NCBI GenBank assembly: GCA_964355295.1
Contig: CAYHCZ010000002.1
Span: 1-52,311 of the forward strand
Reading direction: 5' to 3'
DNA length: 52,311 nt
Source: an uncultured Methanomicrobia archaeon
GTDB lineage: Archaea > Halobacteriota > Bog-38 > Methanoflorentales > Methanoflorentaceae
Part shown: positions 1-52,311 of the stretch, piece by piece
How positions within the stretch are numbered: position 1 is the first letter of the stretch
How the letters are laid out: each line of letters starts with the position of its first letter
The notes under the pieces: model-generated
What the model saw: the letters and a program-made list of their open reading frames with translations, nothing else
What the model was told of the DNA's origin: nothing
Database searches by the model: none
Position numbers and translations under genes: made by a program

Positions 1-634
1 GTACCGTGCCCTTGCGCACGAGAAACACGTTCTCGCCGCTCCCTTCTGAGACGAATCCGTCTTTAGTGAGCAGTATTGCCTCGTCGTACCCGTCTTGGAC
101 AGCCTCGACTTTTGCGAGGACGCTGTTGACGTATGCTCCGGCGAACTTGCCCGTCGGTGGGAGCGCATTATCTGAAACACGAGCCCACGAACTCACGCAC
201 ACTTTAAGGCCAGCGCCATTGTCGCTTGAACTCGCGTCGGAGTCGGCGAAGTAATTGCCCATCGGTTCGATATAGATCGCATAATCGTTTGCTCTACCGT
301 ATGGATACAGGCCAACGGTACCCGCCCCCCAGTAGATAATGGGTCGTATATACACGTCCTCTTTACGCCCGTTTTCGCGCACGACGTCAACGACAGCATC
401 CGCGAACTCCTGCTGTGTCAGCGGCACCGTGAGCCTGAGCACGCGCATGTTGCGATACAGCCGCTCGACATGCTCGGTCAGTCGAACAATGAAGCTTTGA
501 CCCTTTTCATCGTTATAATAGGCCCTTATGCCCTCAAACACGGCTGTACCATAATGGAGGGCGTGCGTGGAAATGTGTACTGTAGCGTCGCTCCACGCAA
601 TGTACTCCCCATTCATCAGAACTTTACGACTCAT
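1..634 (-). CDS. ilvE: branched-chain amino acid aminotransferase (class IV PLP enzyme), N-terminal ~211 codons; the gene runs off the left edge
   Basis: Hand translation of the minus strand from the ATG at 634 gives MSRKVLMNGEYIAWSDATVHISTHALHYGTAVFEGIRAYY...IRPIIYWGAG...GKFAGAYVNSVLAKVEAVQDGYDEAILLTKDGFVSEGSGENVF. The frame stays open to base 1. It is absent from the ORF track because there is no stop in the window. Confidence 0.8.
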   Translation of the reverse strand, partial: MSRKVLMNGEYIAWSDATVHISTHALHYGTAVFEGIRAYYNDEKGQSFIVRLTEHVERLYRNMRVLRLTVPLTQQEFADAVVDVVRENGRKEDVYIRPIIYWGAGTVGLYPYGRANDYAIYIEPMGNYFADSDASSSDNGAGLKVCVSSWARVSDNALPPTGKFAGAYVNSVLAKVEAVQDGYDEAILLTKDGFVSEGSGENVFLVRKGTV

Positions 635-774
635 CCAAGACCTCTTCGTCAGCTCACAATCCCTGTTATTCGGTAAAGTGTGTTTTTCAATGCGCAACTA
701 CCCATTTAAACCTTTTTTTCTCATGATACGTTATAAGATGAGTTATATACCTGCCACCGCAACTTCTAGTCCAC

Positions 775-848
775 GGGCCTGTAGTATAGTCTGGATAGCA
801 CAGCGGCCTCCGGAGCCTCAAACCCGGGTTCAAATCCCGGCAGGCCCG
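775..848 (+). tRNA. tRNA-Arg, anticodon CCG, no encoded CCA
   Basis: Cloverleaf read by hand. Acceptor GGGCCTG/CAGGCCC. T arm CCGGG-TTCAAAT-CCCGG. Anticodon arm GCGGC-CTCCGGA-GCCTC, with loop CT-CCG-GA. There is one C:T mismatch in the anticodon stem and one A:C mismatch in the D stem. Confidence 0.8.
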
Positions 849-957
849 CTCTTTTTCGTCGTCTCTGTAAGGCGTCGTCCGAGCGCAGCTCTATTCCGAT
901 TAACGTAACCGCAGCAGCAGGTCGAGCAGGTGCTTTGCACCTTTTTCGAGCCGTTTC

Positions 958-1635
958 CTACCTGGAAACTTCGATAACGCGGCGAGTTACTTCGTGTCGC
1001 ACCAAGTTAAATGGAAAGTTACAAAAGGGGAACAGTCGTATTTCGATCACGTCGCCAGTAGTCAGATCAACGACAAACGGGAAGTCAGCACAGACCATCG
1101 GTCGATCGTCATAGACGTGGCATCGATCATCTTGGCCAAGAAACTCACATGTCTTGTTTTTTTTAAGGGCGTGCGTATAGCGATGGTCACGGGCATCGGT
1201 AAACGGCTTGCAATACCGTCCAACAAACTCCACGGATGACAGTTTAAATCGCGCACTCAAGCGGTCCACATCATCAGACGTCAACCGAACGATATCGAAA
1301 TAGCAGCAGCCCGGAACTGTACAGTCAGCGCACAAACGTGTTGAAGCATCGTCTGCGCGAAGATCGACTTTTGACAAGCGCTCGGGTGATAATCCGAAGT
1401 GCCATCCCCCTTTGCGTTCACTGATAACTTCGTCAACGATGCGAGTTATGCGTTCTATTGCGCTTTTATCCGGCGCAAGAAGCCCTTTGTACACCTTCGC
1501 AGCCAGGGTACGTCGTAGCGCTTCCTCTCGTCCCACCTCAAAAAGGCGCCCGTAAGAATCGCCGGACGCCCGCTGAGCGGCACGTTCTTTGACCCTGCGA
1601 CCTGCTTCACCTTTTCTGCGCCGTTTGGAGACCAC
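958..1635 (-). CDS. YkgJ/UPF0153-type cysteine-cluster (putative Fe-S/Zn) protein with a basic N-terminal tail
   Basis: 225-aa ORF containing CADCTVPGCCY, then CEFLGQDDRCHVYDDRPMVCADFPF. This is the typical CxxCxxCC-family pattern. Confidence 0.7.
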   Translation of the reverse strand: MVSKRRRKGEAGRRVKERAAQRASGDSYGRLFEVGREEALRRTLAAKVYKGLLAPDKSAIERITRIVDEVISERKGGWHFGLSPERLSKVDLRADDASTRLCADCTVPGCCYFDIVRLTSDDVDRLSARFKLSSVEFVGRYCKPFTDARDHRYTHALKKNKTCEFLGQDDRCHVYDDRPMVCADFPFVVDLTTGDVIEIRLFPFCNFPFNLVRHEVTRRVIEVSR

Positions 1636-2010
1636 TCGTTCATCGCTCCACTAACGTCTTATGTACGAGTCTTGCACCACTCCCTTATAGAACTTCCCTC
1701 ACGTCAGATGAGAATAATGCCGCCACGCGCTGAGCGGCGTTCTTCGCGTAATGTGAGCTCGATTACATCGTAAGCTGAGCTTTGTCCAGCACAAGAGACG
1801 ATAATGATTGTTGGTTAAGTCAAGATACGCCAAGAGGCATTCTGGCTGATAAAAGAGTTTACTACTTAGCGTTGGCGAGCCTCCCGGCAGCTTATGTCCT
1901 CGCGTGCGACTACCTACGATTCCATTTTTCTAAAGCAAATATAAGTAACAGGTTTGACTTTTGCTTTTTCGCAAGCTTTAAGTCTAACAAACAGGGATCT
2001 TAGGAAACAA

Positions 2011-3234
2011 ATGAGATTGCTATTCTTATCGCACGAGATTCCTTCTCCTACGGTCTCCGATACCCGGCCTCTGTATCACGAAATTCGTCATTTGTCAGTT
2101 CAGTATGGACATGACATAACTCTTATTTCGTTTGCGTCTGACCGCTCGAGAGCGGAGGACTTCGAGTTTTTGAAGAGCATTTGTTCTTTCGAGGATCCAA
2201 TCAGTATTGAATCTAGCCCGCTTAAGAAGCTTCTTCTTAAAAAAGTCAAAAATAGCGTGCTAAACCTGCCAAAGAACATAAAACACGGTTTGCTCGTGAA
2301 TGAACTTGATTATTTCTACGATTACCGGATGGACCGGAAAATAAAAGAGGCCAGTGAGAAGAAAAATTTCGACTTGATCATTTCGACGAGACAAATGGCA
2401 AACTACGTTGTTGACGTCAATGTCCCAAAGATTGTGTGGCCTTTTGACGCCATGCACGAAGCGCGCAGGCAAGTTTTTATGAATTCTGGGGGATTAGAGA
2501 AGATTGTTTATGGTCTTCGATACATGTTGAACCGATCGTATGAAAAGCGAATTTATGAGAAGTTTGACGCGTGTTTGGTTGTGACTGAGTTAGATAAAGA
2601 GCTTCTTCAGTCTTTAAATCCGCTGATACGATGTGTGGTTATTCCTCTTGGTGTGGACATTAATTACTTTAGCCCTGTTTATACAGAGGAGTGGCAGTCG
2701 TGTTTGATATTATTATCGGCCCTGCAGTATCCTGTTCACGTCGCTAGTGTTGTTTACTTCTACAAAGAGGTTTTCCCGTTGATTCTTAGGGAGAGTCCGA
2801 ACTTGAAGCTCTACATTGTCGGGCGCGACCCTGTTAAGGAGATAGTGGACCTGTCGGCTGATCCTTTAGTACGTGTCACGGGATACGTCAATGATGTGAG
2901 ACCTTATGTGGCAAAGTCAACCGTTTTTATCGCGCCTATAATTTTTGGAACTGGAATGAAGACTAAAGTGCTAGAAGCTATGTCTATGGGGAAAGCCGTA
3001 GTCACAACCACTATTGGGGCTCAGGGAATCGCATTTCGAAACCGGGTGCATCTCGTGGTTGCTGATAGCCCCCGCAAATTCGCGAAAGAGACAGTATCCC
3101 TTTTGGCAGATCGAGGTATGAGGACAACTCTTGGAGCTAATGCTAGAAACCTTATCGAAGAAGAGTATTCGTGGGAAACGGTAACGAAAGTGCTAAATGA
3201 GTTAATTATCAATATCTTGTCCGAGCGAGGGTAA
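2011..3234 (+). CDS. glycosyltransferase family 4 (GT-B, group 1)
   Basis: C-terminal GT4 signature: KLYIVGRDP...VFIAPIIFGTGMKTKVLEAMSMGKAVVTTTIGAQGI. The ATG at 2011 (MRLLFLSHEIP) is preferred over the TTG at 1954. Confidence 0.85.
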   Translation: MRLLFLSHEIPSPTVSDTRPLYHEIRHLSVQYGHDITLISFASDRSRAEDFEFLKSICSFEDPISIESSPLKKLLLKKVKNSVLNLPKNIKHGLLVNELDYFYDYRMDRKIKEASEKKNFDLIISTRQMANYVVDVNVPKIVWPFDAMHEARRQVFMNSGGLEKIVYGLRYMLNRSYEKRIYEKFDACLVVTELDKELLQSLNPLIRCVVIPLGVDINYFSPVYTEEWQSCLILLSALQYPVHVASVVYFYKEVFPLILRESPNLKLYIVGRDPVKEIVDLSADPLVRVTGYVNDVRPYVAKSTVFIAPIIFGTGMKTKVLEAMSMGKAVVTTTIGAQGIAFRNRVHLVVADSPRKFAKETVSLLADRGMRTTLGANARNLIEEEYSWETVTKVLNELIINILSERG

Positions 3235-3312
3235 TTGCGACCCATCCGATTGGCGCTTTGGGAATATCCAGGAACCATATCTCGTACAAGCAAAACCAGT
3301 GTGAACTACAAT

Positions 3313-3361
3313 ATGCAAATATTCAGTGTCGTTAAACTAAAACACTGAATTATTTTTGCAT
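3313..3361 (+). terminator. imperfect hairpin downstream of the GT4 gene
   Basis: ATGCAAATATTCAGTGT - 12-nt loop - ACACTGAATTATTTTTGCAT, with a T-rich 3' arm, about 80 nt after the stop at 3234. Confidence 0.25.
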
Positions 3362-3661
3362 CGTAGTCGAAGGTCACGAAGCCCTCCTGTAAAATTACTC
3401 TGATCTTGTTGTCAGCTGACTCGAAATCCTGCCATTGTTGTGCAGCTCGAACTGCAGAGGGTAATATCATTGAAAGACGTTAACTCTGTTAGGGCTTTTT
3501 TGTGATTAGCGAAAGTGTGCTAAATAAGGTGGCTGTAAGGTGGCGCTTGAACAACTCGCACAAATTTAAAAAAAAAGTCGTCGACGAAAAGACGTACAGC
3601 GGTTCTTATACATAGAACACAATGCCTATACTAGCATCGATATCAATATGGGAGGGTATCG

Positions 3662-4843
3662 TTGGGAAAACGTGATGCAGCGAAGCGGATTTCCGCCAAA
3701 AAGAAACCGAATGTTGGTATAATCACATACGTCGCCATAGAAAGGGCAGCAGATGTCCCCCTTGACAATCTCACTGCACTTATCGGCCCTTTCACGAATA
3801 AGTTGGTTCTCATTACAGGGAGCGAGTACGATAACAATAACCACCAAGTAGAGATTATTCGGACAACGCTCAAACGACGAACATTGTTGATATCGAAAAT
3901 AATTGAGCAAACGTTAACTCATGTGCGCATTCTGTCAAAACTGCGAAACGCGATTGACATTCTAATCTTCTTCAACGCGTCGGGACTTACATTGCCCCTC
4001 ATTTTTGCTCGAGTTTTTAAGATGAAATGCTTAATTGTATTGACGAACTTGGGAGCCGCATCCGCAAGCAAAGCGATTAGGGCGAGCGGAGTTCGAGGGC
4101 AATTTAGCGAACTTGTGAGGCTCCGCATCGTGGAAATGTTTGAGCGGTTCAGTTACTTTCTTGCTGATGAGCTTATCGTCTATAGTCCGTCCATTATGGA
4201 GGATGCTAAGCTACTCAAATATAGGACGAAGATTGTTGTGGCCCACAGACACTTCGTTGACTTCGATGTGTTTAGGTCGAAAAATAATATCACACACAGA
4301 GACAACGTCGTCGGCTACGCTGGCCGATTAACAGAAGAAAAAGGCATATTGAATCTTGTAAAAGCAATACCGCAGATTCTGAGCGAACGGAACGACGTTC
4401 AGTTTCTTATCTTAGGAGAGGGACATTTAGAGGATAAGATCCACAGCTTTGTAGACACGTACGCCCTTCAGGGCAACGTAACGCTTACAGGATGGGTTCC
4501 GCACGAAGAACTGCCCGAATATTTGACCCATATGAAGCTCCTGGTTCTTCCTTCGTACGGTGAAGGGCTTCCAAACATTATGCTCGAAGCAATGGCGTGC
4601 GGGACGCCCGTACTTGCTTCTCGAGTCGGCGCGATTAAGGACGTAATTGAAGATGGTAAAAATGGGTTCATTTTAGCTAACAATGCACCTCGACATATTG
4701 CACAAGATGTTATTCGAGCCATCTCAGCCCCAAATCTTGCGCAAATAAGCAAATATGCCCTTACTTGTGTCCGAAAAGAGTTCACTTACGCAAAAGCATC
4801 AGAAGCGTGGAGCGAGATCATCTATCGAGAAAGACGCGAATAG
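3662..4843 (+). CDS. glycosyltransferase family 4 (GT-B, group 1)
   Basis: GYAGRLTEEKGILNLVKAIP...LLVLPSYGEGLPNIMLEAMACGTPVLASRVGAIKDVIEDGKNGF (E-x7-E region). TTG start preceded by GGAGG. Confidence 0.85.
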   Translation: MGKRDAAKRISAKKKPNVGIITYVAIERAADVPLDNLTALIGPFTNKLVLITGSEYDNNNHQVEIIRTTLKRRTLLISKIIEQTLTHVRILSKLRNAIDILIFFNASGLTLPLIFARVFKMKCLIVLTNLGAASASKAIRASGVRGQFSELVRLRIVEMFERFSYFLADELIVYSPSIMEDAKLLKYRTKIVVAHRHFVDFDVFRSKNNITHRDNVVGYAGRLTEEKGILNLVKAIPQILSERNDVQFLILGEGHLEDKIHSFVDTYALQGNVTLTGWVPHEELPEYLTHMKLLVLPSYGEGLPNIMLEAMACGTPVLASRVGAIKDVIEDGKNGFILANNAPRHIAQDVIRAISAPNLAQISKYALTCVRKEFTYAKASEAWSEIIYRERRE

Positions 4844-4932
4844 TTTTTAATTAAAATCGAGGAGCGAGCCTATGGTGAGGCTGGTCGTCCAAGACCGATA
4901 AACTCGTTTCAACTAACGAAGATATCCAGCAG

Positions 4933-5296
4933 CAATAGTCTATCACTCTTAATCATTACACCGGCAGGGAGCCGACCTATCTTAGTCTTTTCAGGGACAA
5001 AAGCGTGGCGGAAATCAGCAATCCCCACACAAGATGCGGGATGCCGATGTTTGTAGGTAACATGCACGATCAGGTCCGAGAATTACTTCGCCGGTACCTT
5101 CTTTAGCCGTCTCGGATTATAATTATCTGTTTCTGGAGGGGGGCAAAAACCACATCACTCCCTCAAACGTGATATAGATGTTTGCCCGAACCTCGTTAAA
5201 GGTGGTTCTATAGTAGAGGCCCTTAAATGCGCAGTATGAGATTTCTAACGACGTCAATCCAAAGATGATTTTCCCTGTACGGCACATTGCTGTTAT
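4933..5296. repeat. copy 1 of a ~360-bp dispersed repeat (partner at 24913-25285)
   Basis: Collinear hand alignment, same orientation, roughly three quarters identical. Shared blocks include caatagtYtRtca, gtcttttcagggaSaaaagc, ggaaatcagMaatccc, aaacgtgatataRatgtttgcccgaac, and gatgattYtccctgtacgg. Confidence 0.75.
5245..5296 (-). pseudogene. C-terminal remnant of a DUF1616 paralogue, inside repeat copy 1
   Basis: The minus strand reads LYLDNSNVPYRENHLWIDVV. The intact gene's C-terminus at 25226 reads LYVDNRSIPYRENHLWVSVTR. Confidence 0.55.
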
Positions 5297-5396
5297 CTAA
5301 ATAAAGGATATTAAATCTCGTAAAGGCAATGCATAGATTCTGGGCGCACGGAACGACGTTCTGTTTCTTATCTTAGCGAGGGCCGTTTAGAGGATG
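5297..5396 (+). pseudogene. ~100-bp fragment of a GT4 gene, paralogous to 4337-4436
   Basis: attctgggcgcacggaacgacgttctgtttcttatcttagcgagggccgtttagaggat aligns with attctgagcgaacggaacgacgttcagtttcttatcttaggagagggacatttagaggat. Identity is about 85% with a 1-nt deletion. Confidence 0.7.
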
Positions 5397-5632
5397 TCAC
5401 CCGTTAAAACAACCCACAAACGGTCGAGACGATAGGAAAGTGGTTTGCCAACGCAAACCTCGTGCAAGTTGCTTTTTAAATATAGATATGCGGTATCGTT
5501 GGGCTCTAACTATAAGTTTAATATTATTTAGAGAGACACGTTGCCGTAGATTCGTCTTTGCTGCAGCGCTTAGCCTTAGAGCTATTTTTGTAATTTTTTT
5601 GCTTTTCAATTCTTAATGTTGCTATGCTCTTG

Positions 5633-7507
5633 CTAACTCGACAAACAACTATTTTTCGCTTTAAAATAGGTATCATACCACAATTCTAGTGCGAAGAGTG
5701 TCCAAACGATTGTGTTATTACGCGTTGGAGCTCGTTCAAATCCTTCGATAAGAGTTTTTAATTTCTCAGGCCAGAGAATTGCGTGCAGTAAAGAGCCGTT
5801 GGCAATTTTCTCTAATACAAAGTCTTTGAGCTCACCAGCCAACCAAGCCTCAACAGGGGTCGCAAAGTACTGTTTCTTTCTGTTTGTGATTGAAATAGGA
5901 AGCAGGTCGTCTACGGCTTTTCGTAAAACATATTTTCTTTGTCCTTTGTTAAGCTTGAGCCGTGGTGGGATGGAAAAAGCATATTCGATAACATATCTAT
6001 CAAGCAAAGGACACCGCTCCTCTAAAGCGTGCGACATAGTTGCCTTATCCACTTTCATAAGATAGTCCTCTGGTAAAAGATTCTTACAATCATATGCCAG
6101 CATTTCATTTAATGGGTCGACCATCACTGGGTGGCTAAAAGCGGATCCCTTAAGTTGATCGCAGGTTAAGGAGGTTAAATACCTAATTTCACCGTCACTT
6201 ATGTATCGTACCATTTGAAAATAAGCGTCGTCAAATGTCTTTTCTGTGAGCGCATTTGCACGCTTGTACGCCGTTCCTATCTTGGGGTATCGTTTTAAGT
6301 ATCTCTTCTCTTTGAATGGAAAGAGCGTTACTAAGGGCTTCATTATCCCCCCTCGTATAATCCTAGGAAGTTGATAATATAGCGCAAGCTTACGTGCAGT
6401 TGTATGTAGATCATAGCCGCCAAATAGCTCATCGCCACCTTCACCTGCAATGACGACTTCCACATGTTTTCGTGCTTCTTTGGCGAGAAGAAAGATGTTG
6501 ATAATGGCGGCATCGCCCAACGGCTCATCGTAATGCCAAGCAATTCGGTCAATATTGCGCAAAACTAACTCATCAGTAATAATGAGGTCGTGTTGAGTTG
6601 TCCCCAGATGTTCGCTAACAAGGTTTGCGTAATCCAATTCTGAAAATGTCTCAAACCCTATTGAGAATGTATGAAATTCATCTTGAGGACGAGCTCGTCT
6701 TGCTAAAGCAACGACCGACGATGAGTCTATTCCTCCTGATAGAAACGCCCCTATAGGAACATCTGCAATCATCCTCAAATCCGTTGCTTCTTCCAACAAA
6801 CTGCGGAGCTTTGCTGTTGCTTCCCCAATGCCCGCATTAGTGCAACGCTCCAGTAAATCCCAATACTTGTGTGCTTCTAGTCCTTCTTTATCACAAACTA
6901 GCATGTACCCTGGGGGCACTTTTTTAATATTTTTAAACAGTGTCTGCGCTCCGAGTGAATACTGGAACGCCAAATACGCGCAAACAGCTGCCAAATCAAC
7001 CCCCGTTTCAACCCCCGATTTAAGAATGGCCTTAATTTCAGACGCGAATGTTAAGCCGTCTTGGCCGAAGCAGTAGTACAAGGGCTTTTTTCCGATGTGA
7101 TCTCGAGCAAGTATCAGACGAGGTACTCTTCCGTCATACAGGGCGAAAGCGAACATTCCTCTCAATTTCTGCACAAATTCAATGCCATACTCTTCGTAAG
7201 CGTGGATGATAACCTCACTGTCGGAATCAGAGTGAAAGTCGTGCCCTTTTTCTTCCAAATCGTGTTTCAAGGTTTGAAAATTATATATTTCTCCATTTAC
7301 AGAGAGCCATACATCGCCATCCTCATTAGACATTGGCTGTCTTCCCTTTGAGGACAGATCTATAATGCTTAAGCGACAATGTCCTAACGATATGTTTGAA
7401 TCTGTATAGATGCCCTCATCATCAGGCCCCCTATGCTTAATGGTCGAGAGCATCTGTCGGACCAACATCTTATCTTCCTTTCCAAAGATGCCGCATATAC
7501 CACACAT
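5633..7507 (-). CDS. asnB: asparagine synthase (glutamine-hydrolysing) family amidotransferase
   Basis: N-terminal MCGICGIF nucleophile, ARDHIGKKPLYY, PP-loop FLSGGIDSS; 624 aa. Confidence 0.9.
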   Translation of the reverse strand: MCGICGIFGKEDKMLVRQMLSTIKHRGPDDEGIYTDSNISLGHCRLSIIDLSSKGRQPMSNEDGDVWLSVNGEIYNFQTLKHDLEEKGHDFHSDSDSEVIIHAYEEYGIEFVQKLRGMFAFALYDGRVPRLILARDHIGKKPLYYCFGQDGLTFASEIKAILKSGVETGVDLAAVCAYLAFQYSLGAQTLFKNIKKVPPGYMLVCDKEGLEAHKYWDLLERCTNAGIGEATAKLRSLLEEATDLRMIADVPIGAFLSGGIDSSSVVALARRARPQDEFHTFSIGFETFSELDYANLVSEHLGTTQHDLIITDELVLRNIDRIAWHYDEPLGDAAIINIFLLAKEARKHVEVVIAGEGGDELFGGYDLHTTARKLALYYQLPRIIRGGIMKPLVTLFPFKEKRYLKRYPKIGTAYKRANALTEKTFDDAYFQMVRYISDGEIRYLTSLTCDQLKGSAFSHPVMVDPLNEMLAYDCKNLLPEDYLMKVDKATMSHALEERCPLLDRYVIEYAFSIPPRLKLNKGQRKYVLRKAVDDLLPISITNRKKQYFATPVEAWLAGELKDFVLEKIANGSLLHAILWPEKLKTLIEGFERAPTRNNTIVWTLFALELWYDTYFKAKNSCLSS

Positions 7508-7535
7508 ACTTAGAGATGATTACTGTCTTTCGTGT

Positions 7536-8230
7536 TCAAAAATCTGTTGAGTCACCTACATTATCTAAGACAATAGTTGCTCTTACGGTAATCATAAGCT
7601 GAGCTGCTGTGTGAAACACATGGTCGATCTCTGTGTACTTGCGCTTCGTTGAAACGTCTATTTTAGCGAGCACGAAGTTGTTACTCTTCATAGCAATCGC
7701 TGCGCGTCCAAAATTTTCCATTGAAAGACGCTGAGAAGGAGCACTAATGATTGCGACGTTTAACGCGGGTCTGAGCAGGGATCTTTGTCTTGACCGCATT
7801 ACAGGCCCCCAAAAATATGTTCTTAGCAATGAACACCGAGAATCAGAAGTGTGGATATGAACATGAGCCTGGTGGGGAGAGCAATGCGACTGAAATAGCG
7901 AGACTGTCCCGTCCTCTTTCCGCTTTAATCACAGCCGACACATAAGCAGGCGATTTTGATATTATTTCTGCAACAGGTGATTTAGTTTTTAGAAGGCATA
8001 TAAAAAAAATAGGTATAACTTTAGCCTATCCCCAGACCATACAAGCGACAGGAGACAGGCTATCACAACCTCTTTGCTAACTAAGTATACACACAATAGC
8101 TTAAAGAGCTCAGAGAAGGCGTGGATTACTGTCGCACTCTTTTTTCTGTCGTCCAAGAATGAGCCAATCCCGCCTACGAGGAAGACTATTTTTTTCTTTT
8201 TTACTACTTAGGGGGTGCGCTCATTAATTC
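7536..8230 (-). pseudogene. possible decayed GT4 glycosyltransferase (C-terminal half)
   Basis: The 97-aa ORF 7536..7829 contains SMENFGRAAIAMKSNNFVLAKIDVSTKRKYTEIDH, resembling a degraded E-x7-E block. Upstream in another frame is VFLVGGIGSFLDDRKKSATVIHAFSEL, resembling the GT4 'vGrl..KG' block. Several stops and frameshifts lie between them. Confidence 0.3.
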
Positions 8231-8427
8231 CGTGATGCCCGCCCTCTCGATTCCCATGATCCAACCAGGGAATCCTTCTATCCAAACTTCTTGCTATTAT
8301 GAAACATGAAGTATCCACAAACCGGGGTCCTTAATAGAATATGGTTTTCGACGCAAGATTTTCAGCAGAACTTTCTACTGAAAGCTTTCCGTGAAACTCT
8401 TAAAAAGTTACAGACAAATATTTTTAA

Positions 8428-8439
8428 AGCCATATGGCT
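8428..8439 (-). terminator. palindrome AGCCATATGGCT flanked by A/T runs, ~30 nt after the rfbH stop
   Basis: Perfect 12-bp palindrome. On the minus strand it is followed by TTTAAAAATATTT. Confidence 0.25.
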
Positions 8440-8471
8440 AAATAAGATGTGTTAGAACGTCCTTAGCAACG

Positions 8472-9788
8472 TCAATCGTTTTGTTTCGTAATTTGAGAAA
8501 AAACGTCGAGGACGTATTCGATCATAGCCTTAGTGACACCAGGGTAAATGCCGATCCAAAAGAGGAGTTTCATAACCAAGTCGGTGTTATGTAGACCCCC
8601 TACTGTTCTAAATCTCGCAGCTGCATAGGCGGGTTGTCTCGTCAGGTTGCCTCCAAACAGCATTCGCGTCGCAACGAATCTCGTCTCTAAAAAGTTGACC
8701 ACCGCGTCCCTTGTGAAGGGGGCGTTATCTTTTACCATTAATGGAAAACCAAACCAGTTCGGCGTGCTGTTCTTTGTTTTTTCGGGAAGAACGAAGTATC
8801 GATCGTGTTGCTTCATCCCTCGCAAGAGCTGTTGAAAGTTTTTCTTCCGCTGATCGATGAACGTGGGCATTTTTTTGAGCTGTTCTACGCCAACCGATGC
8901 TTGTAGATCAGTCATCTTAAGATTATAGCCGATGTGCGAGTAGATATACTTGTGATCATACCCTCGCGGGAGCTCCCCTAATTGCCACCCAAACCGGTTG
9001 TTGCACGTGTTGTCGTTACCGGGCAAGCAGTAGCAATCGCGGCCCCAATCGCGCAAAGAGAGGACGATTCTGCTGAGTAGCTGGTCATCAGTGAGAATCG
9101 CTCCCCCTTCGCCGGTCGTGATATGGTGGGCCGGATAGAAGCTGCACGTCGACATATCGCCGAAGGTTCCTGTATAGCGATTTTTATAACGTGAGCCCAA
9201 CGCGTCACAGTTGTCCTCAATCAGCCAAAGGCCATTTTCATCGGCTATCTCCTTGATTCTGTCAATTCTTGCGGGATTTCCGAGGGTGTGCGCGACAAAT
9301 ATGGCCTTCGTCTTGTCCGATAGCGCCAGTTCAATTTGCGGCGTTTGAACGTCGTACGTCCCTAAGTTAATGTCCACAAGAACAGGAACTAAGCCGTTTT
9401 GAATGATAGGGTTTAGTGTCGTCGGAAAACCACACGCGGTGGTGATAACTTCGTCTCCTGGAGCAAGCCTTCTGTCCCCTAACTTACGAGACGTCAGCGA
9501 GGATACCGCCAGCAAGTTGGCCGATGATCCTGAGTTCGTCAGCAAGCAATGCCGTAAGCCGACATAATCGGCAAGATCGCGCTCGAATTGTTGGGCGTAC
9601 GCGCCTGAAGTGAGCCAAAAATCCAATGATGCATCGACTAAGCTAATCAACTCTTTTTCATCATACACTCGACCCCCAACGGGAATCCTCGTTTTACCCT
9701 CAGCAAACGTCTTTCGTGCCTTTTGGGTCTCGTATAGCTCTCGTACACGAGCAAAGATCTCTTCTCTAATAGTAGCCTCAGTTCTCAT
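8472..9788 (-). CDS. rfbH: CDP-6-deoxy-L-threo-D-glycero-4-hexulose-3-dehydrase (E1, RfbH/DdhC type; DegT family)
   Basis: LVDASLDFWLTSG, LLTNSGSSANLLA, PGDEVITTACGFPTTLNPIIQNGLVPVLVD. The diagnostic SFYPAHHITTGEGG has His in place of the PLP lysine. The ATG at 9788 gives 438 aa; an alternative TTG lies at 9815. Confidence 0.85.
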   Translation of the reverse strand: MRTEATIREEIFARVRELYETQKARKTFAEGKTRIPVGGRVYDEKELISLVDASLDFWLTSGAYAQQFERDLADYVGLRHCLLTNSGSSANLLAVSSLTSRKLGDRRLAPGDEVITTACGFPTTLNPIIQNGLVPVLVDINLGTYDVQTPQIELALSDKTKAIFVAHTLGNPARIDRIKEIADENGLWLIEDNCDALGSRYKNRYTGTFGDMSTCSFYPAHHITTGEGGAILTDDQLLSRIVLSLRDWGRDCYCLPGNDNTCNNRFGWQLGELPRGYDHKYIYSHIGYNLKMTDLQASVGVEQLKKMPTFIDQRKKNFQQLLRGMKQHDRYFVLPEKTKNSTPNWFGFPLMVKDNAPFTRDAVVNFLETRFVATRMLFGGNLTRQPAYAAARFRTVGGLHNTDLVMKLLFWIGIYPGVTKAMIEYVLDVFSQITKQND

Positions 9789-11556
9789 CTTCTTCCGTTG
9801 TCGATATGGTATCAATTAACATGTTTCTTTCCAGTTCGTAGCGGGGCAAACGAGGCTCTTGGTCCTCGATGGGCATATTCACGCTCAACTTTGGCAGGGC
9901 GAGCGTGCTTTGTTCAATAGCTACTTCGAGAAACATAGGCTCCGCGTCCGCAAACAGCGTTGAAAGCGCAGCGGGTATTTGCGCGTTTCGACTGATGCGC
10001 CTTGCCCTTATTTGATACGCGTTAACAACGTCGACGAAATTCGGCGCGCTGTAGCCAATGACGGTGGACTGATATCGACTGTTAAAGTACTGCTGTTGAA
10101 ATTGCCGTACCATTCCGTAGCACCGGTTATTGAGTAACACTATTTTCACGGGGAGCGCGTGATGGTGCACGGTTTGCAGCTCCTGGATGTTCAACTGGAA
10201 TCCGCCATCGCCAACTATGACGAGTATTGTGCGCTCTGGCTTCGCAAATGATGCCCCGATTGCCATGGGCAATGCGGAGCCCATCGAAGCCATCCCTCCT
10301 TCGGTGAGTAACCTCTGATCGTTTTTCACGTCAAACGATTGTCCCGTCCACATTTGGATCTGCCCGACATCGACGCATACGACTGCATCATCAGGCGCTG
10401 CTCGAGATAGCTCGTGAATAAAGTAGTTTGGCACGATCGTCTCATCCATAGGAGTACCAAAAGGAGGGTATTTCGTCTTGTATTGTCGAATCCATTCCCT
10501 CCAATCGTTTGTTTGTGTACTAACTTCAGAGAAACTGTGTTGATTCATATAGCGCAAAAAAGGTTTTATATGTGAGTGTACTGGATACTCTGTCTTCACC
10601 TTGCAGTTTAGTTCGGCAGGATCGATATCGACGTGGATAATTCGTGCCGACCGAGCAAATGTTTCGGGTTTGGTCCCCGTCTGCCGCGTATCGAATCGCG
10701 TTCCCAGCGCGATAATCACGTCAGCATTCGCCACGGCGAGATTCGCGTAGCGGTTACCGTACGTACCGATCATACCGATAAAGAGTGGGTTATTGTGCGG
10801 AAAGGCGTCTAAGCCCATCAGAGAAGCTACGACTGGAATTTTGGTTTTGAGCACAAACTCAACAAGCGCATCGCGAGCGCCTGAAAGCCTGACACCCCCG
10901 CCCGCGATAATAACCGGACGCCGTGCGGATTTTATGACGTGAACCAGCATATCTATACGAGCTTCGTCGATTGTGTTCTCACTGCTGAGTCGCGCTTTGG
11001 AGGTTTCGAACAAAGATCGAGCAACGTGCTCCCTCTGAATATTCAACGGGAGATCCAAGAGCACAGGACCCGGACGACCACTCATCGCAAGGACATACGC
11101 ATCTTCTAACAAAGTGCCTACGTCGTTGGCATTTGTTATCAGTGTGGCTTTTTTTGTTATGGGGTCGACTATATCCACAATAGCGGTTTCTTGAAAACCG
11201 ATCTGCCGCGTTGCTGCGTCAAACTTGAACTCATAAGTATTGACTTGGCCAGTTATGAACAAACAAGGAATTGAATCAAAAAAGCAACTTCCGATTCCAG
11301 TTATCAAGTTCGTTGCGCCTGGGCCGCTCGTCGCCAGTGCGACGCCGACGTTTTCGCCTGCCCGAGCGTAGCCTTCCGCTGCGATCGCTGCAGCCATTTC
11401 GTGGTGCATAGATATGGCAGATATGTCGGTCCGACCGTACAAGGAGTCTAGCAGGTGCGCTAATGATCCGCCACATACTTCGAAAACGTGGGTAATGCCT
11501 TTAGAGACCAAAAAATCGATAACGTAATCCGATACTTTGACTGCAGAAGTTGACAT
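9778..11556 (-). CDS. thiamine-diphosphate enzyme of the acetolactate-synthase large-subunit family; candidate YerE-like sugar-branching enzyme
   Basis: 592 aa. N-terminal GGSLAHLLD...TSGPGATNL, and ThDP motif GDGGFQLNIQELQT..LNN. Its stop overlaps the rfbH start by 11 nt. Confidence 0.8.
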   Translation of the reverse strand: MSTSAVKVSDYVIDFLVSKGITHVFEVCGGSLAHLLDSLYGRTDISAISMHHEMAAAIAAEGYARAGENVGVALATSGPGATNLITGIGSCFFDSIPCLFITGQVNTYEFKFDAATRQIGFQETAIVDIVDPITKKATLITNANDVGTLLEDAYVLAMSGRPGPVLLDLPLNIQREHVARSLFETSKARLSSENTIDEARIDMLVHVIKSARRPVIIAGGGVRLSGARDALVEFVLKTKIPVVASLMGLDAFPHNNPLFIGMIGTYGNRYANLAVANADVIIALGTRFDTRQTGTKPETFARSARIIHVDIDPAELNCKVKTEYPVHSHIKPFLRYMNQHSFSEVSTQTNDWREWIRQYKTKYPPFGTPMDETIVPNYFIHELSRAAPDDAVVCVDVGQIQMWTGQSFDVKNDQRLLTEGGMASMGSALPMAIGASFAKPERTILVIVGDGGFQLNIQELQTVHHHALPVKIVLLNNRCYGMVRQFQQQYFNSRYQSTVIGYSAPNFVDVVNAYQIRARRISRNAQIPAALSTLFADAEPMFLEVAIEQSTLALPKLSVNMPIEDQEPRLPRYELERNMLIDTISTTEEDEN

Positions 11557-11628
11557 GACCTTCAGATCGATGCGCGCTGTGCTTGATTAGTACTGTGGTG
11601 AGCGGTGTAGTTTTACGCCTATATAAAT

Positions 11629-12310
11629 TCACTCGTACAAGGTTACATTAGTGCTGAACCAACCAATGGTAGCCACCAATCCCCGATCCAAATCATAAAC
11701 AGGGCTCCAGTCCAACATCTCTTTCGCTTTAGATATATCTGCCTGCTACAACGAGGCTCATTTGGCCACTTCTGTGGGTGCCCTCTTTGCGGCGTCACGT
11801 TCGCCCCTGTGAGTTGAACTATCGTATTCACAACGTCGCTAACAGTATGCTGTTGCCCAGAACCGATATTGAACACCTCTCCCGGAACTACAGATAATGC
11901 ATCGCAGCTCATATACGCGGCCAATATGTCCTCGATAAACACAAAGTCCCTCACAAAAGACATCGACGATATTTTCGGATTCTCACGCCGCAGGCACGAG
12001 AGCGTCACCGACGGGATGAACCGTTGACGGTCTTCAAAGTAGCCGCAGGTGAGAAGAACTTAACGTGACAATCGGGAGATTGTATTTTTGTGCACACGAT
12101 TGATAGAAAAGGGTAGCCGCAGCTTTGGACTTACCGTATCCACTTATGGGTTCCAGAGCCGCGTTTTCCTTCATAGGGGTGTCTTTGCGCCCGTATTCTG
12201 AGGATGATCCGGTGTTTACAAAAAGCTCAAATCCGAGTTTTTGACCGCCTTGAGTAGATTTGCCGTCCCTATGATGTTCGCGTCGTGTATCAGATGTAAT
12301 AAGCAACAGG
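11629..12310 (-). pseudogene. NAD-dependent epimerase/dehydratase (extended SDR) pseudogene, N-terminally truncated with at least 3 frameshifts
   Basis: Pieces occur in three frames. They are IHDANIIGTANLLKAV; FVNTGSSSEYG...SGYGKSKAAAT (YxxxK); GYFEDRQRFIPS..VRDFVFIEDIL..EVFNIGSG; and ADISKAKEMLDWSPVYDLDRGLVATIGWF. There is no Rossmann GxxGxxG segment. Confidence 0.75.
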
Positions 12311-12319
12311 AATATACCA

Positions 12320-12663
12320 ATGAAGAGCGATGGAAGTGCTATCAGAAATTTTTGTTACATTGCTGATTCTATACTGAGTTTTTTCTATATGCTTTTTAAG
12401 GGAAAAAATGGGGGACCTTACAATATAGGAAATGAAGACGTAGAGTCCAGCATCAGGCATTTAGCAAGCATTATTGGCGATCTTTCCCAGAAAAAGGACT
12501 TAGGGTTGAAGTGAATCAAGAACCGAGAAAAGAACCATATCTTAAGAGTAAGATTAAAAAATATTCTCCTGATTTAGCTAAAATCCGTGAACTTGGATGG
12601 GGGCCTCGCTTTTCACTTGAGGGAGGTTTTTTAAAAACATTAAGGAGTTATCAAGATGGATAA
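12320..12663 (+). pseudogene. C-terminal fragment of a second extended-SDR gene, with one frameshift near 12505
   Basis: DGSAIRNFCYIADSI..GGPYNIGNED, then shifted ..YSPDLAKIRELGWGPRFSLEGGF. It is homologous at protein level to the C-terminus of 14095..15165. Its stop overlaps the next ATG (ATGGATAA). Confidence 0.65.
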
Positions 12664-13573
12664 AAGAAGCAAACTAAGAGAGCTGGAAGCAGGTTACAGG
12701 AAAGATAGCTTGTCCAAGGAAGAGTATATAAAGAAGATGCATGAGGAACACAGAAGCCTTTTTGATTACTCTGAGTTTATAAAAGACAAAAATATTAAAT
12801 CAATAATAGTCTCTGAGGACGTTATACTTGAAGTGAAAAATGGGATAAAGCTTGTTTGGGACCCAGAAGATGAGAGAGCGACCCCTGTTGAGATAGTTAA
12901 TTTTGGAGATTACGAGGCTGAAGAGATACGGATGCTGCAGACTTTTCTTAAGGAAGATAGTGTCGTGCTCGATATTGGTGCTAATGTTGGATGGTATAGC
13001 TTGATTCTTGCGGGGAAAGTTCCAAAAGGGAAGGTGCTCTCATTTGAGCCAATACCAAAGATTTTTGATTATCTAAACAAGAATATTAGGATAAATAACC
13101 TCGCTAATATTAAGACGTACAATTTTGGTTTCTCAGAAAAACAGGATCTATTGGATTTTTATTATGATCCTCTCCTGACTGCGTCAACTTCATTAAGGAA
13201 TCTGCATGAGAACCGAGAAAAAATTAGAATTAGATGTGAGGTAAGAAGGATGGATGACGTTATTCCAAAAATTGCCCCAAGGGTGGACCTGATCAAGTGT
13301 GATGTTGAGGGGGCTGAAATATTTGTGATAAAAGGAGGACTTGAAGTTTTAAATAATACAAAGCCTGTTCTTTTCCTAGAGATGCTTAGGAAATGGTCTG
13401 CTAAATTTGGGTATCATCCTAATGATATTATCGCAATATTAAAAGGGATAGGCTATAGGTGTTACTATGCTGAAAGTGGAAAACTGGTACAAATTGACAA
13501 GGTGACTGAAGAAACTATCGCAACTAACTTTTTCTTTATCTACCCAGAAAGAGATATCAAAATAAATTCTTAA
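12656..13573 (+). CDS. FkbM-family SAM-dependent methyltransferase
   Basis: VLDIGANVGWYS, LSFEP, IKCDVEGAE. AAGGAG lies 8 nt upstream of the ATG. Confidence 0.8.
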   Translation: MDKRSKLRELEAGYRKDSLSKEEYIKKMHEEHRSLFDYSEFIKDKNIKSIIVSEDVILEVKNGIKLVWDPEDERATPVEIVNFGDYEAEEIRMLQTFLKEDSVVLDIGANVGWYSLILAGKVPKGKVLSFEPIPKIFDYLNKNIRINNLANIKTYNFGFSEKQDLLDFYYDPLLTASTSLRNLHENREKIRIRCEVRRMDDVIPKIAPRVDLIKCDVEGAEIFVIKGGLEVLNNTKPVLFLEMLRKWSAKFGYHPNDIIAILKGIGYRCYYAESGKLVQIDKVTEETIATNFFFIYPERDIKINS

Positions 13574-13574
13574 A

Positions 13575-13911
13575 ATGTTAGGTAAAAATACCAGAAGTAT
13601 CGCTAGCAATTCCGATTTACAATGAAGAAGCGTGTGTAGGCAGCACTGTGAAAAATCTCGCTGAAGAGTTTGAGAAACATAAAGTGGATTATGAATTGAT
13701 TCTTGTAAACCAGATTCTGTGGACAAAACTCAGGAGATTCTCGGAAAAATTGAAAAAAGCAACAAAAATTGAGAGTGATACATTTAGAGAAGAATCTGGG
13801 AGGGCTGGAGGTAGAGTGATGTATGGGCTTAATGTTGCTAGTGGGACATACATTGGATTTACCTATGCAGATGAAGAAGTTTCTGCAATGCTCAAAGCCG
13901 CACTGGCGTGA
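13575..13911 (+). pseudogene. N-terminal ~110-codon fragment of a GT2 glycosyltransferase with internal compensating frameshifts
   Basis: SLAIPIYNEEACVG...YELILVN. The expected D-S-VDKTQEILGKIEKSNKN appears only in an alternate frame. The original frame then resumes with GLNVASGTYIGFTYADEE, followed by a stop. Confidence 0.6.
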
Positions 13912-14094
13912 GCGCTAGATTCTTCAGTTTTACTGCCGAGAGTGGCAGGGCAAAACCAACCGCATCATCGGTGTGATAGAGTCAATGAAATCTAATTGCA
14001 TTCGAACTTATCAAAGCTGCTGCCCGCAAACGCGGAATTTCGGTTTAATATTTTTATTTTCTTCTTTCCTGACTTATAATAACAAAAAATCATC

Positions 14095-15165
14095 TTATTC
14101 TGCAACAGCAAAAGGTTCATCAAAACTATCAATCATTTGTCGGAATCCTTGCTCAATGGAAATGGCCCATTTAAACCCAAGGTTTGAAAGTTTCGTAACA
14201 TCAGGGGTTGTTCGAAGAAGCGGACTTGCAATATAATCTGTTTTTTCTAGTGGTTTTTCAAAGATTACAGATAATTTTTTTTCTGGATATAATTTTACCA
14301 ACATTTTTGCTAATTCCAAAATAGTTGTTTCTGTCCCATTCCCGATATTATATGCTTCATTAGGATTTCCTTTGAGTAATACGGTGAACAAACCAACCGT
14401 TGTATCGGCTAAATAAGTAAAGCTCCTGACAGCAGATCCATCTGTATGAAGAATTATATTTCGATTATTTATGATATCATTCGCAAAATCGGCAAATACA
14501 CGACCATCATCTAAACTGACACCCGGGCCATATGTATGAAAAATTCGAGCAATTTTAGTGGTGAGATGAAACTGATGATTCCATGCAATGCACATAGTTT
14601 CACTCATTCTTTTACTTTCAGTGTAAGAAGCTTTGAGATCTAAAGGATCAATTGAGCCATAATAATCTTCTCTGTAGGGTAAATGAGATGAATCAACTCG
14701 TCCATAAACTTCGCCACTACTAAAAAAGAGAAACCCTTCACAATGTTTGTCATTTGCTAAATTTAAAAGATTAATTGTACCTAAAGTATTTGCTTTCAGG
14801 GTTCCTACAGGGTCTTTGCCAAAATATTTAGGGCTGGCTTGACTTGCTGCGTGAATAACAAAATCAATTCGACCGTCATAATTAACAGGCTCACTCACAT
14901 CTTGAATTAGGAAATCCAAATCGCTTCTTCCTTTATAATATGCAAATCGTTTCATCGCTTTTTCGTGATTCCGTACTAGTGCAATGAGATGAACATTAAA
15001 TGATGGATCCTTTTCATTCAAATAAAGAAGTGTCTCAACCATATAAGCGGGAATTAAGCCATTTGCGCCAGAAACAAGAACTATTTTGTTACGAAACCTA
15101 TCCCAACTTAACTTTGTTTTAACAATATATTCTAGATCATTTTGAATAATTCGATTCCTTCTCAT
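14095..15165 (-). CDS. NAD-dependent epimerase/dehydratase (extended SDR; UDP-glucuronate-decarboxylase-like)
   Basis: VLVSGANGLIPAY (Rossmann), FFSSGEVYG, YTESKRMSE (YxxxK), RIFHTYGPG; 356 aa; visibly AT-rich. Confidence 0.8.
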   Translation of the reverse strand: MRRNRIIQNDLEYIVKTKLSWDRFRNKIVLVSGANGLIPAYMVETLLYLNEKDPSFNVHLIALVRNHEKAMKRFAYYKGRSDLDFLIQDVSEPVNYDGRIDFVIHAASQASPKYFGKDPVGTLKANTLGTINLLNLANDKHCEGFLFFSSGEVYGRVDSSHLPYREDYYGSIDPLDLKASYTESKRMSETMCIAWNHQFHLTTKIARIFHTYGPGVSLDDGRVFADFANDIINNRNIILHTDGSAVRSFTYLADTTVGLFTVLLKGNPNEAYNIGNGTETTILELAKMLVKLYPEKKLSVIFEKPLEKTDYIASPLLRTTPDVTKLSNLGFKWAISIEQGFRQMIDSFDEPFAVAE

Positions 15166-16128
15166 TTCGAAACCACTTGGTTGTGATTATTATCGTCTTC
15201 TCTCAAATATATTTATTTAAACAGCAATCATAATTTTTTTACAACGACAATAAAACAGAATTATGTGAAAGATATGCATTGAAAATCGAACTCGCCTAAG
15301 CCCTCGAAACGGCATTCAATTCAATGGAACTTCGTGCCCCTTTTCTTTTGATCGATCCCGAAAATCGCAATTACTGTGCCAAATGTTCACCCAAATTGAG
15401 CATAGTTGTGCCTATCAAAATTATCAAAAATTCGTCAACGGGGGCGTCTAAATGAGAGTCGCTGGATCTCATACAAGCAAATATTACCCACCACTAGTGA
15501 AGCAATCGAACAAGCGTATGTAACAGCATCCAGACTAAAGCCGAGTCTCCCAAGAGAGGATACTAAGCGCTTCATTCCAAGTACTAGAACTACATTGAGG
15601 CTCTCAACAAATAGTGAAGATTTGTTCGATTATAGCATAAGCAACTACATCGTTGTTGAATCGAAGAGAGCGACGCCGCTAGAGTGGCGCAGCTTTGCCA
15701 TTTTTCGTGTTGTGAATGCGATCAACAACGATATGGACTCCTAGATGCTTTCGATGGGGCCGTTAGGAAAAGAGCTTGATTACTGGGTCTTCTGGATTCG
15801 TTGGAACTAATCCGCTAAGGGTTCCTTTTTAGAGATAGCGAGATATACGTAACGATACAAAGAACGCTAGTATATGGCAAGTAGTAGCGTGCTAGCGCGC
15901 GTGCACGTGCATTATGCAGACCGCTCTGCATCACAAGCTGCCAGATATTAATCTACCACCCTATAGGATGCGTCTTTATGTGCTGGGAGTCAAGTCATGT
16001 TCCCGTCAAAAAGCATATGTCAGTTGTGGCAGCCTAACTTGGAAAAGTAGAGCTATTACGGTGCTAGGCGTTGTCGTGAAGGATCGCATAAAAAGATAAC
16101 AACACGTTCACTCACCTTCGGATTCTTG

Positions 16129-17112
16129 TTAGTCAAACCCTATCGCGCCTTGAACGATGTACGTCGGACGTTGCTTCACTTCCTCATAAATTCGTCCAAC
16201 ATAAACCCCGAGTATTCCGAGGAAAAAAAACAAAACCCCAAACAAGAATAGCATCAATATTATCGTTGTGGTGAAACCCGGCACGACACGCCCGTACGTA
16301 AAATATAGCCATAGTTCAAAGATAATGAGTGCGAACGAGATGAGTGACGTGACAAATCCTGCGAGTGTCGCCAAATACAGCGGTATGTATGAAAACGAAA
16401 AAATGCCTTTAAATGCAACTCCTAGCACGGTTCTTATGTCCGCTTTTGATTCGCCAGCGTATCGCGGCGGCCGTTCGTAGGAGATGCCCGTCTGCTTGAA
16501 TCCCGTCCACGCAATCACGCCGCGGAGATACTTGTCCTTCTCTTTCATGCTGTTGACGACCAAACAAACGCGCCTATCAATTAGTCGAAAATCGCTTACA
16601 TCTTTGGGTATTGTCTTGTCCGTTAGGAAGAAAATTAGCCTGTACGCTATAGAGGAGAGAATACTTCTTACGAACGAGACGCCCTCTCGTTTTTTTATAA
16701 TGCCACATACGATTTGAAAACCGTCTTCCCATTTAGCAATAAACTGTGGGATCATCTCAGGCGGGTCTTGAAGGTCAGCATTCATAATGACCGCCGCTTC
16801 ACCTCTGACGTACTGGAGTCCAGCGGCAATTCCTCCCTCGCATCCAAAATTGCGCGACAATTGAAGCACTTTGAACCGCGGATCTTCAACGTGGAAGTTC
16901 ACCAGTTTTTCAAATGAGGAGTCATGTGAGCCGTTTTCGACCATGATGACCTCAAATCTGTAGCGATCGCAGCGATCCATAACTGCTTGTAGCCGTTTTT
17001 TGAGCTCACCTAAAACCTCCTCCTCGTTGTACACTGGTATGACTATACTGATCGGCGTCTCTTTAGGGGACGTTCCGTACGATTCATTTGAACAAACAGT
17101 CATACCAATCAA
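16129..17112 (-). CDS. polyprenyl-phosphate glycosyltransferase, GT2 (GtrB/ArnC/DPM1-like) with two C-terminal TM helices
   Basis: [48 protein letters not shown], and a hydrophobic C-terminus. Confidence 0.85.
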
Positions 17113-18055
17113 TCGTCTCCATTAGGCCCTCGTCAAGCGTATAGTGCGGCCCCCAGTTTAATACTGTTTTTGCCTTCTTCGCTGAGAGATACTGTTGAAG
17201 GATCTCGCCAGAATACCTGTTTTGGATGATGGGTTCTAAGTCACTTTTCATAAGATCGAGAATCTTATGGACGATACTTAAGACGGTGTTGGGCTCCTCC
17301 GTGCTGAAGTTAAAAGCCTGTCCGTGAATTTTTTTGGTGTCCATGCTCTTTCCGAGCAATAAATAAGACTCCGCGCCATCTTTCACATAGAAGTAATCAC
17401 GAATCAAAGAGCCATCGCTTCTGATAATTGGCCGTTGATTATGCAAAACGGCACGAATCGTGCCGGGCACGATCCTGTTGAAATTGAGATCGCCGCCCCC
17501 GTACAAGTTGCCGCACCGCGTGACACAAACAGGCAGGTCATACGTCGCGAAGTACGCCTGGCTCAGCAAATCTGCACAACTCTTTGACACATCATACGGG
17601 TGTCGTCCTCGTAGCGGCGTTGCTTCGTCGTACGGCAACGCATCGTGCCCCCCATATGCTTTGTCACTGGACGCGACGATGAGTCGTGAAAAGCAGGATG
17701 CTTTTCTGCAAGCCTCGAGAATATTCCATGTTCCTTCGATGTTTGATTTGAACGTCGAAAGGGGCCCTCGATTCGCAATCGTCACAATGGTCTGCGCCGC
17801 CAAATGAAATACCGTATCGATCTCGTATTCATTGAGAATTCTCTCCAAGAGGGGGTAATCCTCAATACTTCCCTGCACAAGCACGCTTTGTTTGTCCACT
17901 CCGGACAAAAAAAGATTAGAGTTCGGTACCAAGTCCCTGATTAATCCGATCACGTACGCGCCGTGTTCGATAAGCGACTTGACAAGCCACGATCCAAGGA
18001 GTCCTGAGCACCCTGTTACGAAAACAGTTCTATCTCTCCAAAAGTCGTTTGTCAC
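17084..18055 (-). CDS. rfbG: CDP-glucose 4,6-dehydratase
   Basis: [43 protein letters not shown]. It overlaps the downstream GT2 by 29 nt. Confidence 0.85.
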
Positions 18056-18092
18056 AAGAGACTCACCTCGAAGAATGAAACGTTGTCTATAG

Positions 18093-18554
18093 CTACTTAT
18101 CGTTTGCTTTGAAACTCCAATACTTGTTGCCGGTAAAACTAATGACCAACACCAAAGGAGTCAAAATAAATTGTGCCAGCCGTGGTTCGAGTTTCAAAAA
18201 ATCGACGCACAGTAGAAGAGCACCCGCATTGGCTGTAAAGGCAATAATGTAGACGGCATTTAATTTTACGAATTCCTCTATTGATCTTCGATGGTGAAAA
18301 ACCCAGTTGTGATTCCAGACATAGCTATTTGTCACACCGATGATAGTAGCACATCCCAACGCGATTAAATATTGGATATAGTTCACTAAAACAAAAAATG
18401 CAACGTAGCCAATGACTGTATTCAAAACGCCGACTAAGCTATACTTAATAAACTGATTGATTGACGATTTTTTATCGTCAGCGAAATAGCCCGTCATTTT
18501 GTGAAAGAGAAAGCGTATCGGCCTCACTTTCATTGAGCGATAAGTGCCGTTCAT
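18093..18554 (-). CDS. gtrA: GtrA-family small membrane protein (lipid-linked sugar translocation)
   Basis: [22 protein letters not shown]...[10 protein letters not shown]...NKYWSF. Four predicted TM segments. Confidence 0.8.
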
Positions 18555-18563
18555 AGAAGAATA

Positions 18564-19346
18564 TTACCAGACTTTCCACGGAGGGGTAGACGTTCTCCAG
18601 ATATTATTGACGTACTCCAGTTCTCTAGGGGTGTCTATACACTGCCAGAAGCCGTCGTGCTTGTAAACCATGAGCTGGCCGTCATTAGCTAAGTTCATGA
18701 GGGGCTCCTTTTCCAAAATACAGTCGTCTTCTTCATTCAAATATGAAAAAAAGGCCCAATCAAACACGAAGAAGCCGCCGTTAATCAGTCCTTCAGTCAC
18801 TTGCGGTTTTTCGTTAAATTCCACTACCTTGTGCTTGTCTGTAATGAGTTCTCCAAATCGAGACGACGGTCGCACTCCCGTTACTGTGCCTATCTTTTTG
18901 TGTGACTTGTGAAACTCTACAAGCTTGGCTATGTTGACGTTCGATATCCCATCTCCATAAGTAACCATGAACCACTCTTCTGTTATGTGCTTCTTTATTC
19001 TTCTAATTCGTGCTCCGGTCTGCGTATGTTCTCCCGTGTCTGCCAAAGTAACCGTCCATTCTTTTTCGTCGTGATCGCTGTGAACACAAGTATTCGCGTT
19101 ACCTAGCTGGACTGTAAAATCGCTGTTCATCATCGCATAGTTTAAGAAATACTCTTTGATCATGTGTCCCTTGTAACCAAGACAAATGACAAAGTCACTA
19201 TACCCGTAGTGCGCATAAGTTTTCATTATGTGCCATAAGAGTGGTTTATCTCCGACATTAACCATTGGTTTCGGCCTGAATTCAGTTTCTTCACGCAAAC
19301 GAGTACCAAGCCCTCCACTCAAGATTACCACTTTTGCTTGAGCCAT
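18564..19346 (-). CDS. rfbF: glucose-1-phosphate cytidylyltransferase
   Basis: KVVILSGGLGTRLREETEFRPKPMVNVGDKPLLWHIMKTYAHYGYSDFVICLGYKG. The ATG at 19346 matches homologue length; alternative upstream starts lie at 19397 (ATG) and 19427 (TTG). Confidence 0.85.
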   Translation of the reverse strand: MAQAKVVILSGGLGTRLREETEFRPKPMVNVGDKPLLWHIMKTYAHYGYSDFVICLGYKGHMIKEYFLNYAMMNSDFTVQLGNANTCVHSDHDEKEWTVTLADTGEHTQTGARIRRIKKHITEEWFMVTYGDGISNVNIAKLVEFHKSHKKIGTVTGVRPSSRFGELITDKHKVVEFNEKPQVTEGLINGGFFVFDWAFFSYLNEEDDCILEKEPLMNLANDGQLMVYKHDGFWQCIDTPRELEYVNNIWRTSTPPWKVW

Positions 19347-19777
19347 GTCTGTCGGAGTGCCATCAGAATATGTTGTCGGTTTTTTCTTCTCAGCCATCTG
19401 TTTATGCGACCAGTTACTTGATTTCAACCTTAATAAGCCTTAATGTGTACTAGAAATCATCTGATGAGCATAAATACTGTTTTAAACTCCTAAGACCTAA
19501 TTGAAAATTAAGCTCAAATAGATTTTAAATCGCGCCTACTCACTCTTCTTTATAACTTACCCCTGCAAAGCGTATCATACCGGTCCAAATGTTGTCACCC
19601 ACAACTGGTTCCCACTACAGAGGCTGAATACGTGGAATGATATTAACCGTTCAAACGCCTGCAAGGTTCATTGAACGTTAGCCTCTTTCCCAGCGAATAG
19701 CTAATGAGGAAGGCGAACAACAAATACTCCCTTGTGCGTGCGAGATCGCCTCGCAATTAGTTGAAGTTCCGAGCTGC

Positions 19778-21325
19778 TCACGCACGCTTCTGATATAAGT
19801 ATACTTTGTATCCATAGTAATTCTTGACACCTCTCTGCGCGTAGGACGTGTTTAGAAGGTCCAGTATATAGTTCGCCTGAGCTGTTTCAGAGGTAGGAAA
19901 CGCGAAAAACCAAACCCTGTCGTGGCCCTTCACATCAGAATAAATTGTTTGGTTTATTACATTCGTATTGTCCAATTGTGCCTGGGCCGACCCCCAGCTA
20001 CGAATTTGTTTGACGGCAATGTCGGTCCTATTATTATAGTAGTCAAAAATAAGCTCCTTATCCGGAAAAACCAAAACAACATCTCCGCTTTTAGCATAAG
20101 CATCTATAAATCCGACTGCCTCTCGTGCTTCCCCAGTTCTGTTTAATGCATAATAGGGTGGCAAGCTTGCCGTGGATAGCAAGACAATGACCGCAATAAC
20201 TGCCAATCTCGTGTACTTCCGGTTGATGTTTTGTATCCCGGCAGCGACGAGCATGTAAAAAGCGACGCTGGCCGGGATGGTGTACTTGTAGTAGTAAACT
20301 GGCTGCGTAAAGCGCGAAATCGTAAACGGTATCACTATAAGAGCGAATAGCCAGACAACGAGAAACAGAACACTTGTTACGTTGACGACACGTACGTTCC
20401 AGGAATAGCTCGTTACAGCTTTTAAGGGGGTTCTCCAATCGAATAGACCGGTTTGTTTCATGTACCTGAACAAAGATAGAATAGACAGTAAAATGAAAAT
20501 TATCGAAAGCAACACGGTGCTTGCGCTTAACTCAAAAATGGGACTTCCGCTAGCGTATTTGACAAATGTCACCATCAAATCGAACGTCGTGGGACTCAAC
20601 AACCAATACCCCCCACCCTGCAAAGACGATGCTCGATGAATAAGGACAGGAATCCATGGAGCAAAAAGGGCGACGACGATCGCCTGCAGCATTACCCACC
20701 GCTTCAGCTGAAACGTATGCCTCGCCAACAAGAGGACTAGTACCATCACATAGATGTTCTGAGCAAGAACGACAAACAACCCATAAAAGTGCGTGTACAC
20801 GACCAGTGTGGTAGAGAGTACGTATCCTGCTGACGAAGCAAGCGTATTCCGCTGCTGCCAGCGTAAGAAGAAGTACATGGAAAGAAGAGTGAGGAAGACC
20901 ATTAAGCTGTACCCGCGTGCTTCTTGCGACCACCAAATATTGAACTGTGAGAGCGCGAGAATGAGCGCAGCTATTAGCCCTACCTCCTTGCCAAAGAGTT
21001 GACGGCCTACAACGAAAATTAGCGGTATCGCGAGAACCCCGAATAGGGCCGATAAAAATCTTGCGGCCAACTCTGAAGTGCCGAATAGGATTACCCAATA
21101 GTGAAGAATAAAAAAGTAGAGCGGAGGATGTATATCTAATGCTGCTGTGGATCGCAGCATTTCAGGCACGCTCATTTGAGACATCCAAACAGACCAGGCT
21201 TCGTCATACCAGATGCTTTGTGCGCCTAACCGATAAACTCTGAAGAAGAAACCAACGAGGACAATAACCAACAATAAAAAGCCATAACTAGTTATCCTCT
21301 TGCCAGAAACGTGCAGCACGCACAT
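19778..21325 (-). CDS. GT-C glycosyltransferase, family 39/83 type (PMT_2 / ArnT-like)
   Basis: YDEAWSVWMSQ..DIHPPLYFFILHYW..GTSELAARFLSALFG. About 12 TM segments plus a C-terminal soluble domain. Confidence 0.8.
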   Translation of the reverse strand: MCVLHVSGKRITSYGFLLLVIVLVGFFFRVYRLGAQSIWYDEAWSVWMSQMSVPEMLRSTAALDIHPPLYFFILHYWVILFGTSELAARFLSALFGVLAIPLIFVVGRQLFGKEVGLIAALILALSQFNIWWSQEARGYSLMVFLTLLSMYFFLRWQQRNTLASSAGYVLSTTLVVYTHFYGLFVVLAQNIYVMVLVLLLARHTFQLKRWVMLQAIVVALFAPWIPVLIHRASSLQGGGYWLLSPTTFDLMVTFVKYASGSPIFELSASTVLLSIIFILLSILSLFRYMKQTGLFDWRTPLKAVTSYSWNVRVVNVTSVLFLVVWLFALIVIPFTISRFTQPVYYYKYTIPASVAFYMLVAAGIQNINRKYTRLAVIAVIVLLSTASLPPYYALNRTGEAREAVGFIDAYAKSGDVVLVFPDKELIFDYYNNRTDIAVKQIRSWGSAQAQLDNTNVINQTIYSDVKGHDRVWFFAFPTSETAQANYILDLLNTSYAQRGVKNYYGYKVYLYQKRA

Positions 21326-21607
21326 GAGTTGTCGCTTCTACTCAAGAGTTATTATAGATGTACGTTGTTATTCATAAGCCAAAACAACTAGCTTCTATAT
21401 GGGCTTCTCTTTTCAAACGAAGCCAATCTTCATCAACCTTGCATGAAATATGTGATCCAATATAAAGACCGAAATGCGCGATTATCGCTCTTAATAGAAC
21501 GCATTATTTGGTTTACTCGCTTGTTCACGGCGCTTGAGGAGATATGCGATTAGGTCTCCGCTTTGCTACCGCTCGCCTTTGATCTTCTCAATATCGGCAG
21601 TCGGGTC

Positions 21608-22545
21608 TCAACGCCAAGTGCGTTCAACTCTTCGTGCACCTTTCTTTACCCAAATTAACCCTATCTTTTTTTGCCACCCATCCGGGCCTTTGTCATTTAA
21701 CTCGAGTCTAAGTTGACAAGCAAAGTCAACTGTTTTTTTGGCTAAGTTCTGCTCCAAAGCTAGTGGAGTCAAAAGTTCTCTCCCAGTCTCGCGAGAGATT
21801 TGCCGCTCTTCGCTCATTTGGTTCGTTCCAATTGGCTGGGAGCGGAAAAAAGATAAGTGCGGCCCCAACGTCTTTGATATTTTTCAGTAGCGCAAGTAAG
21901 ACCGAAGAGTCCACACCCCCACTGAAGAAAACGATATCGTCTAGAGCCGGATCACACCTGATACAATAATCTAAAGACCGATAAATTGCGTTTTTAAAGA
22001 CGTTAAACGTTACCGATGCGCCTATTTAGTTGGCAGTGAAAACTGAAGCACACGCGTCTATTTGCAGCGCTTCTCGCGGTGACAATCGATAAATGTTTTT
22101 GAATGTGGTTTGTCCTTTGTGGTAAAAAAACCACCAGTAATAAAATGCGAAACTTCAGCCACGTCGTAATCTAACTGTTCAAGCACTTTTACGGGCTTAA
22201 AAAAATTAGTCGACATGATAAGCTCTTTCTCGGTTGTCGTATAGCAAAGCTCCTCCACTGCGCTAATGTCCCTCGCGGCAAACTCGAGCCTCCTACCTCA
22301 AATAGAGAGGCCTGCATACCATCCGAAGATCGCAGGCAAGCAACTGCCTAGGTCGCTTAATAGCTCGAGGACCGTTATGTTCCGTTCAACGGTGTACTCG
22401 CTCTGTATAAGCCCATCGATAGTCCCCGCAAAAATGGAATGTTCTGCTGTCAGTGCTTACCTTGTGATCAAAACCGTTGGCGCCACGCGTCTCGTCATCT
22501 TTGTGAAAGACAGCGTGCATATAGCCTGGCACAGTGTTACCCTAT
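21608..22545 (-). pseudogene. decayed asparagine-synthase-like (PP-loop amidotransferase) paralogue
   Basis: Hand translation gives ...IFGWYAGLSI*GRRLEFAARDISAVEELCYTTTEKELIMSTNFFKPV, with an in-frame TGA at 22298-22300. Further on is ...YRSLDYCIRCDPALDDIVFFSGGVDSSVLLALL (PP-loop), then frameshifts. There is no MCG N-terminus and the C-terminal half is missing. Confidence 0.55.
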
Positions 22546-22556
22546 ACAACCGAACT

Positions 22557-22602
22557 GCTTTCTTGTAATTTCGGATAACCCTTTTCAATAGTCTATCATT
22601 TT
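22557..22602. repeat. short third copy of the left end of the dispersed repeat
   Basis: gctttcttgtaatttcggataacccttttcaatagtctatcatttt aligns with 24885-24930, gctttcttgtgattaagatcgtccttttcaatagtttgtcatttc. Confidence 0.5.
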
Positions 22603-22667
22603 AGAAAATGGCTAAAGGAATTGTGATTACTGTTTTTGGGGTTGTGGTGTTTAATCTTTACTGAGCG

Positions 22668-24455
22668 TTACCTTACTGGCGTCATTATATCGAAGAATTC
22701 ATTGTTCCATGCCAGCGTATAGTTATGTGCTGCAATAAACCGCTCCATTACATCCTGGCTTTCAATGGGTTTTGTCTTATCAGGCCAATCAAAGGCACGA
22801 GTGTCAATTTTTGCTCGTACTATCACCGGCAACACACCTTTTTCTTTCAGGGACTGGTTCAAAATATTACTAAATTGATCCGAAGTATACAAGTCCGGCC
22901 AAGAATTATCAAGATAGGGTCTGCTTCCGGTTAAATAATATACCATTGGTATACTTCCAGACGCTAAGACATAATCGTCTTTTTCTACGTAAAGAGGCAG
23001 CTCGTCAACCAAGCCTTGAACAACATGTGCACGTTCTTCAGTCGTAAAAACATACTTCAAATATGGATGTTTCACACTATATCTCATTTCAAACCGGTCT
23101 GAACTATCGCGATAGGTATACTGATACGCACTGATTAATGACAAACTCAAGAAAAAGATGAGAATTAAACACACAACTTTTTTCGTCGGGATTTTTGATA
23201 AGTCTACACTATGTTGTGGCACAATTTTGTTTCCAGTATTTGGACCAAGTCTTAAGTTAAGCCCATTGAATTCCAATAAACATACACCGATAGGTATCGC
23301 AAGCCACATACCATAAATTGCATTTAATACTCCATTACCCGATCCTAATGGTGAGATTACCAACAATAGCAATGCGGTTAATGACAGTAGTGGTAATTGT
23401 TTTTTGTCAGGACTACGCCAAATAATATTTTTCACTAATAAGAGGCACAAAAATCCATACACTACCATAATGACATAACTTCCGACAGGAACTGCAATGA
23501 AGATTGTAATTCCTGTCAGATATATCACGAGTAAAAAGCCAATTGATCCAAATGAAGAACGCGAAGTTAACCAAGAATCTATTTTCGAAATCAGAATAAT
23601 TCCGATTATTGAAATTAATATTAACGAAAACACTAGGAGATGATCCTTGATAAAAAGGGAGAGTAACCCTGTCCCACTATATCTGGATGTTGGGTTCAGC
23701 CCACCATTAACAAATAAATCCAGTATTGAATTGACATATAATCCAAACTGTCCAAGAAAAACAAGTGCTCCACTAATAATGAGTATCGTAATAACAAACC
23801 CTGAAATGAAAAAAAGGGCACTTTTTATCGATTCTTTTACGTTAATCGTATTCCAGTAACCCTGCGCAAAAATACAAAGAACAAGGAGAATTCCGAGAAT
23901 ATTTGAAATCCTGTTGAAGAGATTTAATCCTAAAAAAACACCGGATAGGAGAACAAACTTGTTCTTGTATTCCAACAACCCTCTAATGAGGAAATATGCT
24001 GCGATAACATAGAAGAGCGCAGTTAAGTTGTTATAATTTATCCAAGAGAGACGGATAATAAATAATTCTGCCAAAAAAAGACCGAATAACACATATTCTT
24101 TTTTAAAATACGGTTTAAGAATAAAAAATACAAAAAAAATGGTTGCATACACAATGAATACTGAAGCAAATCTGAACCCGATCAGCCCAAACTCACCAAA
24201 AAAATGTAACCACACACCCCCTAAAAAATTGGTTAACCACTCCGAAAAACCGAATTGGACGGTGGTTGGATTATTAAAAATTTGCTGGGCATTAGTCAAT
24301 GCATACCCCGTATCGGTAAAATCCAGTCCTTGCCAAATCAAAAAAAAAGGAAATAAAATTAACAAAATAAACAAAAAAATTGATAAATTCGAACTTAGTT
24401 TAATCTCATCACGGAGTGCTTTTTTAATATTTAAAAACCAGGCTGTTCTGTCCAT
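22668..24455 (-). CDS. large polytopic membrane protein, candidate GT-C-fold glycosyltransferase or polymerase (family unassigned)
   Basis: 595 aa, at least 12 hydrophobic segments, an acidic first loop (WQGLDFTDTGYALT), and a ~150-aa C-terminal soluble domain. Strongly AT-rich compared with its neighbours. Confidence 0.6.
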   Translation of the reverse strand: MDRTAWFLNIKKALRDEIKLSSNLSIFLFILLILFPFFLIWQGLDFTDTGYALTNAQQIFNNPTTVQFGFSEWLTNFLGGVWLHFFGEFGLIGFRFASVFIVYATIFFVFFILKPYFKKEYVLFGLFLAELFIIRLSWINYNNLTALFYVIAAYFLIRGLLEYKNKFVLLSGVFLGLNLFNRISNILGILLVLCIFAQGYWNTINVKESIKSALFFISGFVITILIISGALVFLGQFGLYVNSILDLFVNGGLNPTSRYSGTGLLSLFIKDHLLVFSLILISIIGIILISKIDSWLTSRSSFGSIGFLLVIYLTGITIFIAVPVGSYVIMVVYGFLCLLLVKNIIWRSPDKKQLPLLSLTALLLLVISPLGSGNGVLNAIYGMWLAIPIGVCLLEFNGLNLRLGPNTGNKIVPQHSVDLSKIPTKKVVCLILIFFLSLSLISAYQYTYRDSSDRFEMRYSVKHPYLKYVFTTEERAHVVQGLVDELPLYVEKDDYVLASGSIPMVYYLTGSRPYLDNSWPDLYTSDQFSNILNQSLKEKGVLPVIVRAKIDTRAFDWPDKTKPIESQDVMERFIAAHNYTLAWNNEFFDIMTPVR

Positions 24456-24634
24456 TGAATATTCGCCGTATATAAATTGTAATATTATGCGTTATTGTCC
24501 AAACTAAAAACAGATCTTTTCCCGTTTTAGAGTTTGTAACAATTGAGCCGACATTCCTTAGTGAGCATATTTTCGTTCAGAAATTAACTGAATGTTTTGA
24601 AATAGTGATTACTCGGTTATTGCCACCTGGGGGT

Positions 24635-24877
24635 ATGCACCAAGCGTTCAAATCATTTATCAAAGAGATCGGCGTCCCAGTTATTATATCTACTCTAGAA
24701 AGAGGCTACAACCCCCAGCTTACCTTTATCCGTCGTTCGATCGATCTTCTGGCTGAGCACGTTCGGGAATTTCTTCCTAACTAGGAGTATGCGGCCCTCA
24801 CTGCCCGGGGTGACCCTCTCAACGAGATCGCGGGCCTGTTCGACTGGGAGCTGTTTCGTCCCAACGTCTCCCTATAA
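24635..24877 (+). mobile_element. remnant of an IS5/IS1182-type transposase N-terminus (InsH/DUF772-like)
   Basis: Reads ...LAEHVREFLPN*EYAALTARGDPLNEIAGLFDWELFRPNVSL*. The EY...DPL.EI..L.DWE.FRP pattern is typical of IS5-family N-termini. There is an in-frame TAG at 24782 and no DDE domain follows. Confidence 0.35.
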
Positions 24878-24884
24878 CTTATGT

Positions 24885-25285
24885 GCTTTCTTGTGATTAA
24901 GATCGTCCTTTTCAATAGTTTGTCATTTCAATAGTTACATCGGCGACAAGTCTACCTATTTGGGTCTTTTCAGGGAGAAAAGCTTCGCGGAAATCAGAAA
25001 TCCCACACAATCTTGTCAAACACTGACGTTTGCAGGTATCATGCACCTTCAGCGTGCGAATTTACTTCGCGGCACCGTTTTAAGTCGTCTCGGATCGTGA
25101 TTATCGGTCTCTGAAGAGGCATTAGCAACATCACGTTTTTAAACGTGATATAAATGTTTGCCCGAACGTCGTTAAACGTGGTTATGTAGTAGATCAGCCT
25201 TTGAACGCGCAGTATTAGTTTATCGCTAACGTGTGACGCTAACCCAGAGATGATTCTCCCTGTACGGAATGCTGCGATTGTCTAC
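24885..25285. repeat. copy 2 of the dispersed repeat; overlaps the 3' end of the DUF1616 gene
   Basis: See 4933-5296. It contains the 20-bp palindrome ATCACGTTTTTAAACGTGAT (25130-25149), next to TTTATATC on the minus strand. Confidence 0.75.
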
Positions 25286-26152
25286 ATAAAGGAGAAATTC
25301 CAGTTTCTGGTTGTTGCCTACTAGATTTGGTTTTATATTGATTGGCGTTTCGAGCGTCTGGTTATGGGCGAGAACTACCTGGTCTGTGTAAAGGGTCGTT
25401 GAGAGCGTACCGTTAGTGAGATTTACCACTCGATTATAAGTTTGGGTGCGATACTCATGATTTACAACCCCAAGAGTGATTGTTTTTTGCTCTCCTAACC
25501 TATATTCAGTCGGGTAATATCCTGCCTGGCCAGTTGACCCTAAAAGATAGAAATCTGTGAATCGCTCGCCCTGTTTAGGTGAGACGGCAGCAAACGTCAA
25601 CACGGAAACCGCTACAATGATCGATACTATAAGGGCAATAGAGAGTGTTTTATCCACGCGCCCCTCGGACGTGGGGAGCACAGCTCTTTTCAAACGAAAA
25701 AGCGCTCCAAATGCAATAGAAAAGCGCTTTTCAGCAGGAGCAAAACTTCGACGGATTCCGGCTACTATTGCACAAAGGACGGTGAATCCAGCTGTGCTAG
25801 CGACAACAGTGTCCAACTGGACTCCCAATTGGGAAAAATCGAGTCCGAAACAAAATAGTGAAATCATCGGAAAGCTCAGTCCAAGCACCAACATCGCTCT
25901 CTCGAAGCCGCTGATGTTGTGTTGTGGGAATAATACGGCGACGAAGGCGTAACTTGGCACGAGAAAGACGAACACAAGCCCCGCGACCGCGCGTGCGATA
26001 AAAAAAATTGAAGCAGGTGTCAGCACGAATAGCACCGTAGCAAACGTCCATAAGAACACAAAAACGAGGTCGAAATTAGCGCTTAAGATGCTACCACCGT
26101 TGACCGTGCGCTGGTGGTTTTTGCCTCCTGTCGCTCTGCTATCTAGGTCCAC
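25226..26152 (-). CDS. DUF1616-family archaeal membrane protein
   Basis: N-terminal TM bundle (FVFLWTFATVLFVLTP..VFVFLVPSYAFVAVLFP), then FTDFYLLGSTGQAGYYPTEY..ITLGVVNHEY..Y. This resembles the family pattern as recalled from memory. Confidence 0.65.
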   Translation of the reverse strand: MDLDSRATGGKNHQRTVNGGSILSANFDLVFVFLWTFATVLFVLTPASIFFIARAVAGLVFVFLVPSYAFVAVLFPQHNISGFERAMLVLGLSFPMISLFCFGLDFSQLGVQLDTVVASTAGFTVLCAIVAGIRRSFAPAEKRFSIAFGALFRLKRAVLPTSEGRVDKTLSIALIVSIIVAVSVLTFAAVSPKQGERFTDFYLLGSTGQAGYYPTEYRLGEQKTITLGVVNHEYRTQTYNRVVNLTNGTLSTTLYTDQVVLAHNQTLETPINIKPNLVGNNQKLEFLLYVDNRSIPYRENHLWVSVTR

Positions 26153-26271
26153 ATGGTCTCCTTTTTGCGCATGGAAGAGTCAAGCGCTGCAAAAATGCAG
26201 CTGTGTAGTCGCTTGTAACTCTGTCTTGATGCTCAACCGCGAGGCAAAGCATTTGTGAGCTCCAAACAGGC

Positions 26272-27699
26272 CTAGCGCAGCTCATGTTCGTTTTTATCTC
26301 CTCTGCCGATACCTTTGTATATGAACCCGTTCGCGATAAAGTCATTGGCAGACACAATGTTGCGCCCGTCTACAATGACCGGATGATTGCGACCAGTAAG
26401 CACTTTTAGCTCCTGAGGATCGAGTTGCGAGTATTGGCTGTGGCCAGTCATTATGACAATAACGTCTGCGTCCTGAACAACTTCCTTCAAACTGCTCGAA
26501 ATTGGGAAGTCACTATGTGTAGTAACGTAAGGGTCGTGGATTGAGACGTGAGCCCCTACCTGCGACAGAAGGGTCCAGCACGTCTGCGACGGTGTATCCC
26601 TCACATCGCCTGAATTTTTGGTAAATGCCCACCCCAGCAGGGCTATTTTAGCATCGTTCAGGCCTTTGCCTATTTTCTTGAGCGCCTCCTCAATAAGCTT
26701 GACTACGTGTTTTGGCATAAAGTCATTCACTTCTCTGGCGACTATAAAGAGCGATCTTTCTGATTGGGGATAATCGAGCGGTATTTGAGACTCCTTCACC
26801 CCGAGCTCGAGTAGGTACGTGTCTTTGCTCAGACAGTGACCACCAACTCCGGCACCAGGAGATAGAACGGCGCGCGAGACCCCTTCACCTTTCAGGCTGT
26901 TTATGCCGGTCCGCACATCGTATACGTTGACGCCCATAGCTTCGCAGTAAAGGGCAAGCTCATTTACAGCTGCAATCTGCAAGTCGCGGAATGCATTTTC
27001 GGCAGTTTTCGTAACTTCAGCAGCTTTTGCTGACATAGGAATGACTCTGCCTGTCGTCAGCACACATCTGTACAGTTGGACAGCTCTGTCCGTGCTAGCC
27101 TTGTTGATGCCTCCTACGATTCGATCAAGCTCTTGGATATTACGGAGCAATCGGCCTGCTGCAACGCGTTCTGGCGCGTGTGCGAGGGCGAAATCTTCAC
27201 CTGCGACCATGTTTGACTCCTTCTCAAGCAGGTTTCGGGCAAGTCCTTCCGTGGTACCAGGGGCGACCGTCGATTCAAGCACTACGAGCGTTCCCTGAGT
27301 AATGTGTTTTCCCGCCTCTTGCAGTCCTGCACGCAGTGCGCGGAAATCGTGTTGCAGACTGCGTTTGTCAATGAATGGGGTCTGTATTGTGAACGTTAAC
27401 GCGTCGACTTCAGCTATCTTCGAAAAATCAGATGTGCAGCGGAACTTCTTGCCTTGAACGACTTTTTGGATGAGTTCCTGCAAGCCAGGCTCGTCACCTA
27501 CCAAAGGGTTTTCACCACGGTTGAGCATGTCGATCTTATACCCTGATGAGGGTGAATCTCTTTGAAAGCCCCATACCCATTCAAACGCGCGATCTGCGAA
27601 AAGCATCGCAGAAGGGATACCCACGTAACCCATACCTACGATACCTATCCGCCGTATTGGGCCTTTTGCGTCGAGTATCTGTGCTAATCGTCCCTTCAT
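26272..27699 (-). CDS. wbpA: UDP-N-acetyl-hexosamine 6-dehydrogenase (WbpA/WecC family nucleotide-sugar dehydrogenase)
   Basis: IGIVGMGYVGIPSA (Rossmann), catalytic-Cys region GVGGHCLSKD, C-terminal UDP-binding domain. The ATG at 27699 is preferred over the TTG at 27708. GlcNAc versus ManNAc specificity cannot be decided by eye. Confidence 0.8.
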   Translation of the reverse strand: MKGRLAQILDAKGPIRRIGIVGMGYVGIPSAMLFADRAFEWVWGFQRDSPSSGYKIDMLNRGENPLVGDEPGLQELIQKVVQGKKFRCTSDFSKIAEVDALTFTIQTPFIDKRSLQHDFRALRAGLQEAGKHITQGTLVVLESTVAPGTTEGLARNLLEKESNMVAGEDFALAHAPERVAAGRLLRNIQELDRIVGGINKASTDRAVQLYRCVLTTGRVIPMSAKAAEVTKTAENAFRDLQIAAVNELALYCEAMGVNVYDVRTGINSLKGEGVSRAVLSPGAGVGGHCLSKDTYLLELGVKESQIPLDYPQSERSLFIVAREVNDFMPKHVVKLIEEALKKIGKGLNDAKIALLGWAFTKNSGDVRDTPSQTCWTLLSQVGAHVSIHDPYVTTHSDFPISSSLKEVVQDADVIVIMTGHSQYSQLDPQELKVLTGRNHPVIVDGRNIVSANDFIANGFIYKGIGRGDKNEHELR

Positions 27700-28169
27700 A
27701 AAAACCAACGTGTTTAGGTCATTTAATTGTCTTGATAGTTATCCGTATATGTTTGTTGTTATCAGTAATACACGCTACGCCTACTCAACACACAGCTTGC
27801 TATCATTGATTGCCGTACTGGCCCGGCATGTTTGTCAAAATATGGGCCAAAAAGATCCATTGGCAGATCGTGGGGCAATTTCACGAGTCATAACCTCCGA
27901 GTATGCTTTCAGCGCTACTTGCGAACTCCGAGCCTTTTAGACGCACGATGAGTTTGAAAAACTCGTTGGGCGATAAGCTGTATAATGCATCGCCGCTGAG
28001 TCAAACGGCTTGAGGAATTTCGTTTGCTGCATTGTGTGATTTTACCAAGTTTTTTCTTCGCAAAAACCGCTTAAAAATTCTGCTATACGCTTTGCGTTCG
28101 CGTGTATAGAGTGGTTATTTTTGAAGAGGCTATCGAAGCGATGATCCTTAAAAAAAGTGTTTAGCCTCA

Positions 28170-28733
28170 TTATTGCTGTTGGCGAACTGTTACGGTTCGT
28201 CCACAATCGCATTCAAACACGTGCCCGCTTTCGGCTCGGACCGCTTTGTGCAATTTCTGTCCGCAGTAGCAAACATACCCCCTTAAATGTGCCGGGCTCC
28301 CGTACGCCAACCCAAATGGCGAAATACTCTTTGTGACGACGCTTCCTGCGCCGATCATGGCGTACTCCCCAATTGATACGCCGCAAATGACGGTCGAATT
28401 AGCGCCAATACTGGCTCCTTTCTTGACGAATGTGGACGTTATCTTCTCGCTTTCCCATATGAATGACCGTGGGTACAGATCGTTCGTGAAGGTAACAGAG
28501 GGGCCTATAAAAACATCATCATCCACGCGCACACCTTTATATATTGATACGAAATTTTGGATCTTGACTCGGTCTCCGATGATGACATCCTCATCAATAT
28601 AGGTGCTTTTGCCGATAACGCAGTTGCTTCCGATTGACGCGCCGTCTCTGATGTGAACAAAATGCCATATTTTTGACCCGTCGCCTATTGCATCGCTCTC
28701 CACTACTGCGGTGGCGTGTTTGTAGTAACTCAT
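28170..28733 (-). CDS. wbpD: UDP-2-acetamido-3-amino-2,3-dideoxy-glucuronate N-acetyltransferase-like (WbpD/WlbB hexapeptide transferase)
   Basis: IWHFVHIRDGASIGSNCVIGKSTYI..VKIQNFVSIYKGVRVDDDVFIGPSVTFTNDLYPRS..GASIGANSTVICG. There is an extra Cys-rich tail, CYCGQKL..CDCG. Confidence 0.8.
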   Translation of the reverse strand: MSYYKHATAVVESDAIGDGSKIWHFVHIRDGASIGSNCVIGKSTYIDEDVIIGDRVKIQNFVSIYKGVRVDDDVFIGPSVTFTNDLYPRSFIWESEKITSTFVKKGASIGANSTVICGVSIGEYAMIGAGSVVTKSISPFGLAYGSPAHLRGYVCYCGQKLHKAVRAESGHVFECDCGRTVTVRQQQ

Positions 28734-29173
28734 AGGGGTTCTGTGCTTGTGTCAAAGACAAGCCTGTAATCATTTAGCAGCTACTTTAAACTTTTGCAGC
28801 TCTTTCAATATAAAACAGCTGACTCACTTTCGCAGCTGTACTTAGTTCACAATTCGCTTGAGCGCATTCTCGGAAACAGGATTTGCGCTGCTGGCCCACG
28901 CTAATCGCGTTTCTTCAAAAAGATCGTCGATCCCACTCGCGAATTTGCGCTATACAAACACAATTGATAATGCTAACCAGCACAAGTCGAGCCTATTACG
29001 CTTGATCATCAAGTGAAAGACAAGCGAGAAAAAAGTGTGTTTTATAGCTTTTTTGAGCTCTTAAAGAGGGTTGTCGGACGCTCTTGTGAGGCGAATTAGT
29101 CCGAAATGGTGCTGACAAGTACCTTCCACATTGGAACTTTAGGCGGGGTGGACGATGATGCTCGTGCGTACGA

Positions 29174-30274
29174 TCAACTACGTAACGTGTCCAAATACTC
29201 GTTGATAATCGTGCAGACGTATTCGAGATCCTCGACCGTCAATCCCGGATGGACGGGCAAGCTCACAAGACAATCGGCTAATTCCAAAGCAGTAGGGCAC
29301 TGGACGTTTTCGTCTGTATACCCAAGTTCGGCGTATAGGGGTTGTCTGAATATCGGGGTAGGGTAGTGAATCGCACACCTGATACCGTTACTCGCTAGAT
29401 GGCGAATAAAAGCTTCTCGTTCCACGATATCAATATCTAATGTGAGTGCGTACTGGTTGTAGACGTGAGTCACGTCCTTAGCGGTAAAAGGCGTGACCAA
29501 GCCGTCTGCGTGGATGTACTTGTTTAAGTAAGCAGCATTGCGCCTCCTTGTAAGGTTGAACTTGTCAAGTTTTTTCAGTTGCACTTGCCCGAGAGCCGCT
29601 TGAATGTCTGTCATCCGATAATTGTATCCAAGCAGCGTGTGGGTATACTTCGAAGTCTGTCCGTGATCTCTGAGCAAATTAACGACGTTGGCTGCTTGTT
29701 CATCATCCATCGTCACCATGCCACCTTCTCCTGTTGTCATGTTCTTCGTTGGGTAGAAAGAGAAGCAGCCGACTCCAAAGCTTCCGACCTTTTTGCCGCG
29801 ATATTCAGCTCCGTGAGCCTGAGCACAGTCTTCGACTAAAATGAGCTTGTTTTCGTCACAGACCTCTTGGATTGCTGTGATATCAAAAGGATGCCCGAAC
29901 AAGTGCACACCCAGGATCGCCTTAGTCTTGGCTGTAACCTTGACAGCTGCATCGTCAGGATTTATATTGAAAGTCTTTCTGTCAACATCAGCGAAAACGG
30001 GCCGCGCTTTTTGGAACAAAATGCAGTTCGCAGTCGCAATAAAAGAGAACGGTGTTGTAAGTACCTCATCGCCCTGCTTAATGCCTAAAGCTTTGAGTGT
30101 GACATCTAACGCTGCCGTGCCGTTACTCACGGCGATAGCGCGTCTCACACCAACGTATCTAGCAAATTGGTATTCAAATAGAGCGACTGCTTCACCTTGT
30201 GCAAGCGTGCCAGATCGTATCACCGACTCAATTGCTTTAATCTCGTCGTCACCTACCTGCGGCCTTGCTATCAT
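29174..30274 (-). CDS. wbpE: DegT/DnrJ/EryC1-family sugar aminotransferase (WbpE-like)
   Basis: MIARPQVGDDEIKAI.., AVSNGTAALD, FSFYPTKNMTTGEGG (PLP lysine present). The ATG at 30274 is chosen; the 47-codon upstream extension in the ORF track lacks homology features. Confidence 0.85.
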   Translation of the reverse strand: MIARPQVGDDEIKAIESVIRSGTLAQGEAVALFEYQFARYVGVRRAIAVSNGTAALDVTLKALGIKQGDEVLTTPFSFIATANCILFQKARPVFADVDRKTFNINPDDAAVKVTAKTKAILGVHLFGHPFDITAIQEVCDENKLILVEDCAQAHGAEYRGKKVGSFGVGCFSFYPTKNMTTGEGGMVTMDDEQAANVVNLLRDHGQTSKYTHTLLGYNYRMTDIQAALGQVQLKKLDKFNLTRRRNAAYLNKYIHADGLVTPFTAKDVTHVYNQYALTLDIDIVEREAFIRHLASNGIRCAIHYPTPIFRQPLYAELGYTDENVQCPTALELADCLVSLPVHPGLTVEDLEYVCTIINEYLDTLRS

Positions 30275-30622
30275 AATGTTTTTTTGCACAGTGCTCACCA
30301 AGTATCTGACAAACGCGGTGGCGATGAAAGATTCTTCTTTGATTGACAGATAGTGCATCAGCTTAAATATATATGAACTTTTAACTTGTATTGGTAGTTT
30401 GCTAACATATGTCAAAAAAAAGAAAGAGATTGTGAAAGAATCCTTTAGAAAAGCTAGATCACAGATATATAGTCTGCAAGGTCGAGCACAATCCTGTTTA
30501 TGCGAGTTACAAACTGTTTTTAGGGAGTAAGATGAAAATAGGGTGTGGCATAACAGAGAGCTTTTGGCAATTTGTCACGTTCAAGCTCAGCTTGTAACGA
30601 CCCCGTTAAATTGAGGCGCAAG

Positions 30623-31561
30623 ATGAGAATTGGCATCATCGGTACTGGAGTGATGGGTAAGAATCATATCAGAATCTATTCTGATCTTAGAGGTGTGGAT
30701 GAACTGTTGGTCTATGATAACAACGAAAATAGCATTCACAGTCTAAATGAATTCGATTTAACGATCTGTGAATCACTGGAGCAATTAATTAACTGCTCAG
30801 AGGCAGTAAGCATTTGTGTTCCCACGCAACATCACTTTACGGTCGCACGCAGCGTCATTGAAGAGAACGTGCCGTGCTTGATAGAAAAGCCAATTACTTC
30901 ATCTGCGGATGAAGCGAAGGAACTCGTGAGCTGTTTACAGGGTCGAAAACTCGTCGTCGGTGTAGGGCATGTTGAACGCTTTAACCCGGTCGTCGCAGAA
31001 ATAGCGAAGATTATTGAGAATCCATTCTTTGTGGAAGCACGGCGACACAACCCCTCATCGCTGAGGATAACCGATAGCTCAGTGGTAGAGGATTTGATGA
31101 TTCACGATGTCGACATTGTCTTCAACGTTCTCTTTGATCGCAGTCAATACGCAGTTTACAGCGCCGGGAATGAAAATGTATGCAAGGCAGTGATTACGTT
31201 CGAAGGATCAATCGTCTCCCTTTCAGCAAGCAGGTTAGCGTGCAAAAAAACCCGATCGATCTACATTGAGGATGAACAGTTTACGGTTGAGGGAGATTTG
31301 ATGACTCAGGAGGTTTACAGGTACAACCGCCCAGAAAAATTCAGCGTGCAAGACGAAAAGTACAGACAAGAGAACATCGTCGAAAAAGTGCTCGTCAACA
31401 AAGTCGAGCCGTTGGCGCTGGAACTAAGAACGTTCGTCAATTGTGTCAGAAGGGGAGTCGAGTTCCCCGTTACTCCCAGACAGGCTCTTGCCAACATGGC
31501 AGTTTGCCAGCAGATACAAGATGTTCTTAAGCGTAAGCAACCTCTTGCAGGCCCGATATAG
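30623..31561 (+). CDS. wbpB: Gfo/Idh/MocA-family oxidoreductase (WbpB-like 3-dehydrogenase)
   Basis: MRIGIIGTGVMGKNHIRIY, CLIEKPI, GHVERFNP. Divergent from wbpE. Confidence 0.8.
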   Translation: MRIGIIGTGVMGKNHIRIYSDLRGVDELLVYDNNENSIHSLNEFDLTICESLEQLINCSEAVSICVPTQHHFTVARSVIEENVPCLIEKPITSSADEAKELVSCLQGRKLVVGVGHVERFNPVVAEIAKIIENPFFVEARRHNPSSLRITDSSVVEDLMIHDVDIVFNVLFDRSQYAVYSAGNENVCKAVITFEGSIVSLSASRLACKKTRSIYIEDEQFTVEGDLMTQEVYRYNRPEKFSVQDEKYRQENIVEKVLVNKVEPLALELRTFVNCVRRGVEFPVTPRQALANMAVCQQIQDVLKRKQPLAGPI

Positions 31562-31565
31562 AATA

Positions 31566-32642
31566 ATGAAGATCGTAAGCATAGTCGGAGCGCGGCCTCA
31601 ATTTATTAAGTACGAACCTCTCTCACGAGAGATACGACAAAAGCACGAAGAGATAATCGTGCATACAGGCCAGCATTACGATCCTCAAATGTCGATCGTC
31701 TTTTTTGAAGAACTTCAGATCCCGCGCCCAGAATACACCCTAGATATCGGGTCAAGCAGCCACGGAGAGCAGACCGGGAGAATGCTCATCGAAATTGAAA
31801 AGGTTCTAACGAAGGAATCTCCTGATCTAGTTCTCGTTTACGGGGATACCAACTCTACGATCGCTGGAGCGCTCGCGGCAGCCAAACTCAACGTTAGCGT
31901 TGCACACATCGAGGCAGGGTTGCGCAGTTTCGATCGTGACATGCCCGAAGAGATTAACCGGATAGTGACCGACCATTTGTCAGCGCTGCTTTTTTGTCCG
32001 ACTCAAACGGCAATCGACAATCTCTCTAAGGAGGGTATCACGAAGGGCGCTTATTTGGTCGGCGATGTAATGGCAGACGCACTCGTGCATAACCTTGAAG
32101 TGGCCAATCATTCTTCGCGGATACTCGAATTATTGGAGTTAGACAATTGTAACTACTTAGTCCTAACGATACATCGACCGAACAACACCGACAACCAAGA
32201 GAACTTAAGTAACATCATAGAGGCAGCAGGTGTACTGGATCGTCTCGTGGTATTTCCCGTGCATCCGCGCACCAAGAGATACTTGCAAGAATATGGCATC
32301 TGGGACGCCATGCCGAAGAACATAAAAAAGGTACAGCCTCTTGGATATCTTGATATGCTCAAACTCATGGCCAATGCAGATAAAATACTCACTGATTCAG
32401 GTGGGATGCAGAAAGAGGCATTTATGCTCGATGTTCCCTGTATCACCTTGAGAGAGACCACTGAATGGGTGGAGACCCTTACCGACGGACGAAACGTATT
32501 AGTTGGGGCGAATAAGACTCGTATTATTCAGATGGCATCTAGAAACCTCGTTGCGGGCACAAGTCGGAGAGCTGTGTTTGGTACAGGAGCGTGCAAGCGG
32601 ATAGCTAACGTCTTAGAAAGAGATACACAAACTCTTGCTTGA
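31566..32642 (+). CDS. wbpI: UDP-N-acetylglucosamine-type 2-epimerase, non-hydrolysing (WecB/WbpI family)
   Basis: MKIVSIVGARPQFIK, HTGQHYD, VYGDTNST, HIEAGLRSFDR.MPEEINR, TDSGGMQKEA. The ATG at 31566 lies 4 nt after the wbpB stop. Confidence 0.85.
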   Translation: MKIVSIVGARPQFIKYEPLSREIRQKHEEIIVHTGQHYDPQMSIVFFEELQIPRPEYTLDIGSSSHGEQTGRMLIEIEKVLTKESPDLVLVYGDTNSTIAGALAAAKLNVSVAHIEAGLRSFDRDMPEEINRIVTDHLSALLFCPTQTAIDNLSKEGITKGAYLVGDVMADALVHNLEVANHSSRILELLELDNCNYLVLTIHRPNNTDNQENLSNIIEAAGVLDRLVVFPVHPRTKRYLQEYGIWDAMPKNIKKVQPLGYLDMLKLMANADKILTDSGGMQKEAFMLDVPCITLRETTEWVETLTDGRNVLVGANKTRIIQMASRNLVAGTSRRAVFGTGACKRIANVLERDTQTLA

Positions 32643-32724
32643 CGCACGATATTGACATCCTACAACATCCAAGTAGGTTAAACACAGAGCAGTCGCATTT
32701 GGAGCGTCTTAAATAGAGTTAAGC

Positions 32725-33984
32725 ATGGGGACACGGTCACGATACCTCGTCGCAGCCTTTTGGGCTGGGCTCATTCTCGTCTCCTGCACTGCGGGATGTA
32801 CGTCGCTGACTACTGATAGTAGGCAGGCATCGGCCATCGTTAAAACCGGTCAATTAACGGTTGGTTACTCTCCTGACAAAACGCTCAGGAATGAGATATC
32901 GTACAATGAAAGGATAAAAAAAGCCGAAACGATACTTAACGTTTCAGATTACGCATGTTCGTTATGTCAAAAGGGCTCGATTTCGCCTCAGGATTATACA
33001 AAGTATTCCCTGATTATATTTGAATATTCTCAGTTGTTAAAGAAATATGCCGGATTGCCCGAAAGGAATAATGAATATATCGACCTATCTTATGTTTCAG
33101 ATACTCTGCAGCAAAGTTACGACCAGAATATTCTTACACCACAACGGTTGCATAATATCGTCAATATGATGGAAATAAATTATCATTATTTTCTCAATAA
33201 CGCGTCCCCGAAATCTGTGCAAGAGATGGATTTTCCGGGTGACAATCTGATGTGGTTGTATTATCCAGGCAAAGGAATTCAATTCCAGCCTGTAAGTACA
33301 CTATTTGAGCTTCAATCTAAATATAAGGGAGGGGAATATCAGCAATTTTTAGATGGAATTAACGAATTTATTCAATACGGAGACAGGATTATTCTTGAAA
33401 ATCGCATTTGTCTGGTATGGGAATACAATTTCTACGTTTATGACAATGCCAGCTATGTTAAGCTCGGCATTAATTCCCCCCATTTCTGGATATCGGGCAT
33501 GGCGCAAGGATTGGCGATCCAAACACTCGGGTATGCGTATAACATCACTGGGGATACGTGCTACCTAAGAAACGCAGAGTGTGCGATGCAACCATTGTTT
33601 GTCAACTGGACAAAAGGCGGTGTGACCGATTTTCATCCTTCTCATAATGGCACTTGGTATCTCGAATACGCGTACACGAATAAAATACGCGTTTTAAATG
33701 GTTTTTTATACACATTGATTGCGCTTCATGATTACTATAAAATCACAAATAATGCAGATGCACTCTGCTTGTTTAAAATGGGTGTCAATGACCTTGTCGT
33801 GCATTTGAAGCAATATGATACGGGAGATTGGTCCGCATATTCCTTAACATCCGGGAGCGCCAATTTGTTTTACCATAAGATTCACATTGATTTATTGAGA
33901 ACATTGTATGGAACCACTAGCAATTCGACTATCAAATATTATGCAGATCTGTTTCAAAAATATCTTGAAAGCGAACAAAGATAG
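32725..33984 (+). CDS. putative lipoprotein with a D-glucuronyl C5-epimerase C-terminal domain (GLCE-like)
   Basis: Signal and lipobox MGTRSRYLVAAFWAGLILVSC. C-terminal blocks WISGMAQGLAIQTL, VLNGFLYTLIALHDYY, YDTGDWSAYSL and YHKIHIDLLRTL parallel animal GLCE blocks WISAMAQGQAIS, VLNGFMYSLIGLYD, YDTGSGTIYDL and YHTTHINQLQLL. Confidence 0.75.
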   Translation: MGTRSRYLVAAFWAGLILVSCTAGCTSLTTDSRQASAIVKTGQLTVGYSPDKTLRNEISYNERIKKAETILNVSDYACSLCQKGSISPQDYTKYSLIIFEYSQLLKKYAGLPERNNEYIDLSYVSDTLQQSYDQNILTPQRLHNIVNMMEINYHYFLNNASPKSVQEMDFPGDNLMWLYYPGKGIQFQPVSTLFELQSKYKGGEYQQFLDGINEFIQYGDRIILENRICLVWEYNFYVYDNASYVKLGINSPHFWISGMAQGLAIQTLGYAYNITGDTCYLRNAECAMQPLFVNWTKGGVTDFHPSHNGTWYLEYAYTNKIRVLNGFLYTLIALHDYYKITNNADALCLFKMGVNDLVVHLKQYDTGDWSAYSLTSGSANLFYHKIHIDLLRTLYGTTSNSTIKYYADLFQKYLESEQR

Positions 33985-34197
33985 AAGTTGAACGGTATTA
34001 ATTGCCCCTTTCAAAAGCACGACATTAGTACGACGACTTGTTCTTGTTCCTTTCGATCTTTATACCCATCGGGGTAACGACAAGCATGTTCTTCCCGATG
34101 CCAACCATGTTACCTCACGGTGGACTCGTTAATGGACTTGTAGGTCTCATTCTCGAAGATAGTTTATAGAGTGTATTGCGCGCATGTGCTGCTAACT

Positions 34198-35697
34198 CTA
34201 GAACCCCACCAAATGCTTGAAAGTCTTGAAAATCCCGCGAATTATGTTTTTGTCAGCATCCGAAAAAGCCCTCAAAACAAAGAGAGCCAAAAGATAAATA
34301 GCGAAACTCAATCCCGCATAAAGGAATATTCTTGATGTTTCTCCGGTAGTTACTAAGAATAAAGGTAGGGCCATCACAATGCTTGCTGTGATGCATTTGC
34401 TTATAAAAATAAAATCAAGATGATAATCAACCTCTCTTTGAGCCCACAGAGTTACAAAGATAGCTAGACTGAAATATGCTAGAAGTGTAGAGATGGCGCC
34501 GCCCATGATTCCGATTATAGGAATAAGGGCAATATTAAGACCTATATTAATAGCAGCACTGACTGCACATATTACTGGTATCCATTTTGTTTTTTTGGCT
34601 AAGAGGATAATAAATTGATTGATTTGGTAAATGCCTAGCATTAGTGTTCCGATAGCAACGAGTAAGGTGAGCGTGCCTCCGATCGCAAATTCCGCTGTAG
34701 TGAGACTTGTGAGCAACTGTTTCGAGAAGAAGAAAAGCCCTACAGATGCTGGCACTGCTAGAAGCAGAAAGAGCTTCGTGGAGTATTCCATATAAAGCTT
34801 AACCCTTGACATATCCTGAAGTTCCCAGTATCTAGAAATTGTGGGGTAGAGAACGTAGCTTATGGGTGTATAAAAAATTGCAGTAAAGGCACCAACGTTA
34901 TACGAAGCAGAGTATATACCAACTTGGGCTATGCCAAGATAATACACTATGAAATATCGGTCACTAGATTGTAAGATCCATAGAATTAAGCCTTGGGGTA
35001 TTTGCGGGACGCTGAAGCCCAAGTACTCTTTTGCACGCGATATTGAAGGTAGCGACAGACCTGTCTCTCTGGAAACTAACCCAAACAATACTGCGACAAA
35101 TGTAAGCTCAACAAGAATTTGCGAAAAAATCACTATTATGAGGGGATAGCCTAATATTGGAAGTGTTATGACGAGTGCTAACTTGATCATAGATGCACAT
35201 TGTGAAAAAATAGAGAGCTTTTTTATCCTACGTTTTGCCCGGAAGTAAGATAGGAGAAAACTGAATAAGGCACTCGTTCCAGCCCACGATAACATAAGCG
35301 GAATAAACGCTGAATAGTTCGTGCTATTAAAAACAATGATCGAAAATGCATTTCTCAGGAATAGAGAGGCTAATAATACTGGAACTAGAAATGCAATTAT
35401 TGTCCAAAACATAGAGGCAAATGCTTTGCCAAGGATACTTCTATCGTCTTCCGCGGCTAGATATCGAACTGTTGCAGTACTTAGATGAAGATTTAAAATA
35501 GGAGTCAGTAACCCGACCGTTATGACTATTTGAGTCCATACGCCATACAATTCAGTCCCATAATTTTTTGTTAAAGATGGGAGGGTAAAAATCGCGAAAA
35601 GCTGGACGATTATATTCGATGCCCCGACCCAAACGATATCACTCGCAAATTTGAAGCGTTCTCGTTGAGGTTCAGATTGAGGCGTCGGGTTTTTCAT
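34198..35697 (-). CDS. wzx: Wzx-type oligosaccharide flippase (MOP/polysaccharide biosynthesis protein family)
   Basis: About 14 TM segments. N-terminal IVWVGASNIIVQLFAIFTLPSLTKNYGTELYGVW pattern. The ATG at 35697 is preferred over the TTG at 35724. Confidence 0.75.
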   Translation of the reverse strand: MKNPTPQSEPQRERFKFASDIVWVGASNIIVQLFAIFTLPSLTKNYGTELYGVWTQIVITVGLLTPILNLHLSTATVRYLAAEDDRSILGKAFASMFWTIIAFLVPVLLASLFLRNAFSIIVFNSTNYSAFIPLMLSWAGTSALFSFLLSYFRAKRRIKKLSIFSQCASMIKLALVITLPILGYPLIIVIFSQILVELTFVAVLFGLVSRETGLSLPSISRAKEYLGFSVPQIPQGLILWILQSSDRYFIVYYLGIAQVGIYSASYNVGAFTAIFYTPISYVLYPTISRYWELQDMSRVKLYMEYSTKLFLLLAVPASVGLFFFSKQLLTSLTTAEFAIGGTLTLLVAIGTLMLGIYQINQFIILLAKKTKWIPVICAVSAAINIGLNIALIPIIGIMGGAISTLLAYFSLAIFVTLWAQREVDYHLDFIFISKCITASIVMALPLFLVTTGETSRIFLYAGLSFAIYLLALFVLRAFSDADKNIIRGIFKTFKHLVGF

Positions 35698-35969
35698 ATT
35701 CGTTCGTGCTACGTGATCATCCAATCATGTTTATCGTAGGAAGGAAGGGACGCACTAAAGTTCTAACGCGAAAACTTGCTATTTACGCTAGTTGAAGCTC
35801 TTATGCCAAGTTAGGACCTGCAACTCTCCCACTGCCCGTGAACTATCATAACCAATCCAAGTGTAGGTGATGTGCGATGAGGATGAAAAAATCACATAAA
35901 TTGCGCGTTTTCGTGGCTCATTCAAACGTCCATGCCTCCATGCTCCCCTTAAAGATAATAGATTGTCAG

Positions 35970-37238
35970 TTATGACCCCACTTCGCGTATGTCATTTGTG
36001 CTTTTTCTTATCACGCCCGCGAAAACTTTTGCTAGTTCCCTTGTGAGGTTCTTTCTCTCAAAGCGAACAGAATATTCTTTCAACCCATCTGGATTTACAG
36101 GATCGTCTCCTCTTTGCCATTTATGATATGCAGCAATAATATTGTCGGAGATCTCGTCCACACTGTTGGAGGTGATAACGCAACTGTGTGGTGAGTACTT
36201 TCGCACTAGTCTCGCAAGAGTACCCTCGCGAACTATGGCGAGAATCGGTCTTCCGGTTGCCAGATACTCGTACACTTTCTGTGTAAGCGCATTGGTTAAC
36301 TCTATCAGAAGTAGTATGGAAGACGATGCAGCGCACGATAGGGCCTGTTCATACGGCACTTGTCCAGTAACAGTGCAGATTGTCTGAAGACCATAGTGCG
36401 TAAAATCCTTAACTAGCCGCTGCCCTTTTGGTCCTATGAATAAGACCTGTATCTCTTCTTCTTTAATGGCTCCTCTGTCAATTACATCCCGGAGAGCTTC
36501 AAGAAATAGCCGATAGGGTCGATGGCCTGAGCCAACTAGAGATCCTGTATACGTGATGGTAAACTTCTCAAATTTGGCCGGCGGTTGTTTGAAGTCTGCC
36601 GAGTCAAATCCATTACATATAGTCGTAATCTTGTCTTTTACTTCTGGATAAGCTATCGAATAGCCTTGCGCCATCGGGGGGGTTGCAGTAATTATTTGGT
36701 CAGCTTCCCTCAAAATGTGTCTTTCCAGCTGCTGGTCAATACTTTGGTGAAATCGAGAGGGGTAGCTCATAACTGGATCTTGAAGGAGGGTCCAAGGATC
36801 TCGAAAATCGATGACTAAAGGAATGTGAGTCCTTCTCTTAAGCAGATATCCAACGATCGTGGCACTCATAGGGGGACTTGAAACATAAATCAAATCAATG
36901 TCATCGGTGTGACATATATTCAAACCTTTGATATATGCAGTAGGCACCCATCCGACGAGCGGATCAGGCAAGAGAAACAATCGAGGACTAATTCCGAACT
37001 TGAGGAAATAGTAAACAAATTCGAAATGCAAAATGGCAGGAGTGCATACTGTTTTGATGGACTCCGGATTGACATAGCCCCTTTTGCTCGCGACGCTGCG
37101 AAACCCTCTGGATTCAGCAAGGATTGTTGGACTAAATCCAAATAAGGGTAGATACTTGCAGAACTTACCCGTTCTGAGAGTTCCATGATAATCAATTGTT
37201 AAGACTTTTTTCACACTACTAGCCGATTGTGATATCAT
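35970..37238 (-). CDS. glycosyltransferase family 4
   Basis: 422 aa, GT-B layout: DLIYVSSPPMSA..IDFRDPW in the N-domain; TYTGSL....LFIGPKG...LLLIE....KVYEYLATGRPILA in the C-domain. Confidence 0.7.
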   Translation of the reverse strand: MISQSASSVKKVLTIDYHGTLRTGKFCKYLPLFGFSPTILAESRGFRSVASKRGYVNPESIKTVCTPAILHFEFVYYFLKFGISPRLFLLPDPLVGWVPTAYIKGLNICHTDDIDLIYVSSPPMSATIVGYLLKRRTHIPLVIDFRDPWTLLQDPVMSYPSRFHQSIDQQLERHILREADQIITATPPMAQGYSIAYPEVKDKITTICNGFDSADFKQPPAKFEKFTITYTGSLVGSGHRPYRLFLEALRDVIDRGAIKEEEIQVLFIGPKGQRLVKDFTHYGLQTICTVTGQVPYEQALSCAASSSILLLIELTNALTQKVYEYLATGRPILAIVREGTLARLVRKYSPHSCVITSNSVDEISDNIIAAYHKWQRGDDPVNPDGLKEYSVRFERKNLTRELAKVFAGVIRKSTNDIREVGS

Positions 37239-38136
37239 CGCACAAGATCAAATATTCCGTTAAAGAGAAAGTATTAGATAAATACACGCATTAGGTAGTT
37301 CAAATCCGCATTGACTTTTCGCCTTTCCTATTTTTTATTTTGGGCCCGATCTGGAGAGCCATTTCACTCCGTTGGCTCAAGTCTCTAGAACCTGTATTTT
37401 TCTAGGTTAAAACTTTCACAATAGGTTACGCAGCAAGTGGTCGCAAGTAGTGGCCTGAACTTCGGGCTCCAACACCAATCTGATCGATCACAAGTGCTTT
37501 GCTTCGCCCACAAAGAAGTCTTTCATTGCTGCTTTTTTGACAAGGCTTGACAGCACAGACTATCTTCTCGAATCCGCAGCGCTCATCTTAGCCCGCAGGA
37601 GGGCTGTTTTACTAGGGCTGTGCCCGTCATTCGTTAAAAAAAACGTTTCATTTGCCCTATGCTTGGAAACTCCGATCTAAAGATCTAAGATTTCCACTCA
37701 GTTCTATCTACGATGACGCGCACGTGTGGCAATTTTGGCGGCGTTCTGCAGCTGCAGCATTTCTGTGAGAGAATCCTAAAGAAAAACCTAGCTCTTAAAG
37801 GACGACCCCCTTTAAATACATACCACACATAAGGTTTACCTGAAAAGAGAACGACCAAGGGGCTTTGCCCACCAGTCTCGAGGAATTCGCCAAGAGAGGG
37901 AGTGCAACAAATACTAATGATGGAACTTCGGTTTGTGGAGCAGGTTGCTGCAATGAGGCAAACTGTGACAAGCGAAAGCTTTGCAATAGCTTGACTGCTA
38001 ACGATTTGTAATAGAAAAAGCGAAGCGTCTTGAAAGGTCGCGTAGTTTCATCAATGAAGTACAAGTGATAAAAACTGAGATCGCTGGAATGACGGTGAAA
38101 AGACCTTCCATCTTTCTGAAAGATACGGAATCACCG

Positions 38137-39945
38137 TCAAGGTTGTGGCGTCAGATACCACGTATCAAAGCCTCCGTTTGAAAATACCTTGTTAAGCGTC
38201 GTATCATTCTCCATCCTGCTAAAGTCTTCAGGCAGAATTCTTTTTGAAGCAATCTCTGGATATACATCCACGTACACTCGCTTGCTTTGTTCGGAAAACG
38301 CAACGTAAGTGTCTTTCCAGACGGTCTGCCCCATTTTAGTATAGTTATCGTAGCCGAGGTGTGGCGGAACTTCCTTTACATAGAACTGGTCTGGATAATA
38401 CATAAGATCCGATCGTGCGCTCGAGCCATTTTGGGGCTTGTCCGGCAGCAGCCACAGAAACCGCCAAGGCGTAAAGACAACACCTCCCGTGAGTCCCTTA
38501 AAATCTACTTGGGGCACTGTTTTCTCCAGGAACCACAGATTGCCAGAGACTTCCGCATTTGTCGTCTGCAGCGTTGGCGAGCGGGTAAGCGTTGACGGAT
38601 AGAGGATCAGCATGCCGTTTACGGACACAGCAACGATCAACGCGCATGTTACGACGATGTTAATGGCTTTTCCGTTCTTTTTAAACATAAGCCGCTGTTT
38701 GAACTCATAGAGCACAAAGCCGACAAAAACGGCGCTGAGTGTTAATATAAAACAAAGAACCCGAAACGGGCTAACTATTTGAGCGAAAAACAAGGGCACA
38801 TAAACTGCAATAATCAGAACATACCCTCCAAACAACCCCTTAAGCTTCAACAGATCTTCGCCTTGCGACAATCGCTTCCACACAAGAACGAAAGCGACTG
38901 TCGAGAGCGCTATGTAGAGTGCGGTACCGCCGTACAACTTCAGTATTAGCTCGTATATGTTGTAGCCAAATCCCTGCGCCGCTGCTGCCAAGTCTGCATA
39001 AGAGGATATGTATGGTATTGTGCGGTACCTCCCCAACACTTTCTGCAGAGTGTGCGTAAGTATATACGTACGCGAAAGCCACCCGAATAACAAGGCAACA
39101 AAAAGCAACGCTAAGCTCCTGCTTGCCGTTAACCGTTTGAGGGTTCGGTCTGACCCGTGAAAAGGCGTTTTGAAACGTTGGAAAAGCCAGACACCTAATA
39201 AGAGCGCCAAGAGAGTTATAGCTCCAAGCGGGTGCAAAATCGCGCTGAAGACTGTCAGAATGATCGCGAGCAACGTGCAGGAATTCTTGCTTCTGCCTGC
39301 TGAATGAAAAACGATGTACGCGATAAACGGAAAAAACCACACGAGAACGGCGAACGGCGTCATAAAAGGGGAGGTGACGAGTAGTGGTATCCCTGCTAAT
39401 GCTGCGAGTATTGCTTGCTCGTTACGCGCCACCACGGTTTTTGCCAAGAGATAGACCGATGCCATAAAAAACGCATTAAAAAAAGCGGGGAGATAGTCAA
39501 ATATATCTAGAAGGGCGATGCCGGTGAAGTTATGCAGGGTTGCCATGTAATAGTGCATTAGCGGATAATAATTGCGAGAACCTGCGTGTCCCCAGGTGAG
39601 TAAATAGCTCACCGAGTAGAGATGGTTCCCAACATCTCCGGTTATATTAAGTAGATAACCCCTGAGCGCAAATACAAGAACAACGACCACTGCGCTAAAA
39701 GCTGCAATGCTAAGACCGAGGATCGGAAATCTGCTTTTGCAGCCTCTATTATATAGTGAGCTGACGGTAACGTAGACGCCGCACAACGTGCTTAGTGTAA
39801 GAGCGATCCAAACGAAAACTGGCGTGCTTTCATAGATTGAAGCCTCATACCCTGTTGCCTGTGAGTTGTAAGCGAGCGCTATTGCTAGGGTAATCAGTGC
39901 GAAACTGACAATTGAGATCGTTTTGAGAACTCTGTAGCTTCCCAT
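38137..39945 (-). CDS. large polytopic membrane protein with a C-terminal extracytoplasmic domain; candidate GT-C enzyme or glycan polymerase (family unassigned)
   Basis: 602 aa, about 13 hydrophobic segments, then a ~150-aa soluble tail (TLQTTNAEVSGNLWFLEK...). No WWDYG motif, so it is not a canonical AglB/STT3. Confidence 0.6.
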   Translation of the reverse strand: MGSYRVLKTISIVSFALITLAIALAYNSQATGYEASIYESTPVFVWIALTLSTLCGVYVTVSSLYNRGCKSRFPILGLSIAAFSAVVVVLVFALRGYLLNITGDVGNHLYSVSYLLTWGHAGSRNYYPLMHYYMATLHNFTGIALLDIFDYLPAFFNAFFMASVYLLAKTVVARNEQAILAALAGIPLLVTSPFMTPFAVLVWFFPFIAYIVFHSAGRSKNSCTLLAIILTVFSAILHPLGAITLLALLLGVWLFQRFKTPFHGSDRTLKRLTASRSLALLFVALLFGWLSRTYILTHTLQKVLGRYRTIPYISSYADLAAAAQGFGYNIYELILKLYGGTALYIALSTVAFVLVWKRLSQGEDLLKLKGLFGGYVLIIAVYVPLFFAQIVSPFRVLCFILTLSAVFVGFVLYEFKQRLMFKKNGKAINIVVTCALIVAVSVNGMLILYPSTLTRSPTLQTTNAEVSGNLWFLEKTVPQVDFKGLTGGVVFTPWRFLWLLPDKPQNGSSARSDLMYYPDQFYVKEVPPHLGYDNYTKMGQTVWKDTYVAFSEQSKRVYVDVYPEIASKRILPEDFSRMENDTTLNKVFSNGGFDTWYLTPQP

Positions 39946-40711
39946 GTCACTAGAGCGATATCGCTTGCCGACTTTTGCCGTTACAACTGAGCATATGCCG
40001 CTTATGGAGGTCTAAATATGGCAGTCCGAGTGAACTAGCTTGTTGCAAGCTTTAGCAAAGATTTATCACGGCCGCTAGTACTTAATAATTGGTAATTCGA
40101 TTCCCGCAACTCAAATTGCCGCAAGACGCTGTATAAAGATGCCCGTTCCGAGCAACATTTCAAGCTTTACCCTGGAAGCCTTCGTCAAACGATGAGCTCG
40201 CTCGTGTAAAACGGATGTAGTGATATCGGATCCCACCTGCAGTTCTTGTCGTCATTCGGATCATTAAACAACCTATTTAACTAACACCTTCAATAGCTCA
40301 AAAAAGTGTGAGGGCTGCAAATTTTACAGTTTTTTGAGAGAGGGTAGTGTTGACGTAGACACAGTTTGAAACGCTTGAAGCTCTGTTAAGCAATGCGAAA
40401 CTACGGTTATGGCAACGGTTACCGCATCGCTTAAGTAATTGAACTTCTCTTTGTCCATTCAGGGATTTCCCTTTGACGTTATACGCCTAGACGAGTAAAT
40501 TAGCTTAATAAAATGGGGGGGTCGCCGGAGCCATGTATAATTAGGAAACGATCAGCGACCCCGCCGAGGCGATACTGACGGACGGTTAAAAGTAGGTCAG
40601 TTTTTTTTCGGCGATGCTTTGCATGAGATACAAGGGAATGGTACGCGATCGAGCAGAAAGCACCGACGGGGATTAATAGCGAAGAGATGCGTGTGAAAGG
40701 CGGCGATCAAT

Positions 40712-41911
40712 GTGTCTGGCAAGAAAGTTGGAATCGTTGGGGCACGAGGCATAGACAATTACGGTGGATATGAGCGAATGCTTGTAGATCTCGTGCCGCG
40801 GCTTGTGCAAGAAGGTTACAGCGTCCGTTGCAGCTGCGAGCAACAGGGATGTGTGGGGTGCACCAACGATTCTATGGGGGCGACACTTGATTACTTCCCG
40901 CTTAAAGCACCTACTAACTACACTTTAAGAAAAGCATTCGAGCTCCTCTATGACTGTTACTTCATCTTGCGGTATTCGTTAGTTTGTGATATCCTTTATG
41001 TACTTGGAATCTATGGCGGACCTTCCCTGCTAGTCCCCAGATTTTTTCGAAAACAGGTAGTTGTCAACATCGATGGATTAGAATGGAAGCGCTCCAAATA
41101 CCACATAATTGAGCAAAGCATTATCATATTGTTCTTTGCTACCTCAATTAATCTCGCTTCTAGAATCGTCATTGACAATAAACAGCTAAAGAGGTGCATT
41201 AGCAAGAAACATCTCAGCAAGGCCTTTTATGTCCCGTACGGAGTTTCCCCGCATAAACCTCAGTCGTGGGATAAGACCAAACTAAGCGGCTACTTCCGTG
41301 AGAAGACCGCCAACGGAACCTTAGATAAGGGCAAGTACTGGTTAGTCATAGCACGTTTGGAGCCTGAAAACAACATCCACATGATCGTCGAGGGATTCAT
41401 CAATGCAAGACCTAAATATCCGTTGGTCATCGTTGGCGATTTTACGAGCAATAAGTACCGTGACCGAGTATATCAGCACGCATTTAACGCTAATTCAGCT
41501 AATATATTCTTTTTAGGAGCTATATACGACGCCGACGTGCTTTGGATGTTGCGGCAACACTGCCTCGCATATATCCACGGGCATTCGGTCGGCGGGACCA
41601 ACCCCAGTCTCTTAGAGGCAATGATTTCAAAGAATCTTATCGTGTGTCATAATAACGTTTTTAACAGAGAGCTGTGCGGTCGGTTCGCACATTATTTCTG
41701 CCATAGCTTCGACTTAACCGATCTGGTGACGTCGATAGAAAGGTATGGTGGAGAGCAGACGGAGTTTCGCGCAGAGGTCTACAAAAGGGCACTAGCGGCT
41801 TATTCGTGGGATGGTATACTTGCCGCATACGATAGCCTGTTTAGAGGTGATGACAAACGGGCTTACGGACCTTTAAGTGACGCGGATGTGGCTCGAGAAA
41901 GTCAGCACTAA
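40712..41911 (+). CDS. GT4 glycosyltransferase with an N-terminal DUF1972 domain (RgpA/WchF rhamnosyltransferase-like)
   Basis: VGIVGARGIDNYGGYERMLVDLVPRL, NIDGLEWKRSKY, GHSVGGTNPSLLEAM. GTG start. Confidence 0.75.
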   Translation: MSGKKVGIVGARGIDNYGGYERMLVDLVPRLVQEGYSVRCSCEQQGCVGCTNDSMGATLDYFPLKAPTNYTLRKAFELLYDCYFILRYSLVCDILYVLGIYGGPSLLVPRFFRKQVVVNIDGLEWKRSKYHIIEQSIIILFFATSINLASRIVIDNKQLKRCISKKHLSKAFYVPYGVSPHKPQSWDKTKLSGYFREKTANGTLDKGKYWLVIARLEPENNIHMIVEGFINARPKYPLVIVGDFTSNKYRDRVYQHAFNANSANIFFLGAIYDADVLWMLRQHCLAYIHGHSVGGTNPSLLEAMISKNLIVCHNNVFNRELCGRFAHYFCHSFDLTDLVTSIERYGGEQTEFRAEVYKRALAAYSWDGILAAYDSLFRGDDKRAYGPLSDADVARESQH

Positions 41912-42377
41912 GGCATTTGTCAACTATCCTATCGAAGTGTGTTGGGGGGGTGGTCATCGTCCTCCTCAAGCTGGGGGCCGTGGTTTATTCTAGCCACAGT
42001 TTGCACCGATTCAACAGGCTACTACAACAAATTCTATCGGGGGACGGAACTCGATCAGTATAGGCCGTGTTCCCCTAGGGTACGGGCTCCGTTCACGACG
42101 TGACGCAAAAATCCAGACGGAAGCTTATAACACGCGAGCCGGATAGCGAAACGTGTATGATCAAAAGGCGTACTTTGCTTCGGCTTTCAGAAACGCTGGC
42201 ATCGAACTCATTTTCACCGAGGACGCTTATAAACGCTTGAAGCTCTCCTGAGGTTCACAGGCGCCCTCAGAGCAAGTCGTTTTAAATATGGCAAACGAAC
42301 CAAGATTGAATGGATAATCAAAGTCAAGAAAATCTTTGTTGTGAAGGGCTCAAATTCTTTATGAGGTGCCTGTAAAC

Positions 42378-43292
42378 TTACCCAATCTCAGCTGTTTTTT
42401 TTGCTACACAAAACAAGCTACTTCCAAATGAGAAGTTTCTATATTTTAGAAAGAGGAGCTCAATTGAAAATAGGGAGGAGAATATTTTATTGAGTAAGGA
42501 GTTCAGTTTTAGTTCGCGAAACGCGAAATATTCTCTATGGCTACTTACTGCTCCCGTTTTTTTATCAGAGAAACGCATGAGTCGCCTGTAGGTATAAAGA
42601 ATTGGAAAAAGGAAGGACATAAAATAGGTGCACCGAACAATGTGAAAACCAGCGTGTTCCACTTTTTGAATCAGTTCCTCCCTAGAATAGCGGCGCTTAT
42701 GCTTCGCGTAGATATCTGTCTCTGACCAAAGCAAACAGTTCGCGGGCACGGTAATGAAAAGATAACCCCCCTCATGTATAGAATGATATAAATTATTTAG
42801 AGCTAATTCATCGTCATCAATATGCTCGAGGACATCAAACGTGCAGACTGCATCATAATGTTTAAAGAAAGGACAATACTTAAGATCAAACAAATAATAT
42901 GCGTTTCCTCCACCTCTCTTTTCACAGTATTGTATAGCTGAGTGAAAAATATCACTGCAATCTATAAAGTTATATCCGACTTTCTTGAGATATGATGAAA
43001 CAAAGCCTGTACCGCAGCCGATTTCTAAGATCGTTGAGTTTAGTTGAAGATAATTTGATACCATGTGCTTGATAAGTTGATTCCTGCCAAAAAACCAAAA
43101 ACTGTTGCTCTCTAGTTGAAATAAGAGGTCATAGTCATCTTCGGAGAAAAAATTTTGTGTTTCGCTCTCATTGTGCAAAAAATTATATAAGCCGTTTTCA
43201 TAAGCGAACAATGTATCGCAGTGTTCACACAAATACCCCCTGGTAGCTTGCTTGTGAATCAGTTCTTGATCGCAGTAGATGCATTTTAACAA
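42378..43292 (-). CDS. class I SAM-dependent methyltransferase with an N-terminal zinc ribbon
   Basis: CIYCDQEL...CEHCDTLF, then ILEIGCGTGFVSSYL and FDVLEHIDDD. AT-rich. Confidence 0.8.
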   Translation of the reverse strand: MLKCIYCDQELIHKQATRGYLCEHCDTLFAYENGLYNFLHNESETQNFFSEDDYDLLFQLESNSFWFFGRNQLIKHMVSNYLQLNSTILEIGCGTGFVSSYLKKVGYNFIDCSDIFHSAIQYCEKRGGGNAYYLFDLKYCPFFKHYDAVCTFDVLEHIDDDELALNNLYHSIHEGGYLFITVPANCLLWSETDIYAKHKRRYSREELIQKVEHAGFHIVRCTYFMSFLFPILYTYRRLMRFSDKKTGAVSSHREYFAFRELKLNSLLNKIFSSLFSIELLFLKYRNFSFGSSLFCVAKKTAEIG

Positions 43293-43309
43293 CTTTTATC
43301 CCTCTGGCA

Positions 43310-44277
43310 TCTGCCTCTCAAACTATTTTTTTTCAAGATAACTTCATCACGCGACGCATCAGCTGTTGCTTGTTCATTTGGAAATAAGACGTAAAAGAGG
43401 TGATTATCTTGTTTTGCATAATGAGGAGTCGTTGGCAGTTTAATGCATCCGTCTTGTTCTTAGGGATGCAGTAATTTACAACACGCGTCATAAATCTTCA
43501 TCCATTTCGCTTGAATTTCATCTAGAGCTTTAGAGCTGGGCATAGAGAGAGGTAGAACTCGGCAGGTAACTTGAGCAAATATCAACCCAGGTGTATTTAT
43601 CTACTTCGCCACGAAAAAAATTGCTTCTATTCGCGCCTTTTTCCCTTATGATTTCTGCGCGCTCTTTTGTATACGTTTGTCATCAGTGTTCATTAGAAGC
43701 ACCCTCCCTCGCCGCAGACGTAGTTTTTTGAATCCGGGAAACTATAGCATCCAAAATCGCCGATAGTGCCGAGATATCGCTGCTTCTGCTTAGCATTGAC
43801 CCCTTGGGGCAGCATCTTCAACTACAGCGAGCGAAGTTAATTAGCCATATCCGATTTCATCCATATCGCATGCCACTCCTGCATAACGCACGGGGTATAT
43901 TACTTTCGTTTCAAGCGTTATGTTTTGTTTGATTTCGCTAGTATCCATATTTAGAGTCTTTTTTGTCGATGTCTACAAAAACAGTTTTCACCCTCGCCAT
44001 AACAACCGAATTGACAGTGGAAGCAAAAGTATGAGATGGCACAATGACCTTCACCCGGCTTTAAATTGATCAGCGTAGTCGCCATCTCTAACGTGCTTGT
44101 ACACGAAGTTTTTAGTAGAACTCTTCCCGCACGAAAACGCTATTCGATAAACGTTTGTACTTTCTTCGTGTACTTGCTATCTGCTCTGGCAGCGCCTCTA
44201 TCGACAGATTCTATGGCGCTTTTGATATATTTTAAATCTTTTCGAGCAACATAGGGCTTGTTAAAATCGATTTTCAT
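43310..44277 (-). pseudogene. decayed WecE-type (dTDP-4-amino-4,6-dideoxyhexose) DegT aminotransferase
   Basis: The minus strand from the ATG at 44277 reads MKIDFNKPYVARKDLKYIKSAIESV. Recognisable blocks follow in shifting frames with many stops: LLKTSCTSTLEMA, PSHTFASTVNS, YPVRYAGVACDMDEI, GTIGDFGCYSF..KNYVCGEGG, KGANRSNFFRGEVDKYTWVDI.SSYLPSS. The C-terminal ~60 aa is absent. Confidence 0.75.
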
Positions 44278-44449
44278 TATAACGCCGCCAACGTCATTTA
44301 GCTGAAGTCAAATATTAAATATCTTATGTCTGTTATGTCGCTAGCCGTTCAAGGTGTAACCATCTCTATGCGTAATAAACGTTTCAATTCCGTACGTTGC
44401 TGAAAAAAGCCTTAATAGTAAATCTCACTTACATTAGTCAGGTTAAGAA

Positions 44450-45085
44450 ATGACTAGTTTGTTAGCCCGAGTGCTGCATTCTGCAAGAATATATAGTCTT
44501 TCTAGCAAGTTACTGGGGAGATATAATAATTACAATCGCTTAGTTGTCAACAAGTATATTAGGCCGTGTGAAGATGATAAAATACTAGACATTGGGTGCG
44601 GACCAGGTGAAATAGTTCAATACCTTCCACACGTTACTTATTTTGGGTTTGATAGTAATAAGGATTATATCAATCAAGCTAAACAAAGATTCTGGCAACA
44701 GGGCTCGTTCATTTGCAGCTCGATAAGCACGTATTTGGAGGAAGATGCCCACAGCTATGACATCGCAATTGCGCTTGCTGTACTACATCACCTCAACGAC
44801 ACAGAGGCAACAAAGTTATTCAACATTGCGAGTACGGCTTTGAGACGCGGAGGCAGGCTGATAACTGTAGATAATTGTCACACAGACACCCAATCCCGAT
44901 TTGAAAAGTTTTTGCTATCAAAGGACCGTGGCAAGTTCATTCGAACTCCTGAAGGATACAGAGATCTTGCGCTTCGTCATTTTAGAGACGTTAAAGTGAA
45001 CGTAGAGACAAACTTGTTGCGCGTACCATACTCTCTCGTCATCTTGGAGTGTCACAACCAAACAGACAACAACAAAATCGTATAA
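44450..45085 (+). CDS. class I SAM-dependent methyltransferase
   Basis: ILDIGCGPGEIVQYL, FGFDSN, YDIAIALAVLHHL, GGRLITVD. Confidence 0.8.
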   Translation: MTSLLARVLHSARIYSLSSKLLGRYNNYNRLVVNKYIRPCEDDKILDIGCGPGEIVQYLPHVTYFGFDSNKDYINQAKQRFWQQGSFICSSISTYLEEDAHSYDIAIALAVLHHLNDTEATKLFNIASTALRRGGRLITVDNCHTDTQSRFEKFLLSKDRGKFIRTPEGYRDLALRHFRDVKVNVETNLLRVPYSLVILECHNQTDNNKIV

Positions 45086-45300
45086 TGAATTGTAAGTGGA
45101 GCTGCAACAGCTTTGATCGCGTGATTTAGTACTTTTTTGGTGCCGTTCTGAAGCTCAACTCCGATTTGAGATACATCAAAGGCGACTTGTCAAAGCCATT
45201 TGGCTACCTTGTGACGTACCAAAGCCGATGACGCTGAGGTCAATGGATCGCGCGTTTTCGGGATCTCGAATCATACGGTCTGTCCACGGCGGTCTACATC

Positions 45301-45663
45301 CTAAACGTCGCAGTCTCCGTCGACATGATCAGAATGCACGTGTGCACACGATAGCGTCGGGGTATGTGATCCCATTTGCGACGAGGAAGGCAATGCGAAC
45401 TGTTCAGCAGAATTGCCTCCACTTTCGGCGTGCACGTGCTCGTCATTATGAAACTTGAGGAGGAACACGTCGCCTTTGCCGACGTTGATTACCGTCGTCT
45501 GTCCGCGAAGCGTTAGATTGTAGTGCGGCCATGATTTCTGCGATTCTTTGTTTCCAGCGACCAGCTCAAGCGAAAAAAAAATAGGATTGCCGCTTATTTG
45601 ACCGAGAACCGGATCACCAAAGCGATTTACGTGTCTTTTTTCAGCACGTGCAGATACCAGCAT
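45301..45663 (-). CDS. hypothetical small protein with a His/Asp/Cys-rich C-terminal tail
   Basis: 120-aa ORF overlapping the upstream methyltransferase gene by 37 nt. The tail reads HNDEHVHAE...CAHVHSDHVDGDCDV. No family recognised. Confidence 0.4.
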   Translation of the reverse strand: MLVSARAEKRHVNRFGDPVLGQISGNPIFFSLELVAGNKESQKSWPHYNLTLRGQTTVINVGKGDVFLLKFHNDEHVHAESGGNSAEQFALPSSSQMGSHTPTLSCAHVHSDHVDGDCDV

Positions 45664-46547
45664 CCGGTCTGCCTTCGTACGCTAATTGGGAGAAAGAGTG
45701 TGTGGATCGTATTTTTTGCGAAGTCGTGCGGGACAAACGTGTTCACCGCTCGTGCCAACCCCGGATGACTAAAGTAGAAACGCGCTAGATGCTCACGTCT
45801 AACGACAGACGGCATTACCCATTGGGTGATGTCCTTCGAAACTGTTACGGAAAACTTCTGTTGCATGTAGTCTTCCACTACACTGACACGTTCAATAGTC
45901 TCACACGCAATGCTCTTGGCAATTAATCTCCACAGTAGCTCCTCAGATACGCTGAGTGACTCAGCGCGATCTCGTTGATAAAGGTCAATGACGATAAAAA
46001 GCCCGCCTTTTCTTAGTTTCTTCCAGACCTCGCGAAAAACTATCGACTTGTTAGTAGAATAGAGTAAAGACTCTACGACAAAGATTATATCGTACGAATT
46101 ATCCTCAAATTGACTCAAGTCGTGGAAATCCCCACAATAGAAATGTGCGTTTGATGACTTTTTATGCCGGCGCAGTGGTTTATTAAACAAATCAACTCCG
46201 GTGAATGCGACATCTGGGTTTCGGCGTGCGAGGAATGCGATATTTGGACCCAATCCGGATGCAAGTTCCATTACTTTTTCGGCTTCTCTCTCTCGGATAT
46301 AGCCCTCAATTATTCTTGCAGGCTCGTTCAGATCGACCTCCTTATATTTCCCGTCATAACTGATCCCATAGTGAAAAAAGCCACCCGGATTGTAGAAATG
46401 CAACGCTAGTCTGTTTATGAGATAGAAATGACTGATCTGCGACGTCGCTTGTGACTCGTTGAGGATTTTAGATAGGTCAAATATATTTCCCACCTGACTA
46501 ATGCAGCGCTCCAAATTACCGTTGTCTTCCACTATCTCGTGTTCCAT
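45627..46547 (-). CDS. class I SAM-dependent methyltransferase
   Basis: VMELASGLGPNIAFLA, FTGVDL, YDIIFVVESLLY, GGLFIVIDLY. Confidence 0.75.
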   Translation of the reverse strand: MEHEIVEDNGNLERCISQVGNIFDLSKILNESQATSQISHFYLINRLALHFYNPGGFFHYGISYDGKYKEVDLNEPARIIEGYIREREAEKVMELASGLGPNIAFLARRNPDVAFTGVDLFNKPLRRHKKSSNAHFYCGDFHDLSQFEDNSYDIIFVVESLLYSTNKSIVFREVWKKLRKGGLFIVIDLYQRDRAESLSVSEELLWRLIAKSIACETIERVSVVEDYMQQKFSVTVSKDITQWVMPSVVRREHLARFYFSHPGLARAVNTFVPHDFAKNTIHTLFLPISVRRQTGCWYLHVLKKDT

Positions 46548-47077
46548 TGTTCATCAGCTCCGTATGGAAGTCTTTAATCTTGTGGTTTGCAAGCGTTCCC
46601 CTATTTTTGCGAGAGCTCTTATAAACTATTCGAATCAGCCATGATTGGCATCTATTGCGTTCTCTCGGACAGTCATTGCCACGTAGGAGCAACTTTGCAG
46701 GTACTCTTTGTATGGACTGCATGTGTAACCAAGTGTAGGATTCTTCAGGGATCAATAATTTGATATATTTTAGGTGCTTGTCATTATCCGCGCTCCATCA
46801 ACATCTTAATCGACTTCTTTCGGCCGCAATAAGCTGAACAACTGCTCGAATTGGTATAAATGACTAATACTTTCGTATGATCTGCACCGTATCAAACGTA
46901 TCTTCACCAAAACACATGTTGCTTGGTTCGGCACAATCAAAAAGTGATAAGACCGCTTGTTCACTTCCTTATGCTGTCAGTCGTTCGTTTACTAGTTTAC
47001 TTGATGCTGCTGTGATTAAGTGGCGAGCCCCCATAGCTCAACATGCAACTTTAAAATCTGTTATATCCACGGAACCA

Positions 47078-47099
47078 ATTTCTGGTAGATTTCTGGTAG
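47078..47099 (+). repeat. perfect 11-bp tandem duplication ATTTCTGGTAG x2, ending 16 nt before the ATG at 47115
   Basis: Read directly: ccaATTTCTGGTAGATTTCTGGTAGtttaggtgtcaaaccATG. Confidence 0.9.
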
Positions 47100-47114
47100 T
47101 TTAGGTGTCAAACC

Positions 47115-47474
47115 ATGAGACAAACCCGATATTTCGCATTTATTTTACTATCGATAATTTTTCAAGGTTCCGGCTGGGCATTTAGCGAGCTGGCAGCACA
47201 AACTACGGCCGGTTTTTCGGTCTCCGCAATTCTATCAAATAGTTATTATCAGGTTTCACTTGCTTTGTTACTCCCTCAGGCCGTTGTATGGCAACAGGCA
47301 TTGAAACATTATCCACTGTCGTTTGCGTATCCCATGATGAGCCTTGTCAATTTTTTGGTGCTTTTTATAGCTGCATTTTTCTTTGAAGAGCAAGTTACTT
47401 CTCTTAACATTATTAGCCTTATGATAATCTCTTTTGGGGTTTTGTTGCTGTCACAATCTGAGGAAAAAAAATGA
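47115..47474 (+). CDS. small 4-TM DMT/SMR-like protein, ArnE-like lipid-linked aminosugar flippase subunit
   Basis: 119 aa, four hydrophobic segments (QAVVWQQALKHYPLSFAYPMMSL). AGGTG upstream. The stop overlaps the next ATG (ATGA). Confidence 0.65.
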   Translation: MRQTRYFAFILLSIIFQGSGWAFSELAAQTTAGFSVSAILSNSYYQVSLALLLPQAVVWQQALKHYPLSFAYPMMSLVNFLVLFIAAFFFEEQVTSLNIISLMIISFGVLLLSQSEEKK

Positions 47475-47800
47475 TTTATCTCATATTTGCTTTTGCTGCG
47501 ATAATATTGACCGGCTTCTCACAATTGCTGTTGAAACTTGGAGCGCGCCGCGATGAAACACCCCTAAGCATCTACTTGAACCCGTCAACGATCACTGGCT
47601 ACTGTTTGTTTCTAATCGTCACAATATTGTCTGTACTTGCGTTGAAAGGCCTTGATTTAAAGCTTTTTGCTGCGCTTACTTCTTTGAATTATGGGGTCAC
47701 GTTAGTATTTTCAAGATTGTTCTTACTCGAGTCCTTAACTCGGATAAAAATTGTGGCAGTTCTTGTCATAATCCTCGGAGTTATCGTATTCAATATTTAA
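47471..47800 (+). CDS. small 4-TM DMT/SMR-like protein, ArnF-like partner subunit
   Basis: 109 aa (GFSQLLLKLGA...LKGLDLKLFAALTSLNYGVTLVFS). Translationally coupled to 47115..47474. Confidence 0.65.
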   Translation: MIYLIFAFAAIILTGFSQLLLKLGARRDETPLSIYLNPSTITGYCLFLIVTILSVLALKGLDLKLFAALTSLNYGVTLVFSRLFLLESLTRIKIVAVLVIILGVIVFNI

Positions 47801-47864
47801 GGTGTATGGAAAACGAGAAAATACAACTATCGCGCAAACAGTGCTCATTAGGAGGAATTTCAAC

Positions 47865-47925
47865 CCTTAAAGAAGCATCGGACATTCATTCGAGCTCCTA
47901 AAGGTTACCAAGATCTGGCGCTCGT
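47865..47925 (+). pseudogene. short C-terminal fragment of a paralogue of methyltransferase 44450..45085
   Basis: ttcattcgagctcctaaaggttaccaagatctggcgctc (FIRAPKGYQDLAL) aligns with 44936-44974 ttcattcgaactcctgaaggatacagagatcttgcgctt (FIRTPEGYRDLAL); 32 of 39 nt identical. Confidence 0.4.
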
Positions 47926-48379
47926 CTTGATTTTGGTATGCAAAGTCGCTTCGCCTCAGATTTAGTTCGTTTACGTGCGAAAGCCTATATAGAAGCTTAT
48001 AGCAACAAAGGCTATAATCAATAGTATTAAACAGAACGGTCAAGTGACCACACAAACCATACTATGTTGTTACAATAAGATGCGAGAATATCCTGTGACC
48101 CACCAAACCACATCGAGTTAATGTTGTTAAAAATTCAAGAGAGATGTATTTAGTCCGTGGGTAGCATCGTAACTTTGAAACTTGCTAAGTCGCCGAACAC
48201 AGTTCAAGTGAATAAAATTGTCATTGAAAGGATTGACGTTCAAGCCGAAATAACCAGCTTGCGTTAGGTCTCTCAACACTGCAAGGATAACTGGTTAGGC
48301 GGATGACTGAAGCGAGGGACTACCTAAACGGTTCGAATAGTAGCTTCTGACACCTTTGATTCACGGAACACAGCCATCA

Positions 48380-49321
48380 TCATATATTTTCCTCAGCGAC
48401 TATGTACTGTTGCTCGTAGGAGATCTCTGCTATAATTCTCCTGAGATATTCTCCTACAACTGCCATAGCTGTTAGTGTCAATCCGCCTAGCATGGTAGTT
48501 GCTACCATTAACGAGTTCCACCCTAGCAGCCCGTAGGATGGATTACGGATGAATTCTATGATTATATAGAGCCCATACGTGAGACTCACACAACTCGCAA
48601 TGATGCCCACTCCTGCAACAACTGCAAGAGGCAAAGAGGAGTAGTTTATTACCAGATCAAATAACAGTCCCAGCCACCGCAGAACGCTATAGTTTGATTC
48701 TCCAGTTTCTCGTTCTAAATGCTCGACGTAAACGTTCGCAACGTTATCCACCGATGTATTTCGCACTGTGAGTGCAGGAAGAAAGGGGAAAGCGGTTCTT
48801 GTAGTTACCGCGTTTCGTATGACGTCGCTTGTGCAAATCATAAAACTTGAGATGAATATTGATGAGGGGATATGCAAAACGGAGTGCATCAGTTTCTGAA
48901 AGATGCTACTGAGCACATTTTCTATGAAACCGTGTCTTTTTTGTTCATAGGCCCCATAAACCACCGCGTACCCTTGTTCTATTTTTTTGATTAGTTTCGG
49001 TATTTCTTCGGGCGGTTGTTGCAAATCGTCGTCGATAACAATTACGTACCTACCTTGAGCGTAACGAAACCCACAAAGCGTTGCATTGTGTTGGCCAAAG
49101 TTTCTAGCTAAGTGAATTATCTTTATGTTGCTACGCCCTTCCCTAAGCCTCTTCATCACGCTCCAACTGTCATCATGACTCCCGTCATTTACCAAGATTA
49201 TTTCAAAAGAAGATCTTAAGTCAGTAAATGTTGCTGAGATCCTATGAACGAGTTCATCCAATGTTCTCTCGCTGTTATAAACAGGGATTACAACCGAAAA
49301 TTCAGTCTCTGTGTTTGTCAT
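48380..49321 (-). CDS. polyprenyl-phosphate glycosyltransferase, GT2 (ArnC-like) with C-terminal TM helices
   Basis: FSVVIPVYNSERTL, ILVNDGSHDDS, LARNFGQHNATLCG, VIDDDLQQPPEEI. The ATG at 49321 is preferred; the ORF track extends a further 50 codons to 49471. Confidence 0.85.
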   Translation of the reverse strand: MTNTETEFSVVIPVYNSERTLDELVHRISATFTDLRSSFEIILVNDGSHDDSWSVMKRLREGRSNIKIIHLARNFGQHNATLCGFRYAQGRYVIVIDDDLQQPPEEIPKLIKKIEQGYAVVYGAYEQKRHGFIENVLSSIFQKLMHSVLHIPSSIFISSFMICTSDVIRNAVTTRTAFPFLPALTVRNTSVDNVANVYVEHLERETGESNYSVLRWLGLLFDLVINYSSLPLAVVAGVGIIASCVSLTYGLYIIIEFIRNPSYGLLGWNSLMVATTMLGGLTLTAMAVVGEYLRRIIAEISYEQQYIVAEENI

Positions 49322-49539
49322 TAGAAACCTTGCAAAGCTATAAAGCGCCTCTATTGAAGGTGTTGTCACCCCGATAACTTCAGTGTCGTTTTCGTCAATA
49401 CTCCCGGTAATTATCACGCGCAAGTTATCACGTAACTGCAGACGTGGCATACTAAACTGCCAATACGCCACCCGTTTCGCTAAATTTTGTGAACGTCATT
49501 TTTAATATAGTCAAAAAACCTCTTGACAAACTTCTTTCG

Positions 49540-50262
49540 TTAACCGTGCTTCATTTGGCGCCACTCCCAAATAAAATAGGCAGCGTCTTCGCCACAATTG
49601 AATAAGAGGTCAATGACCGAAACGTAGGGGTCGTACTCCCCCCAGAGTTGTGGGTACTCTGGATAGCCGTCATAATCCTTATAAACTAAAGAAATGCCGG
49701 CTTTTTTGAATTTGTTAACATCAATATAGTTCCTGGCAGCAGGGCCAGATATGTACACGTCGGCACCAATTTGATCGCAGATATCAATTACTTTATCCTC
49801 TTTTATACCCTCAGTGCACAAATCTGTAGAGTTGATGAACTTCACTTCTATTCCTAATAAACGCGCTATCATTTTAGTTGCGTAAATATTTAGCTCACTG
49901 ATCGTTTCAAACCTTTTCTCAAAAATATCAAACACCTTGCTTGCTTGACTCTTATAAAAGGGGCTTGCAGCATAATAGGCATGTATCATTTTGACATGTT
50001 TCTCTCTCCAATCTCGCGAGTAATCAATTCTTGTCTCGCAAAGGAGCTGATGTATCCCACCAACAACCGGCACAATGATCCACTGCGTCCCATTTGGAGT
50101 TTTTATTCTGTTACGATTTCGCCAATCTTGTTTTGTATATTGCACATCATCTAAAAAAACGAAGATATCAACATCGTGGATTATGTCAAAATAGCCTTTC
50201 CAAGGTAAGAATGATGACTGTATAATTGCTGCTTTTTTATTTTCACTTGAAGTATCTGTCAT
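49540..50262 (-). CDS. WbqC-family protein
   Basis: AAIIQSSFLPWKGYFDIIHDVDIFVFLDDVQYTKQDWRNRNRIKTPNGTQWIIVPV. Confidence 0.8.
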   Translation of the reverse strand: MTDTSSENKKAAIIQSSFLPWKGYFDIIHDVDIFVFLDDVQYTKQDWRNRNRIKTPNGTQWIIVPVVGGIHQLLCETRIDYSRDWREKHVKMIHAYYAASPFYKSQASKVFDIFEKRFETISELNIYATKMIARLLGIEVKFINSTDLCTEGIKEDKVIDICDQIGADVYISGPAARNYIDVNKFKKAGISLVYKDYDGYPEYPQLWGEYDPYVSVIDLLFNCGEDAAYFIWEWRQMKHG

Positions 50263-50728
50263 ACCCAGAAAAAACGGCCTTCATGAATTCTTTTCTAAAA
50301 CATATACGAAAAATTCGAAAAGGGGAAGATCATGGGAGATAACAAAAAACCCCTATAAGTACTTAGCTGTATAGCCACTAAATATCGTTGTAAAAATCTG
50401 AAATGCAGAGAAAATTGATGCAAATCCCCTTTATTGCCATCCTAAATGTATTCTTTGTGGCTTTTACGACGAACTTGTTCCAATAGTTACTTGTAGTATC
50501 TTCTTCTAAACTAAACGTGCCATCGAAGCAGTAGTAGTCCTTGTATTTGATATTTTATTGATTGTGTGGTCACATTGGGAAAAAGGAGATACCCGTTCCT
50601 ATTTAAGAAAAACTAAAACACCCCAAATCTAATTTCGCGGTACCCGGGATATATTTTATAATCACTCGCCCTATCCACAGCTCTGCCCTCCGAATAATCC
50701 GCAGGTTTCAATCGCGGATGTATTATCT

Positions 50729-51415
50729 ATGACCGGTCCGGATGCGATCAAACACATCGTCTTTAACAAGAAGGTAAAAACAGTGCGTAAAGAGAAAATA
50801 CAAGGCAAAGTACAGGAGTTCTTCAGGCAAAAATTACAAGATTGTGGGTCTACCCCCCAGGGTTTGGATTACAACTCTCAAGAGGCCATGGATATCAGAT
50901 TTGATCAACTGTTGAAGATCATCGAAGATCCCAAGAAGGCTTTCTCCATCATAGATTATGGCTGTGGCTATGGGGCCTTGATTGATTACATGCAAAAAAA
51001 GCATCTTAGATTCGAATTCTATGGCATCGATTATGTTGAAGAAATGGTCCAGGCGGGGATTAAGAATCATCCAGATCGCCAGGATTGTCATTGGACAACC
51101 CGAGAAGATGAGTTGCCTTTTGCAGATTATTTGATCGCCGGATCGATTTTTAATAAGAAATTGGAAGCCACGGACGAAGAATGGAAAACGATTGTTAGTG
51201 AGACATTACATAAAATGGATTCTCACTGTAAAAAAGGCTTTTCATTCAACATGTTGACTAAATATTCTGATGCCGACCGAATGAGAAATGATCTTTATTA
51301 TGCAGATCCTTGTTTCTACCTTGATTTTTGCAAGACTCATTTTTCAACTAATATTGCATTATTACATGATTATCAACTTTATGATTTTACGCTTCTGATC
51401 AGAAAAGATGGTTGA
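50729..51415 (+). CDS. class I SAM-dependent methyltransferase
   Basis: IIDYGCGYGALIDYM, FYGIDY, ADYLIAGSIFN. Confidence 0.7.
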   Translation: MTGPDAIKHIVFNKKVKTVRKEKIQGKVQEFFRQKLQDCGSTPQGLDYNSQEAMDIRFDQLLKIIEDPKKAFSIIDYGCGYGALIDYMQKKHLRFEFYGIDYVEEMVQAGIKNHPDRQDCHWTTREDELPFADYLIAGSIFNKKLEATDEEWKTIVSETLHKMDSHCKKGFSFNMLTKYSDADRMRNDLYYADPCFYLDFCKTHFSTNIALLHDYQLYDFTLLIRKDG

Positions 51416-52084
51416 TACTAAATGGACACCCCCCATAAGAATAGATTTTAATAAACTGTGCATATCCAGCAGGAAATAGAATATAGCTGCGGTAGCAACA
51501 GGTGGTCAAATATCTGGAGATGACTTTTGCTAAAAAGGCTAGTGCGTCTCTTGAAAATCCCTTCAATCTGCCGAAAGTTCTGCTGACCACGAATATGCTC
51601 TTGAGATGTCTACCTCATTGCTTACCCCCCAGCCTGAGATTAAGTAATTGTTACGACATTTACTTCTGTCTCAACAGTCAACGCTTTTTGTTTTAGGGGG
51701 GGCTCGTCCTTTTTTATCGATTGCCGCGACGATACCCTCAATCCTATTGAGACAAAATTGGAAGCCTTGATCTATTTCAAGATCGCTGAAGATAATGCCC
51801 AAGGATTATTTGGACATAAAAGTGGCATATCTCGGCACCTTCGGAGCCCAGCCACTCAAAGCTTTCACGAAACTAAAATATTGGTTGTGTAGAAGGTTGC
51901 GCATTGCTGATAGATGATCGTTCATTAACCGAAGAAGAACATCATCGGCGAAAGGGGAGCCAACCCCAGCCGGTTCTTTCGTGGTCATGTTCGTAAATAC
52001 AGCTGGGTTAATTATAGGTCCAGTTATCTGCTTTCTGAAAATATGTCCTGCTTTTTAATCCGGTCTTGCCACTTTCACGTAACG

Positions 52085-52311
52085 TTACCCACTATTGGGT
52101 AAACAATCAAGGTGATGTGTAAATTTTCTCGCTAGATACGCATACTCGGCCCCACTCATCCCTGCGTAGAACGGCAGCCTCAGCAAGCGTTCGCTTATCA
52201 TTTCGGTGACGGGCAACTCTCTATTTCCGAATTTCTTGCCCATTGAAGAGGTATGCAGCGGCACATAGTGAAAAACAGTCTCGATACCACTATCTTGTAA
52301 TTTCGCTATCA
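52085..52311 (-). CDS. WecE/DegT-type sugar aminotransferase, C-terminal 74 codons; the gene enters from the right edge
   Basis: Hand translation: IAKLQDSGIETVFHYVPLHTSSMGKKFGNRELPVTEMISERLLRLPFYAGM..., with stop TAA at 52085-52087. Confidence 0.75.
   Translation of the reverse strand, partial: IAKLQDSGIETVFHYVPLHTSSMGKKFGNRELPVTEMISERLLRLPFYAGMSGAEYAYLARKFTHHLDCLPNSG

Follow-up and report, generated by a model that had tools for sequence, protein, structure and literature searches.

Bacterial pathways to branched dideoxyhexoses

Bacteria are already known to have pathways of the type considered here. Both the reactions of YerE and the yerE/yerF/ddh genes have been described (PMC12247030, PMC9306805, PMC4509608), and in Yersinia pseudotuberculosis O:6 and Pseudomonas the yersiniose A pathway starts from CDP-glucose and uses ddhA–ddhD, yerE and yerF (PMC9306805, PMC4509608). 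ErwE and MMAR_2332 are long-chain branching enzymes (erwiniose, caryophyllose) that form a YerE-like subclass together with JanthE, and all three act on CDP-4-keto-3,6-dideoxyglucose or ketones (PMC12247030, PMC9306805). By their descriptions the clusters of these three enzymes stand apart from the locus studied here: a pyruvate aldolase and an aldehyde dehydrogenase, neither of which it has, provide them with special donors.

The window, i.e. the whole stretch of 52,311 nt analysed here, appears to follow the same CDP-glucose route as the yersiniose A clusters, with a cytidylyltransferase, a 4,6-dehydratase, an E1-type 3-dehydrase carrying the His and Fe–S motif, an AHAS-like ThDP enzyme for branching at C-4, and an SDR partner (Table 1). 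It differs from them in its archaeal host, in an additional FkbM methyltransferase, in an intact SDR partner that is UXS-like while the commoner type is a pseudogene, and in having GtrA, GtrB-like GT2 and GT-C genes rather than an O-antigen Wzx/Wzy context. The archaeal origin is judged from the closest relatives and from DUF1616. From its sequence, the overlapping gene pair rfbH and yerE-like probably forms the core of a CDP-sugar pathway to a C-4 acyl-branched 3,6-dideoxyhexose of the yersiniose kind.

Organization of the locus

Both genes of the pair were found on the minus strand where the original prediction had placed them. The rfbH reading frame spans 9815..8472, and its ATG at 9788 gives a protein of 438 aa. 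The 11-nt overlap, ATGAGAACTGA, runs from this ATG (9788–9786) to the TGA stop of the ThDP gene (9780–9778). A separately assembled contig from run ERR3804378 contains a 7317-nt stretch with the SDR pseudogene and both genes at 100% identity, and the frameshifts in the pseudogene are therefore not an artefact of a single assembly. The element TTTATATA at 11620..11627 is a possible promoter of the yerE-like/rfbH pair; as the motif has four matches in the window against 2.75 expected, it is the position alone that is suggestive. Another match lies 14 nt upstream of the ATG of the second PMT_2 gene.

Table 1. Features of the locus, with positions in the window
Feature	Position	Strand	Remarks
rfbH/ddhC	8472..9788	-	E1-type, PMP- and [2Fe-2S]-dependent CDP-4-keto-6-deoxyglucose 3-dehydrase, 438 aa
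YerE-like ThDP-dependent carboligase	9778..11556	-	592 aa; predicted to add an acyl branch onto C-4 of CDP-4-keto-3,6-dideoxyhexose
TTTATATA, archaeal TATA-box-like element	11620..11627	-	64 nt upstream of the ThDP gene ATG; read from sequence
Extended SDR pseudogene	11632..12299	-	In the majority of relatives an SDR of this type immediately precedes the ThDP gene
FkbM-family SAM methyltransferase	12656..13573	+	Intact; Pfam Methyltransf_21; predicted branched-sugar tailoring enzyme
Extended SDR, 'D-type', related to UDP-glucuronate decarboxylase	14095..15165	-	Intact, 356 aa; Pfam Epimerase
GT2 glycosyltransferase, GtrB/ArnC/PgfS type (polyprenyl-phosphate sugar synthase type)	16129..17112	-	Pfam Glycos_transf_2
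rfbG-like NDP-hexose 4,6-dehydratase	17084..18055	-	Short type, 323 aa
GtrA-family small membrane protein	18093..18554	-	Putative flippase for polyprenyl-phosphate-linked sugar; Pfam GtrA_DPMS_TM (PF04138), 88 bits
rfbF/ddhA, glucose-1-phosphate cytidylyltransferase	18564..19427	-	TIGR02623 equivalog 343 bits, cut-off 300
PMT_2 (GT-C type) glycosyltransferase	19778..21325	-	Multi-span; Pfam PMT_2 51 bits
Second PMT_2 (GT-C type) membrane protein	22668..24455	-	Multi-span; Pfam PMT_2 26.4 bits, just at threshold

The RfbH dehydrase

RfbH passes the NCBIfam RfbH equivalog NF011936 with 687.8 bits (cut-off 423). It carries SFYPAHHITTGEGG, with His at the Schiff-base lysine position, and this His221 aligns with His220 in the E1 structure of Y. 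pseudotuberculosis (3bcx, 527 bits). The iron–sulfur motif C194-X57-C252-X-C254-X7-C262 is also present, C-X57-C-X1-C-X7-C being the [2Fe-2S] motif of E1, and His221 and the four cysteines are invariant in 69 of 69 aligned homologues. By these features RfbH is a true E1/RfbH-type CDP-4-keto-6-deoxyglucose 3-dehydrase. The replacement of the lysine by His had been put forward as the hallmark of this DegT-family protein, and the alignment with 3bcx, the equivalog score and the invariance among the homologues agree on it. Realignment likewise gave a His-containing, E1-type dehydrase and not a normal Lys aminotransferase.

The ThDP enzyme is distinct from acetolactate synthases

The AHAS-type ThDP architecture ascribed earlier to the 592-aa protein is present: Pfam TPP_enzyme_N, TPP_enzyme_M and TPP_enzyme_C were all matched, and GDGGFQLN...NN corresponds to GDG-X24-NN (G449-D450-G451, N476-N477). 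These residues and the catalytic Glu (E53) are invariant in the family alignment. The enzyme thus shares with IlvB, IlvG and IlvI the three-domain fold family, GDG-X24-NN, the catalytic Glu and the RFDxR region. In contrast to them, it does not pass TIGR00118 (513.4 bits, cut-off 538.35) and stays under every curated acetolactate synthase cut-off, whereas the controls E. coli IlvB and IlvI reach 670.7 and 946.7 bits on that model; members of its own family score 486–526.

The best PDB match of the enzyme is 5ahk (385 bits). We take this entry to be PpYerE, a ThDP carboligase from Pseudomonas protegens that accepts ketones, with the Val at native position 479 as the single check. A neighbour-joining tree was built with eight AHASs and the more distant Gcl and PoxB as references, and 5ahk as the sole characterised YerE-type sequence; the ThDP enzyme and 5AHK formed a clade excluding the eight AHASs in 199 of 200 bootstraps. 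Both the phylogeny and the HMM comparison proposed with the original prediction therefore place the enzyme apart from true AHASs.

Within the comparison with AHASs, two features are found only in the ThDP enzyme and 5ahk: a stretch of six inserted residues that follows TGQVNT and lies in the substrate-channel region, and the motif RFD[T/V]RQTG with one extra residue. The window's family shares both (the latter as RxD[T/V]RQTG) with 5ahk, as it does the Phe of GMVRxFQ. This Phe (Phe486, invariant across the family) occupies the bracketed position of GMVRQ[W]Q, which is Trp in six of the eight AHAS references, while E. coli IlvB has Gln there and the plant chain has Leu; the Trp corresponds to At W574 and E. 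coli AHAS II W464. Overall identity barely tells the two groups apart (37.5% to 5ahk, 36.9% to plant AHAS), and the window enzyme is nearer the AHAS profile than 5ahk is (TIGR00118, 513 versus 392 bits).

A Pfam search of the window revealed no ilvN-like small-subunit gene or ilvC beside the ThDP gene, whose neighbours are rfbH and the SDR pseudogene. The genomic context is different for the AHAS references, where a small-subunit gene is adjacent in seven of the seven bacterial cases, the eighth reference being a plant PDB chain without genomic context. Judged by these sequence features, the enzyme is not a biosynthetic acetolactate synthase, and by analogy with YerE we predict FAD binding, a ketone (C-4 keto sugar) acceptor and a 2-oxo acid donor.

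A conserved gene neighbourhood

At least 593 relatives of the ThDP enzyme are encoded in species-representative genomes, and the loci of the best 80, 17 of them archaeal, were studied. The relatives are labelled 'acetolactate synthase' in source databases. RfbH is encoded at 50 of the 52 loci (among the best 80) that have at least 5 kb on both sides, and RfbH, RfbF and RfbG(-like) occur together at 48; the pairing of RfbH with the ThDP enzyme, on which the original prediction was built, is therefore no coincidence. All 17 archaeal loci have RfbH, and the linkage of the ThDP gene to rfbH, rfbF and rfbG spans more than 10 phyla. In two Methanotrichaceae loci (L031 and L037), the gene order is rfbF, gtrA, rfbG, GT2, D-SDR, FkbM, yerE-like, rfbH. 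Among public genomes, both archaeal and bacterial, clusters of this type are widespread, and the window is thus one example among many.

The rfbF and rfbG genes had been placed 5–8 kb away. The distance holds (5.5–8 kb from the pair), as does rfbF, which passes its equivalog; the rfbG-like gene has the expected best family, CDP-glucose 4,6-dehydratase, at 203 bits, but this is below the cut-off of 278. Its homologues (60–68% identity) stand beside rfbF in archaeal loci. As the rfbF match begins at residue 32 of the reading frame, translation may in fact begin downstream of 19427.

A decayed SDR and an intact SDR–methyltransferase module

The SDR adjoining the ThDP gene is a real pseudogene, as had been noted. 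In L090, the closest relative (86% identity between the ThDP enzymes), the SDR at this place is intact and 316 aa long; compared to it, only residues 93–316 are left here, the Rossmann N-terminus is missing and at least three frame changes are needed; the second assembly agrees. The GC content falls from 0.49 to 0.35–0.37 exactly at the truncation point, with 0.49 for the yerE-like gene and rfbH, 0.365 for FkbM and 0.348 for the D-type SDR. The latter lies 2.5 kb from the ThDP gene in the low-GC patch, and FkbM is on the opposite strand, apart from the other cluster genes, in a part of the locus where the non-coding gaps are large.

The D-type SDR keeps the catalytic Ser and YxxxK, and its best PDB match is UDP-glucuronate decarboxylase (152 bits). 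Its homologues (46–53% identity) adjoin a YerE-like gene in eight loci, all of them lacking the other SDR type, and no related locus combines a D-type with a p-type SDR. The FkbM methyltransferase scores 104 bits against TIGR01444 (cut-off 37.7), and its homologues in L016, L021, L031, L032, L037 and L096–L098 have a D-type SDR and a ThDP enzyme as neighbours. In the last three, from Bacteroidetes, Microcystis and one further metagenome contig, the pair is next to other ThDP C–C bond-forming enzymes. The D-type SDR is a candidate replacement for the decayed SDR, in a YerF-like or other reductase role, and the caveat that the SDR is a pseudogene is largely resolved by this intact module (12656–15165). 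The commoner SDR probably once stood directly upstream of the ThDP gene, and the low-GC SDR and methyltransferase module would have displaced it, leaving the truncated, frameshifted relic.

Carrier and transferase genes

Among the NCBIfam models the GT2 protein matches PgfS (249 bits) and ArnC (147 bits) best, under cut-off in either case, and it has two C-terminal hydrophobic segments (243–272 and 275–309). Its homologues (58–65% identity) are in the same operon of the archaeal loci L010, L022, L027, L029, L031 and L037, and GtrA homologues are at the equivalent position in L010, L022, L031 and L037. The PMT_2 protein encoded at 19778..21325, with about 8–10 hydrophobic segments and weak matches to a mannosyltransferase family and Agl23, may carry out the last transfer step, on the outside of the membrane.

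GtrA, a GT2 with a C-terminal membrane anchor and GT-C transferases are thus encoded together in the window, as part of a string of genes that also includes those for the sugar. They resemble GtrA/GtrB/GtrX of enterobacteria, ArnC/ArnT and the archaeal AglD/AglS-type N-glycosylation steps, and this gene content suggests delivery via a polyprenyl-phosphate carrier. By analogy, the GtrB-like GT2 would use a CDP-linked sugar and pass the sugar of the cluster via a lipid phosphate to an outside acceptor. The predicted donor, a CDP-linked branched dideoxyhexose, differs from those of the Gtr, ArnC and Agl systems and to our knowledge is undocumented for this GT2 type.

Absence of an E3 reductase

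Whereas canonical yersiniose clusters have ddhA–ddhD, a Pfam search of the window found no gene for the E3 (DdhD/AscD) [2Fe-2S] flavoprotein reductase, which agrees with the earlier remark that RfbI/DdhD is missing. None was detected in 1.53 Mb of related loci (~90 loci), either by scanning for the motif or in a tblastn search with E. coli Hcr, nor in the Pfam-annotated loci L001–L003, L088–L090 and L096–L098. The absence is general to the cluster family and no defect peculiar to the window.

AHAS is capable of an FAD-reducing side reaction. As no reductase was found in ~90 loci, the E1 Fe–S ligands are invariant and the yerE-like gene is tightly paired with rfbH, adjoining and often overlapping it in this E3-less family, one may speculate that the YerE-like flavoenzyme doubles as E3, passing electrons from pyruvate at ThDP through FAD to the [2Fe-2S] cluster of E1. 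We regard this as a long shot; if true, a single ThDP enzyme would power the 3-deoxygenation as well as introduce the branch. More plainly, E1 could draw its electrons from a housekeeping ferredoxin or flavodoxin whose gene lies elsewhere.

Alternative explanations

The reading that best survives beside the yersiniose-like one is a sugar-branching enzyme with a donor other than pyruvate, giving an erwiniose-like, caryophyllose-like or new branched sugar, which we consider rather unlikely. The donor could be a longer or hydroxylated 2-oxo acid, 2-oxobutyrate, hydroxypyruvate or glyoxylate. Donor preference varies widely among ErwE, MMAR_2332 and JanthE (PMC12247030), the window's family is only 37.5% identical to 5ahk, and the tailoring genes here differ from yerF alone. 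However, ErwE clusters encode an aldolase for donor supply, whereas no aldolase or donor-supply gene is found in the window or most loci of the subfamily, and the ThDP enzymes linked to an HpcH/HpaI aldolase (L096, L098) belong to a distant subgroup of 33–35% identity.

A cluster in decay, with the SDR and any E3 partner lost and production of the sugar at an end, seems very improbable. The pseudogene directly upstream of the ThDP gene, the lack of E3 and the long non-coding stretches at 7508–8471 and 15166–16128 fit such decay, but rfbF, rfbG, rfbH, the yerE-like gene, D-SDR, FkbM, GT2 and gtrA are all full-length with catalytic motifs, they form a complete alternative gene set equal to that of L031 and L037, and the absence of E3 is common to all related loci, most of them seemingly intact.

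Least credible is a biosynthetic acetolactate synthase of the usual kind (IlvB) that happens to be encoded near sugar genes: the high overall similarity to AHAS, including the 36.9% identity to plant AHAS and a TIGR00118 score just 25 bits short, and the database names of the relatives speak for it, but true AHASs pass the curated cut-offs that this enzyme does not, and the bootstrap separation, the insertion with the Trp-to-Phe change, the missing small-subunit gene and ilvC, and the linkage to rfbH/rfbF/rfbG across phyla all speak against it.

Proposed pathway

The yersiniose-like reading is supported in silico by the ThDP phylogeny, the E1-type RfbH and the rfbF/rfbG synteny. According to its family assignment, RfbF would form CDP-glucose, which the RfbG-like SDR, from its best family match and position, would convert to CDP-4-keto-6-deoxyglucose. 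RfbH, an enzyme type using pyridoxamine phosphate and [2Fe-2S], would then strip the 3-hydroxyl with electrons from a donor encoded outside the window. The phylogeny, signature residues and synteny of the YerE-like enzyme suggest that it obtains an acyl anion equivalent by decarboxylation of a 2-oxo acid, most likely pyruvate, and transfers it to the C-4 ketone, giving a tertiary alcohol with a two-carbon branch. The recurrent co-location of D-SDR and FkbM with ThDP branching enzymes points to tailoring of this product, e.g. by reduction of the side-chain ketone and O-methylation. Finally, as the gene content suggests, the GtrB-like GT2 would load the sugar onto polyprenyl or dolichyl phosphate, GtrA would flip it, and a PMT_2 (GT-C) protein would attach it to a surface glycan or protein. 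In summary, our data suggest that a methanogen-type archaeon most likely builds a rare carbon-branched, doubly deoxygenated cell-surface sugar.

Placement of the ThDP enzyme

The ThDP enzyme falls below the cut-off of every NCBIfam acetolactate synthase model, scoring 513 against 538 for TIGR00118, which E. coli IlvB (671) and IlvI (947) pass and which four other family members (486–526) and the 5AHK protein (392) fail. Its best match among solved structures is 5AHK (385 bits, compared with 345 for plant AHAS), which we take, with a check of one residue, to be PpYerE, a ketone-accepting YerE homologue. Valine occupies native position 479 of the 5AHK chain, provided that Met1 is chain residue 21, and a review, which confirms the existence of a PpYerE structure, mentions its residue V479. 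Percentage identity over the whole protein cannot tell the two groups apart, being 37.5% to 5AHK and 36.9% to plant AHAS. Matches in a plasmid collection were exclusively true ilvB or ilvG (at most 37.6% identity to the ThDP enzyme), and were used as AHAS reference sequences.

The original prediction had proposed a phylogeny or HMM comparison as the means of separating YerE from AHAS. A neighbour-joining tree of 575 columns also contained glyoxylate carboligase, pyruvate oxidase and eight true AHASs, of which the seven from bacteria are all annotated beside a small-subunit gene. In 199 of 200 bootstraps the window family and 5AHK grouped as a clade. Three features are confined to it: an insertion of six residues following TGQVNT, an RFD[T/V]RQTG motif longer by one residue, and Phe at the Trp site of GMVRQ[W]Q. 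Most true AHAS references have Trp there, but E. coli IlvB has Gln and the plant chain has Leu. Thus, three lines of evidence, the missed curated cut-offs, the solved structures and the phylogeny with its clade-only features, say that the protein is not an acetolactate synthase, and a true IlvB identity was rejected. As far as sequence can tell, the enzyme has the testable properties of the YerE-like subclass.

Its domain content (see table) agrees with the AHAS-type architecture first described for it, and the rfbH ATG lies 11 nt ahead of the ThDP gene end, within ATGAGAACTGA, which reproduces the overlap originally reported. A separately assembled contig is 100% identical over 7.3 kb, covering both genes and the neighbouring pseudogene. 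Among the matches listed, the nearest relative of the ThDP enzyme is on metagenome contig L090 (86% identity), and a peat-bog Methanomicrobia MAG (L004) encodes one at 77%.

Features of the window
Feature	Position	Strand	Remarks
tRNA-Arg(CCG)	775–849	plus	left window edge
ORF-poor stretch	7508–8471		downstream of rfbH
RfbH gene	ORF 9815..8472	minus	ATG at 9788 gives 438 aa; contains SFYPAHHITTGEGG
ThDP gene	11556..9778	minus	upstream of RfbH; 592 aa; three ThDP domains; GDG-X24-NN
SDR pseudogene	11632–12299		residues 93–316 only
Low-GC patch	12300–15165		starts at pseudogene truncation
FkbM methyltransferase	12656–13573		intact; catalytic motifs; in low-GC patch
D-type SDR	14095–15165		UDP-glucuronate decarboxylase-related; intact; catalytic motifs; in low-GC patch
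ORF-poor stretch	15166–16128		D-type SDR to GT2
GT2, GtrB/ArnC/PgfS type			overlaps rfbG end; two C-terminal membrane segments
rfbG candidate	17084–18055		best family CDP-glucose 4,6-dehydratase, score under cut-off
gtrA			between rfbF and rfbG candidate
rfbF	18564–19427		passes its equivalog model
PMT_2 (GT-C) genes, two	upstream; one at 22668–24455
Octamer, second copy	24469–24476	minus	14 nt upstream of PMT_2 ATG
Five-gene sugar set	26272–32642
D-glucuronyl C5-epimerase C-terminal domain	32725–33984	plus	PF06662, 139 bits
Membrane protein	38137–39945	minus	602 aa; many hydrophobic segments

RfbH and its electron donor

RfbH scores 687.8 bits with the curated RfbH equivalog model (cut-off 423) and aligns end to end with the Y. 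pseudotuberculosis E1 dehydrase 3bcx (527 bits), placing its His221 opposite E1 His220, so that the E1 hallmark of His in place of Lys was recovered as predicted. The protein also has the motif C194-X57-C252-X-C254-X7-C262, the unusual [2Fe-2S] motif of E1. In an alignment of RfbH sequences, the His and the four Cys are kept in 69 of 69. A ColD-like enzyme lacking the Fe–S cluster was rejected, since none of the four Cys ligands is missing.

The absence of an E3 reductase from the window was likewise confirmed: neither a ferredoxin-type [2Fe-2S] motif in sizeable ORFs nor an FNR-like homologue was found in the window and 1.53 Mb of related loci. An E3/DdhD-like reductase is absent from about 90 related loci (L001–L083, L088–L090 and L096–L098), the Pfam-annotated loci show no E3-type gene either, and the 960-nt gap after rfbH has no credible small ferredoxin or other gene. 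Since the E1 partners all keep the Fe–S ligands, an electron donor would still be needed, and this is probably a housekeeping ferredoxin/flavodoxin system.

Conservation of the gene pair

When the genomes, one for each species, were scanned with the signatures TGQVNTYE and GM[IL]G[TS]YGNR, at least 593 relatives were found. Archaea account for 17 of the best 80 genomes (Methanomicrobia, Methanoregula/Methanoregulaceae, Methanotrichaceae, Methanosarcinaceae and Ca. Argoarchaeum), and the remainder include Omnitrophota, candidate-phyla-radiation bacteria, Elusimicrobiota, Nitrospirota, Geobacter, Paenibacillus and others. Among the 52 loci of these 80 with at least 5 kb on each side, an RfbH homologue (at least 45% identity) is found in 50, and RfbH, RfbF and an RfbG-like protein occur together in 48. 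RfbH is present in all 17 archaeal loci, directly downstream of the ThDP gene in 10. This linkage and the kept His and Cys residues argue that the yerE-like/rfbH pairing is a conserved functional unit, and the window is one case of a common cluster. The window's RfbF, RfbG and GT2 also have their best matches in the set in archaea (65–68%), and a DUF1616 protein is encoded in the window, which together make it likely that the host is an archaeon.

An SDR–FkbM module and a probably displaced SDR

The gene immediately upstream of the ThDP gene encodes, in most relatives, an extended SDR of about 320 aa, and L090 has an intact copy. The window copy was originally called a pseudogene, and the partial match, with at least three frame changes and no nucleotide-binding N-terminus, bears this out. 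GC drops exactly at the pseudogene break, from 0.49 to 0.35–0.37, and the low-GC patch has a GC of 0.35–0.39 compared with 0.46–0.50 on either side, as would fit a recent insertion or recombination event that introduced the genes for FkbM and the D-type SDR.

In eight loci a homologue of the D-type SDR adjoins a YerE-like gene. The first SDR type is absent from all eight, and an FkbM gene is also adjacent in five of them. Two Methanotrichaceae loci (L031 and L037) have the order rfbF-gtrA-rfbG-GT2-SDR-FkbM-yerE-rfbH, the full gene content of the window. A Bacteroidetes genome and a metagenome contig also have the SDR–FkbM pair, there together with an HpcH aldolase and a more distant YerE-like enzyme. 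In loci L096 (11080–13725) and L098 (3679–6272), an HpcH/HpaI aldolase comes after a more distant YerE-like ThDP enzyme (602–607 aa, sharing 33–35% identity with the window protein), resembling the donor-supplying arrangement described for ErwE. A Microcystis aeruginosa contig (L097, 3353–12248) has the SDR–FkbM pair with an RfbG-like protein, an RfbH-like DegT protein, a transketolase split into N and C halves, GtrA and GT2, which suggests a cyanobacterial branched-sugar cluster with a transketolase-type instead of a YerE-type ThDP enzyme. We conclude from these gene neighbourhoods that the SDR–FkbM module would tailor ThDP-branched sugars and has probably taken the place of the original SDR in the window; the pseudogene would therefore not disable the pathway. 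The two ORF-poor stretches of about 960 nt, which lack credible ORFs, may be further gene remnants.

Proposed sugar transfer and the remaining glycan genes

Of the predicted nearby rfbF and rfbG, the first stood in full and the second as a best-family assignment below the cut-off. The rfbG candidate is of a short type that adjoins rfbF in other archaeal loci. The presence of gtrA, GT2 and PMT_2 genes suggests a lipid-carrier route, in which polyprenyl or dolichyl phosphate would receive the completed sugar, flipping would follow, and the final transfer would take place outside the membrane. The second copy of the octamer TTTATATA is at a distance that would suit a leaderless archaeal transcript, with an octamer count in the window not above chance. 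A sigma-70 promoter and terminator scan, a model type unsuited to archaea, performed no better than on shuffled sequence.

The five-gene set encodes a nucleotide-sugar 6-dehydrogenase, a hexapeptide acetyltransferase, a DegT aminotransferase, a GFO/IDH/MocA oxidoreductase (best match, archaeal UDP-GlcNAc 3-dehydrogenase) and a WecB 2-epimerase, the only one to pass a curated cut-off. It looks like a WbpA/B/E/D/I-type route to UDP-2,3-diacetamido-2,3-dideoxy-uronic acid, a sugar type of methanococcal N-glycans. The C5-epimerase domain gene adjoins these uronic-acid sugar genes. The 602-aa protein, encoded among glycosyltransferase and methyltransferase genes, has no Pfam or NCBIfam match and may be a polymerase or other GT-C-like membrane enzyme. 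The first 2 kb (1–2000) have a GC of 0.51 compared with 0.38–0.49 elsewhere in the window, and together with the tRNA gene this may indicate where the glycan gene island has its boundary.

Comparison with yersiniose clusters and significance

Canonical yersiniose clusters comprise ddhA–ddhD, yerE and yerF (PMC4509608). The window system would work like the yersiniose pathway, but it lacks ddhD, has different tailoring genes, adjoins a Gtr-type module and probably belongs to an archaeal host. Literature searches turned up neither a pathway of this kind nor branched sugars in archaea, and to our knowledge a carbon-branched sugar on an archaeal surface glycan has never been described.

YerE-like enzymes are wanted as catalysts that make chiral tertiary alcohols (PMC12247030), and this large, diverse and partly archaeal subfamily enlarges the available toolbox. 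Its members are regularly mislabelled 'acetolactate synthase', and TGQVNT[YH]E, GMVRQF and rfbH linkage would permit correct annotation. The widespread absence of E3 poses a concrete question of how E1-type dehydrases are reduced in mostly anaerobic hosts. Finally, this cluster and the 17 archaeal genomes in the best 80 predict branched sugars in Methanoregula, Methanotrichaceae, Methanosarcinaceae and their relatives, and thereby offer a guide for glycobiologists.

Follow-up and report, generated by a model that had tools for sequence, protein, structure and literature searches.

A probable CDP-deoxysugar route to a lipid carrier predicted from a conserved gene block of an uncultured Methanomicrobia archaeon

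Described systems for lipid-carrier loading and for CDP-linked branched sugars

The Gtr system for O-antigen glucosylation in Shigella and Salmonella comprises three components, GtrA, GtrB, and GtrC, and GtrB of Synechocystis has a solved structure (5EKP). The locus described here lies in a window of 52,311 nucleotides (the whole stretch of DNA that was analysed) and resembles this system in that its GT2 glycosyltransferase combines a GT-A domain with two juxtamembrane and two transmembrane (TM) helices, a GtrA-family protein is present, and its GT-C partner, like GtrC, varies and is specific to the acceptor. However, GtrB takes UDP-glucose, whereas the GT2 gene of the locus is coupled to a cytidylyltransferase gene and sugar-tailoring genes, and both the base-contacting Asp and the first Asp of the DXD motif are replaced in its product. 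In the Arn pathway (ArnA/B/C/D/T/E/F), which provides lipid A with aminoarabinose, tailoring enzymes are likewise interleaved with a polyprenyl-phosphate GT2, a flippase, and a GT-C transferase; its donor, however, is a UDP-pentose derivative, ArnC keeps D48 and D100, the flippase is ArnE/F instead of GtrA, and the acceptor is lipid A. AglD, AglR, and AglS of Haloferax volcanii also place one sugar on its own dolichyl phosphate; the sugar is moved outward and, on the outside of the cell, transferred to a glycan attached to protein. However, that sugar is mannose, and the system is not linked to CDP-sugar genes. AglR, the flippase-associated protein, is not known to belong to the GtrA family.

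Yersiniose and erwiniose enter O-antigens via cytoplasmic transferases. The gene sets for yersiniose A (DdhA-D, YerE, and YerF) and erwiniose (ErwE/F/I/J) have rfbF, a 4,6-dehydratase, RfbH, and a ThDP carboligase in common with the locus, a combination that leads to CDP-linked C4-branched 3,6-dideoxyhexoses, although no lipid-carrier loading step is described for them in PMC9306805. In addition, the DmpG/DmpF-like genes of several clusters related to the locus match the ErwI/ErwJ pair.

Partial prior art for a link between CDP-sugars and a lipid carrier comes from Mycobacterium kansasii, in which a lipooligosaccharide cluster encodes a DPM-like membrane GT2 (MKAN27435) between SDR genes and the glucose-1-phosphate cytidylyltransferase MKAN27440. 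Knockout of MKAN27435 (2015) blocked the addition of a 6-deoxy sugar, and its authors proposed a polyprenol-linked donor. Similarly, MMAR_2333 of M. marinum adjoins the caryophyllose ThDP carboligase in a lipooligosaccharide cluster, and caryophyllose, a branched 3,6-dideoxy sugar, is not added in mutants of this gene or of mmar_2331 or mmar_2332. The nucleotide class is not addressed and a lipid intermediate is not demonstrated in these papers, and the likeness of the two proteins to the present GT2 is one of gene context and mutant phenotype.

Gene layout of the locus

The five open reading frames named in the sequence-only reading were all found on the minus strand, in the order GT-C (19778-21325), rfbF (18564-19427), gtrA (18093-18554), an extended SDR (17084-18055), and GT2 (16129-17112). 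The spacings given for rfbF-gtrA (9 nt) and gtrA-SDR (37 nt) agreed with our reading, and the latter junction includes GAGGTGA. The SDR and GT2 frames do overlap, in line with the claimed translational coupling to CDP-hexose genes, but probably by 20 nt and not 29 nt, because GT2 likely starts at ATG 17103, as judged from the length of 324 aa that its database copy shares with the orthologues. Likewise, rfbF likely starts at ATG 19346, since the family match begins at ORF residue 32 and the orthologues have 259-261 aa; the gap noted between GT-C and rfbF therefore exists and measures 350-431 nt, depending on the rfbF start chosen. The AT-rich spacer (19428-19777, minus strand) contains TATA-like TTTAAAA boxes and is where the rfbF transcription unit probably begins. 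A scan for sigma-70 promoters and terminators was uninformative, with 8 sites versus 9.3 expected.

The rfbF product, a glucose-1-phosphate cytidylyltransferase of the RfbF/DdhA type, scored 343 bits on TIGR02623 (cut-off 300). The small membrane protein encoded by gtrA scored 88 bits on PF04138 (cut-off 26), with 117 of 117 profile positions covered, and may serve the GT2 as a flippase or membrane partner. The SDR had been called rfbG; with 203 bits on TIGR02622 it fell below the cut-off of 278, but it shares the catalytic residues S-D-K and YxxxK with its best PDB match, the solved CDP-glucose 4,6-dehydratase 1WVG, and is probably a divergent member of that enzyme class. Where an RfbH cluster lacks the GT2, its SDR is of another kind, with 24-33% identity to the present one.

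The GT-C protein is PMT_2/GT39-like (PF13231, 51 bits versus a cut-off of 26) and has at least nine TM segments, with an invariant Asp41 (105/105) followed by Glu/Asp42, both directly after TM1. Its inclusion in the module did not hold: the homology to the closest relatives, of which L014 is the nearest, sets in precisely at rfbF and leaves GT-C outside, and GT-C homologues are multi-copy, the closest being located away from the module. As judged from these comparisons, the conserved unit is rfbF-gtrA-SDR-GT2, and the GT-C protein is a candidate extracellular transferase tied to it by proximity in this genome. A polytopic membrane protein stands beside every sufficiently flanked cluster, be it PMT_2, YfhO, DUF6044, DUF6311, GT87, or unclassified.

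The GT2 clade, its donor pocket, and its gene neighbours

The GT2 (PF00535, 96 bits) matched GtrB 5EKP over its full length (252 bits; residues 12-325 to 19-331), with ArnC as the second-best solved relative (136 bits), and remained under the equivalog cut-offs of PgfS (249 versus 500) and ArnC (147 versus 529). The two juxtamembrane and two C-terminal TM helices are kept, as are the acceptor-side and catalytic residues, including the DFRL Asp, the arginines, and the equivalents of Asp157 and Arg200. The donor side differs from ArnC, whose D48, Q80, and D100 align with N, C, and N within the signature motifs ENGS, NFGCEGG, and N-A-D. Three changes are clade-wide: Asn takes the place of the base-contacting Asp (ArnC D48); the beta3-alpha3 loop has the sequence x-[CM]-D/E-G-G, a Cys or Met following the base-contacting Gly; and the first Asp of DXD is replaced by Asn, Thr, Met, Cys, or Ala. 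ArnC D48 hydrogen-bonds UDP and corresponds to Asp39 of PfDPMS, which reads the base; the first DXD Asp lies near the sugar and has been proposed as the base that activates polyprenyl phosphate (PMC5526996; bioRxiv 10.1101/2025.01.29.634835). Proteins with this signature formed a monophyletic group (SH-aLRT 100) with members in methanogen lineages and Actinomycetota. The GT2 belongs to this uncharacterised clade, which spans two domains and has an altered donor pocket.

The expectation that CDP-sugar genes and the GT2 co-occur in related genomes was borne out. All 13 archaeal contexts with a GT2 of at least 54% identity had rfbF, a 4,6-dehydratase-like SDR, gtrA, a ThDP branching enzyme, and RfbH as neighbours, with individual gaps (SDR and rfbF 12/13; RfbH 11/13), and none of four contexts with homologues at 36-43% identity had a CDP-sugar cluster. 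Because rfbF-(gtrA)-SDR-GT2 recurs in every examined context with a GT2 at or above 54%, the arrangement is far from chance. The rfbF orthologues (61-89% identity) head the block in most cases. The SDR is 61-95% identical to its archaeal counterparts, the sole gap being the degraded locus L020, in which none was detected, and 47% identical to that of the Mycobacteriales locus L120. The GtrA gene lies inside 13 of 13 archaeal clusters and immediately after GT2 in both bacterial ones. Among metagenome loci with GT2 at 39-57% identity, rfbF or RfbH was found in 11/22 with the signature versus 2/58 with canonical residues (Fisher p = 4e-6), and in 6/8 versus 2/34 when the locus had at least 6 kb.

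The bacterial clade members are regarded as an independent test of the link between CDP-sugars and the lipid carrier. The order in Cellulomonas is rfbF-GT2-GtrA-ThDP-DmpF-DmpG with 4-nt overlaps, the cytidylyltransferase gene itself overlapping GT2; a Mycobacteriales MAG has rfbF-SDR-GT2-GtrA-GT87 (a GT-C family), with the ThDP gene about 5 kb further on. Their two cytidylyltransferases scored 346 and 349 bits, above the TIGR02623 cut-off, and equivalog-level cytidylyltransferases adjoin the GT2 in Methanoperedens as well. Homologues with 60-68% identity number in the hundreds and come from Methanothrix, Methanoregula, Methanoperedens, and Methanomicrobiales; given these and the Haloferax precedent, the arrangement can no longer be called unusual for an archaeon.

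Downstream of GT2, a second SDR (14095-15165, minus strand) is 45% identical to the SDR directly after the signature GT2 in locus L051 and 46% identical to that after the GT2 in L025, and recurs as a partner of clade GT2s. An FkbM-family methyltransferase (12656-13573, plus strand; TIGR01444, 105 bits), 53% identical to the product of the FkbM gene after GT2-SDR in L051, would probably O-methylate the sugar. Further on, a ThDP-dependent carboligase (9778-11556, minus strand) resembles YerE, which adds a carbon branch to the sugar (PMC9306805); 13/13 archaeal and 2/2 bacterial clade contexts have either an orthologue (58-77% identity) or a second type (30-37%). The RfbH/DdhC-type CDP-6-deoxy-4-keto-glucose 3-dehydrase (8472-9815, minus strand) has orthologues of 53-75% identity in the archaeal contexts, and the two loci without one end within the ThDP gene. 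RfbH of at least 59% identity occurs in 14 of 301 genomes of the phylum; six of these 14 have a clade GT2, and the other eight have the pathway without it. An E3 (DdhD) reductase was not encountered in any of the examined clusters.

Proposed route and competing explanations

The reading that we favour, with some reserve, is that rfbF-gtrA-SDR-GT2 encodes, together with the RfbH, ThDP, and SDR genes further downstream, a lipid-carrier route that resembles Arn and serves a rare sugar. RfbF would form CDP-glucose, which the SDR would dehydrate to CDP-4-keto-6-deoxyglucose; RfbH, the ThDP carboligase, and reductases or the methyltransferase would convert this to a yersiniose-type, C-branched 3,6-dideoxyhexose. 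The GT2 would load the sugar, and the GtrA protein may then assist the transfer of Dol-P-sugar to the outer face; there the sugar would be attached to a surface glycan or glycoprotein by a GT-C enzyme, for which the PMT_2 protein (19778-21325) is a candidate in this genome. The donor is probably the product of the whole cluster, including the RfbH and ThDP enzymes, beyond 16129-21325.

It is also conceivable, though unlikely, that the GT2 uses an early CDP donor, CDP-glucose or a simple CDP-6-deoxyhexose from the adjacent SDR, while the RfbH/ThDP sugar goes to other transferases. No feature of the block is more constant than the coupled SDR-GT2 adjacency, a simple 6-deoxy sugar, fucose, is the cargo proposed for MKAN27435, and the pocket signature and phylogeny of the GT2 are the same in clusters with YerE-type and ErwE-type ThDP enzymes. 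Since the GT2 tree does not follow the ThDP type, the enzyme may take an earlier common intermediate or tolerate different branches. Against this, the ThDP enzyme accompanies the GT2 in 15/15 fully visible clade contexts, the bacterial ones included, and in Cellulomonas the GT2 gene is followed by GtrA-ThDP-DmpF-DmpG in a single overlapping run; moreover, loss of the sugar-proximal Asp would suit a deoxygenated sugar better than glucose.

We give equally little credence to an ordinary UDP- or GDP-sugar as the donor, with the CDP cluster adjoining because both build one surface glycan. All characterised GtrB-type enzymes take such sugars, and the base-site Asn is also seen in other, uncharacterised GT2 subgroups. 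In L051, furthermore, a GT2 with the full signature (57% identity) follows a UDP-glucose-6-dehydrogenase-like gene and an ArnA/UXS-like SDR gene, and an rfbF is absent within 8 kb; what the signature tracks may hence be a sugar that is branched or 4-keto-derived, and not cytidine. However, equivalog-level cytidylyltransferases are associated with the GT2 in two domains, with overlapping genes in Cellulomonas, relatives with canonical D...DxD residues rarely adjoin CDP-sugar genes (2/58 loci), and the whole clade has lost the base-contacting Asp that UDP users and GDP users keep.

Still less probable is direct glycosylation of a membrane-bound glycan or lipid intermediate on the cytoplasmic face, bypassing dolichyl phosphate. 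For DPM-like GT2s of lipooligosaccharide clusters, this alternative was suggested in the M. kansasii study, and the absence of the proposed polyprenyl-phosphate-activating Asp would agree with it. The full-length colinearity with GtrB, with its acceptor-side residues and membrane architecture, speaks against it, and the GtrA protein in every cluster and the GT-C-type protein beside most would be pointless without a lipid-monosaccharide donor. Chance co-location in a mosaic glycan island, to which the absence of a GT2 orthologue from 17 same-genus genomes might point, is effectively refuted by the recurrence of the block, with overlapping frames, in at least 30 independent archaeal and bacterial contexts.

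The earlier proposal, in which a Gtr/Arn-type lipid-carrier route would draw on a CDP-activated deoxyhexose, finds strong support in the comparison of genomes from two domains and in the clade-specific GT2 pocket, with the UDP-type genes of L051 as the exception. Taken together, the gene set would most likely make a rare CDP-activated deoxy sugar, load it onto a lipid carrier, and decorate the cell surface from the outside.

Organization of the module and its host

Five intact ORFs were found on the minus strand between positions 16129 and 21325, in the order already described from the sequence. The GT-C gene (21325..19778) encodes a PMT_2 protein (PF13231, 51 bits against a cut-off of 26), and the next ORF, rfbF (19427..18564), scored 343 bits with TIGR02623, the glucose-1-phosphate cytidylyltransferase model, above the equivalog cut-off of 300.25 for RfbF/DdhA. 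The product of gtrA (18554..18093) is a small polytopic protein of the GtrA family with a full-length PF04138 domain (88.4 bits against 26.1, profile positions 1-117 of 117) and is a putative flippase. An extended SDR (18055..17084) and GT2 (17112..16129; PF00535, 95.9 bits against a cut-off of 23.3) follow.

The gaps of 9 nt between rfbF and gtrA and of 37 nt between gtrA and the SDR gene were read from the sequence as previously noted, the latter containing a GAGGTGA motif. The SDR and GT2 genes do overlap; the overlap, formerly put at 29 nt, is 20 nt when counted from ATG 17103, the most likely GT2 start. From this codon the product has 324 aa, the length shared by its database copy and its orthologues. 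The most likely start of rfbF is ATG 19346, so that the spacer between GT-C and rfbF amounts to 350-431 nt. A promoter and terminator scan, using a method not designed for archaea, gave sites no commoner than those in shuffled sequence.

The window is contig 2 of a 2.08-Mb MAG. mcrA was not found in this MAG, which is 60% complete; complete genomes of the same genus carry it. Together with the Methanoregula, Methanothrix, and Methanoperedens relatives in the phylum, this indicates that the host is a methanogen-type, Mcr-bearing archaeon. No GT2 orthologue was found in 17 same-genus genomes (best match, 26% identical), indicating that the module is accessory in the genus. A search of the genome collection with GtrA as the query returned a single distant Gaiellales locus only. 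In the protein database, hundreds of GT2 homologues share 60-68% identity with the window protein, and many of them carry the labels Methanothrix, Methanoregula, Methanoperedens, or Methanomicrobiales. Methanogen lineages thus commonly have this arrangement; the view of the sequence-only reading that it is unusual for an archaeon was abandoned.

The GT2 protein and its donor pocket

GT2 was colinear over its full length with GtrB 5EKP (residues 12-325 against 19-331, 252 bits, E = 1e-73), a UDP-glucose:undecaprenyl-phosphate glucosyltransferase of solved structure (PMC4728340), and the alignment takes in the juxtamembrane helices. ArnC (136 bits) and the Pyrococcus DPMS (57 bits) were more distant solved relatives. 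GT2 has two C-terminal TM helices with peaks at 244-262 and 281-299. It keeps the LQDPPE segment and the equivalents of GtrB Asp157 (DFRL) and Arg200, which are a catalytic and an acceptor-side residue, respectively (PMC4728340). Of the 119 archaeal homologues listed, 112 have SDFRL and the others have [GT]DFRL, and R-x-x-R was conserved. GT2 scored well below the NCBIfam equivalog cut-offs of PgfS (249 against 500) and ArnC (147 against 529). These results suggest a polyprenyl-phosphate-type GT2 that is the orthologue of no characterised enzyme, and transfer of a sugar to polyprenyl or dolichyl phosphate is predicted. The genome encodes two further GtrB-like paralogues (window 48380-49471 and contig C6:15397-16302 of genome G000), 30% and 28% identical to GT2; the one that was checked reads canonical NDGS/DDD.

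The donor pocket was examined by aligning the window GT2, 13 proteins from the genomic contexts compared, 119 other database homologues, four outgroups, the window paralogue, and GtrB. At the end of β2, ENGS was found throughout the clade, whereas GtrB and the paralogue read NDGS and the outgroups LDPS, LDPC, or DDAS. The β3-α3 loop reads NFGC(D/E)GG in the clade and NFGK/Q/H in relatives. In place of the canonical DXD motif (GtrB D94-x-D96, ArnC D100-x-D102), the window GT2 reads N-A-D; the first Asp is changed to Asn in 116 of the 119 listed archaeal homologues and to Met or Cys in the others. This residue is thus absent from the window GT2, all 119 listed archaeal homologues, and 120 of 120 bacterial clade members, while the second DXD Asp and LQD are retained in these proteins. 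In native ArnC numbering, D48, N77, Q80, and D100 align with the ENGS Asn, the conserved RNFG Asn, the Cys, and the Asn of N-A-D of the clade, respectively.

ArnC D48 and N77 hydrogen-bond UDP (bioRxiv 10.1101/2025.01.29.634835). In PfDPMS, the equivalent of D48, Asp39 (β2-α2), binds N1 and N2 of guanine, and Gly68 and Leu69 of the β3-α3 loop touch the base (PMC5526996). Throughout the clade, this base-contacting Asp is replaced by Asn. A carboxylate would suit the N-H donors of uracil or guanine, whereas an Asn carboxamide could satisfy the N3 acceptor and the N4 amino donor of cytosine. The first DXD Asp does not bind metal and lies near the sugar and the acceptor; a role as a catalytic base "conserved throughout the family" has been proposed for it (PMC5526996, bioRxiv 10.1101/2025.01.29.634835). 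Its loss would fit a deoxygenated sugar. The pocket changes are therefore consistent with a CDP-deoxy-sugar donor, short of proof. The base-site Asn as proof of cytidine was rejected, because Asn also occurs in other GT2 subgroups (those reading EN with DGD and YQGA, and DN with x-S-D) and the full signature occurs at L051, a locus of UDP-type context described below.

The DXD motif showed further variation. A bacterial sub-branch of the clade (L046, L055, L056, L058, and P0130) reads M-T-A-N-L-Q-D, in which both aspartates are gone, including the second, which binds metal in GtrB and ArnC. Another GT2 subgroup (L078, L083, L086, L095, L096, L101-L104, and L108) reads DDHS ... x-A-[AGS]-D-L-Q-D, keeping the base-site Asp and missing the first DXD Asp; where flanks were visible, its members usually lay near DegT-type aminotransferases. 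This subgroup indicates that the first DXD Asp is not conserved across the enzyme class, against the recent proposal.

An exhaustive search of 1.84 billion representatives gave 42,293 relatives. Among the best 150 of these, both Asp residues were kept in 119, and the full triple signature (ENGS, x-[CM]-D/E-G-G, and non-Asp-A-D) was found in nine, at 40-61% identity. The homologues of one of the nine were actinobacterial (Solirubrobacteraceae, Mycobacteriales, and cultured Cellulomonas) and kept the signature in 120 of 120 cases. A maximum likelihood tree built from 164 sequences placed the 30 signature proteins, without exception, in one 32-member clade (SH-aLRT 100). Within it, an archaeal subclade (GC[DE]GG / NAD) is separate from another whose members are mainly bacterial (xMDGG / TAD).

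Neighbourhood conservation and the donor nucleotide

The same cluster recurred in all 13 archaeal contexts examined whose GT2 homologue was at least 54% identical, which are not all independent, as L018 and L022 come from one organism. Eight contexts were from protein-database homologues and five from a 300-genome sample of the phylum. GT2 lay inside one cluster with a GtrA gene and a downstream ThDP enzyme in 13/13, rfbF (61-89% identical) was present in 12/13, and the same SDR (61-95% identical) immediately preceded GT2 in 12/13. RfbH was found in 11, the remaining two loci ending within the ThDP gene. The exceptions were L016, which is without rfbF, and L020, which is without the SDR. None of these cluster genes was found in the four contexts whose GT2 homologue was only 36-43% identical.

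The L020 cluster (L020:7552-13895, on an 834-kb Methanoregula-like contig) looks degraded: GtrA has 114 aa and RfbH 379 aa, and the ThDP gene is split into pieces of 184 and 366 aa. In two Methanoregula-type contexts (L016:5500-6471 and L020:6348-7319), a 323-aa protein precedes the module, occupying the expected rfbF position in L016. Its only Pfam match was GTP_EFTU_D2, and no NCBIfam match was obtained at E up to 1e-30.

Reciprocally, RfbH of at least 59% identity was found in 14 of 301 genomes, only six of which carried a clade GT2. In the other eight, rfbF was mostly followed by a different SDR, of the canonical dehydratase type and only 24-33% identical to that of the window, with no gtrA and no clade GT2. 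These results suggest that a conventional route can also be supplied by the sugar pathway; the clade GT2, by contrast, hardly ever occurs where the pathway is missing. In the same-genus genome G002 (L032, 1-20000), the gene after rfbF encodes a 360-aa GT2 unrelated to the clade, and a Wzx-type flippase is encoded close by. L032 has rfbF, the ThDP enzyme, RfbH, and a window-type SDR; a DUF2206 membrane protein, together with the 360-aa GT2 and the flippase, replaces gtrA and the clade GT2. The same sugar genes with other transfer genes point to two export routes for one sugar pathway within the genus.

In addition, 80 metagenome loci were fetched using an alignment of distant signature proteins, comprising 22 signature GT2s (39-57% identical to that of the window) and 58 canonical ones. 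rfbF (at least 40% identity) or RfbH (at least 45%) was present at 11/22 signature and 2/58 canonical loci (Fisher p = 4e-6; relatedness inflates tests of this kind, but the direction is clear). When only loci of 6 kb or longer were counted, the figures were 6/8 and 2/34, respectively. Most remaining signature loci were short, yet had a window-type SDR or ThDP gene. At two loci with non-signature GT2s (L068 and L109), rfbF (48-49% identical) and an SDR were observed nearby, with RfbH also in L109; the L068 GT2 has Asn at the base site (TDNHS) and the motif LDCD.

The block was also observed in bacteria. Cellulomonas carries the run rfbF-GT2-GtrA-ThDP-DmpF-DmpG-epimerase with 4-nt overlaps and a DUF6311 membrane protein alongside. 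In a Mycobacteriales MAG, a methyltransferase gene comes after the run rfbF-SDR-GT2-GtrA-GT87, and a ThDP gene lies further along; judged by its predicted products, this run joins all parts of a three-component system to the two opening steps of CDP-sugar synthesis. Both cytidylyltransferases scored above the TIGR02623 cut-off (346 and 349 bits, respectively).

L051, at the base of the archaeal subclade, departs from this pattern. Its GT2 has the full signature and is 57% identical to that of the window. The upstream gene, with which the GT2 gene overlaps, encodes an SDR from a different family (104 bits, ArnA C-terminal-like), and this SDR gene is itself preceded by one resembling UDP-glucose-6-dehydrogenase (554 bits with the TuaD model). 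The surroundings also include a split transketolase and a DegT aminotransferase, and no rfbF was found within 8 kb. A 4-keto sugar and a ThDP enzyme are the theme common to L051 and the other clusters, and hence the signature may report the sugar rather than the nucleotide.

A CDP-sugar-fed lipid-carrier route would best explain the rfbF-gtrA-SDR-GT2 block. The inference of a CDP donor made in the sequence-only reading gains from the occurrence of this block in two domains and from the pocket signature, and is weakened by L051. Taken together, we consider it probable that the donor is a CDP-sugar, with a confidence held at that level mainly by L051. This estimate covers both a finished branched sugar and an early CDP intermediate, namely CDP-glucose or a simple CDP-6-deoxyhexose, as the substrate.

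Predicted sugar pathway, putative membrane partners, and significance

The best solved relative of the SDR (18055..17084) was the CDP-glucose 4,6-dehydratase 1WVG. Its TIGR02622 score of 203 bits lies under the cut-off of 278.45, so the earlier label rfbG is not supported by the model; the label does agree with the S-D-K triad and YxxxK, which are shared with 1WVG (SSDKAY against TSDKCY and YDVSK against YSNSK). dTDP-glucose dehydratases read T-D-E where the SDR and 1WVG read S-D-K / T-D-K. No second candidate 4,6-dehydratase was found in the clade clusters examined, and RfbH requires a 4-keto-6-deoxy product. On these grounds, we read the SDR as a divergent, predicted CDP-glucose 4,6-dehydratase inherited together with GT2.

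RfbF, a 4,6-dehydratase, RfbH, and a YerE-like ThDP enzyme are the set defining the yersiniose scheme, and a gene or candidate gene for each of them lies in the window. A second ThDP type, 30-35% identical to that of the window, was found in Methanoperedens, a Methanomicrobiales archaeon, and Cellulomonas (L017:9798-13516, L018:10109-13855, and L119:11589-15374), in every case with DmpF/DmpG-like genes for an acetaldehyde dehydrogenase and an aldolase after it; this type matches the erwiniose ErwE/ErwI/ErwJ scheme (PMC9306805). The GT2 phylogeny does not track the ThDP type, and GT2 may thus take either the end product of the pathway or an intermediate common to both types. Downstream of GT2 in the window, another SDR (14095..15165) has orthologues after GT2 in L051 (45% identical) and L025:10509-11525 (46%), and the FkbM methyltransferase (12656..13573) has one after the L051 GT2 (53%); both L051 orthologues lie in L051:8936-10847. 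The cassette 12656-15165 is therefore a recurrent neighbour, and its SDR and methyltransferase look like functional partners of GT2.

The window GT-C has at least nine TM segments and, right after TM1, an Asp-Glu pair in the first outer loop, as expected for its PMT_2 family; D41 was invariant and residue 42 was Glu or Asp among 105 homologues. The protein looks functional from these features. Its place as a component of the conserved unit was not upheld, being one of adjacency across the 350-431 nt spacer. The window and L014, the locus most closely related to it, are homologous exactly from rfbF onward, and no GT-C homologue was found upstream of rfbF in L014 and L015. The closest GT-C homologues (63% and 54% identical) sit at unrelated places, and no link or overlap was found at the ends of contigs L121 and L014. 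The family is multi-copy: several contigs (e.g. L122:7132-11575) have two or three members, which in some cases form a tandem array interrupted by a short GT2 gene.

In other clusters, the polytopic protein adjoining the block was PMT_2 (L015 and L016), YfhO (L021), DUF6044 (L019), DUF6311 (L018, L025, and Cellulomonas), GT87 (the Mycobacteriales MAG), or an unclassified one. The Gtr paradigm likewise combines a conserved GtrA/GtrB pair with a variable, acceptor-specific GtrC, and by this analogy it is plausible that the window GT-C serves the same lipid-linked sugar as GT2. A second PMT_2-like polytopic protein (window 22668-24455) lies 1.3 kb beyond GT-C, and with the extra GT2 paralogues it makes the pairing of each GT-C with each GT2 ambiguous.

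Three-component and Arn-type systems are a general route for decorating finished surface glycans. GtrB-type enzymes have been described as using UDP-sugars, and to our knowledge every characterised loader of this type takes a UDP- or GDP-sugar. Our literature search found no paper on a CDP-sugar-dependent polyprenyl-phosphate GT2. In M. kansasii, the DPM-like GT2 MKAN27435 has SDR genes on one side and a glucose-1-phosphate cytidylyltransferase gene on the other; its knockout blocks fucose addition. A donor linked to polyprenol was proposed in that study, in which the nucleotide was not discussed. M. marinum MMAR_2333 adjoins the caryophyllose ThDP carboligase and is needed to add that branched sugar (PMC9306805 among sources). 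This mycobacterial work is partial prior art for a CDP-fed lipid route. Haloferax AglD/AglR/AglS offers an archaeal precedent for the overall logic, although the sugar there is mannose. New in our analysis are the archaeal branch, the finding that the clade is monophyletic, the signature of the pocket, the reciprocal statistics, and the L051 exception.

We give roughly even chances to the full proposal that this GtrB-like clade of methanogen-lineage archaea and Actinomycetota comprises the first polyprenyl- or dolichyl-phosphate glycosyltransferases taking CDP-activated C-branched deoxyhexoses, that they do not need the first DXD Asp, and that GT-Cs add yersiniose-, erwiniose-, or caryophyllose-type sugars outside the cell. 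Cultured Cellulomonas species carry the module, which makes the hypothesis directly testable. The signature could re-annotate hundreds of genes now labelled "dolichol-phosphate mannosyltransferase", and the catalytic-base mechanism recently put forward for ArnC, GtrB, and DPMS finds a natural test in a whole clade that lacks this first DXD Asp. If the proposal is correct, a CDP-dependent branch would be an added donor class for three-component and Arn-type systems, and it would explain how rare branched dideoxy sugars reach the surface polymers of archaea and actinobacteria, possibly including mycobacterial lipooligosaccharides.

What the first reader, a model, noticed from the sequence alone, without database searches (positions are those of the whole stretch)
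32725..33984. A lipoprotein-type homologue of heparan-sulfate D-glucuronyl C5-epimerase, co-oriented directly after the uronic-acid pathway
Seen in sequence: there is a signal peptide with lipobox (LILVSC). The C-terminal ~200 aa aligns block for block with animal GLCE: WISGMAQGLAIQ, VLNGFLYTLIALHD, YDTGDWSAYSL and YHKIHIDLL.

Established knowledge: this domain epimerises GlcA to IdoA at the polymer level. Only a few prokaryotic homologues have been examined.

Inference: an exported, membrane-anchored copy lies 82 nt after wbpI in a probable archaeon. This suggests post-export C5 epimerisation of uronic acid residues in a surface glycan, possibly the diacetamido-uronic acid made next door. That would yield L-ido or L-gulo-configured residues that cannot be predicted from the nucleotide-sugar genes. 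The ~200-aa N-terminal half has no features I recognise.
Basis: partly seen in the sequence, partly recalled or inferred. Interest (0 to 1): 0.65.

Follow-up and report, generated by a model that had tools for sequence, protein, structure and literature searches.

The report
Lipid-anchored archaeal uronic-acid C5-epimerase homologue

Summary
The gene starts 82 nt after a WecB/WbpI-type 2-epimerase gene.

- **Family:** Pfam C5-epim_C scores 138.6 bits (cut-off 23.3). Human and zebrafish GLCE are the only significant PDB sequence hits and the best fold hits (rmsd 1.8 A).
- **Catalytic residues:** all five GLCE residues (E499, Y500, N510, Y560, Y578) are conserved, as E314, Y315, N325, Y372 and Y383.
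- **N-terminal half:** the "unrecognised" part is a signal peptide with lipobox, a disordered roughly 35-residue tether, and four long helices. The helices are shared with some bacterial homologues. There is no animal-type beta domain.
- **Location:** about 73% of homologues have a hydrophobic N-terminus, so a location outside the cytoplasm is a family trait.
- **Context:** the gene sits in a 52-kb glycan island beside a complete UDP-ManNAc3NAcA-type gene set and a Wzx flippase. The same pairing recurs in distant archaea and bacteria, but not everywhere.

Most likely the enzyme epimerises uronic-acid residues at C5 after export, plausibly ManNAc(3NAc)A to L-gulo. The substrate is inferred, not shown. 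Such homologues, with their signal peptides, were listed in 2011; no archaeal one has been tested. This is a new member of a known kind, of moderate interest.

The parts
32725..33984 (+). Gene for a 419-aa GLCE-family (PF06662) hexuronyl C5-epimerase homologue
   Evidence: ORF. Pfam C5-epim_C 138.6 bits. PDB hits are GLCE only. AF2 model has pLDDT 87.8 and pTM 0.84.
32725..32784 (+). Signal peptide (residues 1-20): n-region MGTRSRY with two Arg, then h-region LVAAFWAGLILV
   Evidence: The only hydrophobic segment of the protein, at residues 7-25. Modelled as a short helix, residues 7-16. Conserved in P0002 and P0284.
32776..32787 (+). Lipobox L18-V19-S20-C21; Cys21 (nt 32785-32787) is the predicted lipidated residue
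   Evidence: PS51257 rule met at Cys21 in the query and in P0002. The motif definition [L/V/I][A/S/T/V/I][G/A/S]C and the prevalence of archaeal lipoproteins come from PMC12462473.
32788..32886 (+). Disordered Thr/Ser-rich tether (residues 22-54)
   Evidence: pLDDT below 50 for residues 18-54. Composition: 7 Thr and 4 Ser in 37 residues.
32902..33198 (+). Four long helices (residues 60-158) preceding the conserved barrel; they stand where animal GLCE has its beta-hairpin and beta-sandwich domains
   Evidence: Helices 60-82, 88-109, 112-133 and 139-158, with pLDDT above 93. No Pfam hit even at E<=10. Many bacterial homologues align from query residue about 62-85.
33469..33957 (+). C5-epim_C domain (residues 249-411), the helical catalytic core
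   Evidence: Foldseek best hits are 6hzz and 4pxq, rmsd 1.7-1.9 A over 171-174 columns, 32-33% identity.
33664..33669 (+). E314-Y315, equivalent to human GLCE E499-Y500
   Evidence: Alignment, with numbering derived from Y578F in 6i01. Catalytic list from PMC13308652. In 163 family members E is found in 122 and Y in 133.
33697..33699 (+). N325, equivalent to human GLCE N510
   Evidence: N in 162 of 163 family members.
33838..33840 (+). Y372, equivalent to human GLCE Y560
   Evidence: Y in 162 of 163.
33871..33873 (+). Y383, equivalent to human GLCE Y578
   Evidence: this position aligns with the residue that is mutated to F in 6i01. Y in 162 of 163.
30572..31561 (+). WbpB-type GFO/IDH/MocA oxidoreductase (UDP-GlcNAc(A) 3-dehydrogenase-like), first gene of the co-oriented run
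   Evidence: Pfam GFO_IDH_MocA. Best NCBIfam hit is the archaeal UDP-GlcNAc 3-dehydrogenase, 167 bits, below the equivalog cut-off.
31566..32642 (+). WbpI/WecB-type non-hydrolysing UDP-HexNAc 2-epimerase; its ATG lies 4 nt after the wbpB stop
   Evidence: TIGR00236 wecB 321 bits, above the cut-off of 210. Start and stop checked. Some relatives are labelled UDP-GlcNAc3NAcA epimerase by JGI.
29174..30415 (-). WbpE-type DegT aminotransferase (divergent from wbpB)
   Evidence: Pfam DegT_DnrJ_EryC1, 400 bits.
28170..28733 (-). WbpD-type hexapeptide N-acetyltransferase
   Evidence: Pfam Hexapep; NeuD/PglB/VioB subfamily.
26272..27708 (-). NDP-sugar 6-dehydrogenase (WbpA/WecC type); the only uronic-acid-forming enzyme found in the window
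   Evidence: TIGR03026 324 bits, above cut-off. Best specific hit is the archaeal UDP-ManNAc dehydrogenase, 298 bits, below its cut-off.
34198..35724 (-). Wzx-type flippase, convergent with the epimerase gene
   Evidence: Pfam Polysacc_synt and MurJ. 13 TM-like segments.
35970..37238 (-). GT4 glycosyltransferase
   Evidence: GT4 genes flank C5-epim_C in many related loci.
38137..39945 (-). 602-aa polytopic membrane protein with no family match; candidate Wzy-like polymerase (inference only)
   Evidence: About 12 TM-like segments. No Pfam or NCBIfam hit. Wzy_C genes lie next to C5-epim_C in the related loci L084, L092 and the P0014 locus.

Best explanation
The gene encodes a catalytically competent member of the GLCE (PF06662) family of hexuronyl C5-epimerases. 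The protein is exported through Sec. It is lipid-anchored through Cys21 to the outer face of the archaeal membrane and held on a roughly 35-residue flexible tether. Outside the cell it acts on uronic-acid residues already built into a glycan: a flipped lipid-linked unit, a growing polymer or a finished glycoconjugate. By analogy with GLCE, a Glu/Tyr pair (E314 and Y383, assisted by Y315, N325 and Y372) abstracts the C5 proton next to the carboxylate and re-adds it from the other face. The favoured substrate is the 2-acetamido- or 2,3-diacetamido-D-mannuronic acid residue supplied by the adjacent WbpA/B/D/E/I-type genes. Epimerising it would give L-gulo-configured residues, possibly non-stoichiometrically. 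Shown in silico: family membership, catalytic residues, fold, signal peptide with lipobox, and gene context. Inferred: lipidation, timing after flipping, and substrate identity.
For: - **Family:** Pfam C5-epim_C E=2.2e-40. GLCE structures are the only PDB sequence hits and the best Foldseek hits (rmsd 1.8 A, 33% identity), on a confident model (pLDDT 87.8).
- **Catalytic residues:** all five GLCE residues listed in PMC13308652 align with identical residues. They are near-invariant in 163 homologues.
- **Export:** the PS51257 lipobox rule is met at Cys21 and conserved in orthologues. 105 of 144 full-length homologues have a hydrophobic N-terminus and 12 have a lipobox. Raedts 2011 also noted signal peptides in this family.
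- **Context in the window:** a co-oriented wbpB-wbpI-epimerase run with gaps of 4 and 82 nt, a full Wbp-type set, the only NDP-sugar 6-dehydrogenase of the window, and a Wzx next door.
- **Recurrence elsewhere:** C5-epim_C lies among WbpB/D/E(/I/A) genes in L030, L034, L024 and L084-L086. It is adjacent to or near WecB in L001/L082 and the P0014 locus, and in 5 of 8 archaeal loci.
- **Chemical precedent:** ManNAcA is proposed to be C5-epimerised to L-GulNAcA on a lipid-linked intermediate in V. cholerae VPS, by an unrelated protein (PMC13463779).
Against: - No biochemical data exist for this protein or for any archaeal PF06662 member.
- The only tested prokaryotic member acted on a heparosan-type GlcA substrate (Raedts 2013, as cited in PMC13308652). 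No GLCE-family enzyme is known to accept 2-acetamido or 2,3-diacetamido uronates.
- Most related loci (about 70 of 80) show no Wbp-type neighbour within 10 kb.
- Methanoperedens-type genomes carry the same Wbp cluster without any C5-epim_C gene, so the two are separable.
- An AsnB-like amidotransferase in the island (5633-7507) could amidate the carboxylate, and that would block C5 epimerisation.
- SignalP/LipoP was not run, and archaeal lipidation has been demonstrated experimentally only in haloarchaea.
- Co-transcription across the 82-nt gap was not shown.
Confidence: 0.55

Rival explanations
1. The enzyme and location are the same, but the substrate is classical. It converts D-glucuronic acid to L-iduronic acid in a GlcA-containing surface glycan or GAG-like polymer whose UDP-GlcA supply is encoded elsewhere. 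Its position next to the Wbp genes only reflects membership of one large glycan island.
For: Every characterised GLCE-family enzyme (animal GLCE and the Bermanella enzyme) acts on GlcA. The IdoA-containing O-antigen clusters of E. coli O112ab and S. boydii 15 carry PF06662 homologues. Most homologous loci lack Wbp-type neighbours. The island is large, with many glycosyltransferases.
Against: No UDP-glucose 6-dehydrogenase was found in the 52-kb window. The single NDP-sugar dehydrogenase is closest to UDP-ManNAc dehydrogenases. The gene lies directly downstream of wbpB-wbpI. Wbp/WecB co-location recurs in several unrelated lineages.
Confidence: 0.25
2. The protein uses the same C5 proton abstraction chemistry but is not an epimerase. 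It acts instead as a uronate-directed lyase, or only binds uronic-acid glycans, to remodel or turn over the cell envelope.
For: C5 proton abstraction is shared by epimerases and polysaccharide lyases (established knowledge; some alginate epimerases are bifunctional). Weaker Foldseek hits cover alpha/alpha-barrel glycoside hydrolases and 2-epimerases.
Against: The full GLCE catalytic set is conserved, including both the proton-abstracting and the re-protonating residues. No lyase is known in PF06662. The gene sits in a biosynthetic cluster, not a catabolic one.
Confidence: 0.07
3. The N-terminal hydrophobic segment is a membrane anchor with the catalytic domain inside, or is not cleaved or lipidated. 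Epimerisation then happens on the cytoplasmic face, on a lipid-linked intermediate before further glycosyl transfer, as proposed for VpsJ.
For: VpsJ is proposed to act on a lipid-linked disaccharide before later cytoplasmic steps. No signal-peptide predictor was run here. P0011, P0012 and about a quarter of homologues lack a hydrophobic N-terminus.
Against: Positive charges (R4, R6) precede the hydrophobic core and a conserved canonical lipobox follows it. A disordered Thr/Ser-rich tether after the Cys is typical of lipoproteins. Animal GLCE is lumenal, which is topologically outside (established knowledge).
Confidence: 0.06

Closest known systems
Animal heparan-sulfate D-glucuronyl C5-epimerase GLCE (human 6HZZ/6I01/6I02, zebrafish 4PW2/4PXQ)
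   Same: It has the same Pfam domain. The helical catalytic core superposes at 1.8 A rmsd with 33% identity. All five catalytic residues are identical. It has an N-terminal membrane anchor with the catalytic domain on the non-cytoplasmic side.
   Different: It has no beta-hairpin or beta-sandwich domain; four helices stand in their place. The anchor is a lipobox lipid anchor rather than a type II transmembrane helix. It is 419 aa against about 617 aa. The dimerisation element is missing. No heparosan-type synthesis genes are nearby.
Bermanella marisrubri RED65_08024, the only biochemically tested prokaryotic PF06662 enzyme (Raedts 2013, cited in PMC13308652)
   Same: It is a prokaryotic GLCE homologue of similar size (448 aa in PMC3068255) with the same C-terminal domain.
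   Different: It is bacterial and was tested on a eukaryote-type GlcA substrate. Its native substrate and context are unknown to me. I did not compare the sequences directly.
Putative archaeal and bacterial D-glucuronyl C5-epimerases catalogued in silico (Raedts 2011, PMC3068255); PGAP name 'D-glucuronyl C5-epimerase family protein'
   Same: The architecture is the same: an N-terminal signal peptide plus a C-terminal pfam06662 domain. The occurrence is strain-specific and inside surface-glycan clusters. Archaeal members include Methanocaldococcus, Methanothermobacter, Thermococcus and Korarchaeum.
   Different: This copy comes from a Methanoperedens-like lineage that is not in that list. It carries a lipobox and a 4-helix N-terminal extension. 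Only three sequences of this exact subtype are in the public data searched.
Halobacterium salinarum Agl32 (VNG1058H), the first archaeal GlcA C5-epimerase shown genetically (PMC12624080, PMC13308652)
   Same: It is archaeal and performs glycan-level C5 epimerisation of a uronic acid in a surface glycan. It has an all-helical barrel fold.
   Different: It belongs to a different family (AglQ/AGE-like). It has none of the GLCE catalytic residues and was not found by BLAST with GLCE. The window protein is GLCE-type.
Vibrio cholerae VpsJ (PMC13463779)
   Same: It is proposed to convert D-ManNAcA, made by WecB/WecC-type enzymes, to L-GulNAcA after incorporation into a lipid-linked glycan in a Wzx/Wzy pathway. 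This is the same chemistry as the favoured reading here.
   Different: It is unrelated by sequence, according to its authors. It acts before the later glycosyl transfers, so presumably on the cytoplasmic side. I did not compare it with the query.
Mannuronan C5-epimerases AlgG and AlgE of alginate biosynthesis
   Same: They perform polymer-level, extracytoplasmic D-manno to L-gulo uronate epimerisation.
   Different: They have a right-handed beta-helix fold (established knowledge). The present protein is modelled as a helical barrel.

Membership tests
GLCE / PF06662 D-glucuronyl C5-epimerase family | C5-epim_C domain above Pfam's gathering score | tested here: met
   138.6 bits against a cut-off of 23.3, residues 249-411, covering profile positions 19-187 of 188.
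GLCE / PF06662 D-glucuronyl C5-epimerase family | Catalytic residues E499, Y500, N510, Y560 and Y578 (human numbering) | tested here: met
   They align with E314, Y315, N325, Y372 and Y383. The residue list is from PMC13308652. They are conserved across 163 homologues.
GLCE / PF06662 D-glucuronyl C5-epimerase family | Helical catalytic domain with the GLCE fold | tested here: met
   The predicted model (pLDDT 87.8) has 6hzz and 4pxq as best PDB matches: E about 1e-8, rmsd 1.7-1.9 A over 171-174 columns. This is a prediction, not a solved structure.
GLCE / PF06662 D-glucuronyl C5-epimerase family | N-terminal beta-hairpin (dimerisation) and beta-sandwich domains of animal GLCE | tested here: not met
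   Residues 60-158 are modelled as four helices. Residues 22-250 have no Pfam hit even at E<=10. These domains define the animal enzymes, not the Pfam family.
GLCE / PF06662 D-glucuronyl C5-epimerase family | Membrane-anchored, with the catalytic domain on the non-cytoplasmic side | tested here: met
   Signal peptide plus lipobox, by sequence rules only. 73% of homologues have a hydrophobic N-terminus.
GLCE / PF06662 D-glucuronyl C5-epimerase family | GlcA to IdoA conversion at polymer level | not testable with these tools
   This needs an enzyme assay (D2O or tritium exchange, NMR).
Prokaryotic lipoproteins (lipobox proteins) | Signal peptide ending in [LVI][ASTVI][GAS]C, following PROSITE PS51257 | tested here: met
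   L18-V19-S20-C21. Rule implemented. Motif as given in PMC12462473. Conserved in P0002 and P0284.
Prokaryotic lipoproteins (lipobox proteins) | Actual lipidation and cleavage (AliA/AliB-dependent in archaea) | not testable with these tools
   No aliA/aliB search was possible, because the rest of the genome is not available.
Agl32/AglQ-type archaeal uronate epimerases | AGE-like barrel lacking the GLCE catalytic residues | tested here: not met
   The query has all the GLCE catalytic residues. AGE-type 2-epimerases are only weak fold matches (E about 3e-3, rmsd 5-12 A). The Agl32 sequence itself was not compared.
Alginate-type mannuronan C5-epimerases (AlgG/AlgE) | Right-handed parallel beta-helix fold | tested here: not met
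   The model is mainly helical with short hairpins. There is no such Pfam hit.

The most novel reading that the evidence does not exclude
Many prokaryotic GLCE-family enzymes, this one included, may not be glucuronyl epimerases. They may instead act outside the cytoplasm to convert glycan-bound 2-acetamido- or 2,3-diacetamido-D-mannuronic acid into the L-guluronic forms (L-GulNAcA, L-GulNAc3NAcA). That would give the GLCE fold a new substrate class. It would also supply a missing enzyme for these rare L-gulo sugars, and it would predict such residues on the surface of a Methanoperedens-like archaeon.
Probability: 0.3. Interest if true: 0.6.

Novelty: new member of a known kind. Interest (0 to 1): 0.4.

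Why it matters
No GLCE-type C5-epimerase from Archaea has been characterised. The one archaeal uronate C5-epimerase known, Agl32, belongs to another family.

A confidently modelled, catalytically intact, surface-tethered copy right after a UDP-ManNAc3NAcA-type operon gives a concrete, testable candidate for two things. One is how L-configured uronic acids arise in archaeal surface glycans. The other is whether the GLCE fold accepts acetamido-uronates.

It also serves as a warning for glycan prediction. Final sugar stereochemistry cannot be read from nucleotide-sugar genes alone when such an exported tailoring enzyme is present. The practical pay-off is modest unless the substrate turns out to be new.

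Tried and rejected
- **Orthologue context:** I tried to fetch the 40,959-nt NCBI contig that carries the 90% WecB orthologue (P0165) and apparently also the epimerase orthologue P0284. Both look-ups returned nothing. Conservation of the wbpI-epimerase adjacency in the sister genome therefore rests only on the equal contig lengths.
- **Other close relatives:** the contigs for P0002 (1312 nt) and P0003 (1409 nt) are too short to give context. A metagenome scan with the P0001-P0003 alignment found only the P0003 contig.
- **Window genome:** the genome-contig scan did not contain the window's own genome; the best match was 39% identical.
- **N-terminal half:** Pfam at E<=10 found nothing for residues 22-250 and nothing for the 602-aa membrane ORF.
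- **Literature:** a text search for PF06662 found no paper. Qin 2015 and Raedts 2013 are not held. Substrate-contact residues beyond the five catalytic ones could therefore not be mapped, and the bacterial enzyme is cited second-hand.
- **Promoter scan:** I did not use the sigma-70 promoter/terminator scan, because the organism is probably archaeal.
- **Rejected readings:** a pseudo-enzyme, because the catalytic residues are intact; a beta-helix alginate-type epimerase, because the fold is wrong; an Agl32-type enzyme, because the residue set is different.
Full report
**Observation.** The ORF at 32725..33984 (+) is real and 419 aa long. The gene begins exactly 82 nt after the stop of the upstream 2-epimerase gene. 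The likeness to GLCE is far beyond chance. Pfam C5-epim_C scores 138.6 bits (E=2.2e-40, cut-off 23.3) over residues 249-411. A phmmer search of all PDB sequences returns only human GLCE (6hzz, 1.5e-15; 6i01) and zebrafish GLCE (4pw2, 2.7e-14). NCBIfam has no model for it.

**Anatomy of the protein.** An AlphaFold2 model built on 35 homologues is confident: mean pLDDT 87.8, pTM 0.84. It shows:
- a short N-terminal helix (residues 7-16), which is the signal-peptide core;
- a disordered stretch at residues 18-54, with pLDDT below 50;
- four long helices at 60-82, 88-109, 112-133 and 139-158;
- a helical domain with short hairpins, running to residue 415.

Foldseek against the PDB puts human and zebrafish GLCE first: E about 1e-8, rmsd 1.7-1.9 A over 171-174 columns, 32-33% identity. 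Weak matches follow (E about 3e-3 and worse) to alpha/alpha-barrel cellobiose 2-epimerases and GH76 mannanases. These cover 250-330 columns.

It is a signal peptide, a tether and extra helices. These appear to complete a helical toroid; that last point is inference from the longer weak matches and the high pTM. It has no Pfam match even at E<=10 and lacks the animal beta-hairpin and beta-sandwich domains. Part of it is shared with others. In an exhaustive HMMER search, many homologues align from query residue about 62-85 onward, for example P0018, P0023, P0030, P0050, P0056 and P0144. In the genome-contig scan the loci that match from about residue 80 are mostly from Solirubrobacterales and Thermoleophilaceae.

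**Catalytic residues.** A 2026 paper lists the key GLCE residues as E499, Y500, N510, Y560 and Y578 (PMC13308652). I derived the numbering from the alignment, in which the Y578F mutant chain 6i01 differs from 6hzz at exactly the aligned Tyr. On that numbering the five residues correspond to E314, Y315, N325, Y372 and Y383 of the query, and all are identical. In a MAFFT alignment of 163 family members the counts are N in 162, Y372 in 162, Y383 in 162, E314 in 122 and Y315 in 133.

**Export and anchoring.** The N-terminus MGTRSRY-LVAAFWAGLILV-SC has two Arg, a hydrophobic core, and L18-V19-S20-C21. It meets the PROSITE PS51257 rule as I coded it. It also meets the lipobox definition [L/V/I][A/S/T/V/I][G/A/S]C used for archaea (PMC12462473). 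That paper reports that lipoproteins are prevalent in Euryarchaeota and mostly Sec-dependent outside the haloarchaea. The orthologues P0002 and P0284 (86-89% identical) keep the motif as LVAC at the same position, although nearby residues differ.

No other of the 31 large ORFs in the window has a lipobox, and the nucleotide-sugar enzymes have no hydrophobic segment. A location outside the cytoplasm is a family trait. Of 144 homologues that start with Met, 105 have a strongly hydrophobic N-terminus and 12 have a lipobox. Raedts et al. noted predicted signal peptides in 2011. The closest archaeal group (P0004-P0008) has an N-terminal anchor and also a C-terminal hydrophobic tail. I could not run SignalP or LipoP, and lipidation itself is inferred.

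**Gene context in the window.** The whole 52 kb is a surface-glycan island. Around the gene lie:
- an NDP-sugar 6-dehydrogenase, 26272-27708 (-);
- a hexapeptide acetyltransferase, 28170-28733 (-);
- a DegT aminotransferase, 29174-30415 (-);
- divergently, a GFO-type oxidoreductase, 30572-31561 (+);
- a WecB-type 2-epimerase, whose likely ATG at 31566 is 4 nt after the previous stop;
- the C5-epimerase homologue;
- convergently, a Wzx flippase (34198-35724), a GT4, and a 602-aa polytopic protein without any family match.

The first five are the families of the WbpA/B/D/E/I route to UDP-ManNAc3NAcA (established knowledge of P. aeruginosa, and of the Methanococcus acetamido-sugar pathway). None reaches an equivalog cut-off apart from the generic wecB and NDP-sugar dehydrogenase models. 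The exact products are therefore inferred. The dehydrogenase is the only uronic-acid-forming enzyme I found in the window, and it is closest to UDP-ManNAc dehydrogenases.

**Related loci.** The exact subtype (lipobox plus four helices) is rare. I found only P0002 and P0284 (86-89%) and P0003 (46%), all without usable context. The family is large: 3250 clusters at E<=1e-3. Among more distant relatives the pairing with acetamido-uronate genes recurs:
- In a Halobacteriota MAG the C5-epim_C gene is directly followed by a WecB gene.
- In a bacterial cluster, one of whose members is named Acetomicrobium, the order is Wzz, initiating transferase, sugar dehydrogenase, hexapeptide/DegT fusion, GFO, GT4, C5-epim_C, Wzy, further glycosyltransferases, WecB.
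- In bacterium HR37 the gene is followed by GFO, hexapeptide and DegT genes.
- In an Aminicenantes MAG it is followed by GT4, WecB, GT4, GFO, hexapeptide and DegT.
- A Thermoplasmata MAG has DegT, a dehydrogenase and WecB within 10 kb.
- The P0014 locus reads Wzx, Wzy, C5-epim_C..., WecB, GT4..., AsnB-like.

Of 8 archaeal loci, 5 have a WecB-type gene within 10 kb; of 72 bacterial loci, 3 do. This is descriptive and has no matched control. The link is not universal. About 70 of the 80 loci show no Wbp-type neighbour. Methanoperedens-type genomes carry the wbpE-B-D-A...wbpI cluster and a Wzx gene but no C5-epim_C gene. The epimerase therefore looks like an optional tailoring add-on.

**Organism.** The neighbouring WecB protein has its best named relatives, at 64-68% identity, in Ca. 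Methanoperedens, Methanoregula and Methanosarcinales. A DUF1616 gene is present, and the best specific NCBIfam hits are archaeal models. "Probable archaeon" is therefore supported, most likely a Methanoperedens-related member of Halobacteriota. The genome itself was not found.

**What is known.** Raedts et al. (2011, PMC3068255) listed PF06662 homologues in many bacteria and in Korarchaeum, Methanothermobacter, Methanocaldococcus, Methanococcus voltae and Thermococcus. They noted strain-specific occurrence and an architecture of signal peptide plus pfam06662 domain. Only one bacterial member has been tested (Raedts 2013, as cited). The first archaeal glucuronyl C5-epimerase, Hbt. salinarum Agl32, was identified in 2025. 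It is AGE-like, lacks the GLCE catalytic residues and is not found by BLAST with GLCE. A GLCE-type archaeal enzyme therefore remains uncharacterised. For the chemistry there is a recent precedent: V. cholerae VpsJ is proposed to epimerise lipid-linked D-ManNAcA to L-GulNAcA. Its authors see it as a new class of epimerase. Alginate AlgG is the classical periplasmic manno-to-gulo epimerase.

**Mechanism proposed.** The nucleotide-sugar enzymes make a 2-acetamido- or 2,3-diacetamido-mannuronic acid donor in the cytoplasm. Glycosyltransferases build a lipid-linked unit, and Wzx flips it. The lipid-tethered epimerase, swinging on its roughly 35-residue linker at the membrane surface, then inverts C5 of uronate residues through the GLCE-type Glu/Tyr acid-base pair. 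The carboxylate is essential for this step. The result would be L-gulo residues that cannot be read from the nucleotide-sugar genes. Shown here, in silico: family, residues, fold, targeting signal and context. Inferred: lipidation, timing and substrate.

**Rivals.**
- The same enzyme acting on GlcA supplied from elsewhere (confidence about 0.25).
- A lyase or glycan-binding role (about 0.07).
- Action on the cytoplasmic face, if the signal prediction is wrong (about 0.06).

**Verdict.** The protein is a new member of a known, catalogued but experimentally neglected kind. The lipobox, the helical N-terminal extension and the recurrent Wbp/WecB neighbourhood are the points worth a wet-lab test. 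I rate interest as moderate (0.4).

Noticed in passing
window 8472-11556, 14095-15165 and 17084-19427 (- strand): This looks like a CDP-hexose pathway. It has a Glc-1-P cytidylyltransferase (343 bits, cut-off 300), a CDP-glucose 4,6-dehydratase-like SDR, and RfbH (689 bits, cut-off 423). RfbH overlaps a ThDP acetolactate-synthase-like gene, and there is one more SDR. Together these suggest a 3,6-dideoxy or branched-chain (yersiniose-type) sugar in an archaeon.
   Followed up: no
window 16129-24455 (- strand): A GT2 with C-terminal TM segments, a GtrA-like protein and two polytopic PMT_2/GT-C proteins form a module typical of glycosylation outside the membrane from a lipid-phosphate sugar. It is a second sign of post-export glycan tailoring in the island.
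   Followed up: partly
window 38137-39945 (-): A 602-aa ORF has about 12 TM-like segments and no Pfam or NCBIfam match even at E<=10. Its position beside Wzx and GT4 genes suggests a divergent Wzy-like polymerase.
   Followed up: partly
window 31443-31566: The mechanical ORF for the WecB/WbpI gene starts at a GTG (31443) that overlaps wbpB by 119 nt. The family match begins at the ATG at 31566, 4 nt after the wbpB stop, so wbpB and wbpI are probably tightly coupled.
   Followed up: yes
window 775-849 (+): A tRNA-Arg(CCG) lies at the left edge of the glycan island, next to a region of higher GC (0.51 against about 0.39-0.49 over the rest of the window). It may mark an island boundary or integration site.
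   Followed up: no
L089 559-13294; L091 1605-9544: Methanoperedens-type genomes carry wbpE-wbpB-wbpD-dehydrogenase ... wecB ... Wzx without any C5-epim_C gene. Toxin-antitoxin genes (CopG-like, HEPN/NTase, HicAB) are inserted between the sugar genes.
   Followed up: no
window 5633-7507 (-) and 49540-50262 (-); L087 2295-3607; L092 10103-11442: An AsnB-like amidotransferase and a WbqC-like gene lie in the island. PIG-L plus WbqC pairs sit next to C5-epim_C genes in two related loci, and an AsnB-like gene is present in the P0014 locus. This hints at further uronate or aminosugar tailoring that travels with this epimerase family.
   Followed up: no
P0004-P0008 (alignment A1): The closest archaeal 344-aa homologues have both an N-terminal hydrophobic anchor and a C-terminal hydrophobic tail after the catalytic domain. 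This is a different way of holding the same domain at the membrane surface.
   Followed up: no
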